A stretch of 32,000 bases of DNA from Tannockella kyphosi (lineage in GTDB: Bacteria; Bacillota_I; Bacilli_A; Erysipelotrichales; Coprobacillaceae). Within the stretch, counting starts at the first letter, position 1. Every line of letters starts with the position of its first letter. The stretch lies in contig NZ_CP088239.1 of the NCBI RefSeq assembly GCF_021054785.1, positions 1,800,001 through 1,832,000 of the forward strand, given 5' to 3'. The notes beneath the pieces were generated by a model. That model worked only from the letters and a program-made list of their open reading frames with translations. It ran no database searches and was not told the origin of the DNA. Both the position numbers and the translations under genes were made by a program. Below are positions 1-32,000 of this stretch, one piece after another.

Positions 1-2
1 TT

Positions 3-182
3 AAATCACCCCTACCACATGTTAGTATTATGGTTACAGGTGGTGTCAGCCTTGATAATGCCAAAGAGTGGTTTGATGCAGGAGTTGAAGTGATTGGAAT
101 TGGTGGAGAGTTAAATACTTTAGCTAAAAAAGGTGATTTCGAAAAAATCACTGATTATGCTAGAATGTATGCTTCTTTATAA
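3..182 (+). CDS. eda: KDPG/KHG aldolase (Eda family), C-terminal fragment; 5' end lies outside the window
   Basis: Frame 3 reads ...PHVSIMVTGGVSLDNAKEWFDAGVEVIGIGGELNTLAKKGDFEKITDYARMYASL*. The TGGV...G.G tail is typical of Eda-type aldolases. TAA stop at 180..182, followed by a hairpin terminator. Confidence 0.6.
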   Translation, partial: KSPLPHVSIMVTGGVSLDNAKEWFDAGVEVIGIGGELNTLAKKGDFEKITDYARMYASL

Positions 183-191
183 ATAAGACTC

Positions 192-228
192 AAAGGATTG
201 TTTTGCATATGCAAAGCAATCCTTTTTT
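192..228. terminator. Bidirectional rho-independent terminator between eda and the convergent 236..721 gene
   Basis: AAAGGATTG-TTTTGCA tat GCAAAGCAATCCTTT hairpin followed by TTTTT. It sits between two convergent stop codons. Confidence 0.7.
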
Positions 229-235
229 AGAATAA

Positions 236-721
236 CTATTTATTTTCTCTGATTTTTTTAAAAATTTCATACTGCTTTTCCATTGTCTGTGTTTCGTTCA
301 TCTGCAATCCTTTTGCTTCTAAAATACGCTCTATTGCTTGAGCTGGACTTAGTGTATGATAAGCAAAAAACAATTCCCGTAGTTCCTTTGGTTTTACAAT
401 CTTATACACCTTTAATGAGGATAGTTCATAAGTATAAGAAAAATATCTATATAAATAACCTGTCCAGAACATTTCATCTTTTGAGTATTTCACTGAACCA
501 TAATCAGTAGGAATATATTCTTCTTCTACTAATACATTAATGTCCTTAGCACGTATATTTGTTTCTAAAATACTTCCGTTATCTAATCTTTTCACACTTT
601 TGCTATTCATAAATCTGCGAATAAATATCAAAGAACTACACATTAATTGGTTAACAGATTCCTCAAATGCATTCCCTTGTAATTCACACAAAAGCAAACC
701 ATCTCTATCCATTTTCTTCAT
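236..721 (-). CDS. Hypothetical protein (161 aa), downstream partner of the XRE-DUF3990 gene; its C-terminal half may be DUF3791-like
   Basis: Long ORF with RBS AAGGTGGAAATATG, 17 nt after the stop of 739..1593, so an operon. The C-terminal motif ...FFAYHTLSPAQAIERILE resembles the Y/LHT motif I recall from DUF3791. The family call is weak. Confidence 0.55.
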   Translation of the reverse strand: MKKMDRDGLLLCELQGNAFEESVNQLMCSSLIFIRRFMNSKSVKRLDNGSILETNIRAKDINVLVEEEYIPTDYGSVKYSKDEMFWTGYLYRYFSYTYELSSLKVYKIVKPKELRELFFAYHTLSPAQAIERILEAKGLQMNETQTMEKQYEIFKKIRENK

Positions 722-738
722 ATTTCCACCTTTATTTC

Positions 739-1593
739 TTATTTAAACATTTCGTCAATATACATTCCTTTTCCTCTATAACTAATTTTTGCCAATTTCA
801 CTTTATCTAAACCTAGTTTAGTCTCCGCTCTTCTGATTTTATTATAATATTCCCTTTCACTTTGACACATGTATACTCGCTCTAACATCCTCACCTGTGA
901 AATAGCTTTCTCACTAATAAAAACATACTGTTTTCCTAAATTAGTAGCTGCTAAAGAATGTTGACACTGCTCCACCGTAATTTCTCCTTGAACAAAAGAA
1001 TCAATTATTTGAAACATTCTATTATCAGCTATAGGAGCTATAATATAGTCACATTCTCTTGCATGTTTAATAATCTCTCTTACTATTTTATGATCCTTAT
1101 ACTCCTCTAAAGCTCCCCTATAATAAGCTATCGCCATCATCCACTCTTGATCCACAATATATTCCTTCGCCTTTAGACCATTCCTATTAAAATCTAAAAA
1201 ATATACAGAAGAATTATCATATCCAGATACAAATGATACAGCTTGTTCATAGGTTTCCCCTGTATAAAAGCCACTCCCAAAATCATTATTTGATCTTCCA
1301 ACACAAATACTTAATTCACCATTCACTATATTTTTAGATCCATGAAATAATAATTGATGATTTTTCTCTTTCTTCTCTTGCCAAAACATTTCTTTTAAGC
1401 GATTTAATTGGATTCCTTTATTAAAAGCAAACTCATATAATTTCTCCATAAATTGTGCGGAGGGCTTTGTTTTTTGAATCTCACTTCTTGAAATTGTTAC
1501 CTGTTCTACATTTATCAACTCAGCCAACTCAGCTTGCGTCAACCCTAAAAGTTCTCGTACTGCACGTAAATCTTCTGCAAACTTATATTCCAT
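739..1593 (-). CDS. XRE-family HTH fused to a DUF3990-like domain (possible H-Y-E ADP-ribosyltransferase-fold toxin)
   Basis: The N-terminus LRAVRELLGLTQAELAELINVEQVTISRSE is a classic XRE HTH. The C-terminal part carries LLFHGS...GSGFYTGETYEQA...QYVF, which matches my recollection of DUF3990. Confidence 0.7.
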   Translation of the reverse strand: MEYKFAEDLRAVRELLGLTQAELAELINVEQVTISRSEIQKTKPSAQFMEKLYEFAFNKGIQLNRLKEMFWQEKKEKNHQLLFHGSKNIVNGELSICVGRSNNDFGSGFYTGETYEQAVSFVSGYDNSSVYFLDFNRNGLKAKEYIVDQEWMMAIAYYRGALEEYKDHKIVREIIKHARECDYIIAPIADNRMFQIIDSFVQGEITVEQCQHSLAATNLGKQYVFISEKAISQVRMLERVYMCQSEREYYNKIRRAETKLGLDKVKLAKISYRGKGMYIDEMFK

Positions 1594-1617
1594 GTAATCA
1601 CTCCCTTTTATAACTTA

Positions 1618-1682
1618 TTTATATCACATTACTTAAACAAGTTCAACTTAAACTTCTTTATATCATATTACTTAAATAAGTT
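1618..1682. promoter_or_regulatory. Two 25-26 bp direct repeats upstream of the XRE-DUF3990 operon (putative operators)
   Basis: TTTATATCACATTACTTAAACAAGTT (1618..1643) and TTTATATCATATTACTTAAATAAGTT (1657..1682) are offset by 39 bp. They lie 25-90 bp upstream of the start at 1593. Confidence 0.45.
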
Positions 1683-1721
1683 TAGATAAAACTTTCTATT
1701 TAAATTTCTATTTTCAACTAG

Positions 1722-1882
1722 CACTTACTTTTTTGGAGATCAATCATTGTTTTATACTCACCTTGTTCTTTTATTACATCATCCTGTTTCCTCATTTGAG
1801 AAACTTTTCCTTCTTTTAATAAAACTATTTTATTAGCCTAGCAATACATTCTATATGTTATTACCAATACTGTTTTATCTTT
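1722..1882 (-). pseudogene. Remnant of an ABC-transporter 3' end (copy a), paralogous to the 3' end of 2178..3920
   Basis: Aligns by eye to 2190..2350 (ggagatcaatcatt...ttccttcttttaataaaactattttatt.gc.tagcaata...attac.aatac.gttttatcttt) and contains stop codons. Similarity stops at the same breakpoint as copy c (11883..12046). Confidence 0.7.
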
Positions 1883-2120
1883 AGTATATCTTATAAAACA
1901 CCAAAATATCTCCTTCATTATGTTCTGTAATTAATAGACAGAAGACAACAAGTAGAAAAACGGGGCAAATAATGTATCAAACCTGACAATCGAAATGCAA
2001 AAGGAATAGTTTGAAGGTTACTTCTCTTTAGAACGAATCGAAATAGCAACAATAACACTAAGTTATACACTTTGTGTCCAATCATAAATAAAAGGACGAG
2101 TATCTCGTCCTTTTATTTTA
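1883..2120. repeat. Copy a of a duplicated non-coding segment that follows the ABC remnant (counterpart 12047..12229 plus 13577..13735)
   Basis: Shared strings: tatcttataaaacaccaaaatatctcc.tcattatg.tctgtaattaa, AAAAACGGGGCAAATAAT (1956..1973), and aatcgaaatagcaac.ata.cactaagttatacactttgtg...ataaataaaaggacgag. Copy a lacks the ATPase gene that copy c carries. Confidence 0.7.
2088..2119. terminator. Rho-independent terminator of the ABC operon (hairpin usable in both directions)
   Basis: AAAAGGACGAG tat CTCGTCCTTTT flanked by A and T runs, about 60 nt downstream of the stop at 2178. Confidence 0.7.
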
Positions 2121-2177
2121 GCAGTTTATTCAACAATAGGTCGTGCTTTACCAATTTGATTAATATATACTTTATAC

Positions 2178-3920
2178 TTATAACTTCCAAGTCGTACTTA
2201 AGTTTTGGAGATCAATCATTTTCTTATAATCTCCTTGTTCTTTTATTAAATCATCATGTTTTCCCATTTGAGAAACTTTTCCTTCTTTTAATAAAACTAT
2301 TTTATTGGCTCTAGCAATAGTACGCATTCTATGCGCTATTACTAATACCGTTTTATCTTTTGTAAGATTAGCTATTGCAAGTTGTACTGCAGTTTCATTT
2401 TTAATATCTAATGATGAAGTAGCTTCATCTAATAAGATAATAGGTGCATCTTTTAATAGAGCTCTTGCTATAGAGATTCTTTGTCTTTCTCCACCTGATA
2501 AACTAGAACCATTTTCTCCTATTAATGTCTCATATCCATTTGGTAAGGCCATAATAAAATCATGAGCTTTTGCATGTTTTGATGCTTCTATAATTTCTTG
2601 GTCACTAGCACCTTTTTTACCAATACGAATATTTTCCATTACAGTATTATCAAATAGTGTTACATCTTGGAATACAATAGAAATACTCTTCAGAAGTGTT
2701 TCTGGATCAATAGTAGAAATATCTTCACCACCAATAGTAATGGTTCCTTCTTCAATATCCCAGAATCTAGCAGCTAACTTCATAGCTGTTGTTTTTCCTC
2801 CACCAGAAGGACCTATTAAAGCTGTTACTTCTCCTTGTTTAGCAACAAAAGAAGTACCTTTTAATACATTATCTTCTCCATTGTAAGCAAAGCTTACATT
2901 GTTAAATACGATATCATATCCATTAGGTTCAAAGATTTCTACTCCTGTTTGTATCTTTGTAGATTCTAATTCTTGCATTCTACGAACACTAATCATTGCA
3001 TGGAATATAGCAGCAATATTAATTAAAGCTCCTGCTATAGGTTCAAAGATTCTTGTACTAACCATCATAAATACGATAAATGTTAGAACATCTATTTCTC
3101 CACTACTTAACAATGAAACACCCATTAACATAGAAGTAGCAACACCTACTTTTAAGATCATTTGAGCACTTACTACTGGTAAAGATACTCCTAATTCTGC
3201 AATGACTGAACTTTTTTCAAAGTCTTTTAATTTTTGATTTACTACATCTATATGCATAGCTTGACGATTATTTGCTTTAATATCTCTAATATTTTCAATA
3301 CATTCCATCATCTTATCATCATAAGATAATTTAATGTCTTTTGATTTTTGAGAAAAATTATTTTGAAATCTTCTTGTAAAAATACATAAAAAGAATGCGA
3401 TTGGGACAACCCATAAAGTAGCTAATGCCATCTTCCATTGAAAGAATAATAAACCAATACCTGCAATAAAGATAGAAATAACTGCTCCTACCATTTGTGG
3501 TATATAATGAGAAAATGCTTGTTCTAATTCTGTAGCATCACCCATAATAACAGTAGTTACATCTCCTAAGTCTTTTTTACCAAAGAATGATAATGGTAAT
3601 TTACGAATTGTTTCTGCTAAGCTAATTCTTTTTGCTGCACTTTCTTTATATGCAGATAAGTAATTCGCATTATATGAAATATAATAAGTAATAAAGATAA
3701 AGATTACTAATACCATTCCATAAACTGCATAGAACATAACATGAAACACTGGTGTTTCATTATTAAGTGTTACTAATAGGGCATCTTGTAAAAAATAATA
3801 AACAACTCCCGTTAAACCAAAGATAAGCATATTTACAACAGTTGCCCAAAAGGAAGCTTTTATTAAATCTTTTGCACCTTTTTCACTTAGTGCAAAAGTT
3901 TTTCTTAAATAAGGAATCAT
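2178..3920 (-). CDS. ABC transporter ATP-binding/permease subunit (type I exporter half-transporter, 580 aa)
   Basis: Six-TM N-terminal half, then Walker A GPSGGGKTT, signature LSGGERQR, Walker B ILLDEATSSLD and H-loop IAHR. The start overlaps the upstream stop (TAATG). Confidence 0.9.
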   Translation of the reverse strand: MIPYLRKTFALSEKGAKDLIKASFWATVVNMLIFGLTGVVYYFLQDALLVTLNNETPVFHVMFYAVYGMVLVIFIFITYYISYNANYLSAYKESAAKRISLAETIRKLPLSFFGKKDLGDVTTVIMGDATELEQAFSHYIPQMVGAVISIFIAGIGLLFFQWKMALATLWVVPIAFFLCIFTRRFQNNFSQKSKDIKLSYDDKMMECIENIRDIKANNRQAMHIDVVNQKLKDFEKSSVIAELGVSLPVVSAQMILKVGVATSMLMGVSLLSSGEIDVLTFIVFMMVSTRIFEPIAGALINIAAIFHAMISVRRMQELESTKIQTGVEIFEPNGYDIVFNNVSFAYNGEDNVLKGTSFVAKQGEVTALIGPSGGGKTTAMKLAARFWDIEEGTITIGGEDISTIDPETLLKSISIVFQDVTLFDNTVMENIRIGKKGASDQEIIEASKHAKAHDFIMALPNGYETLIGENGSSLSGGERQRISIARALLKDAPIILLDEATSSLDIKNETAVQLAIANLTKDKTVLVIAHRMRTIARANKIVLLKEGKVSQMGKHDDLIKEQGDYKKMIDLQNLSTTWKL

Positions 3921-5719
3921 TATGCTTGTACCTCACTTTCTTTCCATATAAATGCATGATTATACTCTTCCCACATTTCTTTATACTTACTATCTTTATT
4001 TGTAAGTTCTTCGTGAGTTCCATTTTCTGCTATTTTACCATCTTCAATTACATATATTGTATTTGCTTCTTGGATTGTTGAAAGACGATGAGCAATAATA
4101 ATAACTGTTTTATTTTTAGCTAATTCACTCATAGCTAATTGTATTTCATGTTCATTTTCAGGATCCGTAAATGCTGTTGCTTCATCTAATAAGATAATTG
4201 GTGCATTTTTTAATATTGCTCTAGCAATAGCAATTCTTTGTGCTTCTCCACCAGATAAATAAATCCCCTTAGTACCTACAATTGTATCAATACCATCAGG
4301 TAACTTATCAATAATATCCTGACATCTTGCCATCTTTAATGCTTCCATTACTTCTTCCTTACTTGCTCCTGGTTTTCCTTCACAAACATTTTCATAAACA
4401 CTCATCTTATATAGTGTTGTATTTTGGAAAACAAAAGAAATAGTAGCCATTAAATCCGCTTCATTCATATCTCGTACATCTACTCCACCAATCTTAACTG
4501 CTCCCTCTTGAATATCAAAGAATCTAGCAATCAGTGTTGCTATTGTTGATTTCCCACTACCTGAAGTACCTACTAAAGCTACTGTTTGTCCTTGTTTTAC
4601 GCTAAAAGATATGTTATCAATTGCTTTATTTATTGCATTTGGATAAGTAAATGATACGTTATCAAATTCTATATCATAAGCGATAGGAGTTTTTGTTTTA
4701 TCTTTATATTCTAATGGTTTTTCATGTAAAAGAGCATCTACTTTATTAATTGCTTCTTTGGCTACCATAGAGTTTTGACTAGAATACATGATTTTCATAA
4801 GCATAACACTACAAATAGGACTAAAGAAAATATAGAACAAGAAATCTAACATAAATTCTTTCGTATTTATATTTCCTTGGAAAATAAAGATAGAACCACC
4901 TACTAAAAATAATGCAATAACACCTATCAATGTTTGGAAACCAACCATTGATATACGGAAGTTATCTGTATAATATATCACAAATTCTTCATATTCTTTA
5001 ATAGAATCATGAAACTTTTTAAATGAAAAGACACTTTGACCAAATGTTTTTACTACTGATATTCCTCTTACATATTCTACAGCTTCATTATTCATTTTAC
5101 TTAATGATGCTTCATAATTAATCATATCATCTTTTGCAGTACTTCCCATCATAGAACTACACATTGTTAGTAATGATAAAATAATTGGTATCATACATAA
5201 TAAACCTAATTTCCAATTAAACACAAACAAGAATACAATAACTGCAATAGGTGTTACAAAAGCACCTGTCATATCAGGTAACTGATGTGCTAAATATGTT
5301 TCTGTTCTAGTTGCACTATCACTAATAATTCTTTTCATATTACCACTACCATTTTGATTAAAATATCCTAATGGTAACTGCATTAAATGGCTTAATGCTT
5401 GAGATTTAATATTTCTTGCAATACGAAACGCTGCTACGTGTGTACACATAAGGCCTGCACAATATAGCAACATACTTAAAAGTGCCATAACAAGCGACAT
5501 AATAGCATAATTTGTTAAACTATCTGTTACCTCTATGTTTGGATACATCATAAATATTTCTTTTACCCCTAACCATATATATATAATCGGTAATAATGCA
5601 ATTACTGCACTAACAGCCGAACATATCATCCCAATGATAGTAAAATACTTATAATTCCCTGCAAAGTTAAATAGTCTACTTGTTAAAGAGACTTCTTTTT
5701 TTGATTTTGTTGTTTCCAT
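3920..5719 (-). CDS. ABC transporter ATP-binding/permease subunit (partner half-transporter, about 599 aa)
   Basis: Walker A GTSGSGKST, signature LSGGEAQR, Walker B ILLDEATAFTD, H-loop IAHR. I chose the ATG at 5719, preceded by GGAGGATCTT. The track start at 5731 is a TTG inside that RBS. Confidence 0.9.
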   Translation of the reverse strand: METTKSKKEVSLTSRLFNFAGNYKYFTIIGMICSAVSAVIALLPIIYIWLGVKEIFMMYPNIEVTDSLTNYAIMSLVMALLSMLLYCAGLMCTHVAAFRIARNIKSQALSHLMQLPLGYFNQNGSGNMKRIISDSATRTETYLAHQLPDMTGAFVTPIAVIVFLFVFNWKLGLLCMIPIILSLLTMCSSMMGSTAKDDMINYEASLSKMNNEAVEYVRGISVVKTFGQSVFSFKKFHDSIKEYEEFVIYYTDNFRISMVGFQTLIGVIALFLVGGSIFIFQGNINTKEFMLDFLFYIFFSPICSVMLMKIMYSSQNSMVAKEAINKVDALLHEKPLEYKDKTKTPIAYDIEFDNVSFTYPNAINKAIDNISFSVKQGQTVALVGTSGSGKSTIATLIARFFDIQEGAVKIGGVDVRDMNEADLMATISFVFQNTTLYKMSVYENVCEGKPGASKEEVMEALKMARCQDIIDKLPDGIDTIVGTKGIYLSGGEAQRIAIARAILKNAPIILLDEATAFTDPENEHEIQLAMSELAKNKTVIIIAHRLSTIQEANTIYVIEDGKIAENGTHEELTNKDSKYKEMWEEYNHAFIWKESEVQA

Positions 5720-5736
5720 AAGATCCTCCAATCCTA

Positions 5737-5795
5737 GTTAGCTAAAGCTAACCTTGTTTCAAACTCAATATACTCTCTTTATAATATAAAGTCAA
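5737..5795 (-). promoter_or_regulatory. Promoter plus 16-bp palindromic operator of the ABC operon
   Basis: Minus strand: TTGACT (5795..5790), 17-nt spacer, TATATT (5772..5767). The perfect palindrome GTTAGCTAAAGCTAAC (5737..5752) lies just upstream of the RBS. Confidence 0.55.
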
Positions 5796-6032
5796 TACAA
5801 GGGTAATTAGATTGGATTTTAGGAATAATATCTACGATTGCTTATCATTCTGATTGCCTCTTTTTGTTGATAGTAAGAGAGGTGCTGTGATATCTGCATT
5901 TTATCCTTGCCCTCACTTACTGCCTACAATAGCTGTGGCAGTAAGTCAATATTTGTTCTTATTGGTTTGGGTTTGATTTCTTGATTTTGCGTTATTTTTA
6001 TTTGATTCCTCTTTCCTTAAAATGTAAATTAT

Positions 6033-6073
6033 ATGTGCATTGTATTGATAATGCACATATATATTGTTATAAT
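6033..6073 (+). promoter_or_regulatory. relB/dinJ promoter with overlapping inverted-repeat operator
   Basis: TTGATA (6045..6050), 17 nt, TATAAT (6068..6073). Inverted repeat ATGTGCATT (6033..6041) / AATGCACAT (6050..6058) spans the -35 element. Confidence 0.6.
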
Positions 6074-6104
6074 GAATATACTAATAATAAAAGGAGTTGA
6101 TTAT

Positions 6105-6374
6105 ATGGCTACAACAAACATTACTATTCGAATGGATGCAGACCTCAAAAAACAAGCTGAAGAACTTTTTTCTGATTTAGGTATGAACTTAACCACTGCA
6201 TTTACTGTTTTTGCAAAACAAGCTGTAAGAGAACAAAAATTACCTTTTGTCGTTTCAAGAGCATACAATCCTGAAACAATCCAAGCGATTGAAGATGCTA
6301 GAAATGGTATTGGATTAAGTCGTGGTTTTTCCTCTGTTGCAGAACTTATGGAGGATTTGAATGCTGACGATTAA
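6105..6374 (+). CDS. RelB/DinJ-family type II antitoxin (89 aa)
   Basis: MATTNITIRMDADLKKQAEELFSDLGMNLTTAFTVFAKQAVREQKLPF is the typical DinJ/RelB ribbon-helix-helix N-terminus. RBS AAAGGAG lies 8 nt upstream of the ATG at 6105. The track start at 6033 lies in the promoter. Confidence 0.8.
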   Translation: MATTNITIRMDADLKKQAEELFSDLGMNLTTAFTVFAKQAVREQKLPFVVSRAYNPETIQAIEDARNGIGLSRGFSSVAELMEDLNADD

Positions 6375-6450
6375 ATACCAGAATTCATTTAAAAAAGATT
6401 TTAAGAACGTTAAAAAACGTGGATATGATATAAGTAAACTTCAAAACTGA
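6361..6450 (+). pseudogene. Truncated YafQ/RelE-type toxin gene (only about 29 codons remain)
   Basis: The ATG overlaps the end of relB. It encodes MLTIKYQNSFKKDFKNVKKRGYDISKLQN*, which matches the N-terminus of YafQ-like toxins (usually about 90 aa) but then stops. Confidence 0.6.
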
Positions 6451-6696
6451 ATAAGTAAACCTAAGAAACACCGTGGATTTCATATCTACGGTGTTTTGTC
6501 GTTCTTGCGTTTCCTTGCTTTGTGTTGGTTGTTGGTTTCATCCACAAGCAATTCATCAAGTGATTATTACTATTTTGATAAATAAGAAATGATATCCATT
6601 TTATATTTATTATTAATCGAATATTTTAATCATTATTTACATCAATGTACAGAAAGACATGTGCAGATTGTTACACATATGACTTGCCTAATACAT

Positions 6697-6730
6697 CAAA
6701 AAAGAAGCATATCATCGAATGATAATTGCT
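6697..6730 (-). terminator. Probable terminator of the dehydrogenase gene
   Basis: Minus strand: AGCAATTATCAT tcg ATGATATGCT followed by TCTTTTTT, about 80 nt downstream of the stop at 6809. Confidence 0.5.
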
Positions 6731-6808
6731 CCTAATTTAATATACGATGCATTCTTGTATTATCCAAAACAAGAAATGATTGTTATCTTTTAAAATAGTT
6801 AGTCATTA

Positions 6809-7789
6809 TTATAATAGTTCTTTTACATAACTTCCTTTTTCCATTGCAATTAATCCTTCAATACCGCCTCTTACCATTGCTTCTACAGATTCATTAGTAT
6901 AGAAGGCAATATGTGGTGTTAAAACAACATTTGGGAATTGTCTTAAATAAGCCATATCTCGATTAGAAAGTATATCATTTACTAAGCTTTTATGATAAAT
7001 ATATTTTTCTTCTTCAAATACATCTAATCCTAATCCACCTATTTTCTTAGATTCTATTCCTTTTATTAAAGCTTGTAAGTTCATCAATTCTCCTCGTGCA
7101 GTATTAATGAGTATTACTCCATCTTTCATTTTAGAAATAGTATCTTCATTTATCATTTGTGCTGTATCCACACTAAGCATTGTATGAATTGTAATAAGAT
7201 CTGATTGTTTATAAAGCGTATCTAAATCTACATAAGTAGCTATCTTTTCTACTTCAGGATTTTGATAAATATCATATGCTATGATCTTACAACCAAAACC
7301 ACTTAATGATTCCATTACTGTTCTACCAATCTTTCCTGTACCGATTACTCCGACAGTAAGACTTCTTATTGTTTTTCCTTTTAATCCTGTTAAAGAATAA
7401 TCATTTACATTTTGACGATATAAACTTTGTTTATATTTTCTAAGTACTAAAAGTATTAACATAATTGTGAAATCAGCAACACTTTCTGGTGGGTATTCTA
7501 CATTACAAACACGAACACCTATTTTATTTGCATATTTTACATCAATATGATCATAACCTATTGTTCTTGTACTTAAATACTTTATACCATATTCCTTTAA
7601 CTTATCTAAAACTTCACTATCTATTGATTTCATACCAGCAATACTAATAGCATCATAACCAACACATTTCATTATCGTTTCTTCACTAAAAGCACATGTT
7701 ACTATATCAACATGTGTTTTAAGTTCTTTTGTAACTTCTTGGAAAATAGCAATTTCTTCTTCTCTAACATCAAACACTAATATCTTCAT
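6809..7789 (-). CDS. D-isomer-specific 2-hydroxyacid dehydrogenase (D-lactate dehydrogenase-like, 326 aa)
   Basis: NAD-binding motif GVIGTGKIGR, catalytic-type motifs NTARG, DVFEEE and TPHIAFYT. Substrate specificity cannot be read from the sequence. Confidence 0.8.
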   Translation of the reverse strand: MKILVFDVREEEIAIFQEVTKELKTHVDIVTCAFSEETIMKCVGYDAISIAGMKSIDSEVLDKLKEYGIKYLSTRTIGYDHIDVKYANKIGVRVCNVEYPPESVADFTIMLILLVLRKYKQSLYRQNVNDYSLTGLKGKTIRSLTVGVIGTGKIGRTVMESLSGFGCKIIAYDIYQNPEVEKIATYVDLDTLYKQSDLITIHTMLSVDTAQMINEDTISKMKDGVILINTARGELMNLQALIKGIESKKIGGLGLDVFEEEKYIYHKSLVNDILSNRDMAYLRQFPNVVLTPHIAFYTNESVEAMVRGGIEGLIAMEKGSYVKELL

Positions 7790-8048
7790 TCTTATTTCTC
7801 CTTGTTATACATTTATCATCTACATTATTCATACCTTTTATCATTATACGCTTTTTACCTGTTTCTACAACTTTATATTAGGAATACTGTATAAATTAAA
7901 TACTATTATGTTTACTATTTACAATCATCCTATAATGCACTTATATAATTGATTTTCTAACATGATTGCAAAACATTGATAACTCTATAATCTCACGCTA
8001 CATAACATAAGGGAATAATAGTTATTACTAGTGATGTTTGTGAGCGTG

Positions 8049-8097
8049 AAATAATGTTTCTATAGTGTTTACTTCTTATGAGTATCCTATACTACAA
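8049..8097. repeat. R0: decayed partial copy of the array repeat (right-arm part, closest to R4)
   Basis: aaataatgtttctatagtgtttacttcttatgagtatcctatactacaa compares with R4 aaataagagtttttatagtgtttgcatcttataagtatcctaactatag. The hairpin part is not convincingly retained. Confidence 0.4.
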
Positions 8098-8266
8098 TTC
8101 TACTTTCCCAATTTTTCAAATACTAAATCACTTAGATCATTTTCAATTTACCTCTAGCATTAATACGTTTTCTATTGATTAACAGGCTCCTTTATTCTTT
8201 CTAATACTCTTAAAATATAGTATACTTTAAATATATATGATGTATGTATTTACAGGAGGGGACTAA

Positions 8267-8581
8267 ATGCAAGATGTTACAAAACAAATACTAGAGTTTA
8301 CTAGTGAACGAAACTGGGATCAGTTTCATACACCAGAAAATCTAGCAAAGTCTATTTCTATTGAAGCAGCAGAACTACTAGAATGTTATCAATGGAATAG
8401 TAATGGAGATATACAAGAAATAAAAGAAGAATTAGCAGATATCATGAACTACAGTTTATTATTATGTTCTAAATTAGGATTAGATCCTAAAGAAATAATA
8501 TTAGAAAAACTAGAAAAAAATAAAGCAAAATATCCTGTAGAGAAATGCTTTGGTAAAAGTGATAAATACACAAAATTATAA
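8267..8581 (+). CDS. MazG-like nucleotide pyrophosphohydrolase (104 aa, small all-alpha NTP-PPase)
   Basis: ERNWDQFHTPENLAKSISIEAAELLECYQW...EELADIMNYSLLLCSKLGLD is the E-x-x-E ... E-x-x-D pattern of MazG/dCTPase-like proteins. RBS GGAGGGG precedes the ATG. Confidence 0.75.
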   Translation: MQDVTKQILEFTSERNWDQFHTPENLAKSISIEAAELLECYQWNSNGDIQEIKEELADIMNYSLLLCSKLGLDPKEIILEKLEKNKAKYPVEKCFGKSDKYTKL

Positions 8582-8592
8582 GGAGATAATTT

Positions 8593-10473
8593 ATGTTAGT
8601 ATATCAAGGAATAAAAACTGATTTTATTAATGATGTAAATCTTAATTTAATAGTTACTAAAATAAAAGATAAATATTTTGAATTCTTTCATCGAAGTGTA
8701 GGTAAAGCAGAAATAAATTCATGGAAAAACTCTATGCAATATATGCGTGGTGTATTAGATGATAATGAAATACCTAATAATGCAGGTATTGCTATTGAAT
8801 TTAATATTCCTACCACATCTAAGAGAATTGATTTTATTATCTCTGGAAGAGATAATAAAAAGAATGATTCTGTTATTATTGTAGAATTAAAACAATGGGA
8901 AACCGTTACTGCCGTTAAAGATAAAGATGGTATTGTATCTACCTATACAGGTGGTGCGATAAGAGAAGTTACTCACCCATCTTATCAAGCTATGACATAC
9001 GCTAATCTAATTAGAGATTTTAATGAAACAGTACATCAAGAAAATATAGGTTTGTATCCTTGTGCTTTTCTTCATAATTATGATTTAAATGATAATGATC
9101 CTATCTTAGATAATCAATACAAAGAATATATTGATGAAGCTCCTTTATTTGGTAGTAAAGACTTTAAAAAACTTAGAAAATTTATTAAAAAATATATTGT
9201 AGAAGGAGATGATCGTGAACTCCTTTATAAAATAGAAAATGGTAGAATTAAACCTTCTAAAAGATTACAAGATTCACTATCAAAGATGCTAACAGGTAAT
9301 AAAGAATTTCATATGATAGATGACCAAAAGGTCATCTATGAACAAGCAATTCTTGAAGCAAACAATACTATTAATAACGAAGAAAAGAAAGTTTTAATAG
9401 TACAAGGAGGTCCTGGTACTGGTAAGTCTGTTCTAGCAGTAAACCTACTAGTAGAATTCACGAAAAGAAATATGACAAGCTTCTATGTAACAAAGAATAG
9501 TGCTCCTAGAGAAGTTTTTAGTAAGAAATTAAAAGGGACTTTTAAACAAAAACATATCGACAATTTATTTCAGGGTTCTGGTGTTTTTGTTAACTCCGAA
9601 TCAAATGAACTAGACTGTTTAATTGTTGATGAAGCTCATCGCTTAAATGCTAAATCTGGTATGTTTTCTAATTTAGGTGAAAATCAAGTAAAAGAAATTA
9701 TTAATGCTTCTAGATATTCGATATTCTTTATTGATGAAAATCAAAAAGTAACATTTAAAGATATTGGATCTACTCAAATAATTAAGAATTATGCAAAAGA
9801 ATTAAACGCTAATGTTAGTGTAGTAGATTTAGCAAGTCAATTTAGATGTAATGGATCTGATGGTTATTTATCTTGGTTAGATAATGTTCTTGAAATAAAA
9901 GAAACAGCAAACTATGATTTAGAAGATATTAAATATGATTTTCAAGTAGTAGATAATCCTAAAGATTTACAATTATTAATAAATGAAAAAAACGATATAA
10001 ATAATCGTTCTAGAATGGTTGCTGGTTATTGTTGGGATTGGATTTCTTCAGGTAAAAATGATAGTAGAGTACATGATATTGTTATTGATGATTTTTCTAT
10101 AAGTTGGAATTTAGGTAATTCTACTACATGGGCTATTGATGAAAGTTCGATAGAAGAGATTGGATGTATTCATACTAGCCAAGGATTAGAATTTGATTAT
10201 GTTGGTGTTATTATTGGTGATGACTTACGTTATGAGAATGATAAAATTGTTACTGATTTTACTAAACGTGCGAAAACAGACCAATCTATTAAAGGACTTA
10301 AAAAGTTAAAGAAAGAAAATGAGAAAAAAGCCTTAGAAATAGCTGATGAAATTATCAAGAACACTTATCGTACTTTAATGACTAGAGGTATGAAAGGATG
10401 TTATTTGTATTGTACTGATAAAGCATTAGCTAATTATTTTAGGGAAAGAATTACAGGCACCTATAATTTGTAG
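8593..10473 (+). CDS. DUF2075-type SF1 helicase/ATPase with an N-terminal PD-(D/E)xK nuclease-like domain (Schlafen group-III-like / Nhi-like architecture, 626 aa)
   Basis: N-terminus RIDFIISG...VIIVELKQWE (D...E-x-K). Walker A GGPGTGKS, Walker B LIVDEAHRL, then IHTSQGLEFDYVGVIIGDDL and TYRTLMTRGMKGCYLY. The start is 12 nt after the MazG stop, with RBS AAGGAG. Confidence 0.75.
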   Translation: MLVYQGIKTDFINDVNLNLIVTKIKDKYFEFFHRSVGKAEINSWKNSMQYMRGVLDDNEIPNNAGIAIEFNIPTTSKRIDFIISGRDNKKNDSVIIVELKQWETVTAVKDKDGIVSTYTGGAIREVTHPSYQAMTYANLIRDFNETVHQENIGLYPCAFLHNYDLNDNDPILDNQYKEYIDEAPLFGSKDFKKLRKFIKKYIVEGDDRELLYKIENGRIKPSKRLQDSLSKMLTGNKEFHMIDDQKVIYEQAILEANNTINNEEKKVLIVQGGPGTGKSVLAVNLLVEFTKRNMTSFYVTKNSAPREVFSKKLKGTFKQKHIDNLFQGSGVFVNSESNELDCLIVDEAHRLNAKSGMFSNLGENQVKEIINASRYSIFFIDENQKVTFKDIGSTQIIKNYAKELNANVSVVDLASQFRCNGSDGYLSWLDNVLEIKETANYDLEDIKYDFQVVDNPKDLQLLINEKNDINNRSRMVAGYCWDWISSGKNDSRVHDIVIDDFSISWNLGNSTTWAIDESSIEEIGCIHTSQGLEFDYVGVIIGDDLRYENDKIVTDFTKRAKTDQSIKGLKKLKKENEKKALEIADEIIKNTYRTLMTRGMKGCYLYCTDKALANYFRERITGTYNL

Positions 10474-10496
10474 AGACCCTAAAAAATTAGACTTTC

Positions 10497-10527
10497 GAAG
10501 AAGTAGTGTTTTACTACTTCTTTTTAA
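10497..10527 (+). terminator. Rho-independent terminator of the MazG-DUF2075 operon
   Basis: GAAGAAGTAGT gtttt ACTACTTCTT followed by TTT, 25 nt after the stop. Confidence 0.75.
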
Positions 10528-10691
10528 TACTGTCCGAGCAATTCTATATTCAATCAAATTCATCCAAGACAGTTCTTGCTTAATTCCACAATGATTATAA
10601 TGATAATATATTTTTTTCTATCGCCTGCTTTAGCTCTTCATAACAATAAACATTCGTCTCTTAAATAATCTTGCACATTTTTTTCGATTTA

Positions 10692-11882
<1,191 letters not shown>

Positions 11883-12046
11883 ACTTGAGTTTTGAAAATC
11901 AATCATCTTCTTATAAGCAGACTATTCTATTATAAGTTCATCATTTTTCCCCACTTGATAAACTTGTCCTTGTTTTAACAAAACGATCTTATCGCTCTAG
12001 CAATAATACGCATTCTATGTGTTATTACTAATACTGTTTTATCTTT
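11883..12046 (-). pseudogene. Remnant of an ABC-transporter 3' end (copy c), directly abutting the IS3 right end
   Basis: acttgagttttgaaaatcaatcat...ctctagcaataatacgcattctatgtgttattactaatactgttttatcttt aligns to 2190..2350 and to copy a. It shares copy a's breakpoint. Confidence 0.7.
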
Positions 12047-12123
12047 AGTATATCTTGTACAACATCAAAATATCTCCTACATTATGATCTGTAATTAAGA
12101 AACAGGAGACAACAAATAGAAAT

Positions 12124-12200
12124 ACGGGACAATACCATACATATTATTACTAAAAACGGGGCAATATAAAGAATACAGTATTGAAAAAACGGGGCAAATA
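12124..12200 (+). promoter_or_regulatory. Three direct ACGGG(G/A)CAA(T) boxes upstream of the DUF4143 ATPase gene
   Basis: ACGGGACAAT (12124), ACGGGGCAAT (12156) and ACGGGGCAAAT (12189), spaced 32-33 bp apart, about three helical turns. One box is also present in copy a (1956..1973). Confidence 0.4.
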
Positions 12201-12229
12201 ATATATTGTATAGTTGGAGGTATAAATAT

Positions 12230-13576
12230 ATGTATAGAAAAGATTCCCTTATGATTAAAGATTGGCTTGAAAAATCAAATAAAGCTTTATTAGTAACAGG
12301 AGCAAGACAAATAGGTAAAACTTGGTTAATACGTGATGAGATTGAAAAAAGTAGTTATATAAAGTTCGAAGTGAATTTTATTGATCAACCTAATATGGTT
12401 GAGTATTTAAATGTCAACATAAGTGCAGAGGAATTTCTAATTAAGTTAAAAATGATTATGCCAGAGAACTGTAAACCAAAAGAAACAGTAATATTTTTTG
12501 ACGAGGTTCAAAAATGCCCTGAAATAGTCACAAAAATTAAATTCCTTGTGGATGAAGGTAGTTATAAATATATACTGAGTGGCTCATTATTAGGAGTTGA
12601 TCTGAAAGGAATAGCATCAGCTCCTGTTGGATACTTATCTATTCTAAGGATGTATCCTATGGATTTTGAAGAATTTATGCTAGCAAATAATATATCAAAC
12701 ATGACAATCGAGATGTTAAAAGAAAAGTTTGAAACAAAAAGCCCTGTAGATGACTTCATTCACCAAAAACTTTTATCCCTATTTTTTATATACCTTATTG
12801 TTGGTGGAATGCCGGAGGCTGTAAAAACTTATATTGATACAAAAGATATTAGGGATGTTGATAAAGTACAACATGATATCGTCTTACTTTACAAAGAAGA
12901 TTTTACACAATATGAACTGGAGGATAAAAAACTTAGGTTGAAATCTATATATGATATTATTCCAGCGGAGCTAAACAAGCAGAATAAGAAATTCGTTTTC
13001 ACTATGTTAGACAAAGAACTTAAGTTTAACAGATATGAAAATAGCTTTTTATGGTTAAAAGATGCAGGTGTGGCTTTGCCAGTTTATAATGTTGATGTAC
13101 CAATTATTCCACTTTTAGCAAGCAAGAAGAGTAACGTGTTCAGACTCTTTTCCAGTGATATAGGATTATTGACTAGTCAATATCCATCACAAACAAAGAT
13201 TGAGTTAATTAATAATAATGGAGAAGTAAATAATGGTGCACATTTTGAAAATATTGTAGCGCAGCAATTAGTTGCAAATGGATTTGATCCATATTTTTGT
13301 AAAAAGAAAAATATAGGAGAACTAGACTTTGTAATAGAAATGGAAGGTAATATTGTTCCAATTGAAGTCAAATCTGGGAACGACTATAAATCACATAAGG
13401 CTTTGAGTGATTTTTTGAATGTACCCGAGTATCATATTGATAGGGCATATGTTTTTTGCAAAGGAAATGTAGATGTTAAAGAAAAAGTAACATATCTTCC
13501 AATTTACATGTGTTATCTTCTAAAAGAAAAGAAACTTCCCATGATGAAAGTAGAATTAGATCTTAATGGTTTGTAG
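12230..13576 (+). CDS. AAA+ ATPase of the AAA_14/DUF4143 family (COG1373-like, 448 aa)
   Basis: Walker A LLVTGARQIGKT, Walker B-like VIFFDEVQ, plus the C-terminal ...GELDFVIE...PIEVKSG motif typical of DUF4143. ATG at 12230 follows GGAGG. The track start at 12206 is a TTG. Confidence 0.8.
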   Translation: MYRKDSLMIKDWLEKSNKALLVTGARQIGKTWLIRDEIEKSSYIKFEVNFIDQPNMVEYLNVNISAEEFLIKLKMIMPENCKPKETVIFFDEVQKCPEIVTKIKFLVDEGSYKYILSGSLLGVDLKGIASAPVGYLSILRMYPMDFEEFMLANNISNMTIEMLKEKFETKSPVDDFIHQKLLSLFFIYLIVGGMPEAVKTYIDTKDIRDVDKVQHDIVLLYKEDFTQYELEDKKLRLKSIYDIIPAELNKQNKKFVFTMLDKELKFNRYENSFLWLKDAGVALPVYNVDVPIIPLLASKKSNVFRLFSSDIGLLTSQYPSQTKIELINNNGEVNNGAHFENIVAQQLVANGFDPYFCKKKNIGELDFVIEMEGNIVPIEVKSGNDYKSHKALSDFLNVPEYHIDRAYVFCKGNVDVKEKVTYLPIYMCYLLKEKKLPMMKVELDLNGL

Positions 13577-13693
13577 AATAGCTAATATAAATCGAGTAGA
13601 GAGCTTTATCAAGTTTAGAGCTTTGTTCTTTCTAAAATGAATAGAAATAGCAACTATAGCACTAAGTTATACACTTTGTGTTAGATCATAAAT

Positions 13694-13730
13694 AAAAGGA
13701 CGAGGTATCATATCAGATTTCGTCCTTTTA
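13694..13730 (+). terminator. Terminator after the ATPase gene (copy c counterpart of 2088..2119)
   Basis: AAAAGGACGA ...15-nt loop... TCGTCCTTTT, then a T-rich tail. Confidence 0.55.
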
Positions 13731-13835
13731 AATTTTATTTTCTTTTTGAAATTTTTGAATAGAATGTTTATCAATATATGGCATTCCACTATTATTTCAA
13801 TCTTTAAATATAAGCTGTTAAATTTAATTATCCCA

Positions 13836-14309
13836 TCAATTTTTATAAGAAATTAACGTCGCTAACAAACCTTCAAAATCAGTATTTCCATCAGATTGAA
13901 TCAAACCCGTATCCGCTTTAGAAAATAGATTCGACAGTATCATTGTAGATATCTTTTCATCAATCTTTCCGACATTTAGTAAAGATAAATAAAAATAGGT
14001 TAACACATATTTTTGCTTGTATTCTTCGCTAAGATGTTTTGAAGAAATTATCATTTTTATAAAAACTCTAAGAACATAGATAATTAAACATACCATCGAG
14101 AGCAAAATGACACTACTGTAAACAGGCATATCTTTACTAAATAATGTTATTGAAAAAACAGTTTCATTTATTGTTATCTCCGGTGTTAAAATAAGACCTA
14201 GCAACATCATCAATAAAACCGACAAGGCTAACGTTGCAACACTCCAGTGAATTGTACTTTTTTCGTACTCTTTCGATTTTTCATCAAGAAAGTTAGCCGG
14301 CTCTTCCAA
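13836..14309 (-). CDS. Hypothetical membrane protein (157 aa, TTG start; possibly a fragment of a longer gene)
   Basis: Two clear hydrophobic segments (ATLALSVLLMMLLGLIL and SSVILLSMVCLIIYVL). I recognised no family motif. The start codon and RBS are weak. Confidence 0.35.
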   Translation of the reverse strand: MEEPANFLDEKSKEYEKSTIHWSVATLALSVLLMMLLGLILTPEITINETVFSITLFSKDMPVYSSVILLSMVCLIIYVLRVFIKMIISSKHLSEEYKQKYVLTYFYLSLLNVGKIDEKISTMILSNLFSKADTGLIQSDGNTDFEGLLATLISYKN

Positions 14310-14424
14310 CTTTAATTTCCTTTGTTTTAAAAAATAGAAGATGAAATAATTACTACGAATTATACATTCACAGAAATTACACTTTCTTTTATCAAACCTA
14401 TCAGTTGCCTAATTACATTCTTTT

Positions 14425-14782
14425 TTTTATATGCTATTAAAGAATTTGAAATTCTTACTAAATATTGCACTGTTACAATTGATGATGTAGAAGATAAAGT
14501 AGACTATGGAACTGTAGTCACATTAGATACACTAACTAAAGATGGTTACACATTTGATGGATAGATCAAGATGGTGAAGTATATACAAGTGAAGTAACAG
14601 TAACTTCTGACTTAGTTCTTTCTTCTACATGGACTAAGGATGTAGATAGCACTGATGGTGACACAGATACTGATGATGTAGTAGATACTGGAGATACTAA
14701 TAATGTATTACTATTCACATCATTAAGTATTGATGCTCTTGCATTAATCTTAATAGATATGAAAAAAAGAAGTAGAGTTTAA
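14425..14782 (+). pseudogene. C-terminal remnant of a cell-wall-anchored surface protein (Listeria-Bacteroides/Flg_new repeat plus LPXTG-like sorting signal)
   Basis: ...KDGYTFDG, frameshift at 14562-14563, then DQDGEVYTSEVTVTSDLVLSSTWTKD...VVDTGDTNNVLLFTSLSIDALALILIDMKKRSRV*. There is no N-terminal part or start codon. Confidence 0.6.
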
Positions 14783-14806
14783 TAATACTAATTAAAATAA
14801 GTGCTA

Positions 14807-14834
14807 AAAGTAGAGTCTATTGACTCTACTTTTT
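14807..14834 (+). terminator. Terminator after the surface-protein remnant
   Basis: AAAAGTAGAGTC tatt GACTCTACTTTT, a perfect 12-bp stem with a T tail. Confidence 0.75.
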
Positions 14835-15009
14835 AAATAGATAATTTGTTCAATTAAAGCAGCATCCTACCCTTTAACTTACTTATTTCTCTTGAATGTC
14901 TTTCTAGTATTAGTTTAATACTCTCTAATGCTTTATTATACAACGTATCCATACTATACAAGTTCATTTTCCTTCTTCTATTATTATTTTGGCTTTAAAA
15001 GATACTGAC

Positions 15010-15202
15010 GTACAGCAATTTCATCAGCATGATTCTTATGAACACCTGTAATTTCTCCTTTATCCTCCACTCCAGAAAACAATCGTCCTCCCTCAGCATT
15101 AGTCATCAAAAGAATAGCTTCAATAAACTCATTATCTTTTAGTTGTTTAACATCCCTTTGATATTTGATTTTTAATAACTACTTGCTAGGTATAATTCAC
15201 AT
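15010..15202 (-). pseudogene. N-terminal remnant of a COG2865 (AlbA_2/Schlafen-type) gene, paralogue of 24995..26641
   Basis: Reads M*IIPSK*LLKIKYQRDVKQLKDNEFIEAILLMTNAEGGRLFSGVEDKGEITGVHKNHADEIAV against the intact MRIIPSKETLKIEFKSDVKELKDNELIEAVLGMANTEGGQLFLGVEDDGVITGVHKKHADEIGV. It has two nonsense codons and is truncated after about 64 codons. Confidence 0.8.
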
Positions 15203-15225
15203 AAAAACACCCACTAAACGCACTC

Positions 15226-15271
15226 TAACGCGCGCGTGTGTTTATTTCAATAATTTTAACGCGCGCGTGTG
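15226..15271 (-). promoter_or_regulatory. Degenerate copy of the (CG)n double-box promoter, upstream of the COG2865 pseudogene
   Basis: TAACGCGCGCGTGTG occurs at 15226..15240 and 15257..15271, offset 31 bp, the same spacing as 26665/26696. On the minus strand TTGAAA, 17 nt, TAGAGT is embedded. Confidence 0.6.
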
Positions 15272-15317
15272 AAAGTGCGCAATGTAAACATTACTTTTAT
15301 AATTACCTATCTCAATT

Positions 15318-15382
15318 CTTTATAAACATCTTTCTATCTCTTTTCTATCACTATTCTCTTTCTATCACTGATAGAATACAAT
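15318..15382 (-). promoter_or_regulatory. Remnant of the tetO-like promoter/5' end of an 18586..19875-type gene
   Basis: Near-identical to 19868..19950, including CTATCACTGATAG (15362..15374) and the ATGTTTA start. An 18-bp deletion lies between two GATAG repeats, and no gene body follows. Confidence 0.65.
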
Positions 15383-15425
15383 TTTTCATTCTTTTTTAAA
15401 ACAAAAAACTCTCCTAAGAAAGTTT
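15383..15425 (-). repeat. R1: truncated array repeat (left flank plus terminator hairpin only); terminator of the ATPase gene
   Basis: tttttcattcttttttaaaacaaaaaACTCTCCTAAGAAAGTT, hairpin 15407..15424. Homology ends 10 nt from the stop of 15435..16637. Confidence 0.75.
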
Positions 15426-15434
15426 CCTGTCTTC

Positions 15435-16637
15435 TTAACATAGCAAGAAATCTACTATATTTTGATGAATAATACCATTTCTACTCATATCAAATTCATC
15501 ATAAGATATTACATACTTTGGATGATTATCTGATATACTTTCTAATACCGAAAACTCATGTTCAACCACTTCTTCACTTGCAAGCAAATATGCTACTTGA
15601 ATATAGATTTTTTCACTTTGTTTTCTAGCAATAAAATCAATTTCTTTCGTTCCATTTTTACCAACCGTAATAGTATATCCTCTACGTAGTAATTCTACAT
15701 ACACAATATTTTCAAACATAAGATTAATATCTTTCCTATTTCCACCAAATACCGCTTCTCTTAATCCCTGATCAACAAGATAATACTTCTCATTGACCGA
15801 TAGAATCTTTTTACCTTGTATATCTTCTCTTTTCACCCTATAAAATAAATAAGCAGATTCACATGCTCTAATATAATTTAAAACTGTTTCTGGAGAAACA
15901 ACTCTCCCTTCATTTTTAAAATATTTTGAAATGTTCGTTGCAGAAAAGGTAGTTCCTATGTTTGTTGTAACATATGCGATAATGCGCTCCAGTAAATCTA
16001 CATCACGAATATTATTTCGTTTTACTACATCTTTTAACACTAGTGCACTATATAAATCTTTAAGATACATCTTACTTGGTTCTACATCAAATTGTAAATT
16101 ACTAAGATACGGCATACCTCCCATAGTTAAGTATTGTTTAAAAATATCATTAGGACTACTATTAGGAAATAGTTTATTGTAACTCATTGCAAACTCTTCT
16201 AAGGAAAAAGGATAAATAACAAATTCAACATAACGCCCTGATAAATAACTTGCAAGTTCACTAGATAGTAACTTTGCATTTGATCCAGTAATATAAATAT
16301 CACAATCAAATTCCACCCTAAAAGAATTAATTGCTTTTTCCCAATCCTTTACTTCCTGTATTTCATCAAAGAATAAATATACTTTATCATTATTATCCAA
16401 AATGAATTCACTTACTTTATCATGCAATGCGCTTGCTGATAAAATATCAGCATGCCTCATATCTTCAAAGTTAAACTCTATAAACTGTTGTTTATTTACG
16501 CCCTGTCTTAATAATTCTTCTTGTATAAGTTTTAACATAACTGACTTCCCACTTCTACGTACACCTGTTAATACTTTTACCAAATCTTTATTTATAAATG
16601 GCCTGATTTTTTTTAAATACTGTTCACGTTCAATCAT
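15435..16637 (-). CDS. AAA+ ATPase of the AAA_14/DUF4143 family (400 aa)
   Basis: Walker A VLTGVRRSGKS, Walker B LFFDEIQE, C-terminal KEIDFIA...YIQV motif. ATG at 16637 follows GAGGTG. The track start at 16670 adds 11 unsupported codons. Confidence 0.85.
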   Translation of the reverse strand: MIEREQYLKKIRPFINKDLVKVLTGVRRSGKSVMLKLIQEELLRQGVNKQQFIEFNFEDMRHADILSASALHDKVSEFILDNNDKVYLFFDEIQEVKDWEKAINSFRVEFDCDIYITGSNAKLLSSELASYLSGRYVEFVIYPFSLEEFAMSYNKLFPNSSPNDIFKQYLTMGGMPYLSNLQFDVEPSKMYLKDLYSALVLKDVVKRNNIRDVDLLERIIAYVTTNIGTTFSATNISKYFKNEGRVVSPETVLNYIRACESAYLFYRVKREDIQGKKILSVNEKYYLVDQGLREAVFGGNRKDINLMFENIVYVELLRRGYTITVGKNGTKEIDFIARKQSEKIYIQVAYLLASEEVVEHEFSVLESISDNHPKYVISYDEFDMSRNGIIHQNIVDFLLC

Positions 16638-16706
16638 TAGAATCACCTCACTAATATTATAGTATACCACTTATATGTTTTATTCAATCAAATATGATAG
16701 TTTTAA

Positions 16707-16758
16707 CAGTTATAACCGTGATAATTGGTATATTTATATATTTTATCAGTTATAACTG
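16707..16758. promoter_or_regulatory. Two CAGTTATAAC(C/T)G palindromes upstream of the ATPase gene
   Basis: CAGTTATAACCG (16707..16718) and the perfect palindrome CAGTTATAACTG (16747..16758), offset 40 bp, lie 70-120 bp upstream of the start. Confidence 0.4.
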
Positions 16759-16887
16759 CTAAAATATATTTATTTCGTTATGCTTTTAGAATTTCAACAA
16801 TAACATTCCTGTCCCTTAAAGTCGTGACAATAAATCAAGTAATCTTATTTGTAATATTCTTTAGCTTCTTCTATAACTTTATTTATA

Positions 16888-17066
16888 AATAAAAAAACTC
16901 TCCTAAGAGAGTTCAAGTTCATGCATAAATCTAACAGTTTGAAGTATTATAACTATCTTTTTGTTATAAATATTCGTTATAAAACAAGAGTTTTTATAGT
17001 GTTTGCATCTTACGAGCATCTTAATCAAATGCACTCAAACAAAGTTTACATCGTATTATGTTCATA
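16888..17066 (-). repeat. R2: full array repeat (subfamily A core; right arm shared with R5)
   Basis: Hairpin AACTCTCCTAAGAGAGTT at 16896..16913, then gttcaagttcatgcataaatctaacagtttgaagtattataactatctttttgtta...tttttatagtgtttgcatcttacgagcatcttaatcaaatgcactc...cgtattatgttcata. It ends 4 nt from the VOC stop codon. Confidence 0.85.
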
Positions 17067-17069
17067 TTT

Positions 17070-17564
17070 TTAATAAGCACCCTTAGAATAAGTCACTTCA
17101 TAGCTATGCGTATAAATTTCGAATACAATACCAAATGGATCTTCAACATAACACATTTTATATGGTTTTTCATTTGGATAGTATTCCTTGATAGGCATAC
17201 GTTGTTTACCACCATGAGATACAATTTTTTCAATCATACCCTCAATATCTGGATCCTGCACAGAAAAATGGAAAAGACCTGTATTTTTGAATTCAAATGG
17301 TTGCGTTTTTTTATCGTTATCCACAAACTCAAATAGTTCTATTCCAATGGCGTTTGAAGTGACCATGTGAGCAATTTTGAAATCTCCATGCCCTTTACCG
17401 AATACTTCCTCGCACATAATTCCGATTGCAGAAGTATTTTCCTCTTTGATAACTGATGGTTCCATTACAACATACCAACCCATTACCTCGCTATAAAACT
17501 TAACCGCCCGTTCTAAATTAGACACAGACAAACCTATGTGTGAAAATGCTCTTGGATAATTCAT
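17070..17564 (-). CDS. VOC-family (glyoxalase/bleomycin-resistance/dioxygenase fold) protein, 164 aa
   Basis: FSHIGLSVSNLERAVKFYSEVMGW... and ...LFHFSVQDPDIEGM...DPFGIVFEIY are the paired beta-alpha-beta-beta-beta module signatures. Confidence 0.75.
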   Translation of the reverse strand: MNYPRAFSHIGLSVSNLERAVKFYSEVMGWYVVMEPSVIKEENTSAIGIMCEEVFGKGHGDFKIAHMVTSNAIGIELFEFVDNDKKTQPFEFKNTGLFHFSVQDPDIEGMIEKIVSHGGKQRMPIKEYYPNEKPYKMCYVEDPFGIVFEIYTHSYEVTYSKGAY

Positions 17565-17638
17565 TTTCGTACCTCCTTTCGAGATACTTTAATAATATAG
17601 TAATATAAAGATTAAGAGAATAACGTACTTTTTTGTAC

Positions 17639-17980
17639 CTATGTATTATCAATCATTATTTCATTTTCACTAGCATATTCTTTTGAAAAATCACAAAATC
17701 CCTCCACAAGAGGAATAAGTCCTTTGTAGCGCGGTGAGAGTGAATATACTACATTAAGTGGTTTCTCACATACCACAGTCCTTACTAATATATTGCTTAA
17801 CTCAAGCTCCTTTAATTGTGTGACAAGCATTTTATGTGTTATATCAGGGATACCTCTTTGCAGTAAAGAAAAACGATTATCTCCATTTAAGATATGCCAC
17901 AAAATCCTCATTTTCCATTTCCCACCTAGCAAATCCATTGATAACAGCAATGCACAAGTGTATTGTTTTTTTATCTTCAT
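17639..17980 (-). CDS. HxlR-family winged-helix transcriptional regulator (113 aa)
   Basis: C..LLSMDLLGGKWKMRILWHIL.G..RF..L.R.IP.IT.KMLVTQLKELE...IV.R is a typical HxlR/MarR-like signature. It lies directly upstream of the VOC gene. Confidence 0.8.
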   Translation of the reverse strand: MKIKKQYTCALLLSMDLLGGKWKMRILWHILNGDNRFSLLQRGIPDITHKMLVTQLKELELSNILVRTVVCEKPLNVVYSLSPRYKGLIPLVEGFCDFSKEYASENEIMIDNT

Positions 17981-18245
17981 CTTACATTCCTTATTATATA
18001 AATTTTAATTGTTCTTACTTTTTTATTAACATATTTTATTGTAAAACAAATACCAACTACAATCAATGTATACAAACCATATATTTGAGTATTAGTATAT
18101 CCTATATAAATCAGTATTGTTATAGTAGTGAATAGACTTATACATACAATATCCTACAAATGCACCATTACAAATATTTTGCATACCGTTCTTGTTTCAT
18201 AACAAATCAGGCTTCATCTAATATAAACACCCTATATATGCAAAT

Positions 18246-18430
18246 TTTATCATACTAGACTTACGCATTCAATGATGGATAACAAATTAAAAACTCTCCT
18301 AAGAGAGTTCAAGTTCATGCATAAATCTAACAGTTTGAAGTATTATAACTATCTTTTTGTTATAAATATTCGTTATAAAACAAGCATTTTTATAGCATTT
18401 GCATATTATGAACAACATAACAACATCGTA
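18246..18430 (-). repeat. R3: full array repeat (subfamily A core; left flank and right arm shared with R6)
   Basis: Left flank ttatcatactagacttacGcattcaatgatggataacaaat, hairpin 18292..18309, core as in R2, arm ...gcatattatgaacaacataacaacatcgtac. Confidence 0.85.
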
Positions 18431-18477
18431 CTAATTACAATAATGGTTATTCAATATTCATTGATTGTTTTATTTTA

Positions 18478-18512
18478 AACGCACGGATAAACGCACGCGT
18501 GCGTTTATCGCA
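18478..18512 (-). promoter_or_regulatory. Orphan CG-box element (promoter-only remnant) containing a 22-bp perfect palindrome
   Basis: AAACGCACGGATAAACGCACGCGTGCGTTTATCGC is colinear with ctAAACGCACtctAACGCGCGCGTGTGTTTAT at 15212..15244. The palindrome ATAAACGCACGCGTGCGTTTAT is at 18487..18508. No downstream gene follows. Confidence 0.5.
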
Positions 18513-18585
18513 TTACTAACATATCTAAACATACATCACTCTTTTTGGTTTGTCAGATCACTAATAAATATTAGAAAAATACTGT

Positions 18586-19875
18586 TTATAACTGATCTGC
18601 TAGCATGTATTTTGTGTTTTTTCCATTTCCTACTTTTACAATAATACCTAGTTTAAGCATTTCACCAATAATACTGTTAGCTCTGGTTACTTTAACATCT
18701 AACAATTCTTCTATTGATAGACGTGTGATATATTTGTTATTTTTTAAATATTCAACTACTAAATTATGTGTTTTTGATAAACCTATTGTGTCATTATTCA
18801 TATTTGGAAGAGTAACTCTAAATGCACCATCTGCATTTTCAAATACTGGTTTATTGATGCATTTATTGTAAGAACTCATTATTTTACCAACACCAATACC
18901 ATAGGATTCAATTAATTGCATTCTATAAAATAATGCTGCTAATTTTTCATTTCTTGCTTGTGATGCACCTAAAAGAATAGCTTCTATCGACATCCCAGAA
19001 ACAAGGCCTCCTAAAGAAACAATCTCAATTTTATTGGAATACACATTAATAAAAGTATCTCCACTATAACTATAATCTCGATGTACGATTGCATTTAATA
19101 ATGCTTCTCTTAATGATAATTCCGGATAATCTTTTTGATCAATTCTTAATAAGCCATCAAATGATGCACTTGTTCTATTATATAACTCAAGTGTAGCATA
19201 TGCATCATTTAATTGTTTAAAAATAGAACCTTTAAATTCTTTTCTATCTATAAAAACACTTTTATCATTGCCTTGAAATACAGCAAGTTTAATAGAATGA
19301 ATACATTCATCTGATGTTAGTAAAGCAAGATTTGTATACATTTCATCATTATTGATAAAACCTAAATTATGCATTTGAACCTGACCAAACTCTAGGTTCC
19401 TTTTTTTCATTTCTTCATTCATTGTATTGAAATGTAAATTTTGTTCAATAGAACGACTATTCTCAAAAGAATCTCCATCTGTTAATTTTATCATCTGGCG
19501 AATTGCATCTTGTGATGCAGGAGCAGAAGATGTCCCTTGTCTAACGTAGACACCTGATGATTTCATTCCCTTATCTTTAAGATAATAAGGTTTTCTTGTT
19601 CCCTCTTCAACAGTTACTTTGATGATATCTTTATTTTCTTCTACTAGTGATTCCACACGTATAAACATCATAGCATCAGGTAAGATATTATCACGAAGAA
19701 GATTCGTTATCGCTAACATAACTTCATCAACATCATTTATTCCAACCACTTCACCACTATCAGCAATTCCTTCATATATTGTTCCACCATCACAGTTAAT
19801 AAATGCAATGACTTCTTTCTTCAAATCTTGTGTATATTTTTCTTTTAACTCTACTTTATAACCCTCTTTAAACAT
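18586..19875 (-). CDS. COG2865-type protein: AlbA_2 (Schlafen-like) N-domain + HATPase_c_4 + C-terminal wHTH (429 aa), paralogue 1
   Basis: N-terminus EGYKVELKEK...NCDGGTIYEGI, central LREALLNAIVHRDYS, C-terminus ITRLSIEELLDVKVTRANSIIGEMLKLGII. RBS AAAGGAG. Confidence 0.8.
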   Translation of the reverse strand: MFKEGYKVELKEKYTQDLKKEVIAFINCDGGTIYEGIADSGEVVGINDVDEVMLAITNLLRDNILPDAMMFIRVESLVEENKDIIKVTVEEGTRKPYYLKDKGMKSSGVYVRQGTSSAPASQDAIRQMIKLTDGDSFENSRSIEQNLHFNTMNEEMKKRNLEFGQVQMHNLGFINNDEMYTNLALLTSDECIHSIKLAVFQGNDKSVFIDRKEFKGSIFKQLNDAYATLELYNRTSASFDGLLRIDQKDYPELSLREALLNAIVHRDYSYSGDTFINVYSNKIEIVSLGGLVSGMSIEAILLGASQARNEKLAALFYRMQLIESYGIGVGKIMSSYNKCINKPVFENADGAFRVTLPNMNNDTIGLSKTHNLVVEYLKNNKYITRLSIEELLDVKVTRANSIIGEMLKLGIIVKVGNGKNTKYMLADQL

Positions 19876-19879
19876 CTTT

Positions 19880-19945
19880 CTATCTCCTTTCTATCACTAT
19901 TCTCTTTCTATCACTGATAGTATCATGTTTTGTGATAGAATACAA
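19880..19945 (-). promoter_or_regulatory. Promoter of paralogue 1 with a tetO-like palindrome and reiterated GATAGAAAG half-sites
   Basis: Minus strand: TTGTAT (19945..19940), 17 nt, TACTAT (19922..19917). The palindrome CTATCACTGATAG (19908..19920) overlaps the -10 element. Further half-sites lie at 19932..19938, 19891..19897 and 19880..19884. Confidence 0.55.
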
Positions 19946-19960
19946 CTTTTTATATAAAAT

Positions 19961-20127
19961 TATCCCCTTTTCATTCTTTTTTAAAACAAAAAACTCTCCT
20001 AAGAGAGTTTAAGTTTATGCATAAATCCAACTGTTTGGAGTATTATAATTATCTTTTTGTTAATGACTAAAGTACATAAAATAAGAGTTTTTATAGTGTT
20101 TGCATCTTATAAGTATCCTAACTATAG
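19961..20127 (-). repeat. R4: full array repeat (subfamily B core; arm shared with R0)
   Basis: Flank tatccccttttcattcttttttaaaac, hairpin 19992..20009, core gtttaagtttatgcataaatccaactgtttggagtattataattatctttttgttaat..., arm gcatcttataagtatcctaactatag. Confidence 0.85.
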
Positions 20128-20224
20128 TCATACAACAATAGTGCTTTTTTACTAGCACATACTGATATAACACGTAATCTTGAGTATATCACCCAAAAAT
20201 GAAGACTAAAAATAGTTAATCCAT

Positions 20225-21670
20225 TTAGCTATAATACTTCTGTGATTTACTCTTAGGTTTTTCCGGTAATGTCATTTTAAGATTTCCACTTTCTATCAAT
20301 GGTAAAACAATTGTATTCATTGCATAATACTGTGTTTTGCCTAAATACTTAGCTAACTCAGATCTTGTTCTCGGTGTTTTACAAAATTCAATAAGTTCTT
20401 CAACCTCGTTTACCTCTGTTTTTCCACTATTAGATATTTTGAGTTTAGACATGACACTATTCTTTAGAATCACAGTAAATGTTCCTCGTCTATTAACAAA
20501 TTCAGGAGGACAAAGACTCATTTTTTCCATTTCATAGTGAATAGTCGGAATACCAGAATATCTATTTTCTGCTGCTTTTTGTACCTCCAGTATATGGGTC
20601 AATGTTTGGTTTCTTGTATCTGCATGAGCCTTTCCTAAACCATCAACAGTAATTCTACCGTAAAGACCTCCTTCATTTGTAATTTCAAGTCGATCACTAT
20701 ACATTACAATTCTTATAGGTGCCCCTTCTGTATGAATACTATAATCTCTATGCATTAGAGCATTTAATATAGCTTCCCTGACTGCTTTAATCGGGTATTC
20801 TGGTTTATCATGTCGTTTTCCTTCATCATCAATAATTGTTTTTTCTCTCATGTTTCTTTTTACAAAAGCAACAGCTTCTTCTAACATTTCAGCGATAGTA
20901 CCCTCTATTCTCTTATTAGAAATAAATCGCTCTCCTTCATCTCCTGTCTGACCCATGATAGTTCCAGGAACAACTACTGCAGTGATGCAGAGTTGTGGAT
21001 AAGTAGCTTGTGGATATTTTGAAAAACACATTATCCCTGAAAAGGTTGGATTTCCACCCTTTATCACTCCCATTAAATGAAGGATTTCATCGTTTGAAAG
21101 CCTTGAAACATTAGGTTTATTTTCTTTTATATTTAGAATATACTTTTCAAGTAATATATCATCTAGTATAGAAAAATCAGTAGAATCAGCAATTCTAATA
21201 TCATCCTTAATTCTTCTATGATATGCATCATAGCTGTAAATTTCATAATCACTCATAGGTTCATCTGCTTCTGCCACACGAATATATGAACCTTTAACCT
21301 TACCTGCACCTTTATAGTAAACAGGTCTATCTGCAATGTCTACTCCAGGAATTTCAGCTGAAACAACCATCTTATTTTCAATCATTGCAACTGTAAATAG
21401 TGGCCTAACTGCAATTTCCATTTGTTTGCATTGTTCAGCAACTTTATGTTGTAAATCTTGAGGATCGTAGACACCAACTATTTCAAAATCCTTTTTCTCA
21501 TCTAATCCAAATAGGATAGTACCTCCACCATCTTGGTTTGAGAAACTTGAAAGTGTATCATATAATTTTGTGAGTGTTCTCTTTTGAACTGCTTTCACTT
21601 CAATATACTGCGTTTCACAATTATATTTTTGAATAGTTTTTACCAAACTAACTAAATCATCTATTTGCAT
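20225..21670 (-). CDS. COG2865-type protein (AlbA_2 + HATPase_c_4 + wHTH, 481 aa), paralogue 2
   Basis: ETQYIEVKA...NQDGGGTILFGL, VREAILNALMHRDYS, C-terminal RTRSELAKYLGKTQYYAMNTIVLPLIESGNL. RBS AGGAGGG. Confidence 0.8.
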   Translation of the reverse strand: MQIDDLVSLVKTIQKYNCETQYIEVKAVQKRTLTKLYDTLSSFSNQDGGGTILFGLDEKKDFEIVGVYDPQDLQHKVAEQCKQMEIAVRPLFTVAMIENKMVVSAEIPGVDIADRPVYYKGAGKVKGSYIRVAEADEPMSDYEIYSYDAYHRRIKDDIRIADSTDFSILDDILLEKYILNIKENKPNVSRLSNDEILHLMGVIKGGNPTFSGIMCFSKYPQATYPQLCITAVVVPGTIMGQTGDEGERFISNKRIEGTIAEMLEEAVAFVKRNMREKTIIDDEGKRHDKPEYPIKAVREAILNALMHRDYSIHTEGAPIRIVMYSDRLEITNEGGLYGRITVDGLGKAHADTRNQTLTHILEVQKAAENRYSGIPTIHYEMEKMSLCPPEFVNRRGTFTVILKNSVMSKLKISNSGKTEVNEVEELIEFCKTPRTRSELAKYLGKTQYYAMNTIVLPLIESGNLKMTLPEKPKSKSQKYYS

Positions 21671-21731
21671 AATACAACCCTCCTAAGTATATTTACTTAT
21701 AATATGCTATTTTAAACAAAATTATTCAATA

Positions 21732-21807
21732 AAATAAACAAAATTATCTATATAAATTTTGTTTATTTATAATTTTAATCTAATTTTACTTATTATTTTG
21801 TTTATTT
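21732..21807. promoter_or_regulatory. AAATAAACAAAATT inverted repeat plus a third half-site upstream of paralogue 2
   Basis: AAATAAACAAAATT (21732..21745), 9 nt, AATTTTGTTTATTT (21755..21768), a perfect 14-bp inverted repeat. A further ATTTTGTTTATTT lies at 21795..21807. Confidence 0.4.
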
Positions 21808-21914
21808 CTGATATTTTTAAAGTATTTTTCTTTATTTTTTCTTTACATAATTTTCTATCACAATTTTCTTTCTACCATTACAGAATACATCTTCCGCTAT
21901 ATATAATTCTTCTT

Positions 21915-22130
21915 TTATCCCTATTTGTTCATTTTAAAACAAAAAAAGAACTCTCCTAAGAAAGTTCAAGTTTATGCATAAATCCAACTGTTTGGAGTAT
22001 TATAATTATCTTTTTGTTAATATATATCCTTTATGAAATAATGTTTTTATAGATCCTTGCATCTTATAAGCATCTTAATCAAATGCACTCAGACAAGTTA
22101 AATACTAGTTTACTACGTATTATGCTCATA
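21915..22130 (-). repeat. R5: full array repeat (subfamily B core; right arm shared with R2)
   Basis: Flank ttatccctatttgttcattttaaaac, hairpin 21948..21967 (GAACTCTCCTAAGAAAGTTC), arm gcatcttataagcatcttaatcaaatgcactcagacaag...cgtattatgctcata. It ends about 12 nt from the stop at 22142. Confidence 0.85.
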
Positions 22131-22141
22131 CTCCTCAGCAC

Positions 22142-22651
22142 CTATGATTTTTTGCGAGTTAGAATTATACCAACAATCGACCCAATTAATGCAATTGGTG
22201 CAATTCTTACAAATAACCATTCAATGCCGTGTAAAATTGTTCCTGCAACAGCTAAATCAGGCTTACTATAATTCCATCCCAAATAAGAACTATCTAAGAA
22301 ATATAAAATCACAAAAATTGCTACAATAATTGCACACACCGAAATAAATATCCAGTGAACTAGTTTTCTGCTTCTTACACTTTTTTGTGACAACTGTAAG
22401 TTAATAACCTCTAATTTTTCTGAAATTACTTTGAGATCACCTTCTCTTTCTTCTGCTATAGTTTCACCAAACATTGTGCTTACTGGAATTTCAAGAACTT
22501 CTGACATAGTTACTAACGTTTCAGAATCTGGAACTGATAATCCTTTTTCCCATTTTGAAATAGTTTGTCGTACGACATTCAACTTAATAGCAAGTTCTTC
22601 TTGTGAAAGTCCTTTTGATTTTCTAATAGTTTTAATATTTTCACTTAGCAT
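22142..22651 (-). CDS. XRE-family HTH protein with C-terminal transmembrane segments (169 aa)
   Basis: MLSENIKTIRKSKGLSQEELAIKLNVVRQTISKWEKG (HTH_3). Hydrophobic segments WIFISVCAIIVAIFVILYF and IAPIALIGSIVGIIL. ATG at 22651 follows AAGGAGG. The track start at 22726 is unsupported. Confidence 0.8.
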   Translation of the reverse strand: MLSENIKTIRKSKGLSQEELAIKLNVVRQTISKWEKGLSVPDSETLVTMSEVLEIPVSTMFGETIAEEREGDLKVISEKLEVINLQLSQKSVRSRKLVHWIFISVCAIIVAIFVILYFLDSSYLGWNYSKPDLAVAGTILHGIEWLFVRIAPIALIGSIVGIILTRKKS

Positions 22652-22799
22652 AACAAATACCTCCTTTGTTTGTACTTTGATTTTAGCAGATATTTGCCCG
22701 TTGCCACAAGCAACGCATATTAACATTCACCATAATAGGCATAAAGGGTATATAAATAATCTTTAGTTAATTATAACATTCTTTTCGTTTATGACAAAC

Positions 22800-23816
22800 T
22801 CACTTAGTACCTATCGTCTTTTCTAATTCTAACAAGTTATATTCTTTATGAAGTTCTCTTCTTAATTCTTCTTCACTAGGTAAGTATAGTTTATATCTAG
22901 ATGCATATACGTTACTATTTTTAGGTAACGTATATTTTACTAAGCTTTCACTTTTATCCACGCATAACACAATACCAATAGGTGGATTATCTTCTTTACT
23001 ACTTACTTTTTCTTCATAGTAGTTTACATACATTTGCATTTGTCCTAAGTCTTGGTGCGTTAAGTCCCCTATTTTTAAATCAATAATAACAAAACACTTT
23101 AATAAATAATTATAGAATAATAAGTCAATATAAAAATGTCTCCCATCAAAGGTAATTCTTTTTTGTCTTGCTATAAAAGAGAAACCTCTTCCTAATTCTA
23201 ATAAGAATTTTTGTAAATGAGAAATTAAAGCACTTTCTAATTCTTTTTCACTAAAAGATGCCTGATCAGGAAGTCCTAGAAACTCTAATACATAAGGATC
23301 TTTAATAATATCACTTGGTGATTTTAATAATTCATCTTCATCTGACAAGTTATCTTTCATAGTTTTCCCATCTTTACTAGATAATAACCTTTCATAATAA
23401 AAGGAGTGAATTTGTCTTTCTAGTTGCCTAGTACTCCAGTTAGAATTTACACATTCTTCTTCATAAAAATTTCTAGCTTTTTCATTTTCCACTCTCATTA
23501 ACAAACGATAATGAGTCCAACTCAATTCGCCACGCAGTGCGTGGCTTTTTGAAAAAGTTAAATAAAATTGTCTCATATCTTTGAGGCTAGAAACCTTAAA
23601 CCCTGTTCCAAACTCTGCAGACAACTCTTTTGATATAGTTTTAATTAAATCACTCCCATACTCTGCTTTTTCCTTTCCGCCTTGTTTTTCTACTATCGTT
23701 CTACCAATTTCATAATATGCTTGTACCATAGTATTATTAGTTACTTGATATACTTTATCTCTAGCTTGATAGACAATATTTCTTATATCATTTACTATTT
23801 CTTTTTCTAATTCCAT
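22800..23816 (-). CDS. DUF1016/YhcG-family PD-(D/E)xK nuclease-like protein (about 338 aa)
   Basis: The N-terminal part QAYYEIGRTIVE...GK...YG..LI..LS..L matches the YhcG N-domain. C-terminus IDLLFYNYLLKCFVIIDLKIGDLTHQDLGQMQMYVNYY carries D...D-x-K. ATG at 23816 has RBS AGAGGAAA. An alternative start lies at 23852. Confidence 0.75.
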   Translation of the reverse strand: MELEKEIVNDIRNIVYQARDKVYQVTNNTMVQAYYEIGRTIVEKQGGKEKAEYGSDLIKTISKELSAEFGTGFKVSSLKDMRQFYLTFSKSHALRGELSWTHYRLLMRVENEKARNFYEEECVNSNWSTRQLERQIHSFYYERLLSSKDGKTMKDNLSDEDELLKSPSDIIKDPYVLEFLGLPDQASFSEKELESALISHLQKFLLELGRGFSFIARQKRITFDGRHFYIDLLFYNYLLKCFVIIDLKIGDLTHQDLGQMQMYVNYYEEKVSSKEDNPPIGIVLCVDKSESLVKYTLPKNSNVYASRYKLYLPSEEELRRELHKEYNLLELEKTIGTK

Positions 23817-24177
23817 TACTAGTTTCCTCTTTTCTTTTGTTCTTTTCATCATATTATTTAATTACTTTCTCATTAAGTTATACGTATTTTACTAAACAAT
23901 TACTTTTAAATAATAAAAAGCCTTTCTTCTAACTTCATAATATTGTGAAGTAGTTAATAGACTTTTTACTGAAATTCTTATTTAATTGTTTGAAAAATGA
24001 GTAAATCTATGTATTTATATAAAAACCCCTTTTTTATAGTTTATTTAGTTCCTGAATTTTGTACGATAAGGACCAAAAATAGCTTAAAATTGTGTTTGTT
24101 TTAGTACAAAAAGATAACTTTTCGTTCAAAAGGAAAATTATGTTGATTATATCTATGCAATTTGTTTCGGCCTATTA

Positions 24178-24346
24178 TTATACAACTTCTACCAATCTCA
24201 CCTTAGCATCAGGATCATCGTTGTAAGGTATTACTGCCTTGACGTGTTCTTCTACTTCCCTATTCTTATTGTACTACTACTGCTAAATAAGTTATCATCG
24301 TCACATCTCATAGTTTTTATTTAAGTATCTTTTTTGTTTTCATCAT
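24178..24346 (-). pseudogene. Frameshifted remnant of a small secreted/lipoprotein-like gene
   Basis: A strong RBS AGGAGGAATT precedes ATGATGAAAACAAAAAAGATACTTAAATAA, only 9 codons. Downstream frames continue as ...MRCDDDNLFSSSSTIRIGK and EVEEHVKAVIPYNDDPDAKVRLVEVV*. Confidence 0.3.
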
Positions 24347-24409
24347 AATTCCTCCTAAATAGCGATATGTTTGTTCTCTGTTTTTAGAACTTACTAGTTA
24401 GAAAGTATC

Positions 24410-24436
24410 AAAAAAGACTAGAAATTAATCTAGTCT
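24410..24436 (-). terminator. Terminator of the small membrane protein gene
   Basis: Minus strand: AGACTAGA ttaatt TCTAGTCT followed by TTTTTT, about 35 nt after the stop at 24470. Confidence 0.7.
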
Positions 24437-24469
24437 AATCCACAGGGTATGCTAATATTTTTTATATTC

Positions 24470-24718
24470 TCAATGATTAACTAATTGAATAATTCCTGCT
24501 ATAACATTTAAACTAGCAGCTATTAAAAATAATGATTTCATATATATATTTTTCCCTGTAATTTTATCGTTAAAGAACATAAATATAATAAGTACCGATA
24601 GACATAAAGGATTTAATCCAGGAATCATATTTCCAGTTATTACATAAATCACAGAAAGAGCTATTACTATTACACTAAAAACAATAGTACTAATGTCCAA
24701 AATTTTATCTTTTTTCAT
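24470..24718 (-). CDS. Small membrane protein (82 aa, three predicted TM segments)
   Basis: MKKDKILDISTIVFSVIVIALSVIYVI..., ...LCLSVLIIFMFF..., ...LFLIAASLNVIAGIIQL. ATG at 24718 follows GAGGTG. Confidence 0.6.
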   Translation of the reverse strand: MKKDKILDISTIVFSVIVIALSVIYVITGNMIPGLNPLCLSVLIIFMFFNDKITGKNIYMKSLFLIAASLNVIAGIIQLVNH

Positions 24719-24752
24719 TGTTTCACACCTCACAAAATATAAAAAGCAAATC

Positions 24753-24942
24753 TTATCATACTAGACTTACTCATTCAATGATGGATAACAAATAAAAAAG
24801 AACTCTCCTAAGAAAGTTCAAGTTTATGCATAAATCCAACTGTTTGGAGTATTATAATTATCTTTTTGTTAATAACTAAAGTATATAAAATAAAAGTTTT
24901 TATAGAGTTTGCATCTTACGTGCAACATAACCACAGACATAC
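24753..24942 (-). repeat. R6: full array repeat (subfamily B core; left flank and right arm shared with R3)
   Basis: Flank ttatcatactagacttacTcattcaatgatggataacaaat, hairpin 24800..24819, arm gcatcttacgtgcaacataaccacagacatac. Confidence 0.85.
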
Positions 24943-24994
24943 AATGACGCCATGTATAATAGTGATTTTGTTGTTCTTAAAATAGTTATCTCCC

Positions 24995-26641
24995 CTATTT
25001 TAATTCATATCTCGATGAGTTTCCTTTTCTAATCAACTCTAGTTTCCCACTTTTTACAAGGTTTTTCAATATTCGGTACGCTTGATCTTTAGTTACTCCT
25101 AGTAATTCTACTACATTATTACGAGTAACATATTTTTGCTGTTTAGCAAGTTTCAGTACTAATTCATCATATTTTAAACGATCAATACCTGTCTGCCTTA
25201 CATAACCCACAACATTATCTTGAGCTTTATACACTTTTACACTTAGCATGTAAACCCTTGATTTACCAGTTCCATTCGCTTCCACAAGTCCACTCTCTAT
25301 TAATTTTTCAATATTTGATTTTGTTCTAGATTCACTAATATGCATAGTATCAGACAATTCTTGTATTGAAACTCTTTTTTGACTTTGTAATGTTGACAAA
25401 ATCAATAAAGAATTGATTGGGAGCATTCTTCCAATTCTATTCTCTTCATTAGACAACATCTTAGCAAATGCCAGGTCTGGATCAGCTCTTTGTACAAATA
25501 ACTTTACATAGCTACTTGTCGACTCTGAATAATCAGGAAATGGACGTCCATAAACGATAGACCCTTCATATATACGATCTATCCCTCGACCAGTTCGTTC
25601 TGCTAACCCTATTCTTTTCATTGCATCTGCCAAAGCATGATTTCGACCGTGTGGTTCAACTGTTAATAAATTATGTAAGTTAACCCCTTCAATAAATCCT
25701 CCTGGACTACTTATTGTTAATCCCTCATCTTCTATTGCTAATCGCACCCTTTGTAATATTGAGTAATCTCTATGACAAAATGCGTTTACTAAACCTTCCC
25801 TAAATGCTGATTCTGAAAACTCTGGAATTGGTATCCTAAATAATCCCGATTCCATTTCACGCTCTGGATTCCATGCCTTTAAGTAGTTTTCAAATATTTC
25901 AAACGTTGCTAGTAAAGGTTTTGAAAACTGTTCATTTACCCTAACTTGTGTTCCTTCAAGAACTTGAAAACTTGATTTTGCAGTAGGCATCAACTCTTCC
26001 AGCCTATCTTCTTTTCCTATCAATAACATGCCTGTTACTGTTGGATATGTTACACCATTTTCTTCTTTAGTTATTCTTAAAGCTTTATCTAAGTCTTCGT
26101 CTGTCAATTCAAGAAGCAATTTGTCCCCTTTTCGCATCTTAATAATGTTTCTAAGTCGCACTCTCTCATTTGGATTTAAATCATTCACTGAGGCATCTGT
26201 AATTATTTGTGCTGAAAAATCCAACAAGCTAAGCTGAGATAAACGTGTATTTATCTCATGTGGATACATTGGTATATTTTCAGGCGAACCATCCAACTTT
26301 AGTCTTCTTCGAAGAATTTTCCCTTCGCTAGAAGCTACAATCGTTCTACTCATAGGTATATCAATCCTTAAAACTTGTTTTCCTTCTTCGATAATTATTT
26401 CCGCTTTAGAAGATACAGACGGAACAGTTTTATTAGCAATTAATGCTACTACACCAATTTCATCAGCATGTTTTTTATGCACACCTGTAATTACTCCGTC
26501 ATCCTCAACACCCAAAAATAATTGTCCCCCCTCGGTATTCGCCATTCCAAGAACAGCTTCAATAAGCTCATTATCTTTTAGTTCTTTAACATCACTTTTA
26601 AATTCAATTTTTAATGTTTCTTTGCTGGGTATAATTCTCAT
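24995..26641 (-). CDS. COG2865-type protein (AlbA_2 + HATPase_c_4 + two C-terminal wHTH, 548 aa), paralogue 3
   Basis: SKETLKIEFKSDV...NTEGGQLFLGV, FREGLVNAFCHRDYS, wHTH-like SIQELSDTMHISESRTKSNIEKLIESGLV and VTRNNVVELLGVTKDQAYRILKNLVKSGKL. ATG at 26641 follows GGAGGTG. The track start at 26689 lies inside the promoter. Confidence 0.85.
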   Translation of the reverse strand: MRIIPSKETLKIEFKSDVKELKDNELIEAVLGMANTEGGQLFLGVEDDGVITGVHKKHADEIGVVALIANKTVPSVSSKAEIIIEEGKQVLRIDIPMSRTIVASSEGKILRRRLKLDGSPENIPMYPHEINTRLSQLSLLDFSAQIITDASVNDLNPNERVRLRNIIKMRKGDKLLLELTDEDLDKALRITKEENGVTYPTVTGMLLIGKEDRLEELMPTAKSSFQVLEGTQVRVNEQFSKPLLATFEIFENYLKAWNPEREMESGLFRIPIPEFSESAFREGLVNAFCHRDYSILQRVRLAIEDEGLTISSPGGFIEGVNLHNLLTVEPHGRNHALADAMKRIGLAERTGRGIDRIYEGSIVYGRPFPDYSESTSSYVKLFVQRADPDLAFAKMLSNEENRIGRMLPINSLLILSTLQSQKRVSIQELSDTMHISESRTKSNIEKLIESGLVEANGTGKSRVYMLSVKVYKAQDNVVGYVRQTGIDRLKYDELVLKLAKQQKYVTRNNVVELLGVTKDQAYRILKNLVKSGKLELIRKGNSSRYELK

Positions 26642-26660
26642 AAAAACACCTCCTAAACGC

Positions 26661-26710
26661 ATTATATCGCGCGCGCGCTTTAATTTCAATAGTTTTATCG
26701 CGCGCGCGCG
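26661..26710 (-). promoter_or_regulatory. Consensus sigma-A-type promoter whose spacer and upstream flank are (CG)n boxes
   Basis: Minus strand: TTGAAA (26689..26684), 17-nt spacer ttaaaGCGCGCGCGCGa, TATAAT (26666..26661). Plus-strand direct repeats TATCGCGCGCGCGC (26665..26678) and TATCGCGCGCGCGCG (26696..26710) are offset by 31 bp. Confidence 0.65.
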
Positions 26711-26790
26711 AAAGAACGCGTAACATCTTCATTTTTTACTTTATATTTATCAATATAATTTAGCACTCCTAAGATGTTATTCATTCTATT

Positions 26791-26895
26791 TATCCCCTTT
26801 TATTTTTTCTTTAAAACAAAAAAAGAACTCTCCTAAGAGAGTTCAAGTTTATGCATAAATCCAACTGTTCGAAAAAATAATAATTATCTTTTTGA
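26791..26895 (-). repeat. R7: native rpsI stop codon, 3' UTR and rho-independent terminator; prototype of the array repeat
   Basis: tatccccttttattttttctttaaaac, hairpin GAACTCTCCTAAGAGAGTTC (26825..26844), then aagtttatgcataaatccaactgtt, identical to R4-R6. ataattatctttttGAGAAC includes the rpsI stop (26884..26886) and its last codons (FSKR*). Confidence 0.85.
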
Positions 26896-27282
26896 GAACT
26901 GTGGTGCACGTCTTGCTGCTTTAAGTCCGTATTTTTTACGTTCTTTAGCACGAGCATCACGAGTAAGGAATCCAGCTGCTTTTAATGTTGGTCTATAATC
27001 ATCTCCAGCTTGTAATAAAGCTCTTGAGATACCATGACGGATTGCACCAGCTTGACCTGTGTATCCTCCACCATATACATTAACACTAACATCAAATTTT
27101 TCACCTGTGTTAGTTAATTCTAAAGGTTGATTTACGATCATTAATAAAACATCTGATGATAAATAATCTTTAGCAGTTTTACCGTTAATAACGATATTAC
27201 CAGTACCTGGAGTTAAGATTACTCTAGCTACTGATGATTTTCTACGTCCAGTACCTCTGTATTGTACATTTGCCATTGTCAT
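26884..27282 (-). CDS. rpsI: 30S ribosomal protein S9
   Basis: ...[16 protein letters not shown]...[18 protein letters not shown]...[27 protein letters not shown] is unmistakably S9. The start may be the second ATG at 27276. Confidence 0.95.
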
Positions 27283-27290
27283 CTTTCCCC

Positions 27291-27728
27291 TTACCCTTTA
27301 AATTTCATTTCTTCTGGTTGTTGTGCTGCATGAGGATGAGTACTTCCTGCATATACATGAAGTTTCATTCCTTGTTTTCTTCCTAATGTGTTATGAGGTA
27401 ACATACCTTTAACAGCTGCTTCCACAAATCCTGTAGGATCTTTTTCTTGGAAAGTTCTAGCAGTTTTAACTTTTAAACCACCTAACCATCCAGAGTGACG
27501 GTAATATTTTACACTATCTAATTTTTTACCAGTCATTACTACTTTTTCAGCATTAATGATAATCACGTTATCTCCTGTATCTACATGTGGTGTAAATGTA
27601 GGTTTATGTTTACCTCTTAATACTACGGCAACTTCTGAAGCTAAACGACCTAAAGTTAAGTCAGTAGCATCAATTACGTACCATTTTCTTTCAATTGTGG
27701 CTTCATTAGCCATTGTTGTTTGTCTCAT
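27291..27728 (-). CDS. rplM: 50S ribosomal protein L13
   Basis: [62 protein letters not shown] matches the Bacillus L13 N-terminus almost residue for residue. Confidence 0.95.
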
Positions 27729-27782
27729 CTTCTCTTCTCCTATATCCTTACCGGGGACTTTAGAGTTCTTATGAACATTTCC

Positions 27783-27811
27783 ATTATAGAGATTTATATG
27801 CTTTATGTCAA
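27783..27811 (-). promoter_or_regulatory. Consensus promoter of the rplM-rpsI operon
   Basis: Minus strand: TTGACA (27811..27806), 17 nt, TATAAT (27788..27783). It leaves a leader of about 50 nt before the RBS AGGAGAAGAG. Confidence 0.7.
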
Positions 27812-27849
27812 TTGTTTTCTATCTATTTTGTATAAAAACCATGTTATTT

Positions 27850-28911
27850 TTATTCTACTACTTCTCTACCTTCTATTAGCTTTAATCCCGTCATTTCTTC
27901 TATCTTAAATTCATAAAAATGGTTATAAAAACATGCTCCCATCGCTATTTTCTCACCATCCTTCAAATAATAATAACCTATCTTATCTCCATAATCATAA
28001 TCATCAAAATCATAAGAGATAACATACTCACTACCATCTATCCCTATAAAAGAATAATAGCCTGCATCTCCTTCTACAGGATAACCTTCTCTTACTAGTA
28101 TTTCATACAAAGAACTAAAGCTTATTCCATAACCATACGTACTCCCTACTATATCATCATAACAAACAATGAATTCTTCTTCATAATCATCTTCGTCTTC
28201 TTGTTCTCCATAATAGATATATACACGATGATAATAACCATCTAGAGCAGTAGCTATTTCTTCTTGAGTAAATGTTTCTATTACTTCATAACGATAATCT
28301 AATGCACATTGAATAAACTCTGCTAACATTTCTTCATAACTAGTTTCATAGCTAGTCATTCCAGATATGTTACCAGAAGTATCGTCATAGGTTTCTATTG
28401 TGTTTGCTAGTAGGTGATCATAAGTTAAATAGTAGCCAATAGATAATCCTTCATATCCTAATTGTTCAAAGGTTGATTGAAGTATTTGAATGTCATTGTA
28501 ACATGCTAGTAACTCTTCTTTGTTTGTATAAGACCCTTGTATATTAGCAGAAAATAAGCCCTCTTCATCTATAGAAGATACTACCTCTAATCTCTCTAAC
28601 ACCGGAAGGTCATCATAAATAAAATCAATAACTGCCGCGTTATAATCATTCCACAAACTATTTGAAACCCACTCATTGCCCCAATAAAAATCATCAATTA
28701 CATGAAACACTAAGCCAGTATCATCTACTGTTACTGTCCATACGCTATCTTCATATCCATCTTCCTCTATTCGAATATAACTTGTAGAAGATACTGTTAT
28801 ATCAGTTAGATTTAATTTCTCTTCTACTGCATTTTTAATATCCTTCTTATCATAATCTTCTGTACAACCTGTCAGAAGGATTAATAATACAAATAGCATC
28901 CCTTTTTTCAT
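27850..28911 (-). CDS. Hypothetical lipoprotein (353 aa; acidic and Tyr-rich)
   Basis: MKKGMLFVLLILLTGC is a signal peptide with lipobox LTGC. ATG at 28911 follows AGGGAGAAATATC. I recognised no family. Confidence 0.7.
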   Translation of the reverse strand: MKKGMLFVLLILLTGCTEDYDKKDIKNAVEEKLNLTDITVSSTSYIRIEEDGYEDSVWTVTVDDTGLVFHVIDDFYWGNEWVSNSLWNDYNAAVIDFIYDDLPVLERLEVVSSIDEEGLFSANIQGSYTNKEELLACYNDIQILQSTFEQLGYEGLSIGYYLTYDHLLANTIETYDDTSGNISGMTSYETSYEEMLAEFIQCALDYRYEVIETFTQEEIATALDGYYHRVYIYYGEQEDEDDYEEEFIVCYDDIVGSTYGYGISFSSLYEILVREGYPVEGDAGYYSFIGIDGSEYVISYDFDDYDYGDKIGYYYLKDGEKIAMGACFYNHFYEFKIEEMTGLKLIEGREVVE

Positions 28912-28996
28912 GATATTTCTCCCTTGTAACATCTCTCTATACAAGGATTATACATCTTTCTACAGAAAAATACCGCTCTATTTTTAAGAAAATAAA

Positions 28997-30855
28997 AGAG
29001 GCTGTAACGCATTAATAAAATAAGATTTGTTTACATTATGGAAAAAGGCGCAGAATTCAAGATGAATTCTAACGCCTTTTTTGGTATAATAATTGTATGG
29101 AAAACTCGACTTTAACATACAATACTACACCAATTTCCATAACCTATAATAGCACATTCCAAATGAAATTACCATTAGACATTTACACGGTTTTACCTAA
29201 TGATGATTACTTAACATCTTTCGTAGAAATTATGAAAGGACTTGATGTTGCCAAGTATTTGAGCCAACCTTTCCCTCATGTAGGGAATAAGGGATACGAC
29301 CCTAAAATGATGTTGAATGTTGTCCTGTTTGGATTCATGGAGAAGGTACCTAGTCTAAGAGAACTAGAAAAATTATGTCGTACAGATATTCGTTATATTT
29401 ATTTAGCTGATGGTTCTACACCTAGTCATCAGTCTTTTAAGCGTTTCATGGATAAGTATTTAAAAGTACAAGTGAGAGATATTTTTTATGATATTAATGA
29501 ACGATTAAAAGCACTTGACAACATAGATACTTCAGCGCTTTATATCGATGGTACAAAGATAGAAGCGAACGCAAAAAAGAACAGCTTTGTATGGAAGAAA
29601 GCAACAATAGGATATCAAGCAAAATTGTTTGATAAGGTATCAAAAATACTACCTGATATAAACAAATTAGTTTCTACTAGTTATTCTATTCAACCTCGTT
29701 ATTCATCTCTATTGCTTGGCGAGATAGCTGATAGACTAATGAAGGAAGCAACTGCTCAAGGAATAACGTTTGTTTATGGAAAAGGAACAAGAAAAAGCTT
29801 ATTACAACGAGTTTTTGATGATGTTCTAAGTTACTATCTATCTGCTAGTAAGTATGAAGAACAGTTAAAAATATGTGGGGATAGAAATAGTTACTCTAAA
29901 ACAGATCATGACGCAACTATGATGAATATGAAGTATGACTATTATAATCAAACTGGAGTCTTTAAACCAGGCTACAATATACAAATAGGAGTCAGTGACG
30001 AATACATCATGCATCTAGATATTTATAGTAATCCAACCGACACAAAAACATTTATCCCATTTATGGAACGCTATAAAGAATATTATGGAGAATTACCAAC
30101 ATATCCTGTTGGAGATGCAGGATATGGAAGTTATGATAATTATATGTACTGTATAAAAAATGGAATGAATTTATCTATGAAGTATAATTATTATGCGATA
30201 AAGAATAGTACAAAGTTTAAAAAGAAAATATATCATATACTAAATTTCAAGAAAGATGAAAAAGGAAAATATGTATGTCCTCAAGGACATACATTCAATA
30301 TAGATGAAGGGGAAGTATACAATGAAAAAGGAGTATATACCCAAGTACATAGTCGATATAGTTGTGGGAAATGCCATAATTGTCCAGTAAAAAATAAGTG
30401 TACAAAATCAACAGGAGAAAGAGTCCTCAACATAAATGTAACTCTTAATCAAATGCAAGAAGAAGTGGATGAAATATTATCTACTGAATTAGGGAAACAA
30501 TTAAAATCAAATAGATCAAGTCAAGCAGAAGGAACATTTGGTTTAATAAAACAAGACCTTGGATATCAAAGAATACGAAGAAGAAAAACAGAAAATGTGA
30601 AATTAGAACTCATGTTACTGTCAATAGGATATAATTTGCGAAAATATCATCATAAAAAACACAGGAACGCTACGCACTAATTTAGATAAATAAGAAAATG
30701 AAAGAACGAAAAACGTGTTCTACTTTTTATTATGTCCCAAAATGTGAATAACTTCTTATTTTTTTCTGATTAACATAAATTCCTAAAAATAAGGGTAGCA
30801 AACTAAAAAAAGGCTAACGCCAAAGATTTAAAAATCTTTATGCGTTACAGCCTCT
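28997..30855 (+). mobile_element. IS1182-family insertion sequence, apparently intact (1859 bp)
   Basis: 16-bp perfect terminal inverted repeats AGAGGCTGTAACGCAT (28997..29012) and ATGCGTTACAGCCTCT (30840..30855) bracket a single 527-aa transposase ORF. I saw no clear target-site duplication. Confidence 0.8.
29097..30680 (+). CDS. IS1182-family DDE transposase (527 aa)
   Basis: N-terminus ...GNKGYDPKMMLNVVLFGFMEKVPSLRELEKLCRTDIRYIYL... and C-terminus ...RSSQAEGTFGLIKQDLGYQRIRRRKTENVKLELMLLSIGYNLRKYH are typical of IS1182/IS5-like transposases. Confidence 0.8.
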   Translation: MENSTLTYNTTPISITYNSTFQMKLPLDIYTVLPNDDYLTSFVEIMKGLDVAKYLSQPFPHVGNKGYDPKMMLNVVLFGFMEKVPSLRELEKLCRTDIRYIYLADGSTPSHQSFKRFMDKYLKVQVRDIFYDINERLKALDNIDTSALYIDGTKIEANAKKNSFVWKKATIGYQAKLFDKVSKILPDINKLVSTSYSIQPRYSSLLLGEIADRLMKEATAQGITFVYGKGTRKSLLQRVFDDVLSYYLSASKYEEQLKICGDRNSYSKTDHDATMMNMKYDYYNQTGVFKPGYNIQIGVSDEYIMHLDIYSNPTDTKTFIPFMERYKEYYGELPTYPVGDAGYGSYDNYMYCIKNGMNLSMKYNYYAIKNSTKFKKKIYHILNFKKDEKGKYVCPQGHTFNIDEGEVYNEKGVYTQVHSRYSCGKCHNCPVKNKCTKSTGERVLNINVTLNQMQEEVDEILSTELGKQLKSNRSSQAEGTFGLIKQDLGYQRIRRRKTENVKLELMLLSIGYNLRKYHHKKHRNATH

Positions 30856-30860
30856 ATCTA

Positions 30861-31097
30861 TTATTTAAAATTCTTTAAAAAACGTTCTACTCCACCCATA
30901 TCTACATATTGTTTAGCAAGATTCAAGATGTTGTCATCTTCAAAATCTCCCCCTATAAATAAAGCCGTATCCATAATATCTTTTGTTAAACCTATCAAAA
31001 CATCTTCTCCTAAATCTTGTGTTATTACTTGTTTTACTATTTCTTTACATCTTTGTACATCTTCTTCTGTTTTTTCGATTTGTGTTATACCTTCCAT
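30861..31097 (-). CDS. Hypothetical small acidic protein (78 aa), translationally coupled to tcdA
   Basis: The ATG at 31097 is 1 nt after the tcdA stop (31099..31101), with RBS AAAGGAGAATAAC. I recognised no family. Confidence 0.55.
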   Translation of the reverse strand: MEGITQIEKTEEDVQRCKEIVKQVITQDLGEDVLIGLTKDIMDTALFIGGDFEDDNILNLAKQYVDMGGVERFLKNFK

Positions 31098-31098
31098 G

Positions 31099-31782
31099 TT
31101 ATTCTCCTTTTGTTAGTTGTTCAAATACAAAACTCGCTATTTTAAGTCCTGCACTACTTGGTACAAAACTAATACTACCTGGTGTTCTATCTTGTGTTTG
31201 AATTGGTAATTCTTTTGAATATAAAACATTTGTTTTATATATCCCTCTGTTTTTTAGTTCTTTACGCATTACTTTTGCTAGTGGACAAACACTTGTTTTA
31301 TCAATTGTTGTAATTTCAAATAAACTAGGATTTAGTTTATTTCCTGTTCCCATGGAACTAATAATAGGAATATTTCTTTGATTACAAGCTTCTATTAAAG
31401 CTATTTTAGCTTTAATCGTATCAATAGCATCTACTACATAGTCACAACCTTCTAGAATATATTCTTTATCTTCTCCTGGTAAATAAAACATATCGAAACA
31501 TTCAATATGAATATTTGGATTAATATCAAGGCATCTAGCTTTGGCTATTTCTACTTTCTTTTTTGCAACAGTAGAATGCAAAGCATATAATTGGCGATTT
31601 ATGTTTGTTATATCCACCACATCATGATCCACTAATACTAGATTTCCTATACCAGCACGACATAATGCTTCTACTACATAACTACCTACACCACCTAATC
31701 CTAATATTGCTACTTTCTTTTGTTGCATTTGTTGGATTGGTTCTTCTCCAATAATTTTAATTGTTCTTGAAAACTGTTCCAT
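31099..31782 (-). CDS. tcdA: tRNA threonylcarbamoyladenosine dehydratase (ThiF/MoeB-family, TcdA/YgdL-like)
   Basis: FSRT...G......L....VAILGLGGVGSYVVEALCRAGIGNLVLVDHDVVDITNINRQ is the E1-like Rossmann motif. The 227-aa size and SVCPLAKVMRKELK region fit TcdA. Confidence 0.75.
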   Translation of the reverse strand: MEQFSRTIKIIGEEPIQQMQQKKVAILGLGGVGSYVVEALCRAGIGNLVLVDHDVVDITNINRQLYALHSTVAKKKVEIAKARCLDINPNIHIECFDMFYLPGEDKEYILEGCDYVVDAIDTIKAKIALIEACNQRNIPIISSMGTGNKLNPSLFEITTIDKTSVCPLAKVMRKELKNRGIYKTNVLYSKELPIQTQDRTPGSISFVPSSAGLKIASFVFEQLTKGE

Positions 31783-31851
31783 ATCACTCCTACTTTCTAG
31801 TACATTCTAACAAATATACGCTATGAAAAAAAGTATACGTTTCTTTTTTTA

Positions 31852-32000
31852 TCATTCACATTCAAAAAAATGAATAATTTCCTCAATACTAACTGGTTTC
31901 ATATCATTTGCATCTACCCCAACATCATATCTTTTGAATCCTTTTTCTTTATTGTTTACGTTATATTGTTTTTCATTGTGTTGGTGCCCATGTAGATGAT
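31852..32000 (-). CDS. Metallophosphoesterase-family protein, C-terminal fragment (start outside the window)
   Basis: The minus strand reads HLHGHQHNEKQYNVNNKEKGFKRYDVGVDANDMKPVSIEEIIHFFECE*. HLHGHQH is the GH(T/Q)H calcineurin-like phosphoesterase motif. Confidence 0.55.
   Translation of the reverse strand, partial: HLHGHQHNEKQYNVNNKEKGFKRYDVGVDANDMKPVSIEEIIHFFECE

What the first reader, a model, noticed from the sequence alone, without database searches (positions are those of the whole stretch)
8267..10473. MazG-like NTP pyrophosphohydrolase coupled to a PD-(D/E)xK-DUF2075 nuclease-helicase: candidate two-gene defence module
The two genes form a tight operon with a 12-nt gap, a shared terminator at 10497..10527, and no other partners. 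The large protein combines an N-terminal restriction-endonuclease-like motif (RIDFIISG...VELKQWE) with an SF1 P-loop helicase of the DUF2075 type. As far as I recall, this is the architecture of the staphylococcal nuclease-helicase immunity protein Nhi and of the C-terminal helicase of group-III Schlafens. The MazG-like partner suggests an added nucleotide-level activity, such as hydrolysis of canonical or phage-modified dNTPs or of a signalling nucleotide. I do not know of a characterised system with this pairing. The operon lies between a decayed array repeat (R0) and an IS3 remnant, inside the accessory region.
Basis: partly seen in the sequence, partly recalled or inferred. Interest (0 to 1): 0.75.

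Follow-up and report, generated by a model that had tools for sequence, protein, structure and literature searches.

The report
Pyrophosphatase-partnered nuclease-helicase defence module
Two tightly linked genes, a small dCTP-pyrophosphatase-like enzyme and a nuclease-helicase related to known anti-phage proteins, form a pair that travels together between distant bacteria, archaea and a phage, sits among defence genes, and has not been described as a system in any source I could search.

Summary
Window 8267-8581 encodes a 104-aa MazG-like/DCTPP1-type NTP pyrophosphohydrolase with all four metal ligands. Window 8593-10473 encodes a 626-aa protein with an N-terminal PD-(D/E)xK nuclease (E69, D80, E98xK100, Q132xxxY136) and a DUF2075/Schlafen-group-III SF1 helicase. 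The gap is 11 nt, and a hairpin plus U-tract follows.

The pairing is conserved well beyond close relatives. A MazG-like gene is adjacent on the same strand in 58 of 76 assessable species-level loci (56-80% identity), upstream or downstream. Four more loci carry a different all-alpha NTP pyrophosphatase. The pair also occurs in a haloarchaeal plasmid, a Priestia plasmid and a Microcystis phage.

In the reverse direction, 50 of 59 assessable MazG-like loci carry a DUF2075 gene, with either a PD-(D/E)xK or a GIY-YIG nuclease. Neighbours are typical defence-island and mobile-element genes.

The large protein is not a member of the Nhi, Nhi-like or PDC-S41 HMM families. It shares their architecture and, remotely, their nuclease domain. 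PADLOC has no model for the partner, and no paper links MazG with DUF2075.

Verdict: a real, conserved, uncharacterised two-gene variant of Nhi-type immunity. Defence activity and the pyrophosphatase's role remain inferred.

The parts
8254..8259 (+). Shine-Dalgarno AGGAGG, 7 nt before the ATG of the MazG-like gene
   Evidence: Read directly from the sequence.
8267..8581 (+). MazG-like/DCTPP1-type all-alpha NTP pyrophosphohydrolase, 104 aa. Metal ligands are E33, E36 (ExxE) and E55, D58 (ExxD).
   Evidence: ORF. PF12643 at 67.5 bits. PDB matches: 4qgp at E=1e-19, and mouse/human DCTPP1 (6sqw, 2a3q, 7mu5) at E=1.5e-15 to 8e-13. E33, E36, E55, D58, W17, W43, Y62 and K88 are invariant or nearly so in 59 orthologues.
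8580..8585 (+). Shine-Dalgarno AAGGAG for the second gene. It overlaps the stop codon of the first gene, and the intergenic gap is 11 nt.
   Evidence: Read directly from the sequence.
8593..9378 (+). N-terminal PD-(D/E)xK (RecB-like) nuclease domain plus helical linker, residues 1-262. Catalytic motif: E69, D80, E98-x-K100, Q132-xxx-Y136.
   Evidence: No Pfam model matches. The motif residues are invariant across this family and PDC-S41. AF2 model: pLDDT 91, pTM 0.89, with the alpha-beta-beta-beta-alpha-beta core. Best Foldseek PDB hits are all PD-(D/E)xK proteins but weak: Card1 at E=0.02, then Cas4-family ACE1, MspI, EndoMS. hhalign against the Nhi-like/PDC-S41 N-termini gives probability 76%, E=2e-5.
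9385..10419 (+). DUF2075/Schlafen-group-III SF1 helicase domain, residues 265-609. Walker A is GGPGTGKS (272-279), Walker B is DEAH (346-349), and a motif-VI-like TRGMKG lies at 597-602.
   Evidence: PF09848 at E=7e-106, model positions 1-354 of 354. The motif residues are invariant in alignment A1.
10497..10528 (+). Probable intrinsic terminator closing the two-gene operon: a 12-bp stem, 3-nt loop and U-tract.
   Evidence: Fold energy -12.7 to -13.2 kcal/mol, z = -2.3. Not flagged by the G-C-dependent scan.

Best explanation
This is a horizontally mobile two-gene immunity-type operon.

The large protein is the effector. It is an ATP-driven SF1 (DUF2075) helicase that feeds DNA to its own N-terminal PD-(D/E)xK nuclease, as shown experimentally for Nhi and inferred for Nhi-like proteins.

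The small protein is an active DCTPP1-type dNTP pyrophosphohydrolase that works on the nucleotide pool, not on DNA.

My preferred reading of the coupling (inferred): the nuclease-helicase attacks foreign, probably base-modified or replicating, DNA. The pyrophosphatase destroys non-canonical dNTPs such as 5-substituted dCTPs. That would either stop modified nucleotides released from degraded invader DNA from entering the host chromosome and making it a target (autoimmunity control), or deprive the invader of the modified precursors that would shield its DNA.

Shown here: domains, catalytic residues, operon structure, conserved and co-inherited pairing, and defence or mobile context.

Inferred: anti-phage activity, substrate, and the logic of the coupling.
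For: **Operon and domains:**

**The pyrophosphatase looks active.** It aligns over its full length to solved DCTPP1/RS21-C6 and 4qgp. All four metal ligands and the aromatic pocket residues are invariant in 59 orthologues.

**Nuclease:** the motif is invariant. A confident AF2 model has the canonical core. The top PDB fold hits are PD-(D/E)xK proteins. There is remote homology to the nuclease domain of the experimentally validated Nhi-like protein.

**Pairing, forward direction:**
- 58 of 76 assessable species-level loci have a PF12643-type gene adjacent on the same strand: 49 upstream and 9 downstream.
- 4 more loci have a different all-alpha NTP pyrophosphatase downstream.
- The pair is present in a Halalkalicoccus plasmid (51% identity), a Priestia plasmid (41%) and a Microcystis phage (51% for the large protein, 48% for the small).
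- A 25%-identical DUF2075 gene on B. thuringiensis plasmids lies two genes downstream of an NTP pyrophosphohydrolase gene, with an HNH endonuclease gene between them.

**Pairing, reverse direction:** 50 of 59 assessable MazG-like loci from metagenomes carry a DUF2075 gene within 1.5 kb on the same strand. The nuclease is either PD-(D/E)xK or GIY-YIG.

**Co-inheritance:** the pairwise-identity matrices of the two proteins correlate at r=0.73, and 0 of 999 permutations reach that value.

**Context:** at least 40 of 81 loci have a PADLOC-typed defence neighbour within 5 kb (IetAS, AbiEi, AbiL, type IV REase, MTases, PDC-S41, PDC-S72 Fic). Nine have serine recombinases, and one sits at a prophage end.

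**Link to modification:**
- The validated Nhi-like system is escaped by loss of a phage DNA methylase.
- MazG-like genes without DUF2075 sit next to GmrSD in two loci.
- A DUF3578 gene overlaps the pyrophosphatase gene in Priestia.
- DCTPP1 is known to hydrolyse 5-methyl-dCTP (abstracts, plus established knowledge).
Against: - No experiment exists for this family.
- The large protein scores only 53-54 bits, and only partially, against the Nhi, AbiO and PDC-S41 models. BLASTP against validated Nhi-like gives only E=3e-4.
- The validated B. cereus Nhi-like works alone and has no adjacent pyrophosphatase. So the partner is not needed by all such enzymes.
- 14 of 76 assessable loci have no detectable NTP pyrophosphatase.
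- One lineage has an N6/N4 methyltransferase translationally coupled downstream. That fits classical restriction-modification logic better than modification-dependent restriction.
- The structural match to solved nucleases is below significance (best E=0.02).
- The defence-island counts have no matched background control.
- Substrate specificity is extrapolated from a mammalian homologue.
Confidence: 0.6

Rival explanations
1. This is a housekeeping genome-maintenance pair. The pyrophosphatase sanitises the dNTP pool, and the nuclease-helicase processes DNA that already contains damaged or non-canonical bases. There is no role in conflict with phages or plasmids.
For: DCTPP1-type enzymes are classical house-cleaning enzymes (abstracts). 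NUDIX/MutT genes recur nearby, in 6 loci and in the Priestia plasmid. Y-family polymerase genes sit next to MazG-like genes in three metagenome loci.
Against: - The distribution is patchy. Only 247 confirmed relatives were found by the pattern scan of 185,579 species genomes, which is a lower bound.
- The family jumps between Bacillota, Bacteroidota, Saccharibacteria, Pseudomonadota, methanogens, haloarchaea and a cyanophage at 50-75% identity.
- It is carried on plasmids, at prophage ends and beside recombinases and IS elements.
- Its neighbours are defence genes.
- Its closest characterised relatives are anti-phage proteins.
Confidence: 0.1
2. These are two independent single-gene defences that merely sit side by side in defence islands. 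One is a dNTP-depleting pyrophosphatase and the other a stand-alone Nhi-like nuclease-helicase.
For: Validated Nhi and Nhi-like proteins act alone. Nucleotide-depleting enzymes are known stand-alone defences (mentioned). Unrelated genes are often inserted between the two.
Against: - Adjacency on the same strand holds in 76-82% of loci, in both orders and with two different nuclease types.
- A second NTP-pyrophosphatase family replaces the first in some loci.
- The two proteins' divergences are correlated.
- In this window the gap is 11 nt and the ribosome-binding site overlaps the upstream stop codon.
- No other neighbour comes close to this frequency.
Confidence: 0.12
3. The pyrophosphatase is a regulator, not a pool sanitiser. 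It would hydrolyse a signalling nucleotide or alarmone that switches the nuclease-helicase on or off, as E. coli MazG limits MazEF toxicity by degrading (p)ppGpp. Alternatively, it would act as an antitoxin-like brake by binding.
For: The E. coli mazEFG precedent (established knowledge). The pyrophosphatase is small and always co-oriented. Nuclease-NTPase defences commonly form regulated complexes.
Against: - The protein belongs to the DCTPP1/PF12643 branch and keeps DCTPP1's base-stacking aromatic residues (W17, W43, Y62). That argues for a dNTP substrate.
- No nucleotide cyclase or synthetase is conserved in the neighbourhood.
- Interchange with a PRA-PH-like pyrophosphatase argues against a specific protein-protein brake.
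Confidence: 0.1

Closest known systems
Nhi-like (Bacillus cereus FSL H8-0482; Millman et al. 2022) and the related PADLOC candidate PDC-S41
   Same: Both have an N-terminal nuclease with the same E...D...ExK...QxxxY motif followed by a DUF2075 SF1 helicase. Both live in defence islands, and PDC-S41 genes even sit in the same loci.
   Different: Sequence relationship is only remote: BLASTP E=3e-4, PDC-S41 HMM 54 bits and partial, hhalign probability 76%. The validated Nhi-like protein is a stand-alone gene with no adjacent pyrophosphatase, whereas this family keeps one in about 80% of loci.
Nhi (SERP2475, Staphylococcus epidermidis; Bari et al. 2022)
   Same: Same architecture: a PD-(D/E)xK nuclease plus a DUF2075 SF1B-type helicase. 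For Nhi, both activities are needed for immunity.
   Different: The Nhi HMM matches only residues 256-450 (53 bits), not the nuclease domain. Nhi has a C-terminal glyoxalase/bleomycin-resistance-like domain and acts as a single gene. Neither applies here.
DCTPP1 / RS21-C6 (mammalian dCTP pyrophosphatase 1) and archaeal pyrophosphatase PDB 4qgp
   Same: Same Pfam family. There is a full-length alignment with identical metal ligands (E63/E66/E95/D98 correspond to E33/E36/E55/D58) and identical aromatic pocket residues.
   Different: The prokaryotic protein is a minimal 104-aa version encoded in an operon with a nuclease-helicase. Its substrate is untested.
Group III Schlafen proteins (SLFN5/11/13 helicase domain)
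   Same: The helicase domain belongs to the same Pfam family, PF09848.
   Different: No Schlafen core or AlbA_2 RNase domain is present. Sequence search finds no solved Schlafen chain. The N-terminal nuclease has a different fold.
Type IV (modification-dependent) restriction enzymes such as GmrSD
   Same: GmrSD genes are found next to close relatives of the same pyrophosphatase. Nhi-like is sensitised by phage DNA methylation.
   Different: No modification-reading domain was identified in the 626-aa protein. This link is circumstantial.

Membership tests
MazG-like / DCTPP1-type all-alpha NTP pyrophosphohydrolase (PF12643) | Profile match above the curated threshold | tested here: met
   67.5 bits against a cut-off of 27. 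PDB homologues match at E=1e-19 to 1e-11.
MazG-like / DCTPP1-type all-alpha NTP pyrophosphohydrolase (PF12643) | Four acidic metal ligands, ExxE ... ExxD | tested here: met
   E33, E36, E55 and D58 align with DCTPP1 E63, E66, E95 and D98. They are invariant in 59 orthologues.
MazG-like / DCTPP1-type all-alpha NTP pyrophosphohydrolase (PF12643) | dNTP to dNMP + PPi activity, and substrate preference | not testable with these tools
   Needs an enzyme assay.
DUF2075 / Schlafen group III SF1 helicase (PF09848) | Full-length profile match with intact Walker A and Walker B | tested here: met
   354.9 bits over model positions 1-354 of 354. GGPGTGKS and DEAH are invariant.
PD-(D/E)xK nuclease superfamily (RecB-like branch) | The D ... 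(D/E)xK catalytic motif on adjacent strands, plus the QxxxY helix motif | tested here: met
   D80, E98, K100, Q132 and Y136 are invariant, and E69 is invariant or nearly so (at least 90%), across 121 + 8 sequences that include PDC-S41. In the model they lie on strand 2, strand 3 and the following helix.
PD-(D/E)xK nuclease superfamily (RecB-like branch) | Significant structural match to a solved member | tested here: inconclusive
Nhi (S. epidermidis SERP2475 family) | Full-length match to the family model | tested here: not met
   The PADLOC Nhi model scores 52.9 bits over residues 256-450 only.
Nhi (S. epidermidis SERP2475 family) | PD-(D/E)xK + DUF2075 helicase architecture | tested here: met
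.
Nhi-like (Millman 2022) / PDC-S41 | Sequence membership (family HMM, or clear pairwise similarity) | tested here: not met
   The PDC-S41 HMM scores 53.7 bits and is partial, against 808 bits for true members. BLASTP to Nhi-like gives E=3e-4.
Nhi-like (Millman 2022) / PDC-S41 | Homologous N-terminal nuclease domain | tested here: inconclusive
   hhalign gives probability 76%, E=2e-5, with the catalytic columns aligned. The motif is shared in the MAFFT alignment.
Nhi-like (Millman 2022) / PDC-S41 | Anti-phage activity | not testable with these tools
   Needs a phage challenge.
Any catalogued multi-gene defence system (PADLOC-DB v2.0.0) | Both genes match models of one system | tested here: not met
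   The MazG-like protein has no PADLOC hit. The large protein has only weak hits to single-gene models.

The most novel reading that the evidence does not exclude
DCTPP1-type pyrophosphatases may be a general self-protection device for modification-sensing nucleases (nuclease-DUF2075 proteins with either a PD-(D/E)xK or a GIY-YIG head, and GmrSD). When modified invader DNA is degraded, its modified nucleotides could be salvaged into modified dNTPs. The pyrophosphatase would destroy these so that the host chromosome never acquires the mark that the nuclease attacks. That would be a prokaryotic counterpart of the role DCTPP1 plays for 5-methyl-dCTP in mammalian cells, and a new principle for how type-IV-like immunity avoids autoimmunity.
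Probability: 0.2. Interest if true: 0.8.

Novelty: new variant of a known kind. Interest (0 to 1): 0.62.

Why it matters
Nuclease-helicase proteins of the DUF2075/Schlafen type are a recurring antiviral solution from bacteria to humans. How they discriminate and avoid self-damage is largely unknown.

A conserved, co-inherited nucleotide-pool enzyme at their side points to a layer of control at the dNTP level. It is found with two different nuclease heads and is replaceable by another pyrophosphatase family.

This gives a directly testable hypothesis: modified-dNTP sanitation coupled to restriction. It also defines a compact two-gene module, about 2.2 kb, that spreads across domains of life. 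Current defence-annotation resources would score it at best as a weak single-gene hit.

Tried and rejected
- **Full-length AF2 model:** built from a shallow 22-sequence alignment (72-84% identity). It gave pLDDT 54 and was discarded. A 121-sequence N-terminal alignment solved this.
- **Sequence searches of the large protein or its profile against PDB:** no hits.
- **Pfam on the N-terminal 255 residues alone:** nothing meaningful.
- **Generic promoter scan:** no more sites than in shuffles, and the generic terminator scan found none.
- **Rfam on 7700-10900:** empty.
- **Literature searches:** DUF2075+MazG; MazG-like + defense system + helicase; Nhi + pyrophosphohydrolase. None found a description of the pair.
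- **Membership in Nhi, in Nhi-like/PDC-S41 and in AbiO:** rejected on HMM coverage and score.
- **Is the B. thuringiensis NTP-PPase-HNH-DUF2075 locus the validated Nhi-like?** It is not; similarity is only E=2e-6. The real Nhi-like locus has no pyrophosphatase.
- **Decayed repeat next to the operon:** I looked and found none.
Full report
**What is in the window**

The window comes from Tannockella kyphosi (Bacillota, Erysipelotrichales, Coprobacillaceae). The 626-aa product is 100% identical to a protein of that species on a 2.26-Mb contig.

Two ORFs lie exactly where the finding says: 8267..8581 (104 aa) and 8593..10473 (626 aa), both on the + strand.
- The gap between them is 11 nt (8582-8592), not 12.
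- AGGAGG lies 7 nt before the first ATG.
- AAGGAG overlaps the stop codon of the first gene and serves the second.

A 12-bp hairpin at 10497-10523 followed by a U-run folds at about -13 kcal/mol, z = -2.3. A generic terminator scan that requires three G-C pairs does not flag it. The upstream neighbour is a divergent 2-hydroxyacid dehydrogenase gene 477 nt away. Downstream is a broken IS3-type transposase. Rfam finds nothing in the region. In this genome, therefore, it is a self-contained two-gene operon.

**The small protein**

It matches PF12643 (MazG-like) at 67.5 bits against a cut-off of 27. It aligns over its full length with solved structures: an archaeal pyrophosphatase (4qgp, E=1e-19) and mouse and human dCTP pyrophosphatase 1/RS21-C6 (E=1.5e-15 to 4e-11).

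In that alignment E33, E36, E55 and D58 fall on the DCTPP1 residues E63, E66, E95 and D98. I recall these as the metal ligands. W17, W43 and Y62 fall on W47, W73 and Y102, which I recall as the base-stacking pocket. All of these residues are invariant or nearly so in 59 orthologues taken from related loci. It is therefore very probably an active dNTP pyrophosphohydrolase. Its substrate is not known.

**The large protein**

Residues 265-609 match the whole PF09848 model (Schlafen group 3 helicase, formerly DUF2075) at E=7e-106. Walker A (GGPGTGKS) and Walker B (DEAH) are invariant.

Residues 1-260 match no Pfam model and no PDB sequence. Across 121 homologues (47-77% identity) the following are invariant: R78, D80, E98, K100, W102, H128, P129, Y131, Q132, Y136. 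E69 is nearly invariant. The same E...D...ExK...QxxxY pattern is shared with the paralogous PDC-S41 family. From general knowledge, this is the signature of RecB-like PD-(D/E)xK nucleases.

A first full-length AlphaFold model from a shallow alignment was poor (pLDDT 54). A second model of the N-terminal 262 residues, from the deeper alignment, is confident (pLDDT 91, pTM 0.89). It has the canonical order:
- helix 38-55;
- strand 65-71, carrying E69;
- strand 78-86, carrying D80;
- strand 92-100, carrying E98 and K100;
- an inserted hairpin;
- helix 129-149, carrying Q132 and Y136;
- strand 153-160.

**Is the pairing conserved?**

*Forward direction.* A scan of one genome per species returned 80 loci with homologues at 56-80% identity. 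They come from Bacilli, Clostridia, Saccharibacteria, Muribaculaceae-labelled MAGs, Methanosphaera, Methanobrevibacter and cultured Bacillaceae.
- In 58 of 76 assessable loci a PF12643-type gene lies next to the large gene on the same strand.
- It is upstream in 49 loci and downstream in 9. The downstream cases include Pseudobutyrivibrio, other Lachnospiraceae and Amphibacillus.
- Four of the remaining loci (Bacillus-clade) instead carry a different small all-alpha NTP pyrophosphatase immediately downstream. It gives weak PRA-PH and MazG-like matches.
- No other neighbour comes close. The next most frequent is a Fic protein, in 17 loci.

The pair also occurs in more distant settings:
- A Halalkalicoccus jeotgali plasmid: 51% identity, 5-nt gap.
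- A Priestia plasmid: 41% identity.
- A Microcystis phage: 51% and 48% identity for the two proteins, 14-nt gap.
- B. thuringiensis plasmids, where a 25%-identical DUF2075 gene lies two genes downstream of an NTP pyrophosphohydrolase gene, with an HNH endonuclease gene between them.

*Reverse direction.* I scanned metagenomes with the small protein. Of 59 assessable loci encoding close relatives, 50 have a DUF2075 gene within 1.5 kb on the same strand. Of these, 22 belong to this family and 28 are other or partial, mostly GIY-YIG-DUF2075 proteins.

*Co-inheritance.* The pairwise-identity matrices of the two proteins are correlated (r=0.73), and none of 999 permutations reaches that value. The pair is therefore inherited and transferred as a unit. 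The link is to 'nuclease + DUF2075 helicase' in general, not to one nuclease type.

**Context**

Recurrent neighbours were typed with Pfam and PADLOC. They are:
- IetA/IetS;
- AbiEi;
- AbiL/AriA-like;
- a PLD-helicase typed as a type IV restriction enzyme;
- C5 and N6/N4 methyltransferases;
- PDC-S41 (a paralogous nuclease-DUF2075 protein, 808 bits);
- the Fic candidate PDC-S72;
- serine recombinases.

At least 40 of 81 loci have one such typed defence neighbour within 5 kb. This is a lower bound, because only recurrent clusters were typed, and there is no matched background control. One lineage sits at the end of a prophage, after the lysin gene. Others are on plasmids.

The family is rare and patchy across two domains of life at 50-75% identity. 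That is the pattern of mobile accessory genes, not of housekeeping ones.

**Relation to known systems**

PADLOC gives the large protein only weak, partial hits: PDC-S41 at 54 bits, Nhi at 53 bits over residues 256-450, and AbiO at 53 bits. It gives the small protein none.

Staphylococcal Nhi has the same architecture, and its nuclease and helicase motifs are both needed for immunity. This protein is not a member of that family.

The 'Nhi-like' protein validated by Millman et al. was retrieved from their supplement.
- It is clearly related to PDC-S41 (26% identity, E=4e-37).
- It is only marginally related to this protein by BLASTP (E=3e-4).
- A profile-profile comparison of the N-terminal domains gives 76% probability, E=2e-5, with the catalytic columns aligned.
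- In its native plasmids the validated Nhi-like gene stands alone, with no pyrophosphatase.

So this is a third lineage of Nhi-type enzymes, distinguished by a conserved NTP-pyrophosphatase partner. Searches of the paper library found no article that mentions DUF2075 together with MazG, nor any description of such a pair.

**How it probably works**

By analogy with Nhi, the large protein uses ATP-driven translocation or unwinding to present DNA to its own nuclease.

The role of the pyrophosphatase is inferred. Three observations point to base-modified nucleotides:
1. The enzyme is of the DCTPP1 type. DCTPP1 is known for hydrolysing 5-substituted dCTPs such as 5-methyl-dCTP (abstracts; established knowledge).
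2. Phages escape the validated Nhi-like system by losing their own DNA methylase, so methylation sensitises them.
3. Relatives of this pyrophosphatase that lack a DUF2075 neighbour sit next to GmrSD, a modification-dependent restriction enzyme, in two loci. In Priestia, the gene overlapping the pyrophosphatase gene encodes a DUF3578 protein, which I recall as an McrB-N-like domain.

I therefore favour a model in which the nuclease-helicase attacks modified or replicating invader DNA while the pyrophosphatase removes modified dNTPs. This would serve either to keep salvaged modified nucleotides out of the host chromosome or to starve the invader of them.

Evidence against this specific model:
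- One lineage has a methyltransferase translationally coupled downstream of the helicase gene.
- No modification-reading domain was identified.
- 14 of 76 assessable loci have no pyrophosphatase.

Rivals are housekeeping repair, two independent defences, and a signal-degrading regulator. They are listed separately, and none fits the pairing statistics and context as well.

**Verdict**

It is a real, widely transferred, uncharacterised two-gene variant of Nhi-type nuclease-helicase immunity.

I am confident of the module and its parts. I am moderately confident of a defence role. I have low confidence in the exact job of the pyrophosphatase.

Noticed in passing
Related loci, e.g. L041:4702-6000, L049:4973-5998, L018:2675-3325, L023:539-1186, L027:400-2118, L057:4920-5987: In about 24 of the 49 loci where the MazG-like gene is upstream, the gap to the DUF2075 gene exceeds 60 nt, and most of these hold one or two unrelated genes. 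These include a reverse transcriptase, an RNase T-type exonuclease with BRCT, DUF4145, a small HNH protein, a GIY-YIG-DUF2075 paralogue, and several unknowns with HEPN-like RxxxxH motifs. The slot behaves like a hotspot for defence cargo embedded inside the pair.
   Followed up: partly
L004:3895-5345, and 16 other loci (e.g. L009:4799-5644): A Fic-domain protein matching the PADLOC candidate PDC-S72 (280 bits) lies directly upstream of the MazG-like gene in 17 loci. An AbiEi-like regulator often precedes it. This may be a longer Fic-MazG-DUF2075 unit, or an adjacent system. It is absent from the window.
   Followed up: partly
L004:7880-10514 (also L005, L006, L025): In one lineage the DUF2075 gene is overlapped at its 3' end by an N6/N4 DNA methyltransferase gene, followed by a DndB-like gene. 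This suggests a restriction-modification-like extension of the module.
   Followed up: no
L145:152-2221 and the matching position in L148; L106:1965-3401: Close relatives of the MazG-like protein that lack a DUF2075 neighbour sit immediately downstream of a GmrSD type IV restriction endonuclease (two loci), or near a Y-family (ImpB/UmuC) polymerase (three loci).
   Followed up: partly
L075:8227-8550, L085:8049-8507, L086:8120-8443, L087:7964-8302: Bacillus-clade homologues replace the PF12643 partner with a different small all-alpha NTP pyrophosphatase (KLVRDKIPEII... type, weak PRA-PH/MazG-like hits). It lies downstream of the helicase gene and is followed by an HNH_4 protein or a PLD-helicase type IV enzyme.
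   Followed up: partly
window 15383-26869: An array of six to seven copies of a 45-150-nt repeat, containing the palindrome ACTCTCCTAAGAGAGT, is spaced 1.4-2.9 kb apart. Each interval holds one or two minus-strand genes (AAA_14-DUF4143 ATPase, SLFN_AlbA_2/HATPase_c_4, others).
   Followed up: no
window 1731-2364 versus 11890-12132 and 13612-13704: Segments around the 3' end of the ABC-transporter gene are duplicated (73-92% identity) about 10 kb downstream, on both sides of the AAA_14-DUF4143 gene at 12206-13576. The duplicates bracket the block that contains the MazG-DUF2075 operon and the IS3 remnant, which suggests an IS-mediated rearrangement or insertion.
   Followed up: no
window 6033-6374: A RelB-family antitoxin ORF has no recognisable toxin gene next to it. 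The only nearby ORF is 48 aa, at 6589-6735.
   Followed up: no
window 8593-9378 (protein residues 1-262): The N-terminal nuclease domain has no Pfam model, although more than 3,000 database proteins match its profile. These include proteobacterial, Patescibacteria and archaeal sequences.
   Followed up: partly
L020, L051, L088 (Methanosphaera/Methanobrevibacter), L089 (Halalkalicoccus), L033/L034 (Saccharibacteria), L175 (Microcystis phage): Homologues at 51-73% identity occur in methanogen and haloarchaeal genomes or plasmids, in episymbiotic Saccharibacteria and in a cyanophage. This indicates recent transfer between domains. Some MAG assignments may reflect binning errors.
   Followed up: partly

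Follow-up and report, generated by a model that had tools for sequence, protein, structure and literature searches.

A probable accretion array of small integrase-less cassettes at the 3' end of rpsI in Tannockella kyphosi

The window, a 32-kb stretch of contig NZ_CP088239.1 from the gut Erysipelotrichales bacterium Tannockella kyphosi, contains the ribosomal protein genes rplM and rpsI and, 3' of rpsI, seven co-oriented repeats (R1-R7). A repeat search located these at 15383-15425, 16853-17039, 18249-18435, 19949-20135, 21906-22092, 24758-24944 and 26783-26869, and blastn with one repeat unit against the whole window matched seven places only, all behind rpsI, in agreement with a preliminary description made from the sequence alone. 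From R1 to R7 the spacings are 1489, 1396, 1700, 1957, 2852 and 2025 bp; five of the six had been given correctly, and 1957 had been given as 1956. Each interval holds one to three ORFs, all on the minus strand, as described before. The array is a candidate series of six to seven small cassettes with mostly candidate anti-phage genes, and its cargo is rich in toxin-antitoxin and defence-type genes.

Alignment of R1-R7 defines the repeat core and resolves the internal repeats R2-R6 into two parts. The T module (~75 nt) consists of the final 10-11 nt of rpsI (its last two to three codons), the stop codon, the 3' UTR and the terminator. The P arm (~90 nt) is common to R2-R6, has no homology to rpsI and is cassette-specific. 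Identity to the native rpsI end starts at CAAAAAGATAA and runs through the UTR and hairpin, giving ~85 nt of homology per unit. The earlier view of R2-R6 as copies of the rpsI end is correct for these ~85 nt, but not for the further ~90 nt that make up the arm. R7 is indeed the genuine rpsI end, but R1, previously counted among the copies of the unit, consists only of the hairpin and its downstream sequence, without pseudo-stop or arm. The features, from the rpsI side to the left end, are as follows.

27291-27728, minus strand: rplM (ribosomal protein L13), an ORF whose exact-protein match carries Pfam Ribosomal_L13
26884-27282, minus strand: rpsI (ribosomal protein S9), last codons QFSKR*, 83-93% identical to rpsI of Erysipelotrichales/Coprobacillaceae genomes; true start probably at 27276
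26810-26898, minus strand: R7, attL-like junction and genuine rpsI end, with stop codon (26884-26886), 3' UTR, hairpin (26825-26844) and T-run
26890-26898, minus strand: putative crossover region TTCTCAAAA in R7, from comparison of junctions
24859-26883, minus strand: cassette 6, with T module, promoter bracketed by CGCGCGCG boxes, 564-aa protein and P arm (24859-24950)
24995-26689, minus strand: cassette 6 cargo, a 564-aa SLFN_AlbA_2 + HATPase_c_4 + winged-HTH protein
24790-24950, minus strand: R6 junction, with P arm (TAAGATGC at 24911-24918), UTR, hairpin (24800-24819) and T-run
ending at 24858, minus strand: R6 pseudo rpsI end, AACAAAAAGATAA
22007-24858, minus strand: cassette 5, with a P arm at its end
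24470-24733, minus strand: cassette 5, 87-aa membrane protein with its own terminator (24415-24436)
22800-23852, minus strand: cassette 5, YhcG/DUF1016 PD-(D/E)XK nuclease (PADLOC PDC-S02)
22142-22726, minus strand: cassette 5, HTH_3 membrane protein
21938-22098, minus strand: R5 junction, with TAAGATGC at 22059-22066 and 22070-22077, pseudo-stop ending at 22006 and hairpin (21948-21967)
20050-22006, minus strand: cassette 4, 481-aa SLFN_AlbA_2 + HATPase_c_4 protein (20225-21670)
19981-20140, minus strand: R4 junction, with P arm (TAAGATGC at 20102-20109), pseudo-stop ending at 20049 and hairpin (19991-20010)
18350-20049, minus strand: cassette 3, 429-aa SLFN_AlbA_2 + HATPase_c_4 protein (18586-19875) and tetO-like palindrome (19907-19921)
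18281-18440, minus strand: R3 junction, with degenerate P arm (TAATATGCA at 18400-18408), pseudo-stop ending at 18349 and hairpin (18291-18310)
16954-18349, minus strand: cassette 2, HxlR-type regulator (17639-17980) and glyoxalase-fold protein (17070-17564)
16885-17045, minus strand: R2 junction, with TAAGATGC at 17005-17012 and 17016-17023, pseudo-stop ending at 16953 and hairpin (16895-16914)
15426-16953, minus strand: cassette 1, AAA_14 + DUF4143 ATPase (15435-16670; PADLOC PDC-S01), without P arm or pseudo-stop
15383-15425, minus strand: R1, terminator hairpin (15406-15425) and T-run only
14967-15382, minus strand: decayed cassette 0, with tetO-like palindrome (15361-15375) and promoter (15229-15267) flanked by CGCGCGCG boxes
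14967-15280, minus strand: cassette 0, N-terminal AlbA_2 gene fragment, 81-86% identical to 26378-26719

In cassette 1, the missing P arm and pseudo-stop and a stop codon only 9 nt from the R1 hairpin point to a deletion. For cassette 4, the sole public copy is a 1.7-kb contig whose assembly stops at the repeats. Decay is visible at the left end of the array (R1, the AlbA_2 fragment and an IS3 fragment).

The P arm carries two direct 8-mers, TAAGATGC, 11 nt apart. Both copies are located in R2 and R5, and one each in R4 and R6. TAAGATGC occurs seven times in the window (1.18 expected), with six occurrences inside arms. The hairpin GAACTCTCTTAGGAGAGTTC followed by a T-run is present on the minus strand in all seven repeats, and a terminator scan called six of the seven hairpins terminator-like (13 such sites, 2.7 expected). 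A separate promoter for each interval, as proposed earlier, is plausible; a promoter scan did not exceed shuffled sequence (70 found, 71.7 expected), and one 11/12 sigma-70-like match (26689-26661) falls at the 5' end of the 564-aa ORF when that ORF is taken from its listed TTG start. The 32-kb window encodes no tyrosine or serine recombinase at all, which widens the same observation made before for 12-27 kb.

The array had been called integron-like. In a true integron or CALIN-type array, an IntI-type integrase would recombine promoterless cassettes, bounded by attC sites, in folded single-stranded form; this reading is close to refuted. It has a superficial resemblance on its side (co-oriented cassettes of one to three genes, toxin-antitoxin and defence-type cargo, a hairpin at each junction), but that hairpin is an ordinary 8-bp intrinsic terminator and the only one in the junction, RNAalifold found 0 conserved pairs across the junction arm, and there is no IntI in the window. 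Moreover, the site overlaps a protein-coding 3' end, and its arm has direct repeats of the arm type seen in lambda-like attP sites. The likeness to integrons is therefore functional only, since their defining features, attC hairpins and IntI, are absent.

Comparison of the rplM-rpsI downstream locus across genomes and metagenomes revealed that cassette presence and order vary among relatives. Four loci from Coprobacillaceae/Erysipelotrichaceae (L004, L008, L068 and L070) have the same architecture behind their own rpsI, each with a species-specific terminator, as do 28 of the 30 metagenome contigs that a search with the arm pattern retrieved. The window's own core repeat has no match in the genome, metagenome or viral collections, where its organism is represented by two short contigs from one sample, and the evidence for polymorphism comes from the relatives' loci rather than from the window's array. 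L068 and L070 are 99.2% identical in rplM-rpsI and differ in their first cassettes. A 1.6-kb DUF3990 cassette is bounded at the crossover in different arrays and species; its L008 and L068 copies are 86.7% identical, against only 66.9% for rplM-rpsI, and its order relative to the YhcG cassette in L083 is the reverse of that in L008 and L093. To the right of one PTS cassette, at least three different neighbours occur. In the relatives, cassettes thus vary even between near-identical strains, change their order and have crossed between species.

At 41 distinct junctions the switch points lie at -19 to -6, counted from the final base of the stop codon. Taken over about 45 junctions, the comparison places the crossover within the 9 nt of TTCTCAAAA, where rpsI encodes Phe-Ser-Lys. 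Which last codon and stop a junction has (CGTTAG, CGTTAA, AGATAA or CGATAA) goes with the type of terminator on its right-hand side, arm-specific sequence extends to about GTAGTT at junctions, and the sequence contributed by an IME at a secondary site begins at AAAACGTTAA. Under this comparative model, the part of R7 beyond the crossover would belong to cassette 6.

Could terminator-bearing REP/MITE-like or duplication-prone repeats have built the array by homologous recombination, gene replacement and tandem duplication, without a dedicated site-specific recombinase? At 85-170 nt the direct repeats are long, several cassettes are mosaics with common 5' regions, and some boundaries in the relatives are off the crossover: L068 and L070 share about 23-27 nt past the stop codon, with divergence setting in at 21-27 nt, L008 has a 296-nt duplication that runs into the next gene, and a PTS segment in L087 lacks the left T module. 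Homologous and illegitimate recombination have therefore also shaped these arrays. As a full explanation we regard it as quite improbable: the unit is not dispersed, all its window copies being behind rpsI; at other loci with a long enough flank, a pseudo rpsI end comes after the P arm match; the switch points cluster within 9 nt; and the arms carry lineage-specific direct 8-mers. In the relatives' lineage, IMEs at this rpsI site also have that lineage's 8-mer, TATGCAAC, next to their integrase gene.

Three tyrosine-integrase families target the 3' end of rpsI, where tandem accretions that include decayed elements are frequent (PMC5357655); the earlier suggestion that streptococcal ICEs and IMEs with tyrosine recombinases use this site was correct. 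All cases linking arms to a recombinase come from the relatives' TATGCAAC lineage rather than from that of the window. Integrase genes directly adjoin rpsI in L041 and L076, and L113-L118 have an IME at rpsI with four TATG(C/T)AAC motifs between terminator and integrase gene. L119 is an IME with an intact tyrosine integrase (P0107), a Mob_Pre (MobV) relaxase and an AAA_25 Rep protein, and its end matches the mini-cassettes' P arm and pseudo rpsI end (nhmmer E = 1.7e-14); such a full-size element also has TATGCAAC repeated near its integrase gene. Integrase remnants lie within arrays in L099 and L102, and no integrase is present at the array-bearing loci L004, L008, L068 and L070. In architecture the P arm of the window is like the IME-linked arm, but in sequence the similarity is only weak; with a profile built without window sequences, its arms scored E = 0.005 and 0.018, while a shuffled control reached 0.0075.

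The cassettes might also be inert fossils of repeated full-size IME integrations, whose integrase, relaxase and replication genes were deleted in situ and which never moved as mini-units. A three-step route to CIME accretions is already published (PMC5704250), truncated or internally deleted integrases of the rpsI-specific family are abundant, some 220 nt of IME P' region persist in type-B cassettes, and the window array's left end is visibly decayed. We nevertheless consider this account unlikely. No window cassette retains any IME backbone remnant, and sharply bounded T and P modules are common to unrelated cargoes. The spread of the DUF3990 cassette with crossover boundaries, and its permutation with the YhcG cassette, cannot result from in-situ decay. 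The account fits the origin of the cassettes but not their distribution.

In our preferred reading, which we hold to be probable, at least six integrase-less CIME-like cassettes (1.4-2.9 kb) have accreted as an array at an rpsI 3' att site, moved in trans by an rpsI-specific tyrosine integrase. Serial site-specific insertion had been proposed before, and it gains support from the relatives' architecture, the 9-nt switch region, cassette polymorphism and the arm-sharing IMEs; the other option then raised, a mechanism not yet described, is not needed. In the direction of rpsI, a cassette runs from the T module through its own putative promoter and its cargo to the ~90-nt P arm. The T module would re-terminate whatever stands upstream, and the two direct 8-mers of the P arm would serve as arm-type sites. 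Closing a cassette into a circle would bring P arm, crossover and T module together as an attP of ~180 nt. Strand exchange within TTCTCAAAA would be the work of a tyrosine integrase from the rpsI-specific IME family, so that every integration would rebuild rpsI and add one junction. The window's TAAGATGC cassettes presumably rely on a cognate integrase whose gene lies outside the window and may still be mobile, and cassettes may arise from IMEs by internal deletion. Because each would be bounded by a copy of an rpsI-element att site, the array would be a Gram-positive functional analogue of an integron with its recombinase elsewhere.

CIMEs (PMC6323972, PMC5704250) likewise have flanking att sites but no integrase or transfer genes, and site-specific recombination stacks them beside integrase-bearing IMEs. 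Those at streptococcal rpsI, like the IMEs there, share the target gene end, the tyrosine integrase and long direct repeats that include the gene end. The units here differ in being small, with one to three genes in 1.4-2.9 kb against 5-18 kb for streptococcal IMEs (PMC5357655), in standing six to seven in a row, all co-oriented, and in having standardised T and P modules across unrelated cargoes. Mini-unit recurrence across species and permuted order in the relatives suggest propagation as cassettes rather than isolated decay products. A literature search found no paper on such arrays in Erysipelotrichales.

Sedentary chromosomal integrons (see also PMC8618304) similarly stack small co-oriented cassettes without their own recombinase on a chromosomal platform via one recombination site, with cargo dominated by toxin-antitoxin and anti-phage genes. 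The rpsI array, in contrast, has no intI, attI or Pc promoter, its junctions are not attC hairpins, and its cassettes seem to come with promoters and terminators of their own. Here the 3' end of an essential gene serves as platform, and a mobile element, not the platform, would supply the recombinase. SCC and pseudo-SCC islands at the 3' end of staphylococcal rlmH (orfX) and the Enterococcus cassette chromosome also form tandem arrays at a conserved gene's 3' end, with repeated integration-site borders and some units that lack a recombinase and are served in trans. Unlike the rpsI array, SCC uses large serine recombinases (Ccr), units of 3-60 kb and short direct repeats, and has no arm-type sites. 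In tandem tRNA/tmRNA islands (see Islander, PMC4383910, and the Dehalococcoides ssrA islands, PMC3146451), too, the incoming element regenerates the target gene 3' end and displaced gene-end fragments mark inter-island borders; such islands are much larger and normally carry their own integrase. At rpsI, by contrast, the target is protein-coding and the repeated block includes its terminator.

Seven co-oriented copies of the repeat, R1 to R7, stand behind rpsI on the minus strand, as the preliminary description had it. The repeat search and a blastn search with one full unit agree on this number, and the latter returned nothing of note in the window beyond the seven array copies. Start-to-start spacings are 1489, 1396, 1700, 1957, 2852, and 2025 nt in the repeat search. 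Furthest right is R7, the native rpsI end (rpsI: 26884-27282, minus strand), with the following make-up:

R7, minus strand: QFSKR codons, stop codon, 3' UTR, 8-bp hairpin GAACTCTCTTAGGAGAGTTC, T-run

Terminator-like calls were obtained for six of the repeat hairpins (13 such sites in the scan, 2.7 expected), and every interval between neighbouring copies contains one to three minus-strand ORFs, in line with the earlier gene reading. R2 to R6 had also been described as repeating the rpsI end. Alignment of R1-R7 bears this out for only part of the unit: identity to the native rpsI end starts at CAAAAAGATAA and spans about 75-85 nt through the terminator, a segment that we call the T module. A further ~90 nt upstream, the P arm, is common to R2-R6 but has no similarity to the rpsI coding sequence. 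R1 consists of the hairpin and downstream sequence only; its P arm is missing.

The P arm has TAAGATGC twice in direct orientation, with a distance of 11 nt; in R3, R4, and R6 these 8-mers are degenerate. TAAGATGC occurs seven times in the window (1.18 expected), with six of the seven inside arms, and TAAGATGCA, with one mismatch allowed, shows no enrichment outside the arms (19 matches, 13 expected). Arm-type motifs were also sought on the P' side of the window cassettes, with no match. RNAalifold analysis of ten junctions from four lineages yielded no conserved pairs in the arm, an Rfam scan of the window gave no match, and the sole stem at the window junctions is the 8-bp terminator. This lack of conserved structure and of an Rfam match suggests that the arm is a cluster of protein-binding sites rather than an attC-like hairpin or RNA.

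The array, described as integron-like at first, is not an integron: no IntI-clade recombinase with attI and Pc lies beside it, rpsI and rplM occupying the place where intI would stand, and the junctions do not fold in the manner of attC. We also rejected a hairpin transposon of the IS200/IS605 type, an IS110/bridge-RNA element, a group II intron aimed at the terminator, and Xer/dif modules (IMEX, pdif): no HUH, DEDD, or reverse transcriptase gene is present, each junction has a single hairpin, and the exchange point mapped below is in coding sequence, with lambda-like arm repeats. A dispersed REP/MITE-type repeat, which the preliminary description had named as a finding that would count against it, is at odds with the distribution of the unit. 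The window has seven copies only, all of them in the array, the 33-nt core repeat pattern has no match in the genome, metagenome, and viral collections searched, and related arms always precede a pseudo rpsI end where the flanks permit this to be seen.

The cargo of the window cassettes is varied. Three proteins contain SLFN_AlbA_2 and HATPase_c_4 domains (Pfam). An AAA_14 + DUF4143 ATPase and a YhcG/DUF1016 nuclease fall into the PADLOC classes PDC-S01 and PDC-S02, respectively, and are phage-defence candidates; the nuclease shares its cassette with an HTH-membrane protein and a small membrane protein. Another pair comprises an HxlR regulator and a glyoxalase-fold enzyme. Pfam and PADLOC annotation of every cassette ORF revealed no recombinase, relaxase, or coupling protein, and phmmer with XerD or an HMM made from five integrases found no tyrosine recombinase in the 32-kb window. 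The original remark that no recombinase is in view extends, for tyrosine and serine recombinases, to the entire 32 kb.

The S9 protein of the window is 83-93% identical to Erysipelotrichales/Coprobacillaceae sequences and close to Thomasclavelia and Catenibacterium. Exact-protein look-ups gave no match for rpsI (both possible starts) or the glyoxalase; those of rplM and the 481-aa AlbA_2 protein returned only a 2-kb and a 1.7-kb contig from one sample, sequenced in run SRR27046595, both of which end at repeats. The nearest genome representative (L001, 93% S9 identity) has an ordinary terminator and no array behind rpsI, and shares no gene downstream of rpsI with the left flank of the window. 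Comparing the rpsI end with its own downstream DNA revealed repeated rpsI ends at four other loci of relatives (L004, L008, L068, L070), each set copying the terminator of its own species. The layout is that of the window: upstream of each repeated pseudo rpsI end (TTCTCAAAACGTTAA/G) there is an arm with two direct 8-mers 11-12 nt apart, located ~45-50 nt ahead of the pseudo-end. The 8-mer differs by lineage, being TAAGATGC in the window, AAGATACA/AATATACA in L004, and (A/T)ATGCAAC in L008, L068, and L070. A metagenome scan for the last pattern yielded 30 contigs, mainly from the human gut, of which 28 were confirmed by an arm profile; there were no matches to the L008-type arm pattern among viral contigs. 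The relatives' loci and metagenome contigs together provide about 45 junctions.

These junctions allow the crossover point to be mapped. The variant of the last codon and stop (CGTTAG, CGTTAA, AGATAA, or CGATAA) always goes with the terminator type at its right (~45 junctions), and the arm-specific sequence extends to about GTAGTT. We then compared all pairs of 41 distinct junctions, numbering positions relative to the last base of the stop codon. In pairs with the same arm and different right sides, the first mismatch lies between -19 and -6; in pairs with the same right side and different arms, identity continues leftward to between -10 and -17. Where an IME of the same family occupies a secondary site beside parA, the IME-derived sequence starts at AAAACGTTAA. 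Taken together, the codon and stop variants, the switch points of the pairs, and the secondary-site IME place the exchange inside TTCTCAAAA, the 9 nt of the Phe-Ser-Lys codons of rpsI. This 9-nt segment falls within the last five rpsI codons, and the stop variant moves with the element. An exchange at this position means that a cassette, read in the direction of rpsI, consists of T module, cargo, and P arm. Each cassette supplies the terminator of the preceding unit, and the cassette first in line rebuilds the last codons of rpsI.

Cassette content varies between close relatives. The rplM-rpsI regions of L068 and L070 are 99.2% identical, but their first cassettes differ, with DUF3990/DUF3791 in one and AAA_14/DUF4143 with a different terminator in the other. 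The DUF3990 cassettes of L008 and L068 are 86.7% identical over 1637 nt, from the rpsI-end sequence to the arm, compared with only 66.9% identity for rplM-rpsI. The DUF3990 and YhcG cassettes of L083 are in the opposite order to those of L008 and L093, and an 8-kb PTS/6-phospho-beta-glucosidase unit has at least three different next neighbours among contigs. Other cargo in relatives includes AbiH, AbiEi/AbiEii, Abi_2, RhuM/Fic, McrBC-like, PBECR4, and SUKH-type genes, as well as HxlR with alcohol dehydrogenase genes.

Some boundaries are more complex. L008 contains a 296-nt direct duplication (6825-7120 and 9638-9933), also present in L093. The duplicated segment begins 17 nt ahead of the rpsI stop and reaches codon 29 of the TauE-like gene that follows; in the first copy, it continues in frame into a YhcG gene truncated at its 5' end. 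One crossover in TTCTCAAAA is insufficient to produce this arrangement, and an extra duplication or deletion step is needed. Several boundaries in relatives show that homologous and illegitimate recombination are at work as well. L084 carries an integrase element (oriented 4081-5277) right after the T-run of an array junction and is otherwise 99.95% identical to L083. We rejected this integrase as the recombinase of the system: it is Tn916-like (Integrase_DNA domain), unrelated, and probably inserted after the T-run. Array terminators may also be targets of elements that seek AT-rich or T-run sequences.

Tyrosine integrases adjoin rpsI directly at two loci (L041, L076), and a Holdemanella IME downstream of rpsI (L012) encodes an integrase 48% identical to that of L041. 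The rpsI-linked integrase family comprises 1538 proteins at E <= 1e-30. In the lineage with the 8-mer TATGCAAC, the arm 8-mer recurs beside the integrase gene. C-terminal integrase remnants, 66% identical to the L012 integrase, lie inside TATGCAAC-type arrays in L099 and L102. Three TATGCAAC motifs are located just past the terminator in L099 and L106, adjoining the integrase remnant in L099, and are absent from L102. In L113-L118 the order is rplM, rpsI, terminator, four TATG(C/T)AAC motifs (spacings of 11, 11, and 33 nt), PBECR4, and an internally deleted integrase, which is followed by a Mob_Pre relaxase, an AAA_25 Rep protein, and defence genes. The key locus is L119, an IME that encodes a relaxase and a Rep protein and whose integrase is intact (P0107, 91% identical to the L099 remnant). 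At its end stands the same P arm as on the mini-cassettes, followed by TTCTCAAAACGTTAA and a terminator (nhmmer E = 1.7e-14); in the TATGCAAC lineage, both att halves of a family of integrase-bearing IMEs are thus present on the mini-cassettes. One type of cassette in relatives, type B, keeps ~220 nt of the IME P' region. This remnant points to an origin of the cassettes from IMEs by internal deletion, the classical CIME route. A P-arm profile made without window sequences matches the window arms weakly, so we claim the same architecture, and not sequence homology, for the window arm and the IME arm.

Matches to the integrase C-terminus in public proteins are mostly short ORFs of 58-175 aa, and an internally deleted 164-aa integrase (P0002) is found next to rpsI in at least 23 contigs. 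Truncated forms seem to be unexpectedly frequent in the rpsI-linked family, which may reflect decay or a search artefact favouring similar lengths. In L120-L123, the same IME family (integrase P0111, Mob_Pre, AAA_25) occupies a secondary site beside parA/parB, on a contig that also encodes a SpaA-domain protein and a group II intron-type reverse transcriptase. This contig may be a plasmid or an ICE acting as an alternative target or a vehicle.

The 3' end of rpsI is a target of three tyrosine-integrase families of streptococcal IMEs and ICEs and often carries accretions that include decayed elements (PMC5357655); the preliminary description was right on the streptococcal targeting. CIMEs are flanked by att sites but have no genes for integration or transfer (PMC6323972, PMC5704250). 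The window cassettes have ICE/IME-type att flanks, a true or pseudo rpsI end with the T module on one side and the P arm with a pseudo end on the other, and they contain no integrase, excisionase, conjugation, or mobilization genes. As regards the link of these flanks to an IME, L119 shares its P arm with the cassettes of relatives, while the window arm type shares the architecture only. At the sequence level, the window units fit the CIME definition. Their predicted excision and transfer by means of a cognate ICE/IME has indirect support in the permuted order of cassettes in relatives and in the sharing of cassettes between species. Insertion in the rpsI 3' end with a gene end regenerated by the element is as in IME_rpsI elements, but the integrase and relaxase/oriT of such elements are found in L012, L113-L118, and L119 and not in the window cassettes. 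Without integrase or relaxase, the window units are not IMEs. We class them as integrase-less CIME-type cassettes, forming an integron-like array at an rpsI att site.

Compared with described CIME accretions, the window units are smaller (one to three genes in 1.4-2.9 kb) and stacked six or seven deep in one orientation. Moreover, the T and P modules have sharp boundaries and are common to cassettes of unrelated cargo, and the mini-units of relatives recur, permute, and spread between species. Full-text literature searches, of partial coverage, found no account from Erysipelotrichales and no rpsI-anchored cassette array.

In the mechanism that we propose, an rpsI-specific tyrosine integrase of the IME family, whose gene would lie on an IME or elsewhere beyond the window, would bind the 8-mers of the arm and swap strands in TTCTCAAAA. 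Circular cassettes would insert at rpsI or at any internal junction, and recombination between two junctions would lead to cassette excision or reshuffling. Transfer from cell to cell would occur on a helper IME/ICE (cis-mobilisation) or by other gene-transfer routes. Serial att-site insertion, or a cassette array, served by a recombinase encoded elsewhere had been proposed from the start, and it gains support from the crossover window, the cassette variation in relatives, and the TATGCAAC-lineage IMEs. These three points and the junction anatomy are established; we infer that a cognate integrase for the TAAGATGC arm exists and that the window array is mobile today. The weak points are that the window arm is alike in design but only marginally alike in sequence to the IME-linked arm, that R1 is armless, and that homologous and illegitimate recombination also shape several boundaries in relatives.

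We put at slightly below even the chance of a broader reading, in which gut Coprobacillaceae and Erysipelotrichaceae practise true cassette exchange at the rpsI stop, with small defence, toxin-antitoxin, and metabolic cassettes excised, shuffled, and spread between species in trans by a tyrosine integrase encoded on an IME. On this reading, every cassette would carry a standard two-part att module, ~180 bp long, in which the terminator module is combined with an arm bearing a pair of 8-mer sites. Gram-positive bacteria would then have a counterpart of the chromosomal integron that works by double-strand recombination, and the arrays would be more than a graveyard of decayed IMEs. If cassettes do move in trans, they would constitute a compact, predictable gene-capture platform in abundant human-gut Firmicutes: a bank of defence and accessory genes tied to an essential ribosomal gene by a 9-nt crossover and lineage-specific arm sites. 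Such exchange would account for the breaking of assemblies of these genomes at rpsI, make candidate anti-phage genes minable as whatever stands between T module and P arm, and widen the CIME concept from occasional decay products to standardised cassettes. For poorly tractable gut Erysipelotrichales, a simple integrase/att pair would become available as a tool of site-specific engineering. Should the array be only an accretion fossil, it is still a clear example of a known process in a new clade.

The flanks of the array contain the following features:

8267-10473: MazG-like + 626-aa P-loop NTPase pair, left of R1
11404-11853: IS3-family transposase fragment
12206-13576, plus strand: second PDC-S01 AAA_14/DUF4143 gene, left of R1
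13836-14309: DUF6161 protein, left of R1
29097-30680, plus strand: IS1182-like transposase, 527 aa

The region left of R1 (8267-15382), which starts at the R1 end with an AlbA_2 N-terminal remnant, resembles a scrambled extension of the array, or a defence island. Further left, an HTH-DUF3990 gene and its partner (236-1593, minus strand) encode proteins with ~65% identity to the rpsI-cassette pair of L008, L068, and L083; neither a T module nor a P arm is present at this pair. On the other side, the IS1182-like transposase separates the lipoprotein/rplM-rpsI block from a ThiF-like gene (31099-31782). It is absent from relatives such as L004 and L113, where ThiF, hydrolase, rplM, and rpsI are present.

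Two further motifs occur in 5' regions of cassette genes. The tetO-like, near-perfect palindrome TCTATCACTGATAGA is found in those of the AlbA_2 cassettes at 15361-15375 and 19907-19921 and, in weaker form, at 20292-20306 (three matches, 0.33 expected); a TetR-type repressor encoded outside the cassettes may use it as an operator. The -35/-10 promoter elements of the 564-aa AlbA_2-wHTH gene (26668-26710) lie between CGCGCGCG boxes, as do those of its truncated paralogue (15229-15267). There are seven matches, against 0.01 expected, in AT-rich surroundings, and the boxes may be autoregulatory or Z-DNA-prone sites.

Follow-up and report, generated by a model that had tools for sequence, protein, structure and literature searches.

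Downstream of rpsI, the 32-kb stretch of DNA analysed here (the window) carries small inserted gene units with copies of one repeat as separators (Table 1). The hairpin AACTCTCCTAAGARAGTT occurs seven times in the window, at 15407, 16896, 18292, 19992, 21949, 24801 and 26826. Six of these copies belong to full repeats, and the copy at 15407 (R1) is a hairpin with a flank alone. The copy at 26826 (R7) is the native rpsI stop and terminator, and there are five further copies of the last 11 nt of rpsI with the 3' UTR and terminator, in a single orientation and at a spacing of 1.4-2.9 kb. Six of the hairpins were called as terminators on the - strand in a terminator scan (13 found, 2.7 expected).

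The internal repeats are chimeric attachment sites, each made of three parts. The first is an arm of ~85-115 nt from the upstream unit, containing two AAGATGC/ATGCAA repeats that are 11 nt apart, lie at a fixed distance of -56 to -62 nt from the stop codon and are followed by TTATTTTAT. The second is a direct repeat of ~75 nt, composed of segment X (CAAAAAGATAA on the - strand), the rpsI 3' UTR and the terminator, and the third is the 5' flank belonging to the downstream unit. Segment X (26884-26894), which comprises the final 11 nt of rpsI with its stop codon, forms the left edge of all repeats, and the homology of R7 to every internal copy begins at 26894. Since the direct repeat starts with these 11 nt, rpsI remains intact.

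The cargo consists mostly of candidate phage-defence genes, with the COG2865-type protein of unit 1 giving weak PADLOC matches to pAgo-associated modules. A Logan contig (L167) is 99% identical to unit 5 and starts inside R3. Recombination has also shaped the truncated COG2865 unit, whose 5' leader (15318-15377) resembles the leader of unit 4 (93%) and whose (CG)n boxes and N-terminal coding part (15011-15280) resemble unit 1 (81%).

Table 1. Genes, cargo units and repeat copies in the window.
Feature	Position	Strand	Content	Basis
rplM (L13), operon partner upstream of rpsI	27291..27728	-		Pfam Ribosomal_L13, 1.5e-46
rpsI (ribosomal protein S9)	26884..27282	-	translation end PQFSKR*	Pfam Ribosomal_S9, 1.9e-48
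R7, native ~75-nt unit	26819..26894	-	X + 3' UTR + intrinsic terminator 26825-26844; then flank F1 26783-26818	alignments, terminator scan, RNA fold
Unit 1	24995..26689	-	COG2865-type protein (Schlafen AlbA_2 + HATPase_c_4 + wHTH), 564 aa	Pfam
R6, chimeric att site	24746..24950	-	arm 24869-24950, X 24858-24868, core B, terminator 24800-24819, flank F2 (promoter-like) 24746-24799	alignments, segment identities, terminator scan; arm profile match 24950-24852, E=1.4e-16
Unit 2, three genes	22142..24733	-	87-aa membrane protein 24470-24733; YhcG/DUF1016 PD-(D/E)XK protein 22800-23852; HTH_3 membrane protein 22142-22726	Pfam; YhcG/DUF1016 protein also PADLOC PDC-S02, 6.8e-145
R5	21906..22130	-	long arm 22017-22130 (distal part common to R2), X 22006-22016, core B, terminator 21948-21967, flank F1 21906-21947	alignments, segment identities, terminator scan, arm profile
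Unit 3	20225..21670	-	COG2865-type protein, 481 aa	Pfam
R4	19949..20142	-	arm 20060-20142, X 20049-20059, core B, terminator 19991-20010, flank F1 19949-19990	alignments, segment identities, terminator scan, arm profile
Unit 4	18586..19875	-	COG2865-type protein, 429 aa	Pfam
R3	18240..18434	-	arm 18360-18434, X 18349-18359, core A, terminator 18291-18310, flank F2 18240-18290 (promoter-like TTGAAT-17-TAAAAT)	alignments, segment identities, promoter and terminator scan, arm profile
Unit 5	17070..17980	-	HxlR-family regulator 17639-17980; glyoxalase/VOC protein 17070-17564	Pfam
R2	16860..17066	-	long arm 16964-17066, X 16953-16963, core A, terminator 16895-16914, flank F3 (unique)	alignments, segment identities, terminator scan, arm profile
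Unit 6	15435..16670	-	AAA_14 + DUF4143 ATPase, 411 aa	Pfam; PADLOC PDC-S01, 1.5e-157
R1, partial	15383..15425	-	terminator hairpin + F1 flank, 98% identical to 19968-20010; no arm, X or core	repeat search (family D4)
Truncated COG2865 unit	15011..15377	-	recombinant	repeat search (families D3, D6)

Conflicting groupings within the repeat

The original prediction, made by eye, was that flank, core and arm of the repeat sort into different groups. Using MAFFT alignments and per-segment identities, the mosaicism was found to be real: the segments, aligned separately, gave groupings incompatible with one another, and the main flank and core groupings and the R2-R5 arm pairing were recovered. In the flank, R6 and R3 match at 40/42 positions, all other pairs at 16-25/42, and R7, R5 and R4 have GTTTTAAA..GGGGATAA in common; R1, which had been placed in the same TATCCCC group, has only the TTTTCATTCTTTTTTAAAAC part, without TATCCCC. 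In the core, subfamily A (R3=R2, 37/37) is separated by about eight fixed differences from subfamily B (R6=R5, 37/37, with R4 at 36/37 to both), as proposed for R2 to R6; R7, also assigned to B, is B-like but differs in a patch directly 3' of the stop codon. The distal arms of R2 and R5 agree robustly at 28/31, whereas the proposed R3-R6 pairing (19/31) is at background, no better than R6-R4 or R6-R2. The pairing of R4 with R0 is a chance one, since the best match to the R4 motif, GTATCCATACTATA near 14945, scores below the shuffled mean; it lies within the COG2865 gene remnant. Two further groupings were seen: the 12 nt beside the stop mimic divide into {R6,R4}, {R3,R2} and {R5}, and a 3-nt indel after the hairpin separates {R7,R6,R5} from {R4,R3,R2}.

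Recombination tests were carried out on homologous columns only, with the flanks excluded and just five or six sequences. Among 27 informative sites 36% of site pairs are incompatible, a single tree is rejected by PHI permutation (p=0.0002 at w=4; p=0.002 at w=8), and the data require a minimum of 5 recombination events. R2 is a three-way mosaic, being R5-like (0.96), then R4-like (1.00), then R3-like (1.00). The breakpoints, mapped against the palindrome, do not focus on it or on any single site; some lie between the two AAGATGC repeats or where arm segment S2 gives way to S3, others in the interval from S3 to the hairpin and at the T-run. The core variants track array position (p=0.014), which together with the scattered breakpoints points to gene conversion or homologous exchange acting in addition to site-specific joining.

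The incongruence had been attributed to repeated crossovers inside the repeat, forming hybrid attachment sites. Hybrid sites and stacked units are indeed present, but the incongruence between arm and flank requires no crossover within the repeat, because the arm and flank of one repeat come from the upstream and downstream unit respectively, and their incongruence is thus inherent in the architecture. The agreement between 5' flank and 3' arm improves when they are compared within units, and both units that start with F2 end in an R2/R5-type arm. The related proposal that 5' ends are class-specific holds for the COG2865 units, but the promoter-like F2 flank precedes two unrelated units.

Arrays and integrases beside rpsI in related genomes

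Similar arrays were found at seven to nine related Erysipelotrichales loci. The architecture recurs 3' of rpsI in L005, L069, L072, L083, L088/L091, L090 and L102, with different cargo in each, and the S9 proteins of the array-bearing Erysipelotrichales-type loci are 73-92% identical to that of the window. The arm is conserved across array lineages (alignment A2), with ATGCAA at -56 to -62 nt in 13/13 arms (background 0.1 per 130 nt). An arm profile searched against 2.08 Mb matched array junctions only, always on the rpsI strand and including arms outside the training set. All lineages share the 11-12 nt at which the rpsI homology begins, and heterologous cores are present in other arrays. Internal copy 1 of L102 carries an L083-type 3' UTR (92% over 61 nt, with homology from X on), and the third unit of L102 and the first unit of L090 have X, the UTR and 330 nt in common; this sharing indicates that units moved between genomes and array positions, with the junction at X. 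Exact-pattern scans of genome and metagenome collections gave no matches.

A tyrosine integrase gene adjoins rpsI in about six other loci (L098/L094, with homologues 48-54% identical in L039, L011, L089 and L082), and partial genes or remnants were seen in L085, L086, L095, L097, L099 and within the first unit of L090, which reads P' arm, int remnant, P arm. Between terminator and int, the integrase-bearing loci have three 11-nt-phased direct repeats (AGGACAC, TATGACAC, TATGCAAC; in L082 AAGTAGCA/AAGAAGCA/AATATGCA plus AAGATGCA), which resemble the array arm motifs. This motif similarity suggests that the integrase may bind the arm, and that this family may act on arms of the window type. The window's closest relative, L082 (S9 92%), carries int, TnpV, a Mob_Pre relaxase and AAA_25, which make up an integrative mobilizable element with integrase and MobV relaxase. 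The 32-kb window itself yielded neither an integrase nor a relaxase, nor any remnant of them (Pfam; tblastn E<=1). No P' arm was recognisable in the window units when their flanks were set against the P' arms of L082, L089 and L085 (best p 0.046, not significant after 21 tests). The Pfam arm-binding N-terminal domain was found only in the integrases of L078 and L063, both unrelated.

Origin of the array

The best explanation, to which we assign a probability of about 65%, is that CIME-like units without an integrase accreted in tandem at the rpsI 3' end, with gene conversion between copies in addition. Six small units would have been stacked successively by site-specific recombination, and they would be comparable to cis-mobilizable elements (CIMEs), for which the ICESt1/CIME model is reportedly that of Pavlovic et al. 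in 2004. For the recombinase we propose a heterobivalent tyrosine integrase from the family found beside rpsI in related genomes, which may act in trans on the window units or may have been lost. The mosaic would arise in two ways: each repeat would draw its three parts from different partners, so that arm, core and flank sort differently, and copies that are 85-100% identical could swap patches by homologous recombination or gene conversion, giving breakpoints inside the arm and cores resembling array neighbours. We infer both the order of these events and any present-day mobility of the units. Random decay of 5-10-kb elements should leave assorted int/mob pseudogenes, so their near-absence, with a trace in only one (L090) of ~20 units, counts against decay, as do flanks that begin exactly at the terminator end, more orderly than decay would leave them.

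These same features would suit a dedicated platform, a tentative alternative that we regard as unlikely, in which minimal cassettes (cargo, P arm and rpsI mimic) never bore an integrase and a co-resident mobilizable element's integrase captures and shuffles them at rpsI, integron-like but with double-stranded arm-type sites. The about 20 units in 8 arrays measure 1.2-3 kb, with one of 8.4 kb, two flank modules recur before unrelated genes, the arm is strongly conserved between lineages, and the cargo (PDC-S01, PDC-S02, AbiE, RhuM/Fic, DUF3990/3791, ToxN) is typical of integron-like arrays. However, no identical cassette was seen in two contexts, ATPases of different arrays are just 20-35% identical, no integrase is adjacent, and the arm lacks an attC-like fold (zero consensus pairs). 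Single-arm sites would also be an unusual substrate for arm-dependent integrases, and the first unit of L090 displays the decay route directly.

It is rather improbable that homologous recombination alone is responsible, with the repeats serving as portable homology blocks for RecA-dependent gain, loss and swapping of units, for example after DNA uptake, and no site-specific enzyme now acting on them. The several scattered breakpoints, the neighbour-like cores, the identical stretches of 60-85 nt, which suffice for RecA, and the mosaic copies in L083 all fit, but the first duplication of the rpsI end, the constant 11-12-nt left boundary, the exact joining of heterologous 3' UTRs at X and the phased arm motif kept across lineages with differing cores are left unexplained. 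That the unit order is in part an assembly artefact is very improbable. Identical ~80-nt cores, as in R5 and R6, could mislead a short-read assembler on arm-to-flank joins, and in short-read data of the same organism two Logan contigs stop at a repeat or just ahead of it; against this, the window is contiguous over seven copies, the switches within arms lie <40 nt apart, beyond any assembler error, and independent assemblies (L083, L102) show like mosaics. A history in which one ancestral gene-plus-repeat unit was duplicated in tandem and then diverged, already judged insufficient in the original prediction, is refuted: three units have the same COG2865-type architecture, but these proteins are only 24-30% identical, the remaining genes between copies are unrelated, and the segment groupings fit no single tree.

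Relation to known integration systems

Integrons (IntI, attI, attC) likewise hold small, mostly promoter-poor and mostly co-oriented units, each ending in a recombination site of ~100-190 nt, in an array downstream of one fixed site and with cargo rich in toxin-antitoxin or defence-type genes. The rpsI array differs in having no adjacent intI and a site without a conserved hairpin (0 pairs), which is instead conserved at the level of primary sequence and has phased direct repeats in the manner of double-stranded arm-type sites. Every unit has its own terminator, and some units are inverted in related arrays (L072, L090). Lambda-type attP/attL/attR sites of heterobivalent tyrosine integrases share the phased direct repeats in both arms (three beside int, two in the distal arm), the short core at a target gene end and, in relatives, the integrase gene adjoining one arm; here, however, the identity region is unusually long (~75 nt) and the internal sites of the window retain just one arm.

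The closest known case is in streptococci, whose rpsI 3' end serves tyrosine integrases as a target; integrative mobilizable or conjugative elements accumulate there in tandem, and CIMEs arise as their decayed derivatives (Coluzzi et al. 2017, PMC5357655; Guedon et al. 2017, PMC5704250). The target, the direct repeat restoring the gene end, the internal chimeric att sites as unit separators and the tyrosine integrase in related loci are alike, the integrase and MobV relaxase of L082 being IMESag-rpsI gene types; the units also resemble CIMEs as defined, in keeping att sites while integration and transfer genes are lost. The window, from a different order (Erysipelotrichales/Coprobacillaceae), differs in its six consecutive units of just 1.4-2.9 kb without int/mob trace, the lack of an intact element, the conserved single-arm site and cargo of mostly single-gene phage-defence candidates. 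No description of rpsI-end accretion of this kind in Erysipelotrichales was found in the literature searched. The patchwork repeats are the product expected where insertions stack up at a single integration site, and such stacking has been described before in streptococci.

Gene content and anatomy of the repeat

At a G+C content of ~30%, the window carries rplM and rpsI on the minus strand, and nearly all genes downstream of rpsI lie on that strand too. In order from rpsI, they encode a COG2865-type protein (564 aa), an 87-aa membrane protein, a YhcG/DUF1016 nuclease-like protein, an HTH_3 protein, the second and third COG2865 proteins (481 and 429 aa), HxlR with a glyoxalase, and an AAA_14/DUF4143 ATPase, with a truncated COG2865 gene last. 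These gene groups, or units, are separated by a repeat of ~150-190 nt. The S9 protein is 92% identical to those of uncultured Erysipelotrichales MAGs and 91% to that of a Thomasclavelia MAG, which places the organism in the Erysipelotrichales/Coprobacillaceae. Pfam searches and tblastn with three integrases (E<=1) found no recombinase in the window, and neither an integrase or relaxase nor a remnant of either was found in the 32 kb; Rfam and tRNA scans of the window gave no matches.

The hairpin AACTCTCCTAAGARAGTT occurs seven times in the window, one copy being the native rpsI terminator. The sequence ATTATCTTTTTG, present in all full copies, is the reverse complement of the last rpsI codons (..K R stop), so the repeats are copies of the rpsI 3' end. 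R7 denotes the native end, R2 to R6 the full internal copies and R1 a partial copy of hairpin and flank. The direct repeat of ~75 nt comprises the last 11 nt of rpsI, the 3' UTR and the terminator, and has five further copies in the same orientation; homology starts at the same point in all copies, which matches insertion at the 3' end of a target gene with gene-end direct repeats. Aligned in the rpsI orientation, each copy consists of a distal arm segment S1, a shared segment S2 (TAAGATGCAAACACTATAAAAACTCTTATTTTAT), a 12-nt segment S3 and the rpsI mimic X (CAAAAAGATAA), followed by the 3' UTR core, the terminator with its T-run, and a flank that begins exactly after the terminator. Two flank modules recur in front of unrelated genes, F2 being promoter-like (TTGAAT-17-TAAAAT). 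A terminator closes every unit, and sequence prediction makes some of the flanks promoter-like. Just past the stop mimic, R4 and the equivalent place in R6 and R5 carry the patch TTATAATAC, which with TAGTCA 16 nt upstream forms a consensus-like -10 box; TTATTATTTT stands there in the native rpsI copy. A ~50-nt transcript stopping at the repeat terminator is conceivable; none was seen in other lineages.

Regulatory-looking sequences accompany the COG2865 genes. Alternating (CG)n boxes are conspicuous in a genome of 30% G+C. Two boxes of the CGCGCGCGCG type, ~21 nt apart, lie immediately 5' of the first COG2865 gene and likewise before the truncated copy, and the third gene is followed by GATAAACGCACGCGTGCGTTTATC, a perfect palindrome of 24 nt. 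Possible roles for these sequences are operators or sites prone to hairpin or Z-DNA formation. Leaders of COG2865 units contain the palindrome TCTATCACTGATAGA, the central 13 nt of which we take to be the tetO operator core, with several half-site repeats (TTTCTATCA) nearby. The tetO-like core and the half-sites suggest a TetR-like or similar repressor site common to genes whose proteins are ~24% identical.

Other features lie within or around the array. The largest unit holds an ORF-poor stretch with a terminator-like hairpin, possibly what is left of a gene or of a former junction. An intact insertion sequence and a gene for a 364-aa protein sit between rplM and a conserved upstream ThiF-family gene, an insert not shown by relatives. 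Past the array, the variable region continues with more defence-type genes, encoding a RelB-like antitoxin, a MazG-like protein with a Schlafen group 3 helicase (PADLOC AbiO/Nhi-like matches), a second AAA_14/DUF4143 ATPase and a DUF6161 fragment. A DUF3990/DUF3791-like pair, 25 kb from rpsI, shares 73% nucleotide identity, across 1.39 kb, with the unit next to rpsI in L069, one of the rpsI loci of related genomes that are given L numbers here; it has no adjoining arm or rpsI mimic, which puts the array end near 15.0-15.4 kb.

Coordinates of features in the window and of repeated elements in related rpsI loci
Feature	Sequence	Position	Strand
rplM	window	27291-27728	minus
rpsI	window	26884-27282	minus
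Start of rpsI homology in all copies	window	26894	
Native rpsI terminator, copy of AACTCTCCTAAGARAGTT	window	26826	
(CG)n boxes	window	26667-26711; 18486-18509; 15228-15270	
TCTATCACTGATAGA palindromes	window	19907-19920; 15361-15375	
TCTATCACTGATAGA, weaker copy	window	near 21851-21877	
TTATAATAC patch in R4	window	20042-20069	
Stretch of 617 nt without ORF >=60 aa	window	23853-24469	
Terminator-like hairpin	window	24415-24436	minus
Insertion sequence (DDE_Tnp_1_6 transposase)	window	29097-30680	
364-aa protein of no known family	window	27850-28944	
IS3-family fragments (HTH_21, rve)	window	11091-11853 (11.1-11.9 kb)	
Variable region past the array	window	6033-14309	second ATPase, plus
HTH_3-DUF3990 gene and 161-aa partner	window	236-1593	
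190-nt arm, two copies	L083	13009-13198; 14297-14486	
Variant arms	L005	~11950-12040; ~13200-13290	
Small repeated unit	L091	1631-1760	
Small repeated unit	L090	11614-11743; 13861-13990	
Small repeated unit	L089/L086	near 10590-10660	

Mosaic structure of the repeat copies

The original prediction held that the repeat copies are mosaics, with flank, core and arm sorting into different groupings, and both a homoplasy test and the identities of each segment bear this out. On columns homologous in all copies, with flanks left out, the pairwise-homoplasy (PHI) permutation test gave p=0.0002 (w=4) and p=0.002 (w=8). Incompatible site pairs amounted to 36%, with a minimum of five recombination events, and the signal of incongruence rises when flanks are added. 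Core type A unites R3 and R2 (37/37) and type B unites R6 and R5 (37/37) with R4 (36/37), as had been proposed, with ~eight fixed differences between the types. The flank grouping of R3 with R6 was likewise recovered (40/42). The TATCCCC flank, F1, had been assigned to R1, R4, R5 and R7; GTTTTAAA..GGGGATAA is common to R7, R5 and R4, and R1 shares part of it only. In the arm, the proposed pairing of R2 with R5 stands (S1, 28/31), and that of R3 with R6 falls, at 19/31, no higher than R6 with R4 or with R2. The supposed pairing of R4 with an extra copy, R0, comes down to a 12/14 match within a gene remnant near 14945 that scores below the shuffled mean, and there is no significant R0 copy in 14600-15010. 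The PHI result and the segment identities thus indicate that the mosaic is real and that two of the listed pairings are not.

Further switches appear at finer scale. In S3, R3 and R2 are identical (12/12), R6 and R4 share 10/12 and R5 stands apart, and a 3-nt indel past the hairpin splits R7, R6 and R5 from R4, R3 and R2. From end to end, R2 is closest first to R5, then to R4 and lastly to R3; within the arm, switches are located between the AAGATGC repeats and at the S2/S3 boundary. Mapping of breakpoints relative to the palindrome ATTTATGCATAAAT had been proposed: it is a plain part of the 3' UTR, and none of them need fall in it. Core variants track array position, with a summed neighbour distance of 26 versus a permutation mean of 40.7 (p=0.014). 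The related locus L083 is alike, its fourth copy combining the UTR start of copy 3 with the flank of copy 1. Arm, core and flank sort independently, the internal sites being chimeras of the arm of one element and the flank of the next. Segmental duplication of a two-unit block (R6/R5 versus R3/R2) was rejected, the genes being unrelated or just 24-30% identical.

Related arrays, conserved arm and candidate integrases

The pattern of the window's own repeat was absent from genome and metagenome collections, blastn gave no match to it in related loci, plasmids and phages, and exact look-ups of S9, YhcG, glyoxalase, COG2865a and COG2865c for same-species comparison gave no match. The same architecture was found downstream of rpsI in L005, L069, L072, L083, L088/L091, L090 and L102, where copies of the rpsI end and terminator, each after an arm, are spaced 1.2-8.4 kb. 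Cargo in these arrays includes AbiEi/AbiEii, RhuM/Fic, DUF3990 with a partner, AAA_14/DUF4143, YhcG (often pseudogenes), SatD/DUF3307, ToxN and one 8.4-kb sugar-PTS block. Orthology of the ATPase cassettes between arrays was rejected at 20-35% identity, so recent transfer of an identical cassette is not demonstrable.

The arm is conserved across lineages in primary sequence (alignment A2). Its two direct repeats, AAGATGC or (G)TATGCAA(C), have a spacing of 11 nt; in 13/13 arms the proximal ATGCAA sits at -56 to -62 nt relative to the stop codon, with a background of 0.1 per 130 nt, and is followed by TTATTTTAT and then X. An arm profile run over 2.08 Mb matched at array junctions only, always on the rpsI strand, and also recovered arms outside its training set (L090, L005); in the window it matched all of the internal copies and no other place. 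Viral contigs had arm motifs only as chance matches in coding DNA. Two variant arm types, both after RhuM/Fic units, occur in L083 (copies 93% identical, without ATGCAA repeats) and in L005 (TTGTGCTGAG with two variant repeats AAGATACA, 11-nt phasing kept); these variants suggest that rpsI is used by more than one integrase subfamily. A small repeated unit has a consensus promoter (TTGCAT-17-TATAAT), a predicted ~60-nt transcript and a terminator; near a ToxN gene in L090, it is a candidate ToxI-like antitoxin RNA.

The internal copies share homology with rpsI from the same 11-12 nt onward, (T)CAAAAnGnTAA, whatever the lineage. From X on, the first internal copy of L102 matches the L083 lineage in its 3' UTR and terminator (92% over 61 nt), and L102's own rpsI terminator is a different one. 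The third unit of L102 and the first unit after rpsI in L090 have X, the UTR and ~330 nt in common, and L090 is longer than L091 by ~3.4 kb of units, located between the rpsI terminator and a downstream block that both share. These comparisons indicate that units moved between genomes and array positions, joined at X, the behaviour that would be expected of a site-specific recombinase targeting the last rpsI codons.

A candidate for such an enzyme was found by motif screen and then Pfam in L098/L094, a 359-aa tyrosine integrase encoded 166 nt downstream of rpsI and convergent with it. Homologues with 48-54% identity adjoin rpsI in L039, L011 (Holdemanella), L089 and L082, and L085, L086, L095, L097 and L099 have partial int genes or C-terminal remnants, as does the first unit of L090. 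The interval between terminator and int holds three direct repeats at 11-nt spacing: AGGACAC in L098/L094, TATGACAC in L039, TATGCAAC in L089, L086, L090 and L085, and AAGTAGCA, AAGAAGCA and AATATGCA, then AAGATGCA, in L082. These int-side motifs recur in the distal arms of arrays, the window's own arm repeat being TAAGATGCA. In relatives, then, the rpsI-adjoining integrase has matching phased arm repeats; the window has no integrase. The element of L082, the closest relative of the window, also encodes a TnpV-like protein, a Mob_Pre (MobV) relaxase and AAA_25. Phage_integrase and Mob_Pre genes lie between att sites at rpsI there, and not in the window; by its gene content it belongs with the integrative mobilizable elements reported from rpsI in Streptococcus agalactiae (PMC5704250). 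In L090 the first unit, bracketed by X and UTR repeats, combines a P' arm bearing three TATGCAAC with ToxN, an integrase remnant of 98 aa and a P arm, and is a visible intermediate of decay.

Origin of the array and its significance

In streptococci, elements integrate at the rpsI 3' end and decay to cis-mobilizable elements (CIMEs) that keep their att sites, and a further element entering an att site produces tandem arrays with chimeric internal sites (PMC5357655, PMC5704250). The units in the window have the make-up of CIMEs, with att sites kept and neither integrase nor relaxase present. Under accretion of this kind, the more probable reading here, each internal repeat would be built from the upstream unit's arm, the ~75-nt direct repeat and the downstream unit's flank; two units contribute, so there is no need for agreement between arm and flank within one repeat. 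Unit by unit, agreement is better, both F2-starting units ending in an R2/R5-type arm. Accretion alone does not explain the within-arm switches or the cores that follow position, which fit homologous exchange or gene conversion among copies 85-100% identical. Homologous exchange by itself, as the sole source of the patchwork, cannot explain the repeats, since the common X boundary and the conserved arm would be left unaccounted for.

The units might instead be a distinct class of minimal mobile gene cassettes of Gram-positive gut bacteria, not wreckage, captured at rpsI by a borrowed integrase, which we regard as possible though rather unlikely. A unit would then consist of cargo, one conserved arm with phased putative integrase-binding repeats, and the rpsI-end mimic, and the integrase of a co-resident mobilizable element would capture it at rpsI. 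Room for dedicated cassettes is left by the orderly flanks and by the lone integrase trace among the ~20 units seen across arrays, with none in the units of the window. No P' arm is recognisable on the window units, the flanks of which are not P'-like, and F1 as a vestigial P' arm was unsupported (best p 0.046 among 21 tests). Unit order could reflect an assembly artefact, as look-ups of L13 and HxlR returned only 1-2-kb Logan contigs of the same organism, ending at repeats; the within-arm mosaic is not affected.

Such cassettes would form a functional analogue of an integron built on double-stranded, arm-type sites. In an integron, the IntI gene lies beside the array at attI, whereas here rplM-rpsI lie upstream with no recombinase in 32 kb. 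The imperfect palindromes of attC keep their structure and not their sequence; the arm is conserved in sequence, with 0 consensus pairs in 13 arms (RNAalifold) and no Rfam match. An attC-like fold was thus rejected, and inverted repeats seen by eye in the R4 and L005 arms are not general. Integron cassettes are single promoterless genes that share a common promoter; here each unit has its own terminator and some flanks are predicted to be promoter-like. Integrons are not known in this phylum.

YhcG matches PADLOC candidate PDC-S02 (6.8e-145), the AAA_14/DUF4143 ATPase matches PDC-S01 (1.5e-157), and the COG2865 proteins show a weak resemblance to pAgo-associated modules. By the PADLOC matches, the array is largely a string of single-gene phage-defence candidates, and each such unit has its own copy of the rpsI terminator. 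Across the arrays, candidate defence genes carried by units comprise PDC-S01, PDC-S02, Schlafen-like COG2865, AbiE, ToxN and RhuM/Fic.

The patchwork repeat is explained as a chimeric attachment site in which every part has an assignable partner. Streptococci are known for integration and tandem accretion at the rpsI 3' end, and the Erysipelotrichales arrays likewise mark it as an insertion hotspot, at which very small integrase-less units pile up. Literature searches yielded no description of rpsI accretion in Erysipelotrichales, and none of long series of integrase-less, 1.4-2.9-kb units that share one conserved arm. Such arrays disrupt assembly from short reads, and metagenome-assembled genomes probably under-report them. 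The pairing of the arm motif (AAGATGC/ATGCAA, 11-nt phasing) with a tyrosine-integrase family is testable. If the units are mobilised as cassettes and are not dead remnants, this would be integron-like gene capture in this phylum, and the arrays would be a store of single-gene phage-defence candidates.

Follow-up and report, generated by a model that had tools for sequence, protein, structure and literature searches.

Putative prokaryotic Schlafen genes among six tandem cassettes next to the rpsI 3' end in Tannockella kyphosi

Downstream of rplM-rpsI in Tannockella kyphosi, six small cassettes stand in tandem (15426-26817) within the window, i.e. the whole stretch of 32,000 nucleotides that was analysed (Table 1). 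Three of them hold one intact minus-strand ORF each, in which an SLFN_AlbA_2 domain is combined with a HATPase_c_4 domain and a varying complement of winged helix-turn-helix (wHTH) domains. The other half hold different families, namely PDC-S01, PDC-S02 (DUF1016 plus HTH), and an HxlR regulator with a glyoxalase. The latter pair is not a defence system, but most of the six cassettes hold known or suspected anti-phage genes.

Between successive cassettes lies a repeat of about 150 nt, the core of which comprises the last 11 nt of rpsI and the rpsI terminator, preceded by a 5' extension with an ATGCAA-type arm motif. Seven copies of this core (0.03 expected) delimit the six units; the repeats span 75-150 nt and are 60-90% identical. 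Terminator-like sites number 13 (3.1 expected), six of them at junctions. Since the last 11 nt of rpsI (26884-26894, CAAAAAGATAA) open the repeated core, rpsI is designated the target gene (attB). Every cassette ends in these 11 nt plus the terminator, so that rpsI is always restored and the units are transcriptionally insulated. A first, sequence-only reading of this DNA had placed each Schlafen gene in a cassette of its own, which is correct, as each lies between two copies of the junction repeat. The TATCCCC-type repeat noted there ahead of each gene is part of a longer left arm (GTTTTAAAA..AAAAGGGGATAA) that is conserved among the three Schlafen cassettes and a remnant; by itself, the heptamer lacks significance (3 matches, 1.58 expected, with at least three in 23 of 100 shuffles), and the boundary is the repeat of about 150 nt. 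Two classes of left arm occur, class I in all Schlafen cassettes and class II in C2 and C5. What had been overlooked is that a copy of the rpsI 3' end delimits each cassette on either side, these copies being the probable attachment sites of a site-specific recombination system.

Table 1. Features of the cassette array and its surroundings (positions within the window)
Feature	Position	Strand	Remarks
rpsI (ribosomal protein S9)	26884..27282	-	Pfam Ribosomal_S9, E 1.9e-48
Junction J0, rpsI-proximal att core	26818..26894	-	rpsI end, palindrome TTTATGCATAAA, terminator GAACTCTCTTAGGAGAGTTC, then T-run
Cassette C1	24951..26817	-	class I left arm (AAAAGGGGATAA), CG-box promoter, putative pSlfn paralogue 3
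C1 CG-box promoter	26657-26721	-	-35/-10 at 26689-26661
Putative pSlfn paralogue 3 (gene 3)	24995-26641	-	548 aa; Slfn-HisKinase-2xwHTH; motif ETLKIEFK
Junction J1	24794..24950	-	extension of about 75 nt (GTAAGATGCAAAC arm motif, AT hairpin) and rpsI-end/terminator core of about 75 nt
Cassette C2	22099..24793	-	class II left arm, three ORFs; PDC-S02
C2 small ORF	24470-24733	-	no family match
C2 DUF1016/YhcG PDDEXK nuclease, PDC-S02	22800-23852	-	Pfam; PADLOC PDC-S02, E 6.8e-145
C2 HTH_3 protein	22142-22726	-	Pfam
Junction J2	21942..22098	-	extension and core
Cassette C3	20142..21941	-	class I left arm, putative pSlfn paralogue 2
Putative pSlfn paralogue 2 (gene 2)	20225-21670	-	481 aa; motif ETQYIEVK; Fic-like_C/wHTH tail
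Junction J3	19985..20141	-	extension and core
Cassette C4	18442..19984	-	class I left arm, promoter, putative pSlfn paralogue 1, palindrome AAACGCACGCGTGCGTTT at 18478-18512
C4 promoter	about 19876-19940	-	tetO-like palindrome CTATCAGTGATAGA
Putative pSlfn paralogue 1 (gene 1)	18586-19875	-	429 aa; motif EGYKVELK
Junction J4	18285..18441	-	extension and core
Cassette C5	17046..18284	-	class II left arm, HxlR regulator, glyoxalase
C5 HxlR regulator	17639-17980	-	Pfam
C5 glyoxalase/bleomycin-resistance family protein	17070-17564	-	Pfam
Junction J5	16889..17045	-	extension and core
Cassette C6	15426..16888	-	AAA_14/DUF4143 ATPase (15435-16670), PDC-S01; Pfam; PADLOC, E 1.5e-157
Junction J6	15400..15425	-	partial core: terminator only
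Decayed distal cassettes	14967..15399	-	gene-1-type promoter piece fused to gene-3-type piece

The HMM searches by which the three intact AlbA_2-HATPase_c_4-wHTH genes were to be checked bear that assignment out. All three PF04326 matches exceed the Pfam gathering score (E 8.6e-19, 2e-12 and 1.7e-16 for paralogues 1 to 3), and PF13749 is significant in each (E 2.8e-16, 1.1e-21 and 1.1e-14). Paralogue 3 (24995-26689/26641) additionally harbors HTH_24/MarR_2 wHTH domains; its start is the ATG at 26641, with an AGGAGG ribosome binding site and a TTGAAA-17-TATAAT promoter upstream, and it is 100% identical to one Tannockella kyphosi protein. The genes are as strongly diverged as first described, with pairwise identities of 23-27%. 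The Schlafen-type catalytic residues, denoted as Ex4(E/D)xK (Perez Taboada et al., Nat Microbiol 2026, PMC13056530), are retained as Ex4ExK in all three paralogues (residues 4, 19 and 8, respectively) and across 53 homologues. An N-box-like NAxxHRDYS is invariant in the paralogue alignment, in which G-x-G motifs can be read in paralogues 1 (GIGVGKI) and 3 (GRGIDRI) and in degenerate form in paralogue 2 (YSGIPTI).

The sole PDB sequence match of a window Schlafen protein is 3LMM/DIP2311 (E 1e-19), which Foldseek also retrieved with the AlphaFold model of paralogue 1 (E 5.6e-19). In this model (pLDDT 76.6), part of the N-domain is of low confidence (residues 91-143 below pLDDT 55). Further matches comprise SLFN5-N (7cux; probability 1.00, rmsd 4.3 A over 116 columns), SLFN12 and SLFN14, as well as the GHKL domains of histidine kinases and PDK (CusS, HK853 and PDK/BCK catalytic domains, probability 0.9-1.0). 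A Schlafen N-domain fold is thereby supported for the modeled paralogue 1. The three genes are predicted to encode prokaryotic Schlafen (pSlfn) proteins of the HisKinase/HisKinase-HTH class, with a GHKL-type ATPase-like middle domain and one to two C-terminal winged helices. The PF04326 family has been named pSlfn since 2026, and members were experimentally shown to be anti-phage (PMC13056530), in view of which it was reasonable to connect the genes with the Schlafen nuclease fold and to propose an immunity-type function. The HisKinase and HisKinase-HTH classes account for 34% and 19.2%, respectively, of 5,930 pSlfn proteins (PMC13056530).

For the window genes, a role in defence is suggested by association, as neighbouring cassettes match the PADLOC systems PDC-S01 and PDC-S02. 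It is unlikely, though a view with some substance, that these COG2865 proteins are ordinary transcriptional regulators without an immune role and merely incidental cargo of the array. Such a function would suit the wHTH domains and the operator-like palindromes in their own promoters. It would also fit the gene-3 orthologues (77-84% identical), which are solitary amid metabolic genes, as expected of a regulator, highly conserved, and stable across many samples. In Enterobacterales, HisKinase fusions gave no protection against the phage panel tested, and 30% of pSlfn genes are not located near defence genes (PMC13056530). Against this stand the Ex4ExK motif, kept throughout, the modeled Schlafen nuclease fold, the array mates named above together with AbiE and ToxN in sister arrays, and the protection conferred by other pSlfn classes in experiments (PMC13056530, PMC13552941). 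Moreover, gene-1 homologues are found in mobile and defence contexts, adjoining DpnI restriction-modification/Mob_Pre genes, IS elements or integrases. Stable, solitary homologues elsewhere, which would speak against the sequence-only reading, are encountered in part, namely for gene 3.

Traces of at least three further copies had been claimed, and two of these are solid by sequence comparison, the third being plausible. The pseudogene first seen at 15010..15202 is larger (14967-15280), with 82-86% nucleotide identity to the gene-3 CG-box promoter and about 100 codons, and is closed by an early ATG-TGA stop. The orphan tetO-like promoter (15318..15382) is 93% identical to the gene-1 promoter over 15318-15377, including the ATG and four codons. 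An element at 18478..18512, described as an orphan CG-box promoter, is not demonstrably a promoter; it is a perfect palindrome (AAACGCACG|CGTGCGTTT) about 70 nt past the gene-1 stop. The identical box is present beside a gene-3 homologue of another genome, so that a trace of the gene-3 subfamily is plausible here.

The locus is a genuine acquisition hotspot, as had been proposed, but a history in which one family kept duplicating there, diversifying under positive selection, and losing copies is very unlikely. Three intact copies and two to three remnants of the same architecture within 12 kb, together with the shared class I left arm, would agree with such a course. Yet the low identity of the paralogues argues for independent acquisitions rather than local diversification (and would saturate dN/dS among them), and closer relatives of each (55-84% identity) are found in other taxa than within the array. 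These nearest relatives differ between the paralogues and belong to other phyla-level groups; the search results suggest that the three fall into distinct deep clades with foreign sisters in each case. Promoters and operators are likewise unrelated (CG-box versus tetO-like). The three Schlafen genes are accordingly read as separate imports, not as copies duplicated in place. Nor is the hotspot specific to this family, given the other window cassettes and the cargo of sister arrays.

Four other Erysipelotrichales/Firmicute loci (L004, L068, L092 and L099) show the same architecture on their own rpsI ends, with a repertoire of PDC-S01, PDC-S02, RhuM-Fic, AbiE, DUF3990 pairs, SatD and ToxN. In every species, the core opens at one and the same position of rpsI (TTAA|CAAAANGNTAA in cassettes, TTCT|CAAAA.. 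at rpsI), its sequence tracks the species' own rpsI codons and terminator, and synteny of the window with all relatives breaks off precisely at the stop codon of rpsI. Tyrosine integrases are known to use the rpsI 3' end as attB, and tandem accretion as well as CIMEs have been described there (PMC5357655, PMC5704250). Among the relatives of this genome, a tyrosine integrase lies directly downstream of rpsI in seven loci, intact in L098 (with Mob_Pre), L091, L010, L038, L107 and L103 and as a distant match (23% identity) in L077, and as fragments in six more (L095, L094, L099, L104, L106 and L108). Each integrase clade has 3-4 direct arm repeats, and an ATGCAA(C/A) motif is found 39-43 nt upstream of the rpsI-end copy at the right junctions of integrase-bearing elements and cassettes, including those of the window. 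The 1.7-kb ToxN cassette of L099 encloses a 99-aa integrase remnant (93% identity), and the left arms of this cassette and of the L098 IME are nearly the same.

The arrays of the window, L092, L004 and L068 contain neither an integrase nor a remnant of one. For the window cassettes, tblastn with six integrases gave E > 0.5, and Pfam, NCBIfam and PHROGs gave no integration or transfer genes among all their ORFs. Near rplM-rpsI no recombinase is present either; an upstream 364-aa ORF has no family match, and the second gene at that place encodes a DDE transposase. The best 120 integrase homologues include none labeled Tannockella. No empty site, circular intermediate or other cassette order was found, the organism's other contigs all being identical to the window. 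One odd 5-nt hybrid junction on the L084 contig is ambiguous and may be a de Bruijn graph artefact, as the shared segment is exactly 30 nt.

An origin of the array without a site-specific recombinase is very improbable, be it through homologous recombination, through slipped duplication around the rpsI terminator, or as an integron of the classical IntI/attC kind: the repeats would suffice for some homologous exchange, the window lacks a recombinase, and the cassettes are co-oriented in integron fashion, but the core starts at one rpsI nucleotide in five species of differing sequence, the right arms share their motif with integrase-bearing elements at the same site, an integrase remnant lies inside the L099 cassette, direct repeats of only about 17 nt (L099, L100 and L097) are too short for homologous recombination, and no IntI accompanies the junctions, which are conserved in sequence, unlike the imperfect hairpins of attC.

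The best joint explanation, which we consider probable, is that pSlfn genes, likely anti-phage, are cargo of integrase-less, CIME-like cassettes accreted at the rpsI attB. Each gene would most likely form a self-contained, probably autoregulated single-gene anti-phage module, in which sensing or gating falls to the ATPase and wHTH parts, and the activated Schlafen domain, by homology, cleaves RNA (tRNA). The six cassettes would have been inserted one after another by site-specific recombination at the rpsI 3' end, each unit presumably consisting of a left arm with a promoter of its own, one to three genes in the same direction, a right arm of about 75 nt with the ATGCAA-type integrase arm site, and the rpsI-end/terminator copy. 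The putative recombinase is an rpsI-specific tyrosine integrase working in trans, of the type that appears to be borne in sister species by IMEs (integrase plus MobV relaxase) at the exact rpsI site. The cassettes may be minimal derivatives (CIMEs) of such IMEs or cargo-only hitchhikers; newcomers would enter beside rpsI, and older units decay at the far end. On this view, defence and stress genes would be stored at the locus in integron-like fashion.

Compared with known systems, the window proteins resemble the pSlfn HisKinase and HisKinase-HTH classes in PF04326, the Ex4(E/D)xK motif, the location among defence genes, and the His-kinase-like ATPase domain fused to the Schlafen part, HTH being present or absent, but differ in architecture from the pSlfn proteins with proven defence (fusions to DUF262, Ig-like or unannotated C-termini; PMC13056530). 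In the window, three deep-branching members occur together, each with its own operator-bearing promoter. The one relative with a solved structure, both by sequence and by fold, is DIP2311 of Corynebacterium diphtheriae (PDB 3LMM), a structural-genomics entry without known function that shares the full-length architecture at about 15% identity.

Accretion at rpsI is known in streptococci and takes an unusually miniaturised, integron-like form here. Streptococcal rpsI-site elements use the same target gene and position, with a direct repeat restoring the rpsI end, show tandem stacking and integrase-less att-flanked derivatives, and carry a tyrosine integrase and a MobV relaxase, as in relatives of the window array. 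In contrast, the window units (1.2-2.7 kb, one to three genes, versus about 9-10 kb for rpsI-site IMEs) stand six in a row in the orientation of rpsI, lack integrase traces and have junctions of a near-uniform 150 nt, in an Erysipelotrichales host (Tannockella) and with mostly defence candidates as cargo. The integrase and relaxase/oriT of an IME (IMESag-rpsI type) are absent from the window cassettes, both being present in L098; as in CIMEs, direct repeats contain the target-gene 3' end and no integration or transfer genes lie inside. Integrons differ in their adjacent IntI and folded attC sites, in place of which the window has sequence-conserved att sites with a host gene end, and every window cassette has its own promoter and terminator; shared with integrons are the ordered, small, co-oriented cassettes without a recombinase of their own, insertion at a fixed anchor, and distal decay.

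The three Schlafen genes of the window are part of an array of six cassettes (C1-C6, numbered from rpsI outward) that are bounded by copies of one repeat of ~150 nt (see table). The minus strand carries every gene from 15.4 to 28.9 kb, and the GC content of the window is ~29%. Read on the minus strand, the core common to all repeat copies begins with the last 11 nt of rpsI (CAAAAAGATAA) and continues via the palindromic TTTATGCATAAA as far as the hairpin and T-run of the rpsI terminator. All copies other than the one at rpsI have an extra ~75 nt in common on the 5' side (the extension), with the motif GATGC-N6-GATGCAAAC and an AT-rich inverted repeat. The terminator core occurs at exactly seven sites (0.03 expected), and of 13 terminator-like sites counted in the region (3.1 expected), six are junctions. 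The repeat structure and its anchoring in the rpsI end are established. The heptamer TATCCCC, which the sequence-only reading had taken as the repeat preceding each Schlafen gene, is not significant by itself. Rfam and tRNA scans returned no RNA family and no tRNA in the window, so that the repeat corresponds to no known RNA and no tRNA serves as attB. A dif/Xer-type site was dismissed upon inspection, as the TTTATG/CATAAA half-sites of the palindrome are in the wrong order, lack a spacer, and are missing from the core of a related locus (L092). An attC-like hairpin between extension and core was rejected as well, its 7-bp inverted repeat being found in two copies only and not conserved.

Counted from rpsI, the cassettes contain pSlfn-3 (C1), a small ORF with a DUF1016 nuclease and an HTH protein (C2), pSlfn-2 (C3), pSlfn-1 (C4), HxlR and glyoxalase (C5), and an AAA_14/DUF4143 ATPase (C6), followed by decayed pSlfn remnants. 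PADLOC assigns the DUF1016 protein of C2 to PDC-S02 (E 7e-145) and the ATPase of C6 to PDC-S01 (E 1.5e-157). C2 and C5, whose cargo is unrelated, show a nearly identical left arm (cassette start) of ~50 nt, ATTTGTTATCCATCATTGAATG.GTAAGTCTAGTATGATAA, and all Schlafen cassettes have another left arm in common, denoted class I. This distribution suggests that arm classes are exchanged independently of cargo.

All three Schlafen ORFs are intact as described in the sequence-only reading, each with SLFN_AlbA_2 (PF04326) and HATPase_c_4 (PF13749) domains well over the Pfam thresholds, and Pfam places two winged-helix regions in the longest of them. The start codon given for pSlfn-3, the ATG at 26641, is the true one, preceded by AGGAGG and a TTGAAA-17-TATAAT promoter. 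The likeness to the Schlafen nuclease core extends to the catalytic residues, with Ex4ExK kept near the N-terminus in three of three paralogues and conserved across 53 homologues of pSlfn-1. The protein family and motif of the three paralogues are established. Their mutual identity is only 23-27%, at which synonymous sites are saturated, and the earlier proposal of local duplication and diversifying selection at the array finds no support. By sequence, the sole solved relative is the uncharacterised DIP2311 (3LMM), to which the AlphaFold model of pSlfn-1 (pLDDT 76.6) is a full-length match. In fold searches, domains of the model have counterparts in the GHKL ATPase domains of histidine kinases and PDK kinases and in the N-domains of SLFN5, SLFN12, and SLFN14.

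A 2026 study established prokaryotic PF04326 proteins (pSlfn) as effectors against phages, with the catalytic motif Ex4(E/D)xK, and one member cleaves tRNA upon sensing a phage protein (PMC13056530); in a second study, an Enterococcus Schlafen was protective (PMC13552941). The commonest pSlfn architectures are a His-kinase-like fusion (34%) and the same domain plus HTH (19.2%) (PMC13056530), and those of the window proteins are exactly these. Since the HisKinase fusions tested were not protective against the panel of phages (PMC13056530), a defence role of this class is something we infer. The three proteins would act in immunity by cleaving RNA, with the ATPase and wHTH parts as a gate, and operator-like palindromes may be bound by each protein's own wHTH domains. 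Schlafen-HisKinase(-HTH) proteins make up more than half of prokaryotic Schlafens, yet are without a demonstrated phenotype. Three deeply diverged members in one array, each with intact motifs and a compact native promoter plus operator (CG-box, tetO-like), therefore form a comparative set for what they sense and for possible autoregulation by the wHTH.

The contexts of homologues differ between the paralogues. pSlfn-3 is 100% identical to a Tannockella kyphosi protein, and its subfamily is found with 74-84% identity across many Firmicutes, the nearest relatives being solitary between metabolic genes, at a different locus per taxon, and stable over many samples. As the promoter and a CG-rich box are conserved along with the gene, this subfamily appears to be a self-contained, probably autoregulated module. 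Relatives of pSlfn-1 reach only 55-65% identity. Their neighbors are a DpnI system and a Mob_Pre relaxase in one context, a STAND-like ATPase and IS elements in another, and one integrase on each side in a third. The link of the Schlafen family to mobile or defence regions is thus partial, not uniform, and the contexts observed here agree with the published share of 69.6% (PMC13056530).

The CG-rich box (ACGCGYGCG) is partly palindromic and very unusual at the GC content of the window. It is kept with the pSlfn-3 subfamily across distant taxa (upstream regions of L171, L175, and L178), and in L178 a second copy closely follows the gene; possible roles are those of an operator, an insulator/terminator, or the boundary of a single-gene mobile unit. 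Traces of further Schlafen copies had been claimed at three places, two of which are confirmed: an 82-86% nucleotide copy of the pSlfn-3 promoter and ~100 codons with an immediate stop, and a 93% copy of the pSlfn-1 promoter with the first codons. The third, downstream of pSlfn-1, is a perfect palindrome and not evidently the orphan promoter suspected there, but it is a credible trace of the pSlfn-3 subfamily because the same box, AAACGCACGCGTGCGTTT, is found on both sides of a pSlfn-3 homologue in another genome. The pSlfn-1 promoter and its copy hold CTATCAGTGATAGA, which we take to match the middle 14 nt of tetO exactly, together with repeated TCTATC/GATAGA half-sites; no TetR gene was found in the window.

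Coordinates of the cassette array, its Schlafen genes and repeats, and the features on either side
Feature	Position	Strand	Content
Cassette array	15426-26817		C6 to C1
pSlfn-1	18586-19875	-	C4
pSlfn-2	20225-21670	-	C3
pSlfn-3	24995-26641	-	C1
Junction repeats	16889, 18285, 19985, 21942, 24794
Partial junction repeat	15400
Half-length junction repeat	26818-26894		overlaps rpsI end
Left arm of C2	24745-24793
Left arm of C5	18236-18284
CG-rich box	26657-26721
pSlfn-1 promoter	19876-19940		copy at 15318-15382
pSlfn-3 remnant	14967-15280
pSlfn-1 remnant	15318-15377
Palindromic box	18478-18512
DUF3990 pair	236-1593	-	HTH-DUF3990 protein (284 aa) and 161-aa partner, PDC-M10/M13/M42-like
Antitoxin ORF	6033-6374	+	RelB/DinJ family (TIGR02384, E 1e-21)
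MazG-like ORF and 626-aa protein	8267-10473	+	104-aa pyrophosphatase (PHROG 3301) directly upstream of Schlafen group 3 helicase-domain protein (DUF2075, PF09848, E 7e-106)
Transposase fragments	11091-11853		two, IS3 family
Second PDC-S01 ATPase	12206-13576	+	E 1e-183
AbiZ fragment	13836-14309		C-terminal (PADLOC), beyond C6
364-aa ORF and transposase	27850-30680		IS1182/IS5-type DDE
Conserved gene upstream of rplM	31099-31782

Relatives of RpsI come from the Erysipelotrichales/Coprobacillaceae, and synteny between the window and every relative ends at the rpsI stop codon; an empty site was not found, all relatives diverging right after the stop without a common downstream flank. The repeat sequence of the window is missing from 160 rpsI loci of other species, and exact-pattern scans of metagenome and viral contigs gave no match to the junction core or extension. 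Among ~119 rpsI loci with enough downstream sequence for the repeat check, three (L004, L068, and L092) have their own rpsI 3' end and terminator repeated downstream of rpsI. A shorter repeat, with ~17 nt of the rpsI end, is found in L099, L100, and L097. The left edge of the shared core is the same nucleotide in each species (TTAA/CAAAANGNTAA in cassettes vs TTCT/CAAAANGNTAA at rpsI). The recurrence of the array architecture in other species is established. The cargo of the sister arrays comes from one repertoire, with AbiEi/AbiEii and RhuM-Fic in L004, the HTH-DUF3990 pair in L068, PDC-S01, a truncated PDC-S02, RhuM-Fic (PDC-S23), and SatD-DUF3307 in L092, and ToxN and PDC-S01 in L099. Cassette ORFs are all co-oriented with rpsI in the window, L004, L068, and L092; ToxN of L099 is antisense. 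Since PDC-S01, PDC-S02, RhuM-Fic, AbiE, the DUF3990 pair, and ToxN recur in four other species, several PADLOC candidate systems gain support from their context.

Tyrosine integrases of several families, from ICEs and integrase-bearing mobilisable elements (IMEs), are described as using the rpsI 3' end as attB, and both tandem accretion and integrase-less att-flanked derivatives (CIMEs) have been reported (PMC5357655, PMC5704250). The window array, L092, L004, and L068 contain no trace of an integrase and no recombinase in common. The 364-aa ORF beside rplM was discarded as a candidate recombinase, having no Pfam, NCBIfam, PHROGs, or PADLOC match and not being conserved in other array loci. 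Right after rpsI, the locus L098 harbors a 380-aa tyrosine integrase (antisense) and a Mob_Pre/MobV relaxase, the same gene pair as in the streptococcal IMESag-rpsI. Homologues of this integrase are found at the same place in L091, L010 (Holdemanella), L038, L107, and L103, a distant one (23% identity) in L077, and C-terminal fragments in L095, L094, L099, L104, L106, and L108. The family is large, with 1,583 database matches, and no Tannockella enzyme is among the best 120 of these. After the rpsI end, each integrase element contributes a terminator of its own and then a set of three or four direct repeats as typical of arm-type integrase sites (TATGCAAC four times in L098, TATGACAC three times in L038, AGGACAC three times in L107, and TAAGAAGCAAG/ATATGCAAAA/TAAGATGCACAAAG in L091). 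At the right junctions of integrase elements and integrase-less cassettes alike, the rpsI-end copy has the arm motif ATGCAA(C/A), in the window TAAGATGCAAAC, 39-43 nt upstream of it. The existence of an integrase family matching the site, with arm motifs also found in the cassettes, is established. The two states are linked by the ToxN (type III toxin-antitoxin/Abi) unit at the rpsI end of L099 (10393-12200; 1.7 kb), which has an L098-type left arm, retains a 99-aa integrase remnant (93% identity), regains a different terminator of host type at its distal junction, and is a snapshot of the decay from IME to cassette. In L099, L100, and L097, the proximal and distal terminators differ, the distal one being similar to that of rpsI in L068, which fits an element that brings a replacement terminator and displaces the host's original.

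The array is known from one strain. Exact look-up of RpsI gave no match, RplM and pSlfn-3 led only to short contigs that match the window at 100% identity and to no second strain with a different array, and no circular form of the cassettes was found. A C1-bearing contig (L084, Logan SRR27046595) has CTCCA as its first 5 nt, the core type of the next junctions outward (J1/J2), instead of the TTTCG of the rpsI-proximal core (J0), and also ends with CTCCA. These ends are as expected of an excised circle, which L084 may represent, an artefact of the 31-mer graph being equally possible; J0 and J1 have a segment of exactly 30 nt in common, i.e. k-1 for such a graph, and the hybrid junction was not accepted as evidence. 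Short-read assemblies of this organism (Logan contigs L082-L090) are split at the junction repeats into cassette-length contigs of 1.8-2.1 kb, and such arrays are therefore systematically fragmented and under-detected in metagenome assemblies.

The sequence between 11091 and 14309 indicates by its content that the variable, defence-rich region reaches well past the repeat-bounded array. The DUF3990 pair, ~14 kb beyond the array and without a flanking junction repeat, is 67% and 66% identical to the pair forming the first rpsI cassette of L068. Outside the array, the MazG-like ORF and the 626-aa protein may form a defence pair of their own; in PADLOC, the 626-aa protein weakly resembles Nhi, AbiO, and PDC-S41. 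For the antitoxin ORF, no obvious toxin partner was found among ORFs of at least 60 aa. In relatives, the conserved upstream gene adjoins rplM; in the window, the 364-aa ORF and the transposase separate the two as an insertion.

The window array is best read as CIME-like units that have accreted at an attB already known. An rpsI-specific tyrosine integrase would have inserted the cassettes in trans and may still move them, with new units presumably entering next to rpsI. It is conceivable, though in our view rather doubtful, that the rpsI end in Tannockella and related Erysipelotrichales is an integron-like defence-gene platform, in which miniature cargo-only cassettes are cut out and inserted in trans by the rpsI-specific tyrosine integrases of visiting IMEs, and single-gene immune modules, including three functionally distinct Schlafen-HisKinase sensors, are stacked, reordered, and exchanged without a recombinase in the array. 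A cassette of this platform would comprise a single system with its own promoter, together with an arm of ~75 nt and a core that bears a terminator. In gut/fish-gut Firmicutes, a classical ICE/IME site at the rpsI 3' end can gather many minimal integrase-less single-system cassettes, and rpsI-end repeats are a simple genomic marker for defence cargo. Compared with known CIME accretions, the units of the array are unusually miniaturised (1.2-2.7 kb) and numerous (six and remnants), its junctions are uniform, and it is rich in defence candidates; in these respects it is integron-like and would represent the tyrosine-integrase counterpart of an integron.

Follow-up and report, generated by a model that had tools for sequence, protein, structure and literature searches.

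Paired CG-repeat boxes in the promoter of an AlbA_2/HATPase_c_4 winged-helix gene as a putative autoregulatory operator pair

Two CG-repeat boxes in one promoter of the window (the whole 32,000-nucleotide stretch of DNA analysed here) probably form an autoregulatory operator pair, lying in the sigma-A-type promoter of a gene whose 548-residue product would itself read them. They are most likely this lineage's version of the paired sites of a widespread, horizontally mobile family of DNA-binding proteins. This reading draws on the observed anatomy of the promoter, on the conservation of that anatomy in about 90 orthologous loci, and on the observed co-variation between box and protein. The boxes are an ordinary kind of element, and the striking CG tract in this AT-rich genome is likely to be a protein-recognition variant rather than evidence of Z-DNA biology.

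Proteins of the AlbA_2/HATPase_c_4/wHTH type (COG2865, Schlafen-related) are very common, occur in many phyla, and are frequent in variable or defence-type regions; the family is functionally uncharacterised and associated with defence islands, and the literature searched yielded no paper on an operator, a DNA target, or the regulation of any member. Going by that literature, the operator pair and the residue rule described below are new for the COG2865/DIP2311-type family, which now has a concrete putative DNA target, consisting of a conserved promoter layout and a candidate reading head, helix 518–530.

The promoter and its boxes in the window

The promoter of the 548-residue protein gene reads TTGAAA / 17 bp / TATAAT, matches the consensus at 11 of 12 positions, and is the top-scoring promoter-like site of the promoter scan between 24700 and 27000 (Table 1). 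It has the near-consensus hexamers, the spacer within 16–18 bp, and the location upstream of a gene that characterise sigma-70/sigma-A promoters. Transcription is predicted to start near 26654, and the −10 hexamer lies 19 nt from the ATG, as in most orthologues with canonical boxes (19–20 nt). Box 1 (O1) is a near-palindrome, T(T/A)T-(CG)6-A(T/A)A, whose centre between 26705 and 26704 lies 38 bp 5' of the first base of the −10 hexamer, at about −50 from the predicted transcription start. Box 2 (O2) fills the 17-bp spacer and runs two bases into the −10 hexamer; its G(CG)5 tract takes up 11 of the 17 spacer positions, its centre lies 7 bp upstream of the −10 start, and it is only half-symmetric. 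The two boxes, both inside the gene's own promoter, form a direct repeat with an offset of 31 bp (14/14 and then 17/18 matches) and have the 14-nt string GCGCGCGCGCGATA in common. The preliminary description had spoken of a perfect consensus promoter with a second copy of the box 31 bp upstream; the hexamers, the 17-bp spacer, and the offset of exactly 31 bp stand, while the promoter is near-consensus rather than perfect and the 15-mer quoted there is found only in the upstream box.

Related short sequences surround the pair. The GCGTTT that follows the −10 hexamer may be a third contact or a remnant, and GYGTTT likewise lies 3' of the −10 hexamer in many orthologues (e.g., L010, L017, L020, L022, L059, and L076). 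The ACGCGT mini-palindrome beside O1 may be an auxiliary half-site, and orthologues commonly carry extra half-sites upstream of box 1, such as repeats of AAACGCACG (L013 and L015) or two copies of ACGCGAAA (L115).

Table 1. Features of the promoter, the gene, and the other box copies, in window coordinates.
Feature	Positions	Strand	Sequence or basis
Promoter region, schematic	26713..26639	-	TTT(CG)6ATA-aaacta-TTGAAA-ttaaa-G(CG)5A-TATAAT-gcgttt-AGGAGG-N7-ATG
Promoter region, with upstream flank	26720..26639	-	cgcgttcttt CGCGCGCGCGCG ATA aaacta TTGAAA ttaaa GCGCGCGCGCG A TATAAT gcgttt AGGAGG tgttttt ATG
ACGCGT mini-palindrome, directly upstream of O1	26716..26721	-	Sequence
Operator box 1 (O1), putative	26696..26713	-	TTT(CG)6ATA
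-35 hexamer TTGAAA	26684..26689	-	Promoter scan
Operator box 2 (O2), putative	26665..26680	-	aaG(CG)5ATA; centre ~-19
-10 hexamer TATAAT	26661..26666	-	Promoter scan
GCGTTT between -10 hexamer and Shine-Dalgarno	26655..26660	-	Matches consensus-box outer arm GYGTTT
Predicted leader, very short, AGGAGG at 5' end	26642..26654	-	Promoter call
548-aa protein gene	24995..26641	-	Pfam
Asp519 codon	25085-25087	-	Translation
wHTH2 recognition helix codons, K518-K530 (KDQAYRILKNLVK)	25052..25090	-	Translation and AlphaFold2
Intrinsic terminator closing the unit	24800..24819	-	Inside repeat flanking every cassette
Copy B box pair, decayed paralogue fragment	15226..15271	-	CACACGCGCGCGTTA twice, 31 bp apart
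Orphan consensus operator, putative	18477..18508	+	Half-site AAACGCACG and palindrome ATAAACGCACGCGTGCGTTTAT

Both CG-repeat boxes are real and far from random. Alternating C/G runs of at least six occur in the whole window only in four box tracts (26668–26678, 26699–26710, 15229–15236, and 15260–15267), in agreement with the earlier observation that runs of 10–13 are found nowhere else. The window has a G+C content of 29.9% and is depleted in CpG, with 424 dinucleotides where 698 are expected. The string CGCGCGCGCG matches three times, within the two tracts, and not once in 100 dinucleotide-preserving shuffles, in which (CG)5 never arises.

The encoded protein contains AlbA_2 (residues 8–113), HATPase_c_4 (298–377), and two winged helix-turn-helix domains, wHTH1 (~405–465) and wHTH2 (~485–548). 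Pfam thereby identifies all three domain types of a COG2865-type AlbA_2/HATPase_c_4 wHTH protein (PF04326, 1.5e-16; PF13749, 1e-14; PF13412, 2.6e-08; the second wHTH is TrmB-like). A word-based search scored 5,980 homologues at E ≤ 0.001. Names given to homologues in their sources are “winged helix-turn-helix transcriptional regulator”, “putative DNA binding domain-containing protein”, and “ATP-dependent DNA helicase RecG”, and the sole solved relative found by sequence is the uncharacterised protein 3lmm (E = 1e-19). In the AlphaFold2 domain model, for which the alignment consisted of C-terminal fragments from a protein search with an Asp-type wHTH2 alignment, residues 518–530/531 form a helix, with pLDDT values above 90. 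The full-length model is poor at residues 219–389 (pLDDT below 35) and was therefore left out of the fold search.

Related boxes occur at two further places in the window. Copy B (15011–15275) arose by duplication and is now a decayed 5' fragment of the same gene, to which it is 81.5% identical; only ~265 bp are left, the ATG is followed by TGA, and the −10 hexamer and Shine–Dalgarno sequence are degenerate. It carries TAACGCGCGCGTGTG at 15226–15240 and again at 15257–15271, 31 bp apart, and both of its boxes show the same three differences from those of the intact copy. The degenerate two-box geometry reported there in the preliminary description is therefore present; being a duplicated pseudogene fragment, copy B is no independent confirmation of that geometry. 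The second place is the 22-bp element ATAAACGCACGCGTGCGTTTAT at 18487–18508, which is a perfect palindrome and related to the CG boxes, both as previously proposed, since it is the family's consensus box, and many orthologues (e.g., L066, L013, and L021) have exactly this sequence as their box 1. A role as terminator of the 429-aa gene was rejected for this palindrome on the grounds that no T-run follows it and that its sequence is exactly that of the family operator. The putative orphan operator has neither a promoter nor a gene downstream. The two other AlbA_2/HATPase_c_4 genes of the window have their own, different promoter box pairs, so that three paralogues carry three box types. No Rfam family matched anywhere in the window, and the repeats and boxes are therefore not a known RNA element.

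A two-box layout shared across the family

The layout, with one box directly upstream of the −35 hexamer and the other in the 17-bp spacer, recurs in about 90 orthologous loci spread over six or more phyla. The orthologues are 54–84% identical and come from Lachnospiraceae, Oscillospiraceae, Negativicutes, Spirochaetes, Bacteroidota, Verrucomicrobia, Planctomycetes, and Elusimicrobia. A −35/17 bp/−10 promoter at the same distance from the ATG was called in 67 of the family promoters examined, a count that takes in the window gene and its decayed copy. The upstream palindrome centres 38–39 bp before the −10 start in 25 of 36 loci, and box 2 of the family centres 7–8 bp upstream of it. The best repeat offsets cluster at whole helical turns, with 25 loci at 30–32 bp, eight at 22 bp, and five at 42 bp.

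While the position is constant, the box sequence varies by clade, with CGCACGCGTGCG, CTCGCGAG, TAACTCGA, and (CG)n types, the cores of which can also be summarised as AAACGCACGCGTGCGTTT, TTTAACTCGA, or (CG)n; the A/T-rich flanks are conserved. Boxes within a locus are more alike than boxes from different loci (mean identity 7.5/14 within loci vs 5.8/14 between loci), and no permutation out of 10,000 gave a value as high as that observed. The closest relative, which is 84% identical and resides in another genomic context, keeps the CG-type pair and the promoter while the flanks differ; position is thus conserved where the surroundings diverge, across clades and phyla as well as in this relative. 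A conserved partner gene was ruled out, as no conserved neighbour was found in the 44 loci flanked on both sides and the commonest neighbour family occurs in only four of them. This leaves the encoded protein as the one partner that the boxes consistently have.

Co-variation of the box core with Asp519

Among 50 loci with a QAYR recognition helix (Arg523), Asp519 is the only column of 548 that perfectly tracks the CGCGCGCG core, which is found in 6/6 loci with the Asp and in 0/44 without it. The six positives fall into five lineages, none of which is the nearest relative of another. When further loci were chosen blind by the Asp alone, five of seven had the core (L101, L107, L111, L112, and L115), giving 11/13 vs 0/44 overall (Fisher p = 4e-10, uncorrected for phylogeny) and 7/8 when counted by lineage. 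The exceptions are L114, in which the Asp accompanies a CACGCGTG core, and L102, whose protein is identical to that of L101 over the aligned part and whose core is CA(CG)3TG. The Asp of L115 and that of L112 are independent gains, and shared ancestry is a partial confounder of the co-variation across clades. A degenerate DNA pattern for LLx[VI]xxDQAYR gave 14 matches in metagenomes (six in the family, five with upstream sequence) and no match in viral contigs; the protein search with the Asp-type wHTH2 alignment returned only short C-terminal fragments lacking promoters and was of no use for the blind test. In the TAACTCGA clade, QAYS/T stands in place of QAYR and the wing differs too.

Asp519 is residue 2 of the wHTH2 recognition helix, and in the model it is well placed for a base contact. 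Since the core co-varies with a residue of the recognition helix and the A/T-rich flanks are conserved, base-specific, B-form-type readout by a protein is indicated. The relation can be put as a one-residue rule: when position 2 of the helix is Asp, G:C tends to replace A:T in the third base pair on either side of the dyad centre. Asp519 would then read the G:C pairs that set the core of this lineage, CGC-G-CGCG-C-GCG, apart from the family consensus CGC-A-CGCG-T-GCG. In some clades, binding may also involve wHTH1, or wHTH1 may itself be the reader.

In the proposed mechanism, the wHTH2 recognition helix (residues 518–530) is the part with which the encoded protein most likely contacts both boxes. 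Since O2 occupies the spacer and reaches the −10 hexamer, its occupancy should block RNA polymerase, resulting in negative autoregulation, and O1, which lies on the same helical face three turns further upstream, may add cooperative binding. We infer physical binding and cooperativity, as well as the sign of regulation, which is probably repressive and is deduced solely from the location of O2 in the spacer; a site at about −50, such as O1, is also where activators classically bind. Gene, promoter, and operators would constitute a self-contained one-gene module that moves horizontally, and the use of different boxes by paralogues in one genome would avoid cross-talk and explain how several paralogues coexist without cross-regulation. 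The suggestion that the direct repeats are autoregulatory operators for the encoded wHTH protein is thus well supported by the conserved positions, the helical spacings, the likeness of boxes within a locus, the lack of a conserved neighbour, and Asp519.

Other readings of the boxes and comparison with known systems

A different explanation is that the boxes act as a Z-DNA or supercoiling switch, in which (CG)5–6 would flip into the left-handed form and change the phasing of the −35 and −10 hexamers, switching the promoter with or without a protein. (CG)6 and G(CG)5 belong to the sequence type most prone to form Z-DNA, and the tract in the window is the longest CG tract among the 88 family promoters. 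Alternating purine–pyrimidine runs of at least 12 nt are kept in 40 of these 88, and ACGCACGCGTGCGT itself alternates, but in 42 promoters of the same layout, including those with TTTAACTCGA boxes and the whole TAACTCGA clade, the alternating runs reach at most 8 nt. Z-proneness is not conserved where the two-box layout is, and is therefore not what selection keeps; as about half of the family uses non-alternating boxes at the same positions, the Z-DNA idea is also unneeded. The estimated |sigma| threshold of ~0.04–0.05 for 12 bp, from a rough Peck–Wang-type calculation, exceeds the usual unconstrained superhelicity in vivo, and makes a B–Z transition, for example behind a transcribing polymerase, borderline rather than impossible. 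The B–Z junction penalty used in this estimate agrees with the value of ~10 kcal/mol in PMC8053131. Co-variation of the core with Asp519, and the conserved A/T-rich flanks, likewise speak against the switch, which we regard as very unlikely; the comparison of family promoters does not support Z-DNA as the reason for the existence of the boxes.

The resemblance to Z-DNA tracts and their Zalpha readers (ADAR1, ZBP1, PKZ, and E3L) extends to the protein, as the wHTH2 model superposes on the Zalpha–Z-DNA complexes 4kmf (TM 0.71/0.86) and 1qbj (0.67/0.76), and wHTH2 is 36% identical to a Zalpha sequence over 33 residues. These structural matches, however, are those of generic winged helices, among which ArsR, MarR, and ribosomal winged-helix proteins score as well or better, and the Zalpha residues (human ADAR1 numbering) are not kept: N173 and Y177 correspond to Tyr522 and Lys526 in a BLASTP alignment with this Zalpha sequence, and P192/P193 and W195 correspond to Ser542/Ser543 and Tyr545 in a manual alignment only. 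Base-specific co-variation is, moreover, unexpected for backbone-reading domains, and about half of the family boxes cannot form Z-DNA. A combined form, in which a Zalpha-like wHTH2 would bind or stabilise a left-handed or supercoil-dependent operator and the loop would read structure as well as sequence, driving the core to (CG)6, is extremely unlikely; if true, the expression of a defence-island gene would follow the supercoiling changes of phage infection or DNA damage.

Binding or marking of the boxes by a factor encoded elsewhere, be it a different transcription factor or a methyltransferase specific for CGCG or GCGC that would make the promoter methylation-sensitive, is very unlikely. 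CGCG and GCGC are common restriction–modification targets, the window is CpG-depleted, and the region contains defence-candidate genes, all of which would suit such a factor. No neighbour is conserved in the 44 loci, however, and yet the boxes travel with the gene across phyla, their type tracks a wHTH2 residue of the gene's own product, and the TAACTCGA and AATTTTGTTTA box clades lack any CGCG site. Phase variation by repeat slippage, whereby CG units gained or lost in the spacer would alter the 17-bp spacing and turn the gene on or off in a subpopulation, would fit a dinucleotide repeat lying exactly between the −35 and −10 hexamers, as in the (TA)n of Haemophilus influenzae hif and the homopolymers of Neisseria porA and opc, and it would fit the change in box 1 from (CG)6 in the window to (CG)4 in the 84%-identical relative. 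Five or six units are few for frequent slippage. All nine independent metagenome contigs with the exact protein have identical boxes, and the contigs L090, L091, and L093 of the closest relative, for whose protein six contigs are listed, are identical to each other. In contrast to hif, porA, and opc, no repeat-number polymorphism was found in these 15 assemblies (9 + 6), which minor within-sample variants would escape, and a second copy of the repeat lies outside the spacer, 31 bp upstream. The length of box 2 and the 17-bp spacer are equal in the window gene, copy B, and the 84% relative, and orthologues place non-repetitive boxes at the same spot in the spacer; slippage is accordingly a highly improbable explanation. 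Least probable of all is that the boxes are a cassette boundary or recombination site with no regulatory role. The homology between the two window copies does begin ~5 nt upstream of box 1, and the genes stand in an array of repeat-flanked cassettes, but the cassette-flanking repeats are a different sequence, made up of the rpsI 3' end and its terminator, and lie 60–70 bp further upstream. In other genomes, the boxes accompany solitary genes outside arrays, and their position is fixed to the −35 and −10 hexamers rather than to cassette ends.

As a putative autoregulatory operator pair, the boxes resemble those of the MarR (marO sites I and II) and ArsR/SmtB-type autorepressors, with TetR–tetO serving as a general model, in which palindromic or repeated sites lie in the regulator's own promoter and one site, like O2, covers the −35/−10 region so that binding excludes RNA polymerase. 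As in the winged-helix autorepressors, the predicted reader is a wHTH domain, the model of which matches CadC, ArsR, and MarR structures, and the two sites are whole helical turns apart. Unlike those small dedicated repressors, the protein considered here is a 548-aa multidomain AlbA_2, HATPase_c_4, and two-wHTH protein, with the same domain set as the COG2865/DIP2311-type proteins (PDB 3lmm) related to the Schlafen AlbA_2; its operators are unrelated in sequence, its binding is putative, and its gene is solitary and mobile, with no regulated partner. A second parallel is provided by the C-boxes of controller (C) proteins. These are ~80-aa HTH_3 proteins that activate first and then repress, and their systems have restriction–modification genes attached, whereas the present protein is a large wHTH protein with an inferred sign of regulation and no such genes. 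Both arrangements have paired dyad operators in the promoter of the regulator's own gene within a mobile, self-contained unit, and in both, operator and protein specificities would diversify among homologues in a way that avoids cross-talk, as the three box types of the window suggest.

Paired CG boxes and their counterparts across the family

The gene for the 548-aa protein, which combines AlbA_2 (Schlafen-type) and HATPase_c_4 domains with a pair of winged helices at the C terminus (wHTH1 and wHTH2), is served by a promoter reading, on the minus strand, cgcgttcttt-CGCGCGCGCGCG-ATA-aaacta-TTGAAA-ttaaa-GCGCGCGCGCG-A-TATAAT-gcgttt-AGGAGG-tgttttt-ATG. TTGAAA and TATAAT, 17 bp apart, score 11 of 12 matches and are the top site of a promoter scan of 24700-27000. 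The two CG boxes, O1 and O2, share GCGCGCGCGCGATA, agree at 17 of 18 positions when extended and are offset by exactly 31 bp. In the window, which is 29.9% G+C and CpG-depleted (424 CpG where 698 would be expected), runs of at least 6 alternating C/G are confined to these boxes and the copy B pair, and CGCGCGCGCG occurred in none of 100 dinucleotide-preserving shuffles of the window. Sequence, repeat offset, rarity and shuffles thus all agree with the paired boxes of the preliminary description; the second pair that it reported is present, but is not independent, as it lies inside a decayed duplicate of the same gene.

Thousands of homologues of the protein exist; the comparison took in 80 genomic loci at 54-78% identity, along with the closest relatives. 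The 80 loci span Lachnospiraceae, Oscillospiraceae, Negativicutes, Spirochaetes, Bacteroidota, Verrucomicrobia, Planctomycetes and Elusimicrobia, and almost all share one layout: a -35 (TTGAnn, or TCGACA in one of the clades) separated by 17 bp from a -10, with one box just upstream of the -35 and a second occupying the spacer. The leader of the canonical clade, whose loci carry the family-consensus box, is only 19-20 nt. The box of the commonest clade is AAACGCACGCGTGCGTTT, as in one locus (L066) reading AAACGCACGCGTGCGTTT-attttga-TTGACA-a-AACGCACGCGTGCGTT-TATAAT, likewise with a 31-bp offset. Measured upstream from the -10 start, the palindrome centre is at 38-39 bp in 25 of 36 loci and that of the second box at 7-8 bp; the tracts of the window are centred at 38 and 7 bp. 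The best direct-repeat offsets cluster around three helical turns (30-32 bp, 25 loci), two (22 bp, 8) and four (42 bp, 5). A clade at about 61% identity has unrelated boxes (TTTAACTCGA repeats over the -35 and inverted TCGAGTTA over the -10), and box identity is 7.5/14 within a locus versus 5.8/14 between loci, a difference reached in 0 of 10,000 permutations. Near-identical promoter-plus-gene modules were also seen in distant phyla among L010-L089 (L023 from Lachnospiraceae and L025 from Paludibacteraceae have the same boxes and leader), which points either to a recent horizontal transfer of the entire, presumably self-regulated unit or to contigs mis-binned in metagenome-assembled genomes.

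The closest relative (84% identical), flanked by genes for an ABC transporter and a malic enzyme, also has a CG-type pair (ttttaCGCGCGCGATA-aaaaagg-TTGATT-ttt-GCGCGCGCGCGA-TATAAT), whereas relatives at 79-81% identity carry the canonical box, so that the CG tract must have arisen recently from the family box. The core change is symmetric, from CGC-A-CGCG-T-GCG to CGC-G-CGCG-C-GCG, and the flanks are altered too. Copy B, a 265-bp decayed duplicate of the 5' end and promoter at 81.5% identity, starts with ATG TGA, and its -10 and Shine-Dalgarno sequences are degenerate; both of its boxes are the same hybrid, an intermediate in which one side of the dyad centre reads CACACG and the other CGCGCG.

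Co-variation of the box core with wHTH2

Among loci with at least 2.5 kb on both sides, the commonest neighbour gene family was found in 4 of 44; as no neighbour is conserved, the encoded protein is the sole constant companion of the boxes. The 548 alignment columns were tested for how well they predict whether the 110 nt before the start codon contain a CGCGCGCG core, and in 50 loci with a QAYR helix only Asp519 was perfectly associated with it (6/6 versus 0/44). The six positives are spread over five lineages, and their nearest relatives lack Asp. According to AlphaFold2, whose domain model has a pLDDT above 90 around the recognition helix and wing, Asp519 is residue 2 of the wHTH2 recognition helix (518-530), followed by wing strands 534-538 and 544-547. 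Contact with cytosine N4 by an acidic residue that opens a recognition helix is a familiar readout.

Out-of-sample loci were selected solely for encoding Asp at position 519. Metagenome picks, retrieved with a degenerate DNA pattern, have CGCGCGCG or a longer core in L101, L107, L111 and L112, and a CA(CG)3TG core instead in the Asp-type L102; from the homologue list, L115 has AAACGCGCGCGCGTGTTT, though its nearest relatives are Ser-type, and L114 is Asp-type yet retains CACGCGTG. In total, 11 of 13 Asp loci have such a core and none of the 44 others does (Fisher p = 4e-10, not corrected for phylogeny); counted by lineage, it is 7 of 8. The CG-rich form is a variant of this lineage, linked to a single residue change. 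L101 and L102 encode proteins identical over the aligned part, and their leader boxes, TCGCGCGCGCGTTT versus TCACGCGCGTGTTT, differ by a symmetric pair of changes; natural operator variants with the same putative reader do exist.

The TAACTCGA clade differs in the recognition helix (QAYS/T-x-IKK), the wing (GGKYxKYK) and wHTH1 (SExK instead of SExR). The two other AlbA_2/HATPase_c_4 paralogues in the window have their own, differing promoter box pairs, AATTTTGTTTA and the tetO-like CTATCAGTGATAG. AATTTTGTTTA has one inverted copy upstream and two direct copies, 22 bp apart, that flank and enter a TTGAAT -35 and the spacer, apparently following the logic of the CG boxes with a different sequence.

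Probable self-operators and rival explanations

The preliminary description had favoured a Z-DNA or supercoiling switch and offered operators for the winged helices of the encoded protein as an alternative; it is the alternative that gains support, from conserved positions, the lack of a conserved neighbour and Asp519 co-variation. The CG boxes are probably self-operators. From the observed anatomy, conservation and co-variation we infer binding, the sign of regulation and cooperativity: the protein would bind O1 (centred at about -50) and O2 (about -19) via wHTH2, and since O2 covers the spacer and the -10 edge, it should exclude RNA polymerase, giving negative autoregulation. O1, three turns away on the same face, would allow cooperativity, and the N-terminal domains presumably sense a signal modulating binding. 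That the loop is purely repressive is less certain, though still favoured. The boxes would then be an ordinary kind of element, putative promoter-embedded autoregulatory operators, in a family (AlbA_2/HATPase_c_4/wHTH) that is very widespread, horizontally mobile and uncharacterised; a literature search found no paper on its DNA targets.

A Z-DNA switch would fit the CG tract being the longest among 88 family promoters, the retention of alternating runs of at least 12 nt in 40 of them, and a rough energetic estimate for 12 bp that places the B-Z threshold at |sigma| of about 0.04-0.05, with a junction penalty agreeing with the approximately 10 kcal/mol in PMC8053131. However, 42 of the 88 promoters have the same layout and are unable to form Z-DNA, and the co-variation of the core with Asp519 points to base-specific readout. 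That the wHTH2 model superposes on Zalpha-Z-DNA complexes speaks for the switch; against it, the fold hits of the model are generic winged helices and the Zalpha contact residues are not retained (alignment, partly manual). Z-DNA thus appears neither needed nor supported, and is very unlikely; binding by another factor, or methylation, is very unlikely as well. Repeat slippage or phase variation is highly improbable, given that tract length did not vary in the sets of 9 + 6 assemblies and that the spacer is constant at 17 bp, and a cassette recombination site is the least probable reading of the boxes.

The surrounding cassette array

The 548-aa gene, whose sole solved relative by sequence search is the uncharacterised 3lmm, heads a series of cassettes on the minus strand that lies immediately downstream of rplM-rpsI. 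The L13 and S9 ribosomal proteins of the host point to an Erysipelotrichales or Coprobacillaceae-like bacterium. Each cassette ends in a 75-190 bp repeat containing a copy of the last ~12 nt of rpsI (AAAAAGATAA), the 3' UTR and a terminator hairpin, GAACTCTCTTAGGAGAGTTC, with a T-run. The array has the look of cassettes, each of one or two genes, that were inserted serially at the 3' end of rpsI and duplicated the target; no integrase is visible within it. Its cargo matches PADLOC phage-defence candidates, namely PDC-S01 (AAA_14 + DUF4143, two copies), PDC-S02 (DUF1016/YhcG PD-(D/E)xK nuclease) and an AbiZ-like fragment aligned with the C-terminal part of the AbiZ model (a DUF6161 protein), which gives the region the appearance of an island of defence candidates.

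Coordinates of features in the window
Feature	Position	Strand
O1	26696-26713	-
O2	26665-26680	-
TTGAAA/TATAAT promoter	26689-26661	-
548-aa gene	24995-26641	-
Copy B box pair	15226-15271	-
Cassette-flanking repeats	15323-15425; 16880-17066; 18240-18425; 19960-20135; 21906-22130; 24746-24944; 26779-26894	
PADLOC-matching cargo	12206-13576; 13836-14309; 15435-16670; 22800-23852	
481-aa AlbA_2/HATPase_c_4 paralogue	20225-21670	
AATTTTGTTTA box of 481-aa paralogue, repeated	21711-21768	-
429-aa paralogue	18586-19875	
CTATCAGTGATAG, tetO-like palindrome before 429-aa paralogue	19920-19908	-
ATAGTGATAG before 429-aa paralogue	19900-19891	-
CTATCAC before 429-aa paralogue	about 19938-19932	-
Decayed copy of 429-aa paralogue's promoter and first codons	15330-15400	
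Orphan operator	18477-18508	+
22-bp palindrome	18487-18508	
Other dispersed repeats	1731-1968; 2203-2364; 11890-12132; 2008-2104; 13612-13709	

The 22-bp palindrome matches its preliminary description and is exactly AAACGCACGCGTGCGTTT. Together with the half-site AAACGCACG, this palindrome (ATAAACGCACGCGTGCGTTTAT) forms an orphan family-consensus operator between two cassettes, after which there is neither a -35/-10 promoter nor a gene. The operator may have been left behind by a lost cassette, or may be bound by a canonical-type member of the family whose gene lies elsewhere in the genome. The decayed promoter copy of the 429-aa paralogue lies just upstream of copy B, and the other dispersed repeats (80-87% identity) lie outside the array. 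The exact 548-aa gene was also found in nine metagenome runs (L001-L009), on contigs of only roughly 2 kb because the flanking repeat breaks assembly; in one of them (L003), the assembly wraps around through the repeat, the downstream repeat being joined to the gene's upstream side.
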